Source: Promethearchaeota archaeon
Lineage (GTDB): Archaea > Asgardarchaeota > Lokiarchaeia > Sigyniarchaeales > SOKP01
Assembly: GCA_019058015.1 (NCBI GenBank)
Contig: JAHLWH010000197.1
Location: 1 to 26,420 of the forward strand
Length of the DNA stretch: 26,420 nucleotides
Direction: 5' to 3'
Shown: piece after piece, positions 1-26,420 of the stretch
How the letters are laid out: each line of letters starts with the position of its first letter
Position numbering within the stretch: the stretch's first letter is position 1
The notes under the pieces: generated by a model
The model's input: only the letters and a program-made list of their open reading frames with translations
The model's database searches: none
Told to the model about the DNA's origin: nothing
Translations under genes and position numbers: made by a program

Positions 1-513
1 CACTTTAAGGATCTCCAAGTTCGGATCAAGAATTAGGGCTTCTAATTCTTCTCTATTGAAAAAATCTAAGTATCGCGTTTTAACTAAATAGGAAATTACT
101 GAAGGATGACCACTTCCTATTCGTTTAGCGATTTCTTCTTTAAAAACTTTTTTTGCAATATGATCCCCTTCTTGAACTAATTTTTTTAGTAAAGGAAAAG
201 CCATATTTCTATGTAATAAACGTGAATCATAATTATTTTCAGCCCAAGCTTGTAGATTGGAACAATGACCCCAAAATTCGGTTTCAGCCGGAATTTTAAC
301 TTTTATTTGATCAAATACTTCAAATGGATTATTCAATTTCTCTGCTGCTTCATCGATGGATTTAATCTCATCAAATGATTGGATCTCGTGAATTGGAATA
401 TTAAACAAAAGATATTTACATTGATTAAATTTTACTCCTTTGACATAAATGATAGACCTATTATTTTCCAATTTAAGAGTGATATATTCATTAATCTTGA
501 ACTCTAACGTTAT
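1..513 (-). CDS. Lokiarchaeia-expanded N-terminal-domain protein (often followed by leucine-rich repeats), partial, runs off the left edge
   Basis: Missing from the ORF track. Manual translation gives an open frame from 522 to 1: (I)TLEFKINEYITLKLENNRSIIYVKGVKFNQCKYLLFNIP...ETEFWGHCSNLQAWAENNYDSRLLHRNMAFPLLKKLVQEGDHIAKKVFKEEIAKRIGSGHPSVISYLVKTRYLDFF. An in-frame TGA lies at 525-523 and no ATG/GTG/TTG precedes the EFKINEY block. The start is placed tentatively at ATA 513, behind GGGTGA. Confidence 0.8.
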   Translation of the reverse strand, partial: MTLEFKINEYITLKLENNRSIIYVKGVKFNQCKYLLFNIPIHEIQSFDEIKSIDEAAEKLNNPFEVFDQIKVKIPAETEFWGHCSNLQAWAENNYDSRLLHRNMAFPLLKKLVQEGDHIAKKVFKEEIAKRIGSGHPSVISYLVKTRYLDFFNREELEALILDPNLEILKV

Positions 514-615
514 TTTTACTTTTCACCCTTCTTTTTTTAGAAGTTTATTCAATAAATTTTTGAAATATTTTTTTAGATCTATAGTAGTCATTTAATATAT
601 ATGTTTCATTATCAT

Positions 616-684
616 GGAAGTCCAGTATTCTCTCAGGAAGTTGTCTCATTTTATGGAAGTTGATTAGATATATTTCCCACTTCC
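616..684. repeat. Spaced GGAAGT motif cluster in the divergent intergenic region (3 direct copies, 1 inverted)
   Basis: GGAAGT at 616-621, 636-641 and 655-660, and ACTTCC at 679-684, in otherwise very AT-rich DNA. Confidence 0.45.
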
Positions 685-890
685 TTATTAGGTTAAAATT
701 AATAAATATTGATTAAATCCGATGTTTTTTAATATAATACTATTAAAATTCTGTTTAAGATGAAAATATTAAAATAACATCTTATACAAATAAGCTATTA
801 TTTGAATTAATATAGCCAGTTCCAAGGCTAGAATTTAATAAAAATTTGCAATTTTTTTAATAAATTTCTCAAAATAGAGAAAAACAAATA

Positions 891-1682
891 ATGAAACGCG
901 ACCAAGAACTCATTGAACGACTTCAAAGGCATAACATTAAGGGAGTTATATTTGATTTTGATGGAGTGCTCCTTGACGTTAGAGAACCTCTAAATGAAGC
1001 AGTTGATAAGGTTTTCAATAAGCGCTCTATTAATGTAAACATGGATGTTGCATTACAACAAATCGGTGCAGTTTTAGAATCAGTTCAAGGATATCCAATG
1101 TCCCAAATAATACTCCAATCTTACCAAATGTTCAAATACGTTACCGTGCTTGAAAATTACCGGTTATTTAAAAAATTAAGGATTGCAATAGAAATTTTTG
1201 CTAAATATCAAGAATATTCAAAAGAAGCAAAATTCCATTTAGGCTCAAAATTACTATTAGAAACTCTCTCAAAACATTGTGATTTATTCATTATTTCACA
1301 TAATATTACAGAAAGTATCTTACGCCATTTAAAGCGGGAAGAACTTGAAGGTTTCTTTTTAGATATTTACGGTCAAGATAAGCTCCCAGCACTAAAACCA
1401 GACCCTGCAAGTGTTGAACCTCCCCTGAATCATTACAAGTCCTACAACAAAGAGGATTTTATTATTATTGGAGATATGCCTTCAGATATTGAAGCAGGTA
1501 AAAAAGCAGGTTTCTGGACAATAGGAGTATCGAGTGGTCTTTGTACAAGGGAACTTTTAGCTGATTACGAGCCAGATTTACTATTAGAATCAATAGCTGA
1601 TATCCTTTCTTTACTTGGAGTCGATAATGGTCGCATTACTAAATCTCAAGCTCATAAAAAGTTAAAAACAGAATCATTATGA
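891..1682 (+). CDS. HAD-superfamily phosphatase (phosphoglycolate phosphatase-like, subfamily IA)
   Basis: Motif I IFDFDGVL, motif II IISHN, motif III KPDP, motif IV IGDMPSDIEAG. Confidence 0.9.
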   Translation: MKRDQELIERLQRHNIKGVIFDFDGVLLDVREPLNEAVDKVFNKRSINVNMDVALQQIGAVLESVQGYPMSQIILQSYQMFKYVTVLENYRLFKKLRIAIEIFAKYQEYSKEAKFHLGSKLLLETLSKHCDLFIISHNITESILRHLKREELEGFFLDIYGQDKLPALKPDPASVEPPLNHYKSYNKEDFIIIGDMPSDIEAGKKAGFWTIGVSSGLCTRELLADYEPDLLLESIADILSLLGVDNGRITKSQAHKKLKTESL

Positions 1683-1693
1683 GGTAATAAAAA

Positions 1694-3373
1694 ATGGAAA
1701 TGGAAGAAATCGATCTCGAAAGTTTGTCTATACAAACAACTAAAACAGAAGAATTTAAAGAGGAGAAGAAACATGTTTCCGGTGCTTCAAAACAATTTCA
1801 AGAAATACTGAATTTTATCTTAAAATACAATCCGATTGATCCTCTAAACAGACTTGTTAGGAAATTTTTCGGCACATTTGACCTACTAGATAAAACGGAT
1901 AGACTGTTTTATTGGGGCGCATTTCCAATAATTCGGAATATTGCTCGAATATATTGGGATCTGCGAGTTGAAGGTGAAATGTTTCCAGATTATGGAGGTG
2001 GAATAGTTGCATCAAACCATGTTTCACATTTGGATCCTTTCTTTGTTAGTTCATCCATCCAAAGACGAACTCGTTGGATGAGTAAAATTGAGAATTTTGA
2101 AACACCATTAGTTACCACACTCTTTACAAATCTTGGGGCTTTCCCATTACATCGTGGGGAAAAAGATATAAAAGCTTATAACACAGCAAAAAAAATTATT
2201 CTAGATGGGGAATATTTAGGTATGTTTCCAGAAGGAACTCGTTCATATGATGGTATTCTCAAAGAAGAATTTCATACAGGTACAGTTCGATTAGCGGTAG
2301 AAACAGGTTGTCCAATTGTTCCAGCTTGTGTATTAGGGACTTCTGGTGCTTTGGCTAAGGGTAAATTATTAATGAAACCTACACGAGTGCTTGTTCGCAT
2401 TGGAAAACCAATTTATTACACTGATTATTATGGAAAAGAACTCAGCTATCCAGATGCTAGGAAATTATCGGATGAACTTAGAGAAAAAATCAAAAATTTA
2501 ATTGAAATGGGGTATAGCAAGGGATCAAAGAAAGATCCTGAGCTCTCGCTTTCTATAGATTCTCCATCAGATATGGAAAGATTACAAAAATATGATGCAT
2601 TAAATAGTCTGTTAAAACCCAAATCTACTGGTAAAAAAATTCTAAAATTAATCGATGATACATGGTATGGATTTTTGAGAGCTTTAGAAGTGTTTGATTT
2701 ACGAACACACTTTCAAGAAGCAATACAAATGTTTTCTGGAAATCTCGTGCATCAGTTGTGCAATACTTTAATTCCATATAAAACCATCGACTTCGACAAG
2801 TATATTCCAAAAGAAGGAGGCGCCGTGATCGCTCCAAGCCATAATTCTGAATGGGATGTGATCATTATTGCTTCAGCGATTACAATAAAACCAAAACGAA
2901 TATTATATCAAATGTCTAAACAATCACTCTTTAGAGTTCCGATTGTAAATGCATGGGTTAGGAATCATCATGCTTTCCCTCTCAAACGAGGTGAGCATGA
3001 TGTAGAGTGTTTTCTTCATGCTAGAGAACTGTTAGAAGCGGAACATCTTGTATGCACATATCCGGAGGGAACCACAAATCCTGGTAATGGCCAACTTTTA
3101 GAAGGTCATACAGGATGTGTTCGATTAGCAATAGACGCAAAAGTTCCAATCATTCCAGTTGGAATTACTGGTACTGAGAATATATACCCTAAACACGCAA
3201 AGATGCTCAATTTCGGAAAAGCGTGTGTATTGAAAGCAGGAGAACCATTTATGGAACACGCAAAATACTGGGATGCACAAGAAATGCCATCATTTGAAGT
3301 GTTAAAAGATTTAACAAGTAAATTGATGGCTCGAATTAAGGATTTACAAGTTTACAACTCACCAGGTCTGTAA
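1694..3373 (+). CDS. plsC: Tandem two-domain lysophospholipid / 1-acyl-glycerol-3-phosphate acyltransferase (PlsC family)
   Basis: Domain 1: SNHVSHLD (HX4D), GAFPLHRG, FPEGTRS, PIVP, GKPI. Domain 2: PSHNSEWD (HX4D), HAFPLKRG, YPEGTT, PIIPVGI, GEPF. SD GAGGT at 1681-1685. Confidence 0.9.
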   Translation: MEMEEIDLESLSIQTTKTEEFKEEKKHVSGASKQFQEILNFILKYNPIDPLNRLVRKFFGTFDLLDKTDRLFYWGAFPIIRNIARIYWDLRVEGEMFPDYGGGIVASNHVSHLDPFFVSSSIQRRTRWMSKIENFETPLVTTLFTNLGAFPLHRGEKDIKAYNTAKKIILDGEYLGMFPEGTRSYDGILKEEFHTGTVRLAVETGCPIVPACVLGTSGALAKGKLLMKPTRVLVRIGKPIYYTDYYGKELSYPDARKLSDELREKIKNLIEMGYSKGSKKDPELSLSIDSPSDMERLQKYDALNSLLKPKSTGKKILKLIDDTWYGFLRALEVFDLRTHFQEAIQMFSGNLVHQLCNTLIPYKTIDFDKYIPKEGGAVIAPSHNSEWDVIIIASAITIKPKRILYQMSKQSLFRVPIVNAWVRNHHAFPLKRGEHDVECFLHARELLEAEHLVCTYPEGTTNPGNGQLLEGHTGCVRLAIDAKVPIIPVGITGTENIYPKHAKMLNFGKACVLKAGEPFMEHAKYWDAQEMPSFEVLKDLTSKLMARIKDLQVYNSPGL

Positions 3374-3396
3374 TTGTTTCGAGGTTTTCAGCCAGA

Positions 3397-4515
3397 ATGC
3401 AGTCGAAGAAAACGACAAACCAACGAGAACTAAAACATTTAAAAGATGCATTGAAATCTTATCGATATGACAAGAAATCGAAAATTAAAGTGGGCATTCC
3501 CCGAGCTCTTCATTTTTATAGGTTTTTTCCTTTTTGGAAAAAATTATTGGAAGAGTTAGGTTGCGAACTCATACTTAGCCCTCACACTAACAAGCAAATA
3601 GTGGAAGAAGGGGCATTTCAAGGATTTGGGGAACTTTGCTTGCCTGTAAAAGTATATTATGGGCATATGTTATATTTAATTAGAGAGCCTCCCGAATTGG
3701 ATTATGTTTTTGTCCCACGATACGTATCCGAGCGAGTAGAGGGATATTTCTGTCCTAAGTTTTTATCACTCCCTGATGTTATAAGAACCTTGCCAAATAT
3801 CCCCAAAATTTTAACCTTTACTATTAATGTAAAAGAAAATCCAATCTCAAATTCTATCATTTCACTTGCAAAAATACTTGGAAAAGGACAACGTGAAGCT
3901 TTACAGGCATATGAAAAAGCTAAAAAATATCATAAACAATATCAAGACTTCTTAAGAAAAGGGACTCCCGTTGGATATGCATTAAAACTAGTAGAAAAAG
4001 ACAAACCATTTAAAATGCTTAAAAAGAAAACCCCTAAAAATATTAAATTCCTCCTACTTGGGCATGGATATAATATTTTTGATACATTCGTGAATTTAGA
4101 CTTCCAGAAAAAACTAACTAGACATGGAGTAGATGTGCTAACTATTGAAAATTTACCAGAAATTCTATTCAAGGAGCCAGTAATTATTAATAAGCAATTT
4201 AGACCATATTGGCTTCATGAGGACGAGATTTTAGCCGCAATTAGATATTTTCTAGTCCAAGGACGTAAAGAGATCGACGGAGTTATATTTCTAATCAGCT
4301 TTGCATGTGGCCCCGACAGCTTGATAGCTGAGTTAATTATGAGGGATATGAAGGTAATCAGGCTTCCTTTCTTGCAGATAATAATGGATGAACATACAGG
4401 TGAAGCTGGACTGCTTACAAGAATCGAAAGTTTCGTGGAAATGATTAAACGGAAAAAAAGAAAACTAGATGCAATGAAAGAAAAGCAAGATTTAAAAATC
4501 TTTGAAGAAGCATAG
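3397..4515 (+). CDS. Acyl-CoA dehydratase activase-related Fe-S subunit (DUF2229/COG3580-like; resembles the C-terminal reductase part of PlsA)
   Basis: KVGIPRALHFY..FPFWKKLLEELG.ELILSP.TNK, ELCLPVKVYYGH, FCPKF, LLGHGYN, SFACGPDS, DEHTGEAGLLTRIESF. SD GAGGT at 3381-3385. Confidence 0.85.
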   Translation: MQSKKTTNQRELKHLKDALKSYRYDKKSKIKVGIPRALHFYRFFPFWKKLLEELGCELILSPHTNKQIVEEGAFQGFGELCLPVKVYYGHMLYLIREPPELDYVFVPRYVSERVEGYFCPKFLSLPDVIRTLPNIPKILTFTINVKENPISNSIISLAKILGKGQREALQAYEKAKKYHKQYQDFLRKGTPVGYALKLVEKDKPFKMLKKKTPKNIKFLLLGHGYNIFDTFVNLDFQKKLTRHGVDVLTIENLPEILFKEPVIINKQFRPYWLHEDEILAAIRYFLVQGRKEIDGVIFLISFACGPDSLIAELIMRDMKVIRLPFLQIIMDEHTGEAGLLTRIESFVEMIKRKKRKLDAMKEKQDLKIFEEA

Positions 4516-4774
4516 AAAAAAACGAAGGGAAATAAATTTATAAGCAACAAATTTATGGCATTTTAAATTTAAAGCACCGATTTCTAAGAATTCTAAAATT
4601 ATGAAATAATTCATAATTTTTTTATATGATCTTACCTATTTGTATAGAAAGTTATTTGAGAAAATACGTTTGCATTTAAATATTAAAAAACTCGAGAAAA
4701 TTAAGTCTAATAGATATAAACCTTAGAGCTACGGAATCAAAGTATAAAAATAGAAGAGGAGCAATAAGAATTTA

Positions 4775-5965
4775 ATGATAGTATCATTTCCAAATATGGG
4801 GTATAGTTGGCCTGCTTTCAAGACTCTCATTGAGTGTATGGGTGTAAAAGTTGTATTGCCTGACCCCACAAATCGTGAAGCTGTGAAAATCGGAGTCAAA
4901 TACTCTCCTGAATTTGTCTGCTTTCCCTTTAAGCCAACACTTGGAGATTTTGTGAGTGCAATTAAAAAGGGAGCGGATACTTTAGTTATGGCTGTAGATT
5001 GTGGCCCCTGTAGATTTGGATTTTACCATGCTGTTCAAGAACGAATTTTACATGACATGGGATATAAAGATGTTCGTGTGATACCTCTTGACCAAGCAGA
5101 CTTATTAGAATTTAAATGGGTAAAAACTCTATTTGAAGTAACTCCAACAAAAAATTTATTTCTATATACAAAAGCTGTTAAAGCAGTTCAATATTTTATA
5201 AAAAAAACAAAATATATTGAAGATATATCGACTGCAGAGGGATTAATCCGATGCTATGAACGAAATAAGGGGGATACAACTCGAGTTGTAAAGAAATTGC
5301 TAATAAAGCTTGATGAGACCAATAAAATAAATGAATTGCGCAAATTCAAATCTGTTATCACAAATGAGTTTAAAAAAATTGATATAGACCGAAGTCGCAA
5401 CCCTTTAAAAGTAGCACTATCAGGAGAGATCCATATCACATTAGAGCCTTATGATAATCTTGATATTCGTCGAAAATTGGGTGAAATGGGAGTTCAATTA
5501 TATCAAAATCTAAGTGTTTACGATTGGGTTATTCATAAATTTCATTTAAATTTTCATAGAAAATGGTTGGAATATTTAGCTCGTCCTTATATGCCAATGG
5601 ATATCGGTGGGGAGGCTATATGGGTTATTGGCGAATATATTGATAGAGCAAGGTCTGGCTTCGATGGTTTCATCCATGCATATCCTTTCACTTGTATGCC
5701 TGAAATCTCAGCTAGAACAATATTGACAAATGTTCTTTATAAAAAATATGATTTACCAATAATTTTCTTCTCATTTGATGAACATGCTGCTGAAAGTGGC
5801 TTCAGAACACGTTTAGAAGCATTTGTAGATTTAATTCAAGGAAGACGAGAGAAAAAGAAACATGAGAAGGAGACTAAATTAGAAAAGAAATTAAAGGAGC
5901 CCTCATATGAGATTCATGGGGGTAGCTTATATAATTCTGTAGTTCAATTTATTCAAGCTGGATAG
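4775..5965 (+). CDS. 2-hydroxyacyl-CoA dehydratase-like Fe-S subunit (COG3581 'CoA protein activase' / PlsR-like)
   Basis: SFPNMG, GVKYSPEFVCFPFK, CGPCRFGFY, KVALSGEI, IGGEA, PFTCMPE, FDEHAAESGFRTRLEAFVD. SD GAGGAG at 4756-4761. Confidence 0.85.
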   Translation: MIVSFPNMGYSWPAFKTLIECMGVKVVLPDPTNREAVKIGVKYSPEFVCFPFKPTLGDFVSAIKKGADTLVMAVDCGPCRFGFYHAVQERILHDMGYKDVRVIPLDQADLLEFKWVKTLFEVTPTKNLFLYTKAVKAVQYFIKKTKYIEDISTAEGLIRCYERNKGDTTRVVKKLLIKLDETNKINELRKFKSVITNEFKKIDIDRSRNPLKVALSGEIHITLEPYDNLDIRRKLGEMGVQLYQNLSVYDWVIHKFHLNFHRKWLEYLARPYMPMDIGGEAIWVIGEYIDRARSGFDGFIHAYPFTCMPEISARTILTNVLYKKYDLPIIFFSFDEHAAESGFRTRLEAFVDLIQGRREKKKHEKETKLEKKLKEPSYEIHGGSLYNSVVQFIQAG

Positions 5966-5978
5966 GTGTTTATAAAAT

Positions 5979-7007
5979 ATGGTTCAAGTTAACGAAAAAA
6001 TACACGTGCCAAAAGATGGAAAACGCAATAGCTATCTAGGTATAGATGTCGGGTCAGTTACCCTCAAATTTGTATTAATGGATAATGATCAAAGGGTTTT
6101 ATCTCAAGTTTTTTTGCGAAATCAAGGCAGTCCAATAGATTCCGTCAAACTTGGAATGGCAGAAATGAGAAGTCAAATTGAGAAAAATCCAGAGCTGCAG
6201 GAATATGCAATAAGAGCATGTGGTACTACTGGATCTGCAAGATATTTAACTAAGGCGGTGGTTGGAGGAGATCTTGCTAAAACAGAAATAATCGCACATG
6301 CTGTGGCAACTCAGTCGTTGTATCCAGATGTAAGAACCATTTTGGAAATTGGGGGCCAGGACTCAAAGATAATTATTCTCAGGGATGGAATCATTGTAGA
6401 CTTCGCTATGAATAGTGTATGTGCAGCTGGAACTGGTAGTTTTCTCGATCACCAAGCAACACGTCTTAATATTCCAATTGAGGATTTTGGCGATTATGCT
6501 GTGAAATCTAAAAATCCTGCTTCAATTGCTGGTCGATGCACGGTGTTTGCAGAATCAGACATGATTCACAAGCAAAATGCTGGATATTCAAAGGAGGATA
6601 TTATTGCTGGGTTATGCGACTCTTTAGTAAGGAATTATTTAAATAATTTGTCAAAAGGAAAAGATTTAGAAGAGCCTATTGTATTTCAAGGAGGAGTTTC
6701 ATTTAATAAGGGGATTATTCAAGCTTTTAAAAAACATTTAGACCGTAAAATAACTGTTCCTAAAAATGGTCTTAATGTACTCATGGGCGCGCTTGGAATG
6801 GCAATTCTTTCACGAGAATATTATATAAATAATGAAATTGATACAGTATTTAGAGGGCTTAGAATGACTGATATTGATTTTAGGACGAGAACGTTCAATT
6901 GTGGGGATTGCCCTAATAATTGCTCTATAGTAGAATGCTCCATCGTTGAGAATAATGAAGTTATTGCCAGATGGGGGTCAAGGTGCGGCAAATGGGAGGT
7001 GTTTTAG
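5979..7007 (+). CDS. ATP-dependent [4Fe-4S] dehydratase activase (BcrAD/BadFG/HgdC ASKHA family) with a C-terminal CxxCxxxC...RC extension
   Basis: LGIDVGSVTLK, GTTGSAR, EIIAH, EIGGQDSK, MNSVCAAGTGSFL, IAGRCTVFAESD, FQGGV. C-terminus FNCGDCPNNC...WGSRCGKW. SD AGGTG at 5964-5968. Confidence 0.92.
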   Translation: MVQVNEKIHVPKDGKRNSYLGIDVGSVTLKFVLMDNDQRVLSQVFLRNQGSPIDSVKLGMAEMRSQIEKNPELQEYAIRACGTTGSARYLTKAVVGGDLAKTEIIAHAVATQSLYPDVRTILEIGGQDSKIIILRDGIIVDFAMNSVCAAGTGSFLDHQATRLNIPIEDFGDYAVKSKNPASIAGRCTVFAESDMIHKQNAGYSKEDIIAGLCDSLVRNYLNNLSKGKDLEEPIVFQGGVSFNKGIIQAFKKHLDRKITVPKNGLNVLMGALGMAILSREYYINNEIDTVFRGLRMTDIDFRTRTFNCGDCPNNCSIVECSIVENNEVIARWGSRCGKWEVF

Positions 7008-7009
7008 AG

Positions 7010-7204
7010 ATGTCCAAGTTTATTGAGCAATTATTTAACATGGGAAAGGAATATTTAGACACTTTAAAGCATAAGACAAAATTATCGACCATATTTGATT
7101 ATTTTACGGAAACGGTGATACCGAATTTTGTATCCGAGAAAGATTTAAAATCATTTTATGAAAAACGTATGAACGAATTAAATGAACTTATATACAAACT
7201 TTAA
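7010..7204 (+). CDS. Small (64 aa) hypothetical helical protein within the lipid cluster
   Basis: ATG at 7010, 2 nt after the activase stop, preceded by a strong SD GGAGGTG at 6995-7001. Translation MSKFIEQLFNMGKEYLDTLKHKTKLSTIFDYFTETVIPNFVSEKDLKSFYEKRMNELNELIYKL. Confidence 0.65.
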   Translation: MSKFIEQLFNMGKEYLDTLKHKTKLSTIFDYFTETVIPNFVSEKDLKSFYEKRMNELNELIYKL

Positions 7205-7259
7205 AGGATGAAAAAAGGCTTTTAGATTAGAAAAAAATTATAAAAAGAGGTAAAGAAAT

Positions 7260-8039
7260 ATGGAATCAAATATTGATAAAAAATCGGAAATTACCATAGT
7301 TGATAAATCGGTTTCTCTTGAAGAAGAAAAGGAGCCAGAGAAAGTGAATATGAAGGCGGTGGCTGGTGATTTACTTTATGGGGCTTTAAAATATATTGGC
7401 GGTTCTGCGTTAATGCTATTTAACGATTTAACAATTAATGGGAATGAGAATATTCCGTTGTTCGGGAAAGCAATTCTTACAACAATTAGTAAAAATGTAA
7501 TGCTTGATATGCTTATTATAAGTCAAGTGTCTGGGAGAAAGATACATTTTATGTTACACCCAAAACTCATAAAAAATCCTGTTGCTGGGCCAGTTTTAAA
7601 GATGTTAGGAATGTTTCGAAGTACAGAGAATAAGGAAGATATAGAACCGGTAGAAAAGGTTTTTGATTATTTAAACAAAAAGGGTGATCTTGTAGCGATG
7701 ACGCCTGAGGCAAAATTAACTGACGAAGTGCAACTCAAGTCAATAGCAGCTATTATAAAGTTTGCAGTTGCTGCTGATGCGCCAATTATTCCGATTGCAA
7801 TATACACCGAACAAAAGACCCTATTTAACATTATTCCTAGTACTAGGCTAAAAATGAAGATTGGTACTCCAATTAATTTCGATAAAAAATTGAATAAGGA
7901 TAAATTTAGAGACGAAAGATATAAACAGGCAGCGGAAATCATAAAGATCATTGATATTCTTCGACTTGAAGGCAAGGAAGAATCCGAAAGAGAAGAAAGA
8001 GAAAGAGAAAAAGAAAAAGAAGAAAAGAAAAATCAGTAA
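7260..8039 (+). CDS. PlsC-like acyltransferase-fold protein with degenerate catalytic motifs
   Basis: GNENIP, IHFMLHPKLIKNP, LGMFRS, APIIPIAI and KIGTPI match the PlsC scaffold. NHxxxxD reads TISKNVMLD (no His) and FPEGTR reads TPEAKL. SD GAGGT at 7247-7251. Confidence 0.75.
   Translation: MESNIDKKSEITIVDKSVSLEEEKEPEKVNMKAVAGDLLYGALKYIGGSALMLFNDLTINGNENIPLFGKAILTTISKNVMLDMLIISQVSGRKIHFMLHPKLIKNPVAGPVLKMLGMFRSTENKEDIEPVEKVFDYLNKKGDLVAMTPEAKLTDEVQLKSIAAIIKFAVAADAPIIPIAIYTEQKTLFNIIPSTRLKMKIGTPINFDKKLNKDKFRDERYKQAAEIIKIIDILRLEGKEESEREEREREKEKEEKKNQ
7986..8032 (+). repeat. Purine-only low-complexity GAAAGA/GAAAAA tract encoding the charged tail EREEREREKEKEEKK
   Basis: 47 consecutive purines at the 3' end of the PlsC-like gene. 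Confidence 0.7.
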
Positions 8040-8089
8040 GATAAATTTTAAAATTTTTTAAATTCTATTTTTTTTATAATAATTAATTC
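8040..8089. terminator. Probable archaeal T-tract terminator region between convergent genes
   Basis: T-rich tracts (tttttt, ttttttttt) directly after the 8039 stop and before the convergent FAH stop. Confidence 0.4.
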
Positions 8090-8773
8090 TTATTTTTCAC
8101 CTTCTAATATTACAGGGTTTGATAACGTGCCAATTTTTTCGATTGTTGCTTCAATTAGGTCTCCGGGTTTAATTGGACTTATTCCGCTTGGAGTGCCAGT
8201 TGCGATTATATCGTCTGGTTCCATTGTAAAAAACTTACTTATATAATGTAAGATTTCTGGAACATTGAATAGAAGATTTTTAGTGTTTGAAAATTGTTTT
8301 ATTTCTCCATTTAGTTTTAATTCAATCTTCAAGTTATGGGGATCTGAAATTGTATTTGTATCAACAATTCTTGGGCCTATTGGTCCAAATGTATCGAGGC
8401 TTTTTGAGCGAAACCATGGTTTGTTTGAGGTATAATCCTTTATTTGCATTTTACGGGCGGTTACATCATTAAATATTGTGTATCCTAAGATATGGTCGTA
8501 TGCATCTTCAATAGTAACATTTTTGCATTTATCCTTTATAATAAAAGCCAGTTCTACTTCATAATCTACTCGATTATATTTTCGATTTTCATATAACATT
8601 TTAGGATATACAATTGGTTCTTTGTTTTGGATTAGGCAATTTAAAGATTTTGTGAATAATACGGGTTCAGTGGGCAGGGCTTGTCCAGGTCTCGTTTCTT
8701 CGATGTGATCTTTATAATTGAGACCTAAGCATATTATTTTTGTAGGGTTTATCTCAATGTCTCCAATTAACAT
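8090..8773 (-). CDS. Fumarylacetoacetate hydrolase (FAH) family protein
   Basis: KIICLGLNYKDH, PVLFTK, DYEVELA, GYTIFNDVTAR, KSLDTFGPIGP, DIIATGTPSG. Confidence 0.95.
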   Translation of the reverse strand: MLIGDIEINPTKIICLGLNYKDHIEETRPGQALPTEPVLFTKSLNCLIQNKEPIVYPKMLYENRKYNRVDYEVELAFIIKDKCKNVTIEDAYDHILGYTIFNDVTARKMQIKDYTSNKPWFRSKSLDTFGPIGPRIVDTNTISDPHNLKIELKLNGEIKQFSNTKNLLFNVPEILHYISKFFTMEPDDIIATGTPSGISPIKPGDLIEATIEKIGTLSNPVILEGEK

Positions 8774-8945
8774 AAATACTCATAATTTTCTGAAATTAAA
8801 ATACTTTCTGTCTAAAAAAAGAGCAAGATATGCATTATTAAAATTTTTTAATTATCAAAATTTGTTTATTTCGAACTAACCTATAAGTATAAAAGCTAAT
8901 ATTTTTACTATATTAATTGGCAAAAAAAAAATAAGGGCGTGAAAA

Positions 8946-9298
8946 TTGGAAAGATATTGTAATAAATGTAAAGAAAATGTGGTACCTAAATCTGCAGATT
9001 TCAATGCTGAGGTCTTAACCCTTCTATTTTGTAGTACTTGGTTTTTATGGATTCTTTATTTAATTTATTATGTCTTAAAAGCACCTGTCTGTCCAATTTG
9101 TGGTGATACTTCTTTTTCCGTAGTTCAGCTAGAAGTAATTGCTCCAATTTCTCAACCAGTACCCCAAAAAATCTTATAACAGCCCCCAAAATTACGGGTG
9201 ATATTGCTTCTAAAAAGGAGTATAAGTTTTGTCCTCTATGTGGAGCTGAAATATCATCTGAAGTAATTTATTGCTCCAGTTGTGGAACTAAAATATAA
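8946..9298 (+). CDS. LITAF-like zinc-ribbon membrane protein with a C-terminal double-CxxC zinc ribbon, interrupted by a frameshift (error, pseudogene or slippage)
   Basis: The 0 frame (8946-9179) has YCNKC, a hydrophobic segment and CPICG. The -1 frame continues NLITAPKITGDIASKKEYKFCPLCGAEISSEVIYCSSCGTKI* to TAA at 9296-9298. An A6 run lies at 9166-9171. Confidence 0.75.
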
Positions 9299-9315
9299 AT
9301 TCTTTTTTTTCATTT

Positions 9316-9846
9316 TTACTCAATATTTTCCATTTTAAAATTACCTTGTTCATTAAAGAAACTCATACCAGGGCACTTATTCCAATCAGCTTTATATTCA
9401 CAGCGTTTGCATATTCTATAAGTTCCGTATCCATGGTACGCATTTAATATGGTTAGTATTATGATAAAAGTTATTCCAAATATTATAAAATTGACGCTAT
9501 ATGGATTTGGTGAGTTAAATATACTCCAAAAAAGAAAACCTGCTCCAAGTCCGATTGAAATCTTAGATATAATTTTAATGGATTTTCTTTTTGTTAAGCC
9601 AAATAAACTGAGCAAAAAACTGGATAATAAAATAATTGAAATTATTAACAAATCCATATGTGTTAAAATATTGAATAATCCTGTAAATGGTAAGGAAATA
9701 ATTGTAATTATTGCAGTTGGGTATCCAATAAAGCATCCAATGCAGAAATCTATTCCTTTAATTTTAAATGTATGTCCTTCAAATTTTTCACATAATGGAT
9801 GGTGCCTTAATAAAAGCGGTTTTGCTGAATTGAATGCTGTTTTCAT
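9316..9846 (-). CDS. Predicted 4-TM membrane protein with Cys/His motifs (DUF2085-like)
   Basis: HHPLC...FCIGC at the N-terminus, four hydrophobic helices, and CKRC...KCPG at the C-terminus. Confidence 0.7.
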   Translation of the reverse strand: MKTAFNSAKPLLLRHHPLCEKFEGHTFKIKGIDFCIGCFIGYPTAIITIISLPFTGLFNILTHMDLLIISIILLSSFLLSLFGLTKRKSIKIISKISIGLGAGFLFWSIFNSPNPYSVNFIIFGITFIIILTILNAYHGYGTYRICKRCEYKADWNKCPGMSFFNEQGNFKMENIE

Positions 9847-9970
9847 TCTTTGTTTAATTGATAATTTTGATTTTTTTTCATTATAGGAACTCGGATTAGA
9901 AGTAATAATTGATAGCCTCGTATAAAAGTTCGTGATGAAAGTGTTATTTCATAATAGAATAATAATAGAA

Positions 9971-11101
9971 TTAAATTTTTTTTTTTAAATTATTTGCTTG
10001 TTCTTCGAAATATTTATTAGTGTAAGAAAAAAATTTTGTATATCCTTCACAAAAGTATGTTTTCTCTGGATGTGGATTATCCGGGAAAAATCCATCTTTG
10101 AGACATCCACCGAAACACAATTTTTTCCATTCACATTCCGAGCAATCTTGAGGAAGCTGTTCTTTTTGAAAAGCAAATATAGCATTTCGTTTTTCAATTA
10201 ATTCCGTAAAATTATTATGTAAAATATTCCCTAATTTGTATTTTTCATAGACGAAGAAATCACATGGATAAATATCTCCGTTCCATTCTACAACCATATA
10301 ATTTGCACATTTTTCATCGAGAGCGCAGTATCCTTTTGGATATCCTGAATGACCAGCCAAGGTTGCATCGAAAGTTCTTATTGATGCTTGTCGATTAGAA
10401 TTTATCCACTCATCGTAGAGGTCACATAAAAATTTACCATACTGGGATGCATTAATGCAATAAAATGCTTTTTTTCCAATCTCATCTGCTTCAAGAGCGG
10501 GAATAAACTGTAAGTAATGAAAACCGTTATCAATGAAGAAATTATAAACCTCCCTAACTCGATTAACATTTGCTTTACTTATTACACATAATATATTGAA
10601 TTCTACATTATTTTTTCTTAAGTATTCAGTGGCTTTCATTACTTTTTCCCAAATTGACTTACCGCCAATACTTTTTCTATAACGATCATGGATTTGCTTG
10701 GGTCCATCAAGACTTAAACCAATCAAAAATTGATATTCATTAAAAAATTTTCCCCAATCATCGTTAAGAAGAATTCCATTAGTTTGAAGAGCATTTCCAA
10801 TTACTTGTCCAGACATACCATATTGTTGTTGGAATTCTACAACTTTTTTATAGAAATTAAGCCCAATTAAAGTAGGTTCTCCGCCTTGCCAATTGAAAAC
10901 AGATTCATTAAAACGATATTGCAAGAATTTTGATATTATTCTTTCAAGAACTTTATAATCAATACGAGGGTGTGCATTATCTGAATATAAATCAGCTACT
11001 CTCAAATAAAAACAGTATTTACATCTTAGATTACAATCAAAAGAAACTGGTTTAATTAAAAGTTGGAAAGGTTCCATTATTGATTTAGGTTTTAAATTCA
11101 A
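9971..11101 (-). CDS. Anaerobic sulfatase maturase-type radical SAM/SPASM protein
   Basis: IKPVSFDCNLRCKYCFY, WQGGEPTL, LQTNG, GLSLDGP, QFIP. SPASM CALDEKC...GDIYPCD...CSEC....CFGGC...YFC. Confidence 0.9.
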   Translation of the reverse strand: MNLKPKSIMEPFQLLIKPVSFDCNLRCKYCFYLRVADLYSDNAHPRIDYKVLERIISKFLQYRFNESVFNWQGGEPTLIGLNFYKKVVEFQQQYGMSGQVIGNALQTNGILLNDDWGKFFNEYQFLIGLSLDGPKQIHDRYRKSIGGKSIWEKVMKATEYLRKNNVEFNILCVISKANVNRVREVYNFFIDNGFHYLQFIPALEADEIGKKAFYCINASQYGKFLCDLYDEWINSNRQASIRTFDATLAGHSGYPKGYCALDEKCANYMVVEWNGDIYPCDFFVYEKYKLGNILHNNFTELIEKRNAIFAFQKEQLPQDCSECEWKKLCFGGCLKDGFFPDNPHPEKTYFCEGYTKFFSYTNKYFEEQANNLKKKI

Positions 11102-11121
11102 ATATTGATTTATTTTGTAGT

Positions 11122-11892
11122 TTATTTTTTATTATATTCAATTTCGACAATTTCAACTATTTTTGGGAGGATTTCTGCGATGCTTCCATGTATAATTACG
11201 AGACATTGATGGTCAATATTTGTTTTTTCTCTATTTATTATGCCTAATTTGGCATCAACGTTTAAAGCTTTATATGGTAAAAAATTTGCTGGTGATACTA
11301 AAAGACTTGTTCCAAGTATTAACATCAAATCACAATTTTTGATAAGTTTATCGGCTCTTTCAAGCGCTTCCGCAGGCAATTGTTCTCCAAAAAAAACTGC
11401 ATTTGGCTTTAAAACACCACCACAATCAGGACATTTTGTTGATTTTGCATCAGAATGCAGTAATTGATTAACAAGAGTTGTTATAGGATGTATTTTTCCA
11501 CATTTCCCCATGCATTTTGCTTCGTTTATAGTACCGTGTAATTCAATTACATTTTTAGTATGAGCTCTTTTATGTAGGCCATCAATATTTTGAGTCATTA
11601 TTCCATTTAATTTTCCCATTTTTTGCAATTTTGTCAGGCTTTTATGGCCTGCATTTGGTCTGGCTTTAATCATATTAAGACCCATTTCTAACATCGTCTG
11701 ATAGAACGCAGTTGGATCTCGCGTAAAAGTCGATATATCTGCAAATGAAGGATCCATTCGCTCCCACAATCCTGTGCCGGGACTACGAAAATCCGGAATA
11801 CCGCTTTCTGTGGACATCCCCGCTCCAGTAAGCGCTACTATATTCTCAGATTCAAGTATTAATTCAGCAAATTTTTGAATTTTTTCTTTCAT
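11122..11892 (-). CDS. cobB: NAD-dependent protein deacylase (Sir2/CobB sirtuin)
   Basis: TGAGMSTESGIPDFR, TQNIDGLH, ELHG, CMGKC...CPDC zinc site, KPNAVFFGE, GTSLLVSP, IINRE. Confidence 0.95.
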   Translation of the reverse strand: MKEKIQKFAELILESENIVALTGAGMSTESGIPDFRSPGTGLWERMDPSFADISTFTRDPTAFYQTMLEMGLNMIKARPNAGHKSLTKLQKMGKLNGIMTQNIDGLHKRAHTKNVIELHGTINEAKCMGKCGKIHPITTLVNQLLHSDAKSTKCPDCGGVLKPNAVFFGEQLPAEALERADKLIKNCDLMLILGTSLLVSPANFLPYKALNVDAKLGIINREKTNIDHQCLVIIHGSIAEILPKIVEIVEIEYNKK

Positions 11893-11974
11893 TTCTTTTC
11901 AATGCATTCTTTTGGAATTTAATTAAATTATATTAGTTAATATCTTAAATAAATATTGTAATAATGAATAAGGT

Positions 11975-14463
11975 TTAAATTTTAAAAGTTCGAATTTTCC
12001 AAGGATTAACTTTATCTATTCGATTTTTTTTAGATCCTATTTCATTGTAATTAAAATTAATTTCTCTTAGTTGATTTCTAATTAATACTCCTTCAAATTG
12101 GACATTATTTTGTTTATCACTTGGATTAAATACTCGTAAATAGGTATTATTTTTTCGTCTCCATAAGTTAATGAGTGTAACTGGTTGGTTTATTGTAAGA
12201 AATGACATAGATTTCTTTTCAAATTTATAATTATTATTAATTCCTATCCCCAATAATTTAAATTGGAATGAATTTGCATAGTTTAAGGCGGAATGTAAAT
12301 CAGCCTCATTAGTAATTGATAAAGCAAATTCAAATCTTCCTTTGGCAGTTATGAAATTTCGTATTTTGAAATTATAACGGTCAATATGGAATTTCTGACT
12401 ATTTTTTTGTATGAAAATAATTCCTTCTTTTTTTCCTTTTAACCATAGAAAGTCTAACGTCTTAATATTTGTTCTTTTTGTCTCTTCGATGCCAAATGGA
12501 TAATTAATAAAAGATTTTAAAATCTCAATTTTGGGAATAAGTATTATTTCTCTTAATGAATTGGAATCCAAATTGAGTTCAAGTCTATTCACACCGATAT
12601 ATTGAATAATTTCAATTTGGAAAGCTTTTTCATCTAATTCTCCTGTCAATATGAATTTTTCTTCAATATTATCTTTATAATGCATTTTTATTGATAGGTT
12701 GTAATCAAATTTTGATTGAAATTTTAATTCACATACATTTTTATCCTTATATTTTATTTCAATTGTCTTAAGATCTTCCAGAATTTTCAATTTATAAAAA
12801 TAATCTGTATTTGGTTGAGAAATTTTAGCATTTTGTTGGGTTAGTGAATATATTTTGAAACCTATTCCTGGGACTTCAGCCATAAATTTCAAGGTAGAAT
12901 TGTGATATTGAAAGGGAATTTCTTCATTATCTTCAATAAGTGTCATTTTGGAAGGATCTTCTAACGATAATTGAATTGAAAAGGCATCTCGTCTCGGGAT
13001 TGCCGTCGGGTTGAATATTAAAAAATTGATATCATTGTTTTTAATAACTTTAGTTTTTGAGCCCAATTTTTCTGCCAATTTAGAAAGAGCTTCACAAGAA
13101 TAATCTCTACATCGATTTTGGATTTCAGTTTGTAATTTAAGGCTTAATTCAGAAATTGAAATTTTATCATTTTTTATCTCTAATTTATGAAACTCTTCAC
13201 GACTCAATTGTTGAGCAGAGTAGTCTCCTGACCGTATAAATGGAACTGAATAATTATCATGAGCTTGAGTAAGCAATAGTTTCTTCCACAAATTATCAAA
13301 AAACGAATCAATTGATGCTTCATCAAATAACCCTAAAATGCAATTTAAAATCTCGGCAGATAATAAACTAATCTCACATTTTTTATTATTAAGGAATAGT
13401 TCATTTGAAACAAAGATACTATCTGCTAATACGAAATTATCAAGGCTGAATTTGAACTCTCCATCCTTTTCAAATTTTTGAAAAAATTCAGAACATATAA
13501 TGAATTTTCCAAAGATTTCTGAAAATCTGGAAAGCCTCCAAATTTCTTCTTGATAAGGTTGGGGCATTATAAAATCTTCAATAGAAGAATACACAATGTA
13601 TTTCATAAAAGGACGCGAGACAGATTGAAATAGGAGGTTTGGAATTTCTCTGAAGAATGTTCCATGCCAATATTCTCCATTAAAGACTCCAGATTGCTCT
13701 GTGATTGTACTTATTTTTGTTCATCTAAACCTATCCAATCGATATTTCCAGAGGGAGTAGTGGGATTTAATCCAATAAGCCGCGTCCTTAAAGAACCAAA
13801 TTCAATTTCAAATCCTTTTAAAATTTGTGGGATTTGAGGATGTAACGAGCTTTCTGAACAATAATAAATGTTACAATCTAATCCTAGTTGTTTTAATATA
13901 TTTAGTCCGTATTCAAATTGCTTAATATTCGATTCTGCACCAATAATTAGGTTATACGGTTGTGAATAAGTAGGATTAATTATCTCAAACCTGCCGAGTT
14001 TAAACCTTTTTAAAAATTCCGAGATTTTTTCGGGATATTTTTTATTCAACCATTCAAAACAACTTATTGCAATTTCAATATGATAAGGCATGTTGGTTTT
14101 AATTGCAAGTTTCATTTTTTCTAATAAGCGATTTATTGCAAATTTTGGAAAGTCAAATTCACAGAAACCAATATCGTTGATTATTACGCCTCCATGCCCT
14201 CCAATAATGAAAAATAACTCCGGATGGAATTCTCGCTTGATAATTAACTTTAATTTTCTTAAAATAGTCTTAAATAAATTGTATTTCGATTTAATATCTT
14301 TATCTTTTATACTTTTTAAATCATTTACCTTTTCTTTAATCTTCTTAAAATTAATTTTATACTTCTTAATTGGATTTTTATCGGAAAAATCTTTAATTAA
14401 ATCAATAACTTTATCAAGGGCTAAAATATCTTCAAAATACATCTTTGAATTGATATTTTTCAT
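11975..14463 (-). pseudogene. Divergent glycoside hydrolase family 38 (alpha-mannosidase-like) protein split by a single-base frameshift near 13722 (pseudogene or assembly error)
   Basis: ORFs 13711-14463 and 11975-13606 join if one base is added: GAT G[G]A ACA AAA ATA restores WIGLDGTKISTITEQSGVFNGEYWHGTFFREIPNLLFQSVSRPF-MKY. GH38-like motifs are GRFEII, ESNIKQFEYG, PQIPQIL, LLTQAHD, FNPTAIPRR, EVPGIG and LRVFNP. Confidence 0.7.
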
Positions 14464-14534
14464 TAGATAATAATAGAGAAATCAATTTTAAAAAATTTGA
14501 GAATGAAAGAAAAAGAAAAGCAATATAAAATGAT

Positions 14535-14933
14535 TTATGCTTTAAATTGTAAAAGAATAGGTTTCATTTGTTCGTACTTCATTGCACCTTCAACTTTTTT
14601 AATTATATTTCCGCCCTTTATAAATAATGTTGTGGGAACTGCACTAATTCCAAAATTTATCGCAATATCTCGAGCCTCATCGACATCAACTTTCGTAAAA
14701 ATAAAATCCATTTTAAATTCTTTTTGAAGTTGTTCAAAAATAGGGGAAAACCATTTGCATGGACCACACCAGACAGCAGAACAATCAATAATAACTATTT
14801 TATTCGGATATTGGTTAAACACCTTGGATAATTCTTGATAATTTTTAAGATGTAAAACGTCATTTGGCATTTTAAGCATTTTTTTCAATAGTTCTTCCTT
14901 CTTTTTACGAATATCATCTAATTCTTTATCCAT
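14535..14933 (-). CDS. trxA: Thioredoxin
   Basis: AVWCGPCK, KVDVDE, ISAVPT (cis-Pro), with an archaeal-type N-terminal helix MDKELDDIRKKK. Confidence 0.95.
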   Translation of the reverse strand: MDKELDDIRKKKEELLKKMLKMPNDVLHLKNYQELSKVFNQYPNKIVIIDCSAVWCGPCKWFSPIFEQLQKEFKMDFIFTKVDVDEARDIAINFGISAVPTTLFIKGGNIIKKVEGAMKYEQMKPILLQFKA

Positions 14934-15140
14934 TTCTTATTCTCTGAAGTTTATTTTTCTTGCAATTATTTACTTTAATTTACAATTTTATTTAAAATTA
15001 TTTTTAATAAAAATTCATTCTTTTAAGTGAATTTTTTTAATATGTTTAAGGCGATATATTTTAGATAACTATTTTCCTCATTTTTTAACTCATATTCAAT
15101 AATTTTAATACCTTTATCAAAGGAATAACGATAATTGTTT

Positions 15141-15182
15141 GTAAGGTTTAAAATGTAATCGTAAGATTTAAAGTATAATCTT
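15141..15182. promoter_or_regulatory. Tandem imperfect 20-bp repeat, each unit quasi-palindromic; candidate operator in the trxA/GYD divergent promoter
   Basis: GTAAGGTTTAAAATGTAATC (15141-15160) and GTAAGATTTAAAGTATAATC (15161-15180) are 17/20 identical. AAGATT-N8-AATCTT lies at 15163-15182. Confidence 0.55.
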
Positions 15183-15197
15183 GCCCACATATATATT

Positions 15198-15491
15198 ATG
15201 CCTATATATATACTTGCAACTAAACTTCAAAATCCTGATCTAGTTAAGAAAAGGAAAGAACAGGGTGAAAAATGGTTAAAGCTAGTTAGAGATAAAGTTC
15301 CAGATATTAAATGGATCGCACATTATGCTATATTAGGTCCTTATGATTTTCTTGATGTTTTTGAAGTGAAAAATGAAAAAGAAGCTGCAAAAGTTTCATT
15401 ACTATCCCGTTCTGCGGGGGCTACCATAGCAGAAAGTTGGACGGCCATTCCATACACAGAATTTCTTGAATTAGCTGAGGACCTGAAATAA
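15198..15491 (+). CDS. GYD domain-containing protein
   Basis: 97 aa; HYAILGPYDFLDVFE, AAKVSL, ESWTAIP. Confidence 0.85.
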   Translation: MPIYILATKLQNPDLVKKRKEQGEKWLKLVRDKVPDIKWIAHYAILGPYDFLDVFEVKNEKEAAKVSLLSRSAGATIAESWTAIPYTEFLELAEDLK

Positions 15492-15629
15492 AACAACACT
15501 TAATAGCGTAAATGTGGTTAGGAATAAATTCATATTCCAAAAAACTTTAAATAATTTAACTTAATTTTAATTCATATTTTCATTTTTAAAAATTTATTTT
15601 GTAACAATCAAAGCGAGTTTTTTTGTAAA

Positions 15630-16394
15630 GTGGAAAATTTCATATTTGCTCTAATATTAACAACTATTGCCGGCTTATCAACCACAATTGGTAGTTTAAT
15701 CGCATTATTTTTTAAGGAACCCGGTCCAAAATATATTTCAATCTCCATGGGCTTTTCTGCTGGAGTTATGATTCTTATATCTTTTGTTGAATTATTACAG
15801 CAAGGTATAACTTCTTTAGGTTTTTTTAATGGACATCTATGGTTTTTTATTGGAATGATAATTATGTTTGCAGTTGATTTGGGGATTTCACATAAATACG
15901 AATTTGAAGATTCGCGTAAAAAAGGGCAAAATGAAAAAAAAGAATCTAAATTAGAAAAAACTTCATTATTAATTGCATTAGGTGTATTTATTCATAATTT
16001 TCCGGAAGGTATGGCTACATTTGCTGGTACATTAAAAGATATCGAACTAGGGTTTTTATTGATGGTAGCTATTGCGCTTCATAATATACCAGAGGGGATA
16101 GCAGTGGCGGTTCCTGTTTATCAATCAACAAAAAGCAGTAAAAAAGCTTTTTTATGGTCCTTTTTATCAGGAGTTAGTGAACCTATAGGTGCTCTAATTG
16201 CGGGATTAATACTTTTGCCTTTTTTGAATGATTTTATATTGGGAATAATGTTATCTATTGTGGGAGGATTTATGGTATTTATTTCATTGGATGAATTATT
16301 ACCCGTATCTCGTTCGTTTGGTAAAGAAAATCTTTCAATTCTAGGGCTTATTATGGGAATGTTTATAATGGCATTGAGTTTATCACTATTATAA
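15630..16394 (+). CDS. zupT: ZIP-family zinc/metal transporter ZupT
   Basis: AGLSTTIG, GFSAGVMILISF, IHNFPEG, IALHNIPEGIAVAVP, SGVSEPIGA, SLDELLP. GTG start. Confidence 0.93.
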   Translation: MENFIFALILTTIAGLSTTIGSLIALFFKEPGPKYISISMGFSAGVMILISFVELLQQGITSLGFFNGHLWFFIGMIIMFAVDLGISHKYEFEDSRKKGQNEKKESKLEKTSLLIALGVFIHNFPEGMATFAGTLKDIELGFLLMVAIALHNIPEGIAVAVPVYQSTKSSKKAFLWSFLSGVSEPIGALIAGLILLPFLNDFILGIMLSIVGGFMVFISLDELLPVSRSFGKENLSILGLIMGMFIMALSLSLL

Positions 16395-16438
16395 GGGGAG
16401 AAAGTAGTAATTTAATATGAAAACAGATTGGATTGAAT

Positions 16439-17587
16439 TTAATAAAAAGGGAATGTATTTCTTGCTTGTGCCTGCTCTTTTAGATATCTTCGTTTAATTT
16501 CTTTATTAATAAGTCCTTCAATTCTACATAAATACTCATATTCATCCTTTAAACAGAGGGTAATTGCTGTTCCTTTTTTACTCATTCGAGATGTTCTACC
16601 TATTCGATGTACATAATTTTCTGAGAATTTGGGAAGATCATAATTAATAACATGAGAAATATTTTCAATATCTAAACCCCTTGCTGCCACATCAGTAGCG
16701 ATGAGCATATTAATCTTATGAGTTTTAAATTCTTTTAATATTTTTTCTCGCTGAAATTGGGATAAATCACCGGATAATAATCCGATTCTATACCATGTTT
16801 TCTTTCTAGTTAATTTATTAAACAGCCAAGATGCTGTTTTTTTTGTATTGACAAATAAAAGAACATTTTTTGGGTTTTCTTTTTTTAAAACCTGAAGAAA
16901 AGTGTTAAATTTTTGTTCAAATAAATCAATTAAATAAAAATATTGTCTGGTACTTCTTACAGTTAGGTCATCTCTACTTAAATTAAGAAATGTAAATTTA
17001 TTTCTTGTGTATTTTTTAACTAATTCTCTTATATCATAATCTAATGTGGCTGAGAATAACATGAATTGATATTTAGTTTTAATAAAGCTTAAGATGTATT
17101 TTATGTCTGGGGCAAACCCCATATCCCAAAGCCTGTCTCCTTCATCTAAAACCACAAATCTAATATTGTTAAAATTAAGTTTACCTCTTTTGTAGAGATC
17201 AATGAGTCTTCCGGGTGTTGCAATAATTATATTAATACCCTGCTCCAACTTTCTTATCTGGTTATTTATTGAAACTCCACCATATATAGGTAAAGATTTT
17301 ATTCTATTATCTCTCAAATCTTCTATTACTTCATAAACTTGTTTTGCAAGTTCGCGTGTAGGAACTAAAACAAGACATTCAATATTATGAAACTTTAATT
17401 TTTCCACAATTGGAATAATATATGCTAAGGTCTTTCCCGTTCCAGTCTTGGCTTGAGCCATGATATTATGATTCTTCAGAATTAAAGGAATAGCTTTTTC
17501 TTGAACTGGTGTTGGTGATGTAATATTCATATTGTTTTTTAAAGCATTAATGCGTTCTACGCTAATGTCTAATTCTTCGAAATTCAC
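16439..17587 (-). CDS. DEAD-box ATP-dependent RNA helicase (DEGD variant)
   Basis: Q motif PTPVQ, AKTGTGKT, PTRELA, TPGRL, LDEGD, FSAT, ATDVAARGLD, YVHRIGRTSR. Confidence 0.95.
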   Translation of the reverse strand: MNFEELDISVERINALKNNMNITSPTPVQEKAIPLILKNHNIMAQAKTGTGKTLAYIIPIVEKLKFHNIECLVLVPTRELAKQVYEVIEDLRDNRIKSLPIYGGVSINNQIRKLEQGINIIIATPGRLIDLYKRGKLNFNNIRFVVLDEGDRLWDMGFAPDIKYILSFIKTKYQFMLFSATLDYDIRELVKKYTRNKFTFLNLSRDDLTVRSTRQYFYLIDLFEQKFNTFLQVLKKENPKNVLLFVNTKKTASWLFNKLTRKKTWYRIGLLSGDLSQFQREKILKEFKTHKINMLIATDVAARGLDIENISHVINYDLPKFSENYVHRIGRTSRMSKKGTAITLCLKDEYEYLCRIEGLINKEIKRRYLKEQAQARNTFPFY

Positions 17588-17819
17588 TGAAATTCACTTA
17601 CTAAGTTTGCTTTTTTCATCATTTGTTAAAGAAACAAATATTTCATAATTATTAAACTCTTGCAAATTCAATTTTAGAGAAAGTTTAAGGAAATTTTTGC
17701 TCTGCTAATTGAATTTTTTGATTTTTAAAAATTATTTTTTTTTCCTCGCTACTAATAAAATAAAATTTAATTTAATTTATAAAGATAAAAAAAAGGTTTT
17801 TATTGAAAAATTTAATCAA

Positions 17820-18980
17820 TTAATCTGTAAAATATAAATGTTCATCAAATCCTGTTTCAGCGGTTAGATCTTGCCCTAATTTTTGGATTCTCTCTTTTGT
17901 AGGATTTGCAAGAATCCTATTCATAATTTTTATAACTTTTTCTAATTTTCTTTCAGAAAATTCTTCAACTATTCGATCATAACGAGCAAATGGAATTCCT
18001 GCAGTATATACACCAACTTGGGATCTGGTAGCCCTACTTGAGACTTGCCAATGCTCAACTTTACATTCAATGCTCTCTAAATAATGGGATAATTTAAACC
18101 ATTCTAATAATAAATTGAATTTTTTACTTTTTCTATTAAATTTTTTTAAAATATTATTAATACGATTTAACCTATCTGGGTGTATTTCGAGAAATATTGC
18201 TTCTTGATCTTCGGTAAGTGAATCTTTAGTCTTTTCTTTAATTAATTTCATTATTTCCTCAACTTTTTTTGCTCGCTCCTCAGTAATTTCGGGAACTTGC
18301 CTTCGTAGATCTTGAGGGGAAAATTCTGATGCGTCTCCATTCTCTACAGTTTCAGATAGAACTTGTCCTATTGTTTCAGCTTGAGGTGTTCTTTGAGGTT
18401 GCGAAGGATGAATATAAATAGTTTTTTCTGGTAATGAAAATAATGCATCCAATTTTTTTGTATCTTCTCCTGCTTCTTTAATTCTTTGTTCTATTACTTC
18501 ATGAGGGTATCCCATTTCTCTAAGATAAAATCGAATATTTTGTAATGTATTATCAAAAGAAATCTGTTGCTGATTAAGAGAACCTGCAAATTTTTTCTCT
18601 AATAATTTATCTGCAATTTGATTTATTCTTTCAGAAACGATATCCTCCATTTTTAAATCTTCAATTTTTCCAAGAATGTATTTGATTTGTTCTTCAGATA
18701 AATATGATAATTCACCTAATGGACCTACAAGATAAGAAATTTTATTTATTTTTTTTAAAAAATTAGTAAAATCTTGGTTAGATATCCCTTTTAATTTATG
18801 AAAAAAGAATTCTAAAAATTTTTTATCAAAACCTGCAATATGTTCTAATGTATCAAGGGGAAGTGCGGTCAAATATTTTTCAAGATTCTTCCCTTGTAGA
18901 TGATCTGGTAATTGAATACCTAGAACCAATACATTATCTTTTATCATATAAATATAATCGGATTTTTCCATATTAAACAA
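17820..18980 (-). CDS. Hypothetical all-helical protein with a central UBA-like motif
   Basis: 386-aa open frame with no family recognised. Central YLREMGYPHEVIEQRIKEAGED, followed by a Pro/Gln-rich linker. Confidence 0.75.
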   Translation of the reverse strand: MFNMEKSDYIYMIKDNVLVLGIQLPDHLQGKNLEKYLTALPLDTLEHIAGFDKKFLEFFFHKLKGISNQDFTNFLKKINKISYLVGPLGELSYLSEEQIKYILGKIEDLKMEDIVSERINQIADKLLEKKFAGSLNQQQISFDNTLQNIRFYLREMGYPHEVIEQRIKEAGEDTKKLDALFSLPEKTIYIHPSQPQRTPQAETIGQVLSETVENGDASEFSPQDLRRQVPEITEERAKKVEEIMKLIKEKTKDSLTEDQEAIFLEIHPDRLNRINNILKKFNRKSKKFNLLLEWFKLSHYLESIECKVEHWQVSSRATRSQVGVYTAGIPFARYDRIVEEFSERKLEKVIKIMNRILANPTKERIQKLGQDLTAETGFDEHLYFTD

Positions 18981-19091
18981 AAAAATTAATTTACGATTGG
19001 TTTAGTTACAATAGTAATTTGTTTTTAAAATTAAAATTTTCACTACTCAATTCCCATTTATTAATTCTTCAAATATAAAAGAATAGCAAGA

Positions 19092-19568
19092 GTGAAAAAA
19101 ACTGTGAGAAAGAGAAAGAAATTATCAACATATGATACACGAAAATATCCTGTTAGACCTCATATTGGCGTAGGAATTCTCTTAGTTAGGGATGATAATT
19201 TATTATTAATTAAAAGAAAGTTTGATCCTGATGCAGGATATTGGAGCATTCCAGGGGGTCATTTGGAGCTAGGAGAGAGGACTCAGCATGCAGCAGAAAG
19301 GGAAGGTTTTGAAGAAATTGGTTATAAGGTTAAAGTGAAAAAATTAGCGGGAATAATAGATAAAATAATGTATGATAATAATGATAAAATTGAATATCAT
19401 TATGTGCTAATTAATTATTTTGTGGAACAAGTTGAAGGAGAACCATCTCAACCACCAAAAGCATCTTCTGATGCTTTAGAAGCGAGATTTGTACCATTTA
19501 AGGAATTAAAACAATATAACTTAACAGATTCCTTAATAGAACTACTTATTCAATTAAATATTTATTAA
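19092..19568 (+). CDS. Nudix hydrolase (ADP-ribose pyrophosphatase-like)
   Basis: YPVRPHIGVG, WSIPGGHLELGERTQHAAEREGFEEIG (Nudix box), YHYVLI, SDA. Confidence 0.92.
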   Translation: MKKTVRKRKKLSTYDTRKYPVRPHIGVGILLVRDDNLLLIKRKFDPDAGYWSIPGGHLELGERTQHAAEREGFEEIGYKVKVKKLAGIIDKIMYDNNDKIEYHYVLINYFVEQVEGEPSQPPKASSDALEARFVPFKELKQYNLTDSLIELLIQLNIY

Positions 19569-19688
19569 TCGTAAATATGATTTTTGCAAATAAAAAATAA
19601 GAATAAAAGTGAAATATCTTAATTGATAATTATATTCTTGAGAATAATTTAACTTAATAGAAATTAATTGCTGTAAATCAAAATTCCA

Positions 19689-21002
19689 ATGACAACCCAA
19701 GTGTATATAGCTAAGGAAGGAAAAATTTCGGAAGAAATGAAGATTGTTGCAAAAAAAGAAGGGGTCGACGCTGAATTTATCAGAAATGGATTGAAACATG
19801 GACGAATAATAATACCAAAGTCTAATGTGCGAGAGATTGAGCCAATTGGGATTGGAAAAGGCTTATTGGTTAAAATTAATGCAAATATTGGTTCAAGTAA
19901 AACTGTTTGTAATATTGATAATGAATTAGATAAGGCGAAAATAGCTGTGAAATACGGGGCAGATACTGTGATGGATTTGAGTACAGGTGTTACAGAGCAA
20001 GATTTAAAAACCATTAGAAGAAATATTTTGAGGATAATAAAAGTTCCTATCGGAACAGTCCCAATATACCAAGTAGCGTTAAGAAGTTTGGAGAGAGACG
20101 GGGCAATCATAGATATGACAGAAGATGATATGTTTAATGTAGTAGAAGAACAAGCAAAAGAAGGTGTAGATTTCTTCACAATTCATGCTGGCGTAACTAA
20201 AGAAATTGTGGAGTATCTAAAAGATTATCCAAGAATGATGGGGATAGTTTCAAGAGGAGGCACTTTCTTAGCTGCTTGGATAATACATCACGATTTAGAA
20301 AATCCATATTTCAAGAATTTCGATTATTTACTTGAAATGGCAAAAGAATACGATTTCTCATTAAGCCTTGGAGATGGTTGCAGACCTGGAAGTATTTTTG
20401 ATTCGACTGACTATTCCCAAATACAAGAATTATTAATTATTTCAAAATTGGTCAAAAGATGCTGGGATAATAATGTGCAAGTTATGGTTGAAGGTCCTGG
20501 TCATATTCCAGCTCATGAGATTGAACGGAATGTAAAACTCCAAAAATCAATATGTAATGAAGCCCCTTTTTATGTTTTAGGTCCCTTAGTTACCGATATT
20601 GCTCCAGGTTATGATGATATTGTAAGTGCAATTGGTGGAACCATTGCTGGATTAGCCGGAGCTGATTATTTATGTTATGTTACTCCATCAGAACATTTAG
20701 GCCTTCCAAATATTGATGAGGTTAAGCGAGGTGTTATATCATCAAAAATTGCAGCACATGCTGTAAATATTGCGAGATATGGAAAACGAGCTAGCTGGTG
20801 GGATGAAAAAATGGATAAAGCCCGGAAAGATTTAAATTGGAAAGAAATGATAAAATTAGCAATTGATCCAGAAACTGCTAAAAAAATTCATTATCGAGCA
20901 GGAACTGAAATTGATAATGAACCTTGCTCAATGTGTGGAGAATTTTGTTCTATAAAAATTTTAGAAGAAGCCTTAAAAAAATCTAAAAAGAAAAATGATT
21001 AG
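19689..21002 (+). CDS. thiC: Phosphomethylpyrimidine synthase ThiC
   Basis: KINANIG, GADTVMDLST, IGTVPIYQ, TIHAG, SRGG, SLGDGCRPG, EGPGH, GYDDI, YVTPSEHL, C-terminal CSMCGEFC. Confidence 0.9.
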   Translation: MTTQVYIAKEGKISEEMKIVAKKEGVDAEFIRNGLKHGRIIIPKSNVREIEPIGIGKGLLVKINANIGSSKTVCNIDNELDKAKIAVKYGADTVMDLSTGVTEQDLKTIRRNILRIIKVPIGTVPIYQVALRSLERDGAIIDMTEDDMFNVVEEQAKEGVDFFTIHAGVTKEIVEYLKDYPRMMGIVSRGGTFLAAWIIHHDLENPYFKNFDYLLEMAKEYDFSLSLGDGCRPGSIFDSTDYSQIQELLIISKLVKRCWDNNVQVMVEGPGHIPAHEIERNVKLQKSICNEAPFYVLGPLVTDIAPGYDDIVSAIGGTIAGLAGADYLCYVTPSEHLGLPNIDEVKRGVISSKIAAHAVNIARYGKRASWWDEKMDKARKDLNWKEMIKLAIDPETAKKIHYRAGTEIDNEPCSMCGEFCSIKILEEALKKSKKKND

Positions 21003-21352
21003 TATTTATTCTTAAAAATTGGTACAATACAAATAAAAATTAAATCATCTTGTCCTAAGTTTTTTATTCCATGTTTTTCATTGGGAGGTATATACAACAC
21101 ATCTCCTTCATTTACTAAGTCCTCTTGTCCAGCGTCATTATAAAAGCTTGCATTACCTTTTAAAATATAAATTTCATGATCTTCGGGGTGTTCATGAAGG
21201 GGAATACTACCTTTTAGTTTTACTTCAAATCGCCTCATAGCATAATATTTAGCTCCATCACTTTCATCAATCAGCCACCTTACATAAGCATCTTTAGTAT
21301 TCTCTAAAGCTACGGGAATATTATCTACGTCTTTGTAATTTTTTTTTAACAT
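20999..21352 (-). CDS. Cupin domain protein
   Basis: PLHEHPEDHEIYILKG and GDVLYIPPNEKHG cupin motifs. 4-nt convergent overlap with thiC. Confidence 0.9.
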   Translation of the reverse strand: MLKKNYKDVDNIPVALENTKDAYVRWLIDESDGAKYYAMRRFEVKLKGSIPLHEHPEDHEIYILKGNASFYNDAGQEDLVNEGDVLYIPPNEKHGIKNLGQDDLIFICIVPIFKNKY

Positions 21353-21566
21353 AATAATTTAAAATAATTCTTTCACATTAAATAATTTTAATTTGATTTA
21401 AATTGAAATCCTAATGATTTTTTTTAGCCATAAATGAACTTTATTGCAAATATAAACAAGGCATATCTAATTTTATAAACTTATAAATAGTAAATGAGAA
21501 AAAATAAATTATAGAAATTTAATTAATTAGAAAAAAGGTGGGAATTCTATTTCAAGCACAGTTATT

Positions 21567-22568
21567 TTGAATACAATTATCATCTATACTTTAACCATTT
21601 TAGTGTTAATCCATTCTTATAAATTTCGAGGTGTTTATAAAACTTTAATTTTTTTATTTGGGGCCATAGTTGTAAGTGGTTTTGTAGAAAATTTTGCATC
21701 AATTTTTGGAGGTTATTATTATCCAGCTACAGAACTCATATTATTTTATTATAAATGTCCCTTCGATGTTTGTTTGGGTTGGTTTATTATTACATATTGT
21801 TGTGGATATTTTTCACATATTCTTATTGGTAATGGACAAGGTTCTTTTCCGGCATGGGGAATAGGGAGTAATTTAGAGAGAGGAATAGATAAAAAATTTT
21901 TCAAAATAACATTTTTTAGAAGTGCTTTTGCTGCATATATTGCAGTAAATTTTGACTTTTTTATGGATCCAGTAGCGGTTGAAAATGGATGGTGGATATG
22001 GGAAACATATAGTTTTTATATCTTAGGAGTTCCTCTTATAAATTATTTTGGATGGTTTTTTCTTGTCTTCTGGTTTCTTTTTTTTTATGATCTTGTAATT
22101 ACTCATTTTAAAGATTCGAAAAATATAATTATTTCCGGGTTTTGGGTGTTGGCTATACTTGCTTCTACACAATTAACTGGTTTCATCCTTGGGATTTTTA
22201 GCGAAATTTTAAGCAGTCCAATGATAAGAAATGGAGGAACTGTTTATCTTGATATGCAGATTACACCAGAAAGAACAATTGGATTACTTATAACTCTCCT
22301 ATTGACGACTATTTTAATAGGCTTAATAATGATTTCATCAAAAGCTCCAAATAAATTTCCAGAACAAAAACCTTCAAATGTAATCTGGAAAATTCTACCC
22401 TCAATTATTATGTTAATTTTTTGGGCGGATGTGTTAATAGTAACATTTTTAACAAGTCCTTTAATGGTTTTTATTGGATTTACATTCGATATATTCTTTT
22501 TGGGCATCTGTGTTTACATTATTATCAACAAAAATTTAAACAAAATAATCATGAAAGGTTCGGAATAA
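21567..22568 (+). CDS. Carotenoid biosynthesis / CruF-like (DUF422) polytopic membrane hydratase homologue
   Basis: ENFA..FGGYYY, PFDVCLGW, DFFMDPVAVENGWWIW, GVPLINYFGWF, many TM helices. The start is uncertain (TTG 21567 or ATT 21549). Confidence 0.75.
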   Translation: MNTIIIYTLTILVLIHSYKFRGVYKTLIFLFGAIVVSGFVENFASIFGGYYYPATELILFYYKCPFDVCLGWFIITYCCGYFSHILIGNGQGSFPAWGIGSNLERGIDKKFFKITFFRSAFAAYIAVNFDFFMDPVAVENGWWIWETYSFYILGVPLINYFGWFFLVFWFLFFYDLVITHFKDSKNIIISGFWVLAILASTQLTGFILGIFSEILSSPMIRNGGTVYLDMQITPERTIGLLITLLLTTILIGLIMISSKAPNKFPEQKPSNVIWKILPSIIMLIFWADVLIVTFLTSPLMVFIGFTFDIFFLGICVYIIINKNLNKIIMKGSE

Positions 22569-22752
22569 GTAGTTTTAATCTTTGGAATTCTGCTTAAAAC
22601 TCTTTTATTTTATAATTTCAATGTTTTTATCGAACATATTATATTATCAAAATAAATTTTGGACACTAAATTAGATCTTTAATTAAAAAAAAAACTAAAT
22701 TTTAAAAGGAGATATATTAAGATAGAATTATATCAGAGATAGTGTTATAATA

Positions 22753-23139
22753 ATGTTAGAAAATTTACCTATAGATTTGATAGAGAAAATTATAGATACC
22801 TTACCTGTTGAAATATCTTTTATTGACGCTGAAGATACAGTAAGATATTATAGTAAGGGGGATAACAGAATATTCAAACGTAGTCCTGCTGTTATTGGAA
22901 GAAAAGTTCAAAAATGCCATCCACCTAAAAGTGTTGATAAAGTAGTTGCTATATTAAATGATTTTAAACAAAATAAGAGGGATGTTGCAGAATTTTGGAT
23001 CCATTTAGGAGATTTATTTGTGTTTATTCGATATTTTGCGGTACGTGATAAAGAGGGAAATTATTTAGGAACTTTAGAAGTATCTCAAGAAATTACTGAA
23101 ATACAAAATCTAAAAGGAGAAAAAAGGCTTTTAGATTAG
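22753..23139 (+). CDS. Stand-alone PAS domain protein (PAS_10, DUF438-associated type)
   Basis: TLPVEISFIDAEDTVRYYS, IFKRSPAVIGRKVQKCHPPKS, FWI, YFAVRDKEGNYLGTLEVSQ. Confidence 0.88.
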   Translation: MLENLPIDLIEKIIDTLPVEISFIDAEDTVRYYSKGDNRIFKRSPAVIGRKVQKCHPPKSVDKVVAILNDFKQNKRDVAEFWIHLGDLFVFIRYFAVRDKEGNYLGTLEVSQEITEIQNLKGEKRLLD

Positions 23140-23163
23140 AAAAAAATCTTAAAAAGTAAATTC

Positions 23164-24687
23164 TCACTTATAATTCAACAGAGATTTTCCTACAACGCTC
23201 CAATGCGGTTTAATACCTAACAAATCTAATAAGGTTGGAACAATATCCGTGGTTTTGCAATAAGGAATCTCGAAAGATGGAATTTCAAGAGAACCTCCTA
23301 TAATCAACGGGACTGTCATTGATTTTTTAAGAGCAATGTCATGAGAATATGGATAAGTCGCAACTGTCTTACCATGCTCATATCCAAAACCATATTCACC
23401 AATTGTAGAGATCATAATATCACATGCCCGTGGATTTTTAAAATACCGTGGAAGTTGGTCAATGAAGATTGGATAACCAATTTGATTGGTTATTGCTAAC
23501 CATTCGTCAATTGTATGTGCTTTATTATCCAAAAGTTCTTTCACATCCTTGTGATTCTCATATCCAAATAAATCTTCTTTATCAAAAGTGTATTTTGTCT
23601 TTTGATTTTTTCCATGTCCATCATATTCAATTCTACCTTTCATAATTTTTCCAGTCTTTTTATCCCGTCGCTCAAGATGAATTATTCCTCGATCTGGCGT
23701 ATTATTATCATCACGATAATACATTAATTTTACACCTGGAATTTCCCATAAGGTTTCGAATAAATCCAATTTTTTACTCCCTATTCCACTTGGTTCAAAA
23801 TTTCGCATTTGTTTAATAGTAGGATGATGATGCCAAGTATCTCCTCGGAAATTGAAAAATCCGATAGAACCGAATGTTGCGTCAAAATCGCCAACTTCTT
23901 TTTTAGGAACATAAGGTATTAATCCTTTTTTTTGGAAAAAAGGTTCGAGATCATACATATTTTGTGCTTTATAATTGCCATGATCAGAGATAATACAAAT
24001 TGCCGTATCCTCATAATATCCTGTATCTTTAAGTGTGTTAATTAAAGACCCAATATACTCGTCACAACTTAAGACTTCATTAATATAATCTGGATGATCA
24101 AAACCTGCATGGTGCATAAGATCATCTGTTTTTGGTATATATCCTACAGTAATTTTTGGAACTTCCTTAACCGAAAAGAATTTTTCTGGTTTTTGGTAAG
24201 CCTCCTCAATAGTTTTTAATGTTGTTTCTGTATCAAATTTTTTAGGAGTTTGAAAAATCGAACCACGAAATATTACGTTTATTAAACTTAGATAGTTTCC
24301 TTCACCAGCTTGTTCAAAAATTGTTTGAACATTAGGTCCCAAGTCTTTACTAATTTTCCATATTTGACGTCCATCTCCGTAATTACGAATAAAAGGCAAC
24401 TTTTTCCCTTCTGAAGGAGGGTCTGTCCGACTGACCCAATGATAAGTCGGAATACCACTTCCTTCTTTAGGGTAATAACCAGAATAGGCACCAGTCATGA
24501 TATTAGAATAGCAAGGAAAAGTAATGCTCGGAAAAGTTGTAATACAATTCTGACACGAGATTCCATTTTTAGCAAGTTGAGCCATGTTTGGAAGCTTTCC
24601 TTGGTTAATCCATCCATAAAGATGCAAAGCCCTAACATCATCAATAACAATTAAAATTACTTGATTTACTTTAGCAATTCGACTCAT
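23164..24687 (-). CDS. Alkaline phosphatase superfamily, nucleotide pyrophosphatase/phosphodiesterase type
   Basis: ILIVIDDVR, FPSITFP (Thr nucleophile), TDDLMH, ISDHG, SHD, VPLII, DIVPTLL. Confidence 0.88.
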   Translation of the reverse strand: MSRIAKVNQVILIVIDDVRALHLYGWINQGKLPNMAQLAKNGISCQNCITTFPSITFPCYSNIMTGAYSGYYPKEGSGIPTYHWVSRTDPPSEGKKLPFIRNYGDGRQIWKISKDLGPNVQTIFEQAGEGNYLSLINVIFRGSIFQTPKKFDTETTLKTIEEAYQKPEKFFSVKEVPKITVGYIPKTDDLMHHAGFDHPDYINEVLSCDEYIGSLINTLKDTGYYEDTAICIISDHGNYKAQNMYDLEPFFQKKGLIPYVPKKEVGDFDATFGSIGFFNFRGDTWHHHPTIKQMRNFEPSGIGSKKLDLFETLWEIPGVKLMYYRDDNNTPDRGIIHLERRDKKTGKIMKGRIEYDGHGKNQKTKYTFDKEDLFGYENHKDVKELLDNKAHTIDEWLAITNQIGYPIFIDQLPRYFKNPRACDIMISTIGEYGFGYEHGKTVATYPYSHDIALKKSMTVPLIIGGSLEIPSFEIPYCKTTDIVPTLLDLLGIKPHWSVVGKSLLNYK

Positions 24688-24785
24688 AATTAATTCTATA
24701 TTTTATAAGTTATTAATTTAAATTTAAAATAAAAAAACGATTATGATTTGAATATAAAAATTTGTATAAGTATTATAAGTTAGTT

Positions 24786-24805
24786 ATTGGTCGCATTGGT
24801 CGCAT
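24786..24805. repeat. Perfect 9-bp tandem repeat ATTGGTCGC x2 in intergenic DNA
   Basis: ATTGGTCGC ATTGGTCGC AT, about 100 bp upstream of the phosphodiesterase start. Confidence 0.6.
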
Positions 24806-24825
24806 AAATTAAAATAAAATATCCT

Positions 24826-25698
24826 TTAAACGATAACGTAAGAAAGTTTAAATCCCTCATCTTCCTTAAGATTTAATACTCTTCTAACGGCATTTCTAAC
24901 TAATATACCGCCTATATGAAGGATTGTATCCTTTAATATATTATCTTGATCCATAGAGGCATTACAAGGATATGAGTGATGGGCTTTACTAATACGTTCA
25001 TTTAGGGAAAGCTCTTTATCATTGATTTCTTTTGATTTTAATTGTTGGTCAATATAATAAGTAGAACCGCATGGAGCGGATTGTATTACGCATGCATCTT
25101 CAATTGTTTTTCCATCTTTACTTATTAAAAAAGATACAATCGGCTCTCCAATCTTAAAATAATCAATAAATTCATCAATATTAGAACCTTCTTGGGTTAC
25201 ATTAAAACCGGGTCTATTTATTTCATTTACTTCTTTACTCAAGGAACAGAATGGTTTTGGAAATGCTGCTTGAATTCCGAATTTTTCAAATTCTTCTAAT
25301 ACTTGTTTTTGAAGTCCTGGAGACACCCATTTTGGATCTTCGATTGGAATAATAACTGCCTTTATATTTTGATCTTTTAAATATTCCGGAAGTCCAGTTA
25401 ATAGGTCTGGATGAATTCCAACTACTAAAAGGAAATCCACTTCAGGAAGATTTTTAGGAAAAAATTCCAGTGGTTCTTCAACAAATTCAGGAAGATTTTC
25501 GCCGATTTGTTCATAAAAGTAAATTGAATCTGCGTAACTTTTTAAGTGTTCTCGACAATGATCACATTTTATTTTTACTTCCATTTCCTCGCAAGCTTCA
25601 CAAAATTTGTCATCATTAATCAAATTACCTACAAATTTTTGAGTTAACATCTCTGTGTCTGAATCGGTTCCATAGAAAATTCCCAGTTTATATACCAA
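24826..25698 (-). CDS. DUF166 family Cys/His-rich protein
   Basis: FVGNL, CEAC...CDHCR, IHPDL, PKPFCSL, QSAPCGSTYY, HHSYPCNASM, ILH. Confidence 0.78.
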   Translation of the reverse strand: MVYKLGIFYGTDSDTEMLTQKFVGNLINDDKFCEACEEMEVKIKCDHCREHLKSYADSIYFYEQIGENLPEFVEEPLEFFPKNLPEVDFLLVVGIHPDLLTGLPEYLKDQNIKAVIIPIEDPKWVSPGLQKQVLEEFEKFGIQAAFPKPFCSLSKEVNEINRPGFNVTQEGSNIDEFIDYFKIGEPIVSFLISKDGKTIEDACVIQSAPCGSTYYIDQQLKSKEINDKELSLNERISKAHHSYPCNASMDQDNILKDTILHIGGILVRNAVRRVLNLKEDEGFKLSYVIV

Positions 25699-25835
25699 AG
25701 ATTATCCCTAGCAATTATTTATTTAATTCTTAAAATAAATCTATATTGTTCATAATATTAAGATAAAATCGTAAATTTCAAAATTTTGATTATTTTTTAT
25801 AAGAAAATACAATTTAAAACGATTAACGAACATGT

Positions 25836-26420
25836 TCAATTAGATTTTTCTAAATAATTTAATATTTTTTCAATTTTCATAATCATTTCATCTGGGTTTT
25901 TTGCAAAAATTCTCATGATTGGCTCTTTCCCAGTTGCACCTTTATCCCATATAATATCTGGAATTGTTCCATGTTGTTCAAAAACTTTTTTTATTATCCA
26001 CTGCATTGTTGATTCCTCTTTTAAACTATTATTTTCAGGTTGTTTACTTCTATCTATTTCCGCAATCTTAAAAAATGAGTCGTTTTCTAATTTTTGTATT
26101 AAATCTGGAACATATTTCATATTAATTACAATGTTTAGTGAATTGTCAAATTTTTTAGTGGTTAATATCAATCTTGCAGTATGATCAGATACACCAAATT
26201 TTATTTTTCCTATGGCTTTAGGATACCCCTTAATGATACTAATTCGCCCTTCAATCGCAGCAACGTCAATTTTCGATTGTGCATTAGGTAAAGATACAGA
26301 GATATTTGTTCTAACTTCTGGAATTAATCTTGAGAATTTTTTTGAACTTGAAATAAAATTATAAATTTCTTTTACTTGATTTAAAACTGCTTTTTTTTCT
26401 GGTGAATAATCCAATGTAAG
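25836..26420 (-). CDS. thiN: Thiamine-phosphate synthase ThiN domain, partial (probably the C-terminal half of a ThiDN fusion or a ThiR)
   Basis: LIPEVRTNI, VAAIEGRI, FGVSDHTAR, INMKY, STMQW, PDIIWDKGATGKEPIMRIF. The frame stays open to the window edge (CTT ACA TTG GAT). Confidence 0.87.
   Translation of the reverse strand, partial: LTLDYSPEKKAVLNQVKEIYNFISSSKKFSRLIPEVRTNISVSLPNAQSKIDVAAIEGRISIIKGYPKAIGKIKFGVSDHTARLILTTKKFDNSLNIVINMKYVPDLIQKLENDSFFKIAEIDRSKQPENNSLKEESTMQWIIKKVFEQHGTIPDIIWDKGATGKEPIMRIFAKNPDEMIMKIEKILNYLEKSN

What the first reader, a model, noticed from the sequence alone, without database searches (positions are those of the whole stretch)
891..8039. Candidate bacterial-type ester-to-ether (plasmalogen / alkyl-ether) lipid operon in an Asgard-like archaeon
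Seen: seven co-oriented genes, six of them with SD sites, mostly 2-55 bp apart with one 259-bp gap. They encode a HAD phosphatase, a double PlsC, a DUF2229/COG3580-like subunit, a COG3581-like subunit, an ATP-dependent [4Fe-4S] activase, a 64-aa protein and a PlsC-like protein. Established: activase + DUF2229 + COG3581-like domains make up the anaerobic plasmalogen synthase PlsA/PlsR (Clostridium perfringens, Enterococcus faecalis), whose relative Ger reduces glycerol esters to ethers in Thermotoga. PlsC acylates glycerophosphate, whereas archaea normally make isoprenoid G1P ethers without acyltransferases. Inference: the reductase module sits between three acyltransferase domains and a phosphatase, which points to a glycerolipid substrate. 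The locus could acylate a glycerol phosphate, reduce the ester to a vinyl or alkyl ether and dephosphorylate the product, giving bacterial-like or hybrid lipids. This bears on the lipid divide in eukaryogenesis. Remodelling or salvage of scavenged lipids is an alternative.
Basis: partly seen in the sequence, partly recalled or inferred. Interest (0 to 1): 0.92.

Follow-up and report, generated by a model that had tools for sequence, protein, structure and literature searches.

The report
Asgard acyltransferase–radical reductase lipid operon
A Lokiarchaeia-type archaeon carries a conserved seven-gene operon joining bacterial-style glycerolipid acyltransferases to a split relative of the enzymes that turn lipid esters into ethers, which makes the idea of non-isoprenoid ether lipids in Asgard archaea testable.

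Summary
Seven co-oriented genes at 891-8039 encode a HAD phosphatase, a fused double PlsC, two DUF2229-type subunits (D1, D2), a BcrAD/BadFG activase, a conserved 64-aa protein and a PlsC-like protein. The genome is archaeal and Asgard-like.

D1 | D2 | ACT is a fully split form of the Act-Act-Red1-Red2 domain set of plasmalogen synthase PlsA/PlsR and glycerol ester reductase Ger. It is not a HgdAB or BCR homologue by Pfam.

In a tree, D1 falls in an archaeal clade separate from the fused Ger/PlsA-architecture clade, so orthology is not shown.

Linkage to PlsC is strong. In 35 of 35 family genomes with a D1 orthologue, it lies next to the double PlsC. Six of 6 archaeal-titled loci show the link, against 1 of 74 bacterial loci, and that one is not adjacent. 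Two genomes keep HAD-PlsC2x-PlsCl without the reductase.

Only two of the three acyltransferase domains keep the catalytic His.

PlsC and Ger homologues in Asgards are already published; this operon and the split form were not found in my searches.

Best reading, about 0.5: ester-to-ether reduction of a PlsC-made glycerolipid. The function is untested.

The parts
891..1682 (+). HAD-superfamily phosphatase (263 aa), first gene of the operon. It has no SD-like site. An A/T-rich TATA-like stretch lies about 25-35 nt upstream.
   Evidence: Pfam HAD_2 80.7 bits. NCBIfam gives only sub-threshold matches to PpaX and phosphoglycolate phosphatase. PDB hits are generic HAD phosphatases at about 1e-8. 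The DFDG motif I is visible in the translation. Orthologues of 42-50% identity sit upstream of PlsC2x in relatives.
1694..3373 (+). PlsC2x: fused double PlsC/LPLAT-type acyltransferase (559 aa), both catalytic motifs intact.
   Evidence: Two PF01553 domains, 176.7 bits. TIGR00530 149.9 bits, above the 102.95 cut-off. HX4D and (F/Y)PEGT are present in both halves in 16 of 16 full-length orthologues, one with FAEGT. The only PDB hit is T. maritima PlsC, 5kym, 9e-11. About 550-aa relatives occur in Asgard-named MAGs only among the best 120.
3397..4515 (+). D1: DUF2229 'Red1-like' iron-sulfur subunit (372 aa).
   Evidence: DUF2229 155.5 bits. Cys81, Cys119 and Cys304 are invariant in 101 of 101 homologues. 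AF2 model pLDDT 91.3. The fold matches DCCP, HadBC, BzdNO and MbdON at TM about 0.5, E 1e-9 to 1e-8. Family-level orthologues are 63-70% identical.
4516..4774 (.). 259-bp A/T-rich spacer between D1 and D2. It is the insertion point for extra genes in other genera and may hold an internal promoter.
   Evidence: Sequence. It is 93-95% identical within the genus, like the flanking coding DNA. Inserts at this place are seen in L038, L039, L041, L043, L045 and L049. No Rfam family matches.
4775..5965 (+). D2: 'Red2/PlsR-like' paralogue of D1 (396 aa).
   Evidence: Pfam shows a DUF2229 N-terminal piece (37 bits) and sub-threshold HGD-D. D2 matches the D1 HMM at 67.8 bits. A D2 HMM maps to the second half of D1-D2 fusions and to residues ~1000-1410 of Act-Act-Red1-Red2 proteins. 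Cys49, Cys79 and Cys307 are invariant in 74 of 74.
5979..7007 (+). ACT: single-domain ATP-dependent activase (342 aa) with a C-terminal 4-Cys extension.
   Evidence: BcrAD_BadFG 153.2 bits; TIGR00241 192 bits. PDB hits: MbdQ 4e-35, HadI 1e-33, HgdC 2e-33. Cys148 and Cys187 (39 residues apart) and C308-x2-C311-x3-C315...C336 are invariant in 64 of 64. The same CxxCxNxC motif follows the second activase domain in the 17 fused proteins printed.
7010..7204 (+). Conserved 64-aa protein of unknown family, 2 bp after ACT.
   Evidence: Orthologues of 50-92% identity occupy the same position in 7 other genomes, with 15 invariant residues. No Pfam or NCBIfam family and no Atlas hit.
7260..8039 (+). PlsCl: PlsC-fold protein lacking the catalytic His (259 aa); probably not an active acyltransferase.
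   Evidence: PF01553 39.1 bits. K, D or E replaces the His of HX4D, and PE[AES]K replaces PEGT, in 7 of 7 orthologues. It is kept next to HAD-PlsC2x in two genomes that lack D1, D2 and ACT.

Best explanation
The locus is one operon with two modules.

Module 1 builds an acyl-glycerol(phosphate) ester. It consists of the HAD phosphatase, the fused double PlsC (both active sites intact) and a His-less PlsC paralogue. The genome's many acyl-CoA ligases and a PlsY could feed it.

Module 2 is a fully split member of the DUF2229 branch of the BCR/2-hydroxyacyl-CoA-dehydratase/DCCP radical-enzyme superfamily. It consists of D1, D2, ACT and the 64-aa protein. It has the same parts as plasmalogen synthase PlsA/PlsR and glycerol ester reductase Ger: Act, Red1 and Red2.

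Proposed mechanism:
1. An ACT homodimer bridged by a [4Fe-4S] cluster (Cys148/Cys187) takes an electron, possibly through its extra 4-Cys site.
2. ACT uses ATP hydrolysis to inject the electron at very low potential into the D1/D2 heterodimer, which has three invariant Cys per subunit.
3. D1/D2 reduces the carbonyl of a glycerol-bound acyl ester to an alk-1-enyl or alkyl ether.
4. HAD removes a phosphate, from the backbone or from a head-group intermediate.

What is shown: gene content, homology, conserved motifs and conserved linkage. What is inferred: the substrate, the product (vinyl or alkyl ether), the order of steps, the glycerol stereochemistry, and every protein-protein contact.
For: 1. 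Domain identity: DUF2229, BcrAD_BadFG and two PF01553 domains above their cut-offs.

2. Architecture maps onto Ger (BBDHDDH, read in section 10 of PMC13159169) and onto PlsA/PlsR (Act1-Act2-Red1 plus Red2; passages of PMC12838417).
- The D1 HMM covers residues ~650-980 of 1350-1460-aa fused proteins.
- D2-like signal covers residues ~1000-1410.
- D1-D2 fusions of about 730 aa exist.

3. ACT shares the CxxCxNxC motif with the linker after Act2 of the 17 fused proteins printed. The 260-276-aa solved activators HgdC, HadI and MbdQ align only to ACT residues ~20-278.

4. Linkage.
- The D1 orthologue lies next to PlsC2x in 35 of 35 family-f1 genomes that have it.
- There were 0 genomes with the D1 orthologue but without PlsC2x.
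- The cluster recurs in family f2 (L050, L051) and in named Promethearchaeota 33X4, CR_4 and Hermodarchaeota MAGs.
- The whole archaeal D1 clade of 13 rows (SH-aLRT 99) is either PlsC-linked or inserted into the PlsC cluster. This includes a second gene order, PlsC-D1-ACT-D2, in L068.

5. The reductase behaves as an optional add-on to the acyltransferase module. G083 and G171, both listed as 100% complete, keep HAD-PlsC2x-PlsCl but lack D1, D2 and ACT.

6. In some genera a PlsA-like Act-Act-Red1 gene (977-985 aa) with a following 469-474-aa gene is inserted into the same cluster.

7. Genome supply: PlsY, 17 AMP-binding genes over the Pfam cut-off and 7 FGGY kinase matches; PlsY.

8. The only characterised DUF2229 enzymes found in my literature search are PlsA and Ger. 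Four papers hold the word DUF2229.
Against: - D1 is not inside the clade of Act-Act-Red1(-Red2) proteins (18 rows, SH-aLRT 90). It is only 23-31% identical to them. The backbone of the family tree is unresolved, so orthology to PlsA/Ger is not shown.
- No named PlsA, PlsR or Ger sequence could be included. 'Ger/PlsA-type' here means architecture only.
- The conserved BBD signature of all known alkyl-ether producers is not met.
- The split D1-D2-ACT triad is common in bacteria: 46 of 74 non-archaeal loci carry all three genes. Their neighbours vary: GerA germination protein in 9 loci, a PLP enzyme in 7 (plus one 32%-identical hit), cardiolipin synthase in 3 (plus one 24%-identical hit). Only 1 of 74 has a PlsC-like hit, and it is not adjacent.
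- Other Asgard D1-D2 modules (families f5, f27) lack PlsC.
- None of the seven proteins has a predicted transmembrane helix.
- No lipid data exist for an organism with this operon. The cultured MK-D1 showed only isoprenoid chains and is reported to lack ester-lipid genes, so it is uninformative.
Confidence: 0.5

Rival explanations
1. The D1/D2/ACT enzyme works on the acyl donor or another soluble carbonyl compound, for example a dehydration or reduction of a substituted acyl-CoA, as in 2-hydroxyacyl-CoA dehydratases. The PlsC module then esterifies the modified chain. No ether bond is made.
For: - The fold and the activase are those of the BCR/HAD/DCCP superfamily, whose solved members act on CoA thioesters or small molecules.
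- D1 lies outside the fused Ger/PlsA-architecture clade.
- Bacterial split triads show no steady lipid context.
- The genome has 17 AMP-binding ligase genes over the Pfam cut-off.
Against: - D1 and D2 are DUF2229 proteins. Their HGD-D matches stay below Pfam's cut-off.
- None of the ORFs of the window that I scanned matched a CoA-transferase family.
- ACT carries the CxxCxNxC motif of the fused DUF2229 proteins.
- The reductase is never found without PlsC2x in the family sampled: 0 genomes.
Confidence: 0.2
2. The chemistry is the same (ester reduction on a glycerolipid), but the operon serves salvage or remodelling of scavenged bacterial lipids or lysolipids rather than de novo synthesis of membrane lipids. 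Alternatively it makes a minor neutral or signalling ether lipid.
For: - A GpsA-type G3P dehydrogenase was not resolved in the genome; the best PF01210 match is an octopine-dehydrogenase-like protein.
- GGGPS for normal archaeal lipids is present.
- All seven proteins lack transmembrane helices.
- The reductase module is dispensable in two relatives.
- A HAD phosphatase would give a neutral product.
Against: - PlsY and FGGY kinases are present (the best FGGY match 259.5 bits; whether it is GlpK was not tested), so a de novo route from glycerol is possible.
- The operon is kept at 63-70% D1 identity in 35 of 40 family genomes, which suggests a core role.
Confidence: 0.2
3. The adjacency of the acyltransferase and reductase genes has no functional meaning. 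They are two unrelated units that happen to be neighbours.
For: - A 259-bp spacer, which may hold its own promoter, separates D1 from D2.
- Unrelated genes are inserted at that place in some genomes.
- Two genomes keep only the acyltransferase part.
Against: - D1 directly follows PlsC2x in 35 of 35 genomes, with gaps of a few tens of bp in most.
- PlsCl and the 64-aa gene follow ACT in 6 of 8 family regions that hold ACT.
- The link recurs in a second family and, with another gene order, in L068.
Confidence: 0.05

Closest known systems
Plasmalogen synthase PlsA/PlsR (Clostridium perfringens; single-ORF PlsA in Enterococcus, Lactococcus, Bifidobacterium)
   Same: Same domain set: BcrAD/BadFG activase, DUF2229 Red1 and a Red2 paralogue. 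The Cys motif after the activase is as in the fused DUF2229 proteins. Both belong to anaerobes. A Red1|Red2 split already exists in C. perfringens.
   Different: Here the enzyme is fully split into three genes with one activase domain instead of two fused ones. D1 is 23-31% identical to fused forms and lies outside their clade. It is embedded in an operon with PlsC-type genes and a HAD phosphatase; the papers I read describe plsA-plsR as a two-gene operon or a single ORF. Activity is untested.
Glycerol ester reductase Ger (Thermotoga maritima Tmari_0479; Desulfatibacillum alkenivorans)
   Same: The DUF2229/HGD-D 'D-H-D-D-H' region corresponds to D1 plus D2. Homologues in Asgard archaea were already reported, using an e-value of 1e-50 or better and query coverage of at least 30%.
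   Different: Ger is one BBDHDDH polypeptide, and the BBD core is conserved in all known alkyl-ether producers. The split proteins here would each cover less than 30% of a ~1400-aa query, so that screen would probably miss them (my inference). G000 has no fused form at all.
2-hydroxyacyl-CoA dehydratases (HadBC/HgdAB with HadI/HgdC) and class I benzoyl-CoA reductases (BzdNOPQ, MbdONPQ)
   Same: Same superfamily fold (TM about 0.5, E 1e-9 to 1e-8). The same type of ATP-dependent activator (E 1e-33 to 4e-35). Three Cys per catalytic subunit.
   Different: HGD-D Pfam scores are below the cut-off. Identity in the structural alignment is 12-17%. ACT has an extra C-terminal 4-Cys region beyond the part that aligns to those activators. 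The neighbours are acyltransferases, not CoA-transferase or fermentation genes.
Double-cubane cluster protein DCCP with DCCP-R (PDB 6eno, 7yyl)
   Same: Best structural match of the D1 model (7yyl_A, E 7e-10) and a weak sequence match at the C-terminus. Both depend on an ATP-dependent reductase partner.
   Different: D1 has three invariant Cys, not the larger set a double cubane would need (that DCCP uses six Cys is recalled, not tested here). The system is a heteromer of two paralogues. Identity is 16-17%.
Bacterial PlsC (1-acyl-sn-glycerol-3-phosphate acyltransferase; T. maritima structure 5kym)
   Same: HX4D and PEGT motifs are present. TIGR00530 scores above its cut-off. The PDB hit is 9e-11.
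   Different: Two complete domains are fused in one 559-aa protein, an arrangement seen only in Asgard-named MAGs among the best 120 relatives. It is accompanied by a His-less paralogue.

Membership tests
PlsA/PlsR/Ger (DUF2229 ester-reducing radical enzymes) | DUF2229 (Red1, 'D') domain | tested here: met
   PF09989 155.5 bits against a cut-off of 29.4 for D1.
PlsA/PlsR/Ger (DUF2229 ester-reducing radical enzymes) | Second, PlsR/Red2-like reductase/dehydratase domain | tested here: met
   D2 matches the D1 HMM (67.8 bits) in the same two-piece pattern as the C-terminal third of the fused proteins. The D2 HMM maps to residues ~1000-1410 of those proteins; 10 of 34 have their best D2-HMM domain there at over 50 bits, and the sampled others are weaker.
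PlsA/PlsR/Ger (DUF2229 ester-reducing radical enzymes) | Two tandem BcrAD_BadFG activase domains fused upstream of DUF2229 ('BBD', conserved in all known alkyl-ether producers per PMC13159169 section 10) | tested here: not met
   There is one stand-alone 342-aa activase. The G000 genome has no fused form.
PlsA/PlsR/Ger (DUF2229 ester-reducing radical enzymes) | Placement within the clade of characterised enzymes | tested here: inconclusive
   D1 falls in a separate archaeal clade (SH-aLRT 99). Fused-architecture proteins form their own clade (SH-aLRT 90). The backbone is open. No named PlsA, PlsR or Ger sequence was available to me.
PlsA/PlsR/Ger (DUF2229 ester-reducing radical enzymes) | Conversion of an sn-1 acyl ester to a vinyl or alkyl ether under anoxic conditions | not testable with these tools
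   Needs heterologous expression or biochemistry.
2-hydroxyacyl-CoA dehydratase / benzoyl-CoA reductase catalytic subunits (Pfam HGD-D) | HGD-D domain above Pfam's gathering score | tested here: not met
   23.8 bits (D1) and 19.7 bits (D2) against a cut-off of 28.4. Only the last ~60 residues match.
HgdC/HadI-type ATP-dependent activators | BcrAD_BadFG ATPase with two Cys that bridge a [4Fe-4S] cluster in a homodimer | tested here: met
   TIGR00241 192 bits against 125.4. PDB 1hux and 4eht at about 1e-33. Cys148 and Cys187 are invariant in 64 of 64. That these are the bridging ligands is inferred from their spacing, recalled from HgdC.
PlsC / LPLAT acyltransferases (PF01553, TIGR00530) | HX4D catalytic motif and PEGT block; score above the curated cut-off | tested here: met
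   Both halves of PlsC2x carry the motifs in 16 of 16 orthologues. TIGR00530 149.9 bits against 102.95.
PlsC / LPLAT acyltransferases (PF01553, TIGR00530), applied to PlsCl at 7260-8039 | HX4D catalytic His | tested here: not met
   K, D or E stands at the His position in 7 of 7 orthologues. TIGR00530 scores 41.3 bits, below 102.95. The fold family is still matched (PF01553 39.1 bits).
HAD-superfamily phosphatases | HAD fold with the DxD nucleophile motif | tested here: met
   HAD_2 80.7 bits. FDFDG is at residues 21-25 of the translation. No NCBIfam equivalog cut-off is reached, so the substrate is unknown.

The most novel reading that the evidence does not exclude
Lokiarchaeia and their relatives make non-isoprenoid alk(en)yl-ether glycerolipids de novo. 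A dedicated archaeal operon first esterifies glycerol phosphate with a fused GPAT/LPAAT-like double PlsC. It then converts the esters to ethers with a three-subunit ATP-driven radical reductase. Some genera carry extra reductase paralogues in the same cluster: a flavin-fused set and a PlsA-like set. These could act on the second position or saturate the vinyl ether. This would be a third route to ether lipids in archaea and a natural fatty-acid-derived 'hybrid' membrane component in the closest relatives of eukaryotes.
Probability: 0.3. Interest if true: 0.88.

Novelty: new variant of a known kind. Interest (0 to 1): 0.7.

Why it matters
Asgard PlsC and PlsY genes have been cited for years as hints that the archaeal ancestors of eukaryotes could make bacterial-type lipids. 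No product is known, and the one lipidome I read about (MK-D1) comes from an organism reported to lack these genes.

This work shows that the Loki-type PlsC is a fused double acyltransferase. It sits in a conserved operon with a split relative of the only enzymes known to turn glycerol esters into ethers anaerobically. That changes the prediction: look for alkyl or alkenyl glycerol ethers, not only for ester phospholipids. It also gives a compact seven-gene construct to express.

The split form has a practical consequence for surveys. Those that require long coverage of fused Ger would probably miss it, so environmental inventories of potential ether-lipid producers, including sources of non-isoprenoid ether biomarkers in anoxic sediments, may be incomplete.

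The natural variants lacking the reductase module offer a built-in comparison.

Tried and rejected
- Complex prediction on D1(25-365) + D2(1-365) + 64-aa protein + PlsCl(30-240), with PlsCl as partner, gave no verdict (score 0.00 in two runs; controls not run). It says nothing either way.
- The look-up of sequencing runs (kind rna): no RNA holder listed.
- The protein-atlas search on the 64-aa protein: no usable hit.
- Rfam on the whole window: no family.
- The sigma-70 promoter and terminator scan was at background (39 found against 39.5 expected; 4 against 4.4). It does not suit archaea anyway.
- The idea that the flavin domain fused to the paralogue D1' is alkyl-DHAP-synthase-like was rejected. 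The best PDB matches are cytokinin dehydrogenases (1.9e-19); AGPS scores only 1e-3.
- The idea that the window's radical-SAM/SPASM gene is a lipid enzyme (Mss- or Tes-like) was rejected. It is an anaerobic sulfatase maturase (TIGR03942 402 bits against 349).
- The idea that the 64-aa protein is an acyl carrier protein was rejected. The Ser in its KLST motif is not invariant: one orthologue has R.
- G1P dehydrogenase and GpsA were not resolved. The best PF13685 match is a general Fe-ADH, and the best PF01210 match is octopine-DH-like.
- Named PlsA, PlsR and Ger sequences could not be fetched with the tools on hand.
- The supplements of PMC13159169 (data S2, table S21) are closed. They may list which Asgard proteins were counted as Ger homologues.
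- A technical slip: the 'ACT' HMM built included three ~980-aa Act-Act-Red1 proteins (model length 953, seen). The 'ACT' labels rest on that model. The Cys counts used only proteins of 300-400 aa.
- The PlsC-domain HMM used on bacterial loci was built from Asgard sequences and may miss divergent bacterial PlsC. It did find the Pfam-confirmed one in L120.
- Literature searches behind the statement that this operon was not found in print.

Full report
**What is in the window.** The + strand between 891 and 8039 carries seven tightly spaced genes. The gaps are 11, 23, 259, 13, 2 and 55 bp. SD-like motifs lie 12-19 nt before six of the seven starts, all but the first gene. An SD-less first gene preceded by an A/T-rich TATA-like stretch, followed by SD-bearing internal genes, is what I would expect of an archaeal operon with a leaderless first cistron. 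That is inference from the sequence; there are no transcript data (one search listed no RNA holder).

Domain assignments (Pfam, NCBIfam):
- HAD phosphatase: HAD_2 80.7 bits.
- PlsC2x, a 559-aa protein with two PF01553 acyltransferase domains: 176.7 bits; TIGR00530 149.9 bits against a cut-off of 102.95.
- D1: DUF2229 155.5 bits.
- D2: a DUF2229 N-terminal piece of 37 bits. Both D1 and D2 have only sub-threshold HGD-D matches at the extreme C-terminus.
- ACT, a BcrAD/BadFG activase: 153.2 bits; TIGR00241 192 bits against 125.4.
- A 64-aa protein with no family.
- PlsCl, a 259-aa PF01553 protein: 39.1 bits.

**Whose genome.** The assembly (3.84 Mb, 283 contigs, 94% complete) has SSU rRNA pieces that match the archaeal model best within the rRNA clan. 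The closest relatives of D1 and PlsC2x are named Promethearchaeota, Lokiarchaeota, Thor- or Hermodarchaeota MAGs. About 20 kb around the cluster is syntenic with 342-kb and 272-kb contigs of two genomes of the same genus. Those contigs carry 6 and 2 Ras-family GTPase matches, in genomes with 64 and 60 such matches. A large Ras-family complement is an Asgard hallmark; that statement is recalled. A bacterial origin of the contig can be set aside.

**What the redox genes are.** Ger of T. maritima is described as BBDHDDH, that is two activase domains, one DUF2229 and a mixed D/H tail (section 10 of PMC13159169, read in full). PlsA/PlsR is described as Act1-Act2-Red1 plus Red2 (passages of PMC12838417).

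An HMM of split D1-like proteins covers residues ~650-980 of 1350-1460-aa fused proteins. It then gives the same weak two-piece pattern over residues ~1000-1410 that it gives on D2. A D2 HMM maps to that C-terminal part and, strongly, to the second half of ~730-aa D1-D2 fusions. D2 is thus a paralogue of D1 at the Red2 position.

Conserved residues:
- D1 keeps three invariant Cys (81, 119, 304) in 101 of 101 homologues.
- D2 keeps three invariant Cys (49, 79, 307) in 74 of 74.
- ACT keeps Cys148 and Cys187, plus a C-terminal C308-x2-C311-x3-C315...C336 set, in 64 of 64.
The same CxxCxNxC motif follows the second activase domain in the 17 fused proteins printed. The solved 260-276-aa activators align only to ACT residues ~20-278.

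The AF2 model of D1 (pLDDT 91.3) matches DCCP, HadBC, BzdNO and MbdON about equally (TM about 0.5, E 1e-9 to 1e-8).

So the three genes are a fully split member of the DUF2229 branch of this radical-enzyme superfamily. G000 has no other DUF2229 gene and no fused form.

**Where D1 sits in the family.** A search of 1.84 billion representatives found 2781 relatives, 426 of them below 1e-30 and mostly ~330-aa stand-alone proteins. Named examples come from Omnitrophota, Clostridia and Ca. Hakubella.

I built an IQ-TREE 'quick' tree of 64 rows picked by me (12 of 32 fused and 8 of 18 D1-D2 proteins drawn at random), rooted on D2. Its main features:
- The PlsC-linked Loki, Hermod and CR_4 D1 proteins, the family-f2 D1 proteins, an archaeal MAG's D1 (L068) and a flavin-fused paralogue form one clade of 13 rows (SH-aLRT 99).
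- An Omnitrophota sequence is sister to that clade (SH-aLRT 99).
- The Act-Act-Red1(-Red2) proteins form a separate clade of 18 rows (SH-aLRT 90).
- D1 proteins of other Asgard families form a third clade (SH-aLRT 100).
- The backbone is unresolved.
A FastTree of 198 rows gave the same local picture.

D1 is therefore a member of the family but not shown to be an orthologue of PlsA or Ger. I could not add named reference sequences, so 'Ger/PlsA-type' is defined here by architecture alone.

**Is the link to PlsC conserved?** Yes, within a defined group. In 201 genomes of the phylum, 78 matched D1 at all. The same 201 genomes were searched with PlsC2x. Results for family f1 (40 genomes besides G000):
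- Orthologue-grade D1 matches (63-70% identity, or more within the genus): 35 of 40.
- The ~555-aa double PlsC: 37 of 40.
- Both: 35. PlsC2x only: 2. D1 orthologue only: 0. Neither: 3.
- In all 35 genomes with both, the coordinates place D1 directly next to PlsC2x (gap at most ~550 bp).
These genomes are kin, so the counts are not independent events.

In the 17 f1 regions I fetched, the gene order is HAD-PlsC2x-D1-(insert)-D2-ACT-small-PlsCl:
- D2 lies within the region in 11 of 17.
- ACT lies within the region in 8.
- The 64-aa gene and PlsCl lie within the region in 6.
- Of the other six regions, three stop at a contig end (L037, L044, L048) and three hold other genes there.

The cluster extends beyond f1:
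- Two of the three sampled family-f2 genomes (L050, L051) have PlsC, a His-less PlsC, D1, D2 and ACT. The third (G162, L054) has D1-D2-ACT without a PlsC next to it.
- Of 80 named loci from species-representative genomes, 6 of 6 with archaeal titles have a PlsC gene directly upstream of D1. They include Promethearchaeota 33X4, CR_4, a Hermodarchaeota MAG and one MAG titled Woesearchaeota with the order PlsC-D1-ACT-D2.
- Only 1 of 74 non-archaeal loci has a PlsC-like hit, and it lies several genes away.
- D1-D2 modules of other Asgard families (f5, f27) have no PlsC neighbour.

**Modularity.** Two f1 genomes listed as 100% complete (G083, G171) have no DUF2229 match at all. They keep HAD-PlsC2x-PlsCl, with an unrelated 204-aa gene in place of D1, D2, ACT and the 64-aa gene. 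So the acyltransferase part can stand alone, PlsCl belongs with it, and the reductase is an add-on. This is the pattern expected for an enzyme that modifies the product of the acyltransferases. It also matches what the papers say of PlsA and Ger, which act on preformed ester lipids.

In some genera the D1-D2 spacer has taken up more reductase genes:
- A set made of a VAO-type flavin domain fused to a D1 paralogue, a second ACT and a second D2.
- A PlsA-like Act-Act-Red1 gene of 977-985 aa followed by a 469-474-aa gene.

**The acyltransferases.** Both halves of PlsC2x keep HX4D and (F/Y)PEGT in 16 of 16 orthologues, one with FAEGT. PlsCl has K, D or E in place of the His, and PE[AES]K in place of PEGT, in 7 of 7. 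In f2 the second, separate PlsC gene also lacks the His.

None of the seven proteins has a transmembrane-like segment by a simple hydropathy scan. The two windows above 1.6 are core segments, one of them around a conserved Cys.

Among the best 120 relatives of PlsC2x, all are ~550 aa and, where named, carry Asgard MAG names.

**Genome context.**
- G000 has a PlsY (103 bits; a 401-aa membrane protein).
- It has a fourth weak PF01553 gene on another contig.
- It has GGGPS.
- It has 17 AMP-binding ligase genes over the Pfam cut-off.
- It has 7 FGGY kinase matches.
- GpsA and G1P dehydrogenase were not resolved.

**How it most likely works.** By analogy with the superfamily, ACT acts as a homodimer with a bridging [4Fe-4S] cluster and couples ATP hydrolysis to low-potential electron injection into a D1/D2 heterodimer. 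The heterodimer is supported by natural D1-D2 fusions. D1/D2 then reduces a carbonyl. This analogy rests on established knowledge of HgdC/HadI and BCR, and on the statements in PMC12838417.

Two things point to an acyl ester on a glycerolipid made by PlsC2x as the substrate, with an alk-1-enyl or alkyl ether as product and HAD removing a phosphate. First, the only characterised DUF2229 enzymes reduce glycerol-bound acyl esters. Second, this reductase is never found apart from a PlsC module in the family sampled.

I put this at about 0.5. The main alternative (0.2) is action on the acyl donor or another soluble substrate. A salvage or minor-lipid role with the same chemistry is a further 0.2. 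Chance adjacency is about 0.05.

**What is known already.** PlsC and PlsY in Lokiarchaeota are published (passages of PMC6737245 and PMC6431249). So are Ger homologues in Loki- and Heimdallarchaeota (PMC13159169). In six literature searches I found no paper describing this operon, the fused double PlsC, or a split three-gene DUF2229 system in Asgards.

MK-D1, the cultured Lokiarchaeon whose lipids were analysed, is reported to lack ester-lipid genes (PMC7015854). Its isoprenoid-only profile therefore does not test this operon.

**Verdict.** It is supported by conserved linkage and by a one-to-one domain correspondence, but it lacks orthology and any functional test. It is a new variant of a known kind, of real interest for the lipid-divide question, and directly testable.

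Noticed in passing
L039:4607-9401 and L045:1781-6641 (relatives G159, G113): A second reductase set is inserted between D1 and D2. It consists of an 812-837-aa protein with a VAO-type FAD_binding_4 domain fused to a D1 paralogue, followed by a second ACT and a 441-444-aa D2 paralogue. The flavin domain's best PDB matches are cytokinin dehydrogenases; AGPS scores only 1e-3.
   Followed up: partly
L045:6975-11335, L042:11960-16328, L044:10919-15304: A PlsA-like gene (two BcrAD_BadFG domains plus DUF2229, 977-985 aa) sits inside or beside the same PlsC cluster in three genomes. It is followed by a 468-474-aa gene; the one copy I scanned (469 aa, L045) has no Pfam family and only faint D2-like signal.
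   Followed up: partly
L160:6342-10621 and L161 (relatives G083, G171): These are natural variants of the cluster: HAD-PlsC2x-PlsCl without D1, D2, ACT or the 64-aa gene. A 204-aa ORF with a weak deaminase-family match stands in their place.
   Followed up: yes
window:4516-4774: The 259-bp D1-D2 spacer is 93-95% identical among three genomes of the genus, as conserved as the flanking coding DNA. No Rfam family matches. This is also the place where other genera carry inserted genes.
   Followed up: partly
G000:C115:3868-5073 (-), locus L159: The genome's PlsY homologue is a 401-aa membrane protein. The PlsY domain covers only residues ~15-189, and the hydrophobic C-terminal half has no family match.
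   Followed up: no
window:9971-11101 (-) and window:23164-24687 (-): The radical-SAM/SPASM gene is an anaerobic sulfatase maturase (TIGR03942 402 bits, cut-off 349). A sulfatase/phosphodiesterase-type gene lies 12 kb away in the same window.
   Followed up: partly
L065-L140 (bacterial loci): A stand-alone D1-D2-ACT triad is widespread in Clostridia, Peptococcaceae, Actinomycetota, Melainabacteria and others. All three genes occur in 46 of 74 loci. Recurrent neighbours are a GerA spore-germination gene (9 loci), a PLP-dependent enzyme (7 loci plus one 32%-identical hit) and a two-PLD-domain cardiolipin-synthase-like gene (3 loci plus one 24%-identical hit). Its function in bacteria appears to be unstudied.
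   Followed up: partly
window:1-8000 versus 8001-26420: G+C is 0.32-0.38 across the operon (1001-8000) against 0.25-0.34 in the rest of the window.
   Followed up: no
window:14535-14933 (-): A 132-aa thioredoxin also gives a weak match to the eukaryotic OST3/OST6 family (E 7e-5, below the cut-off).
   Followed up: no
window:19689-21002 (+), 24826-25698 (-), 25836-26414 (-): Thiamine-related genes sit at the 3' end of the window: ThiC (616 bits), a DUF166 protein and the ThiN-type thiamine-phosphate synthase. No TPP riboswitch was found by Rfam.
   Followed up: no
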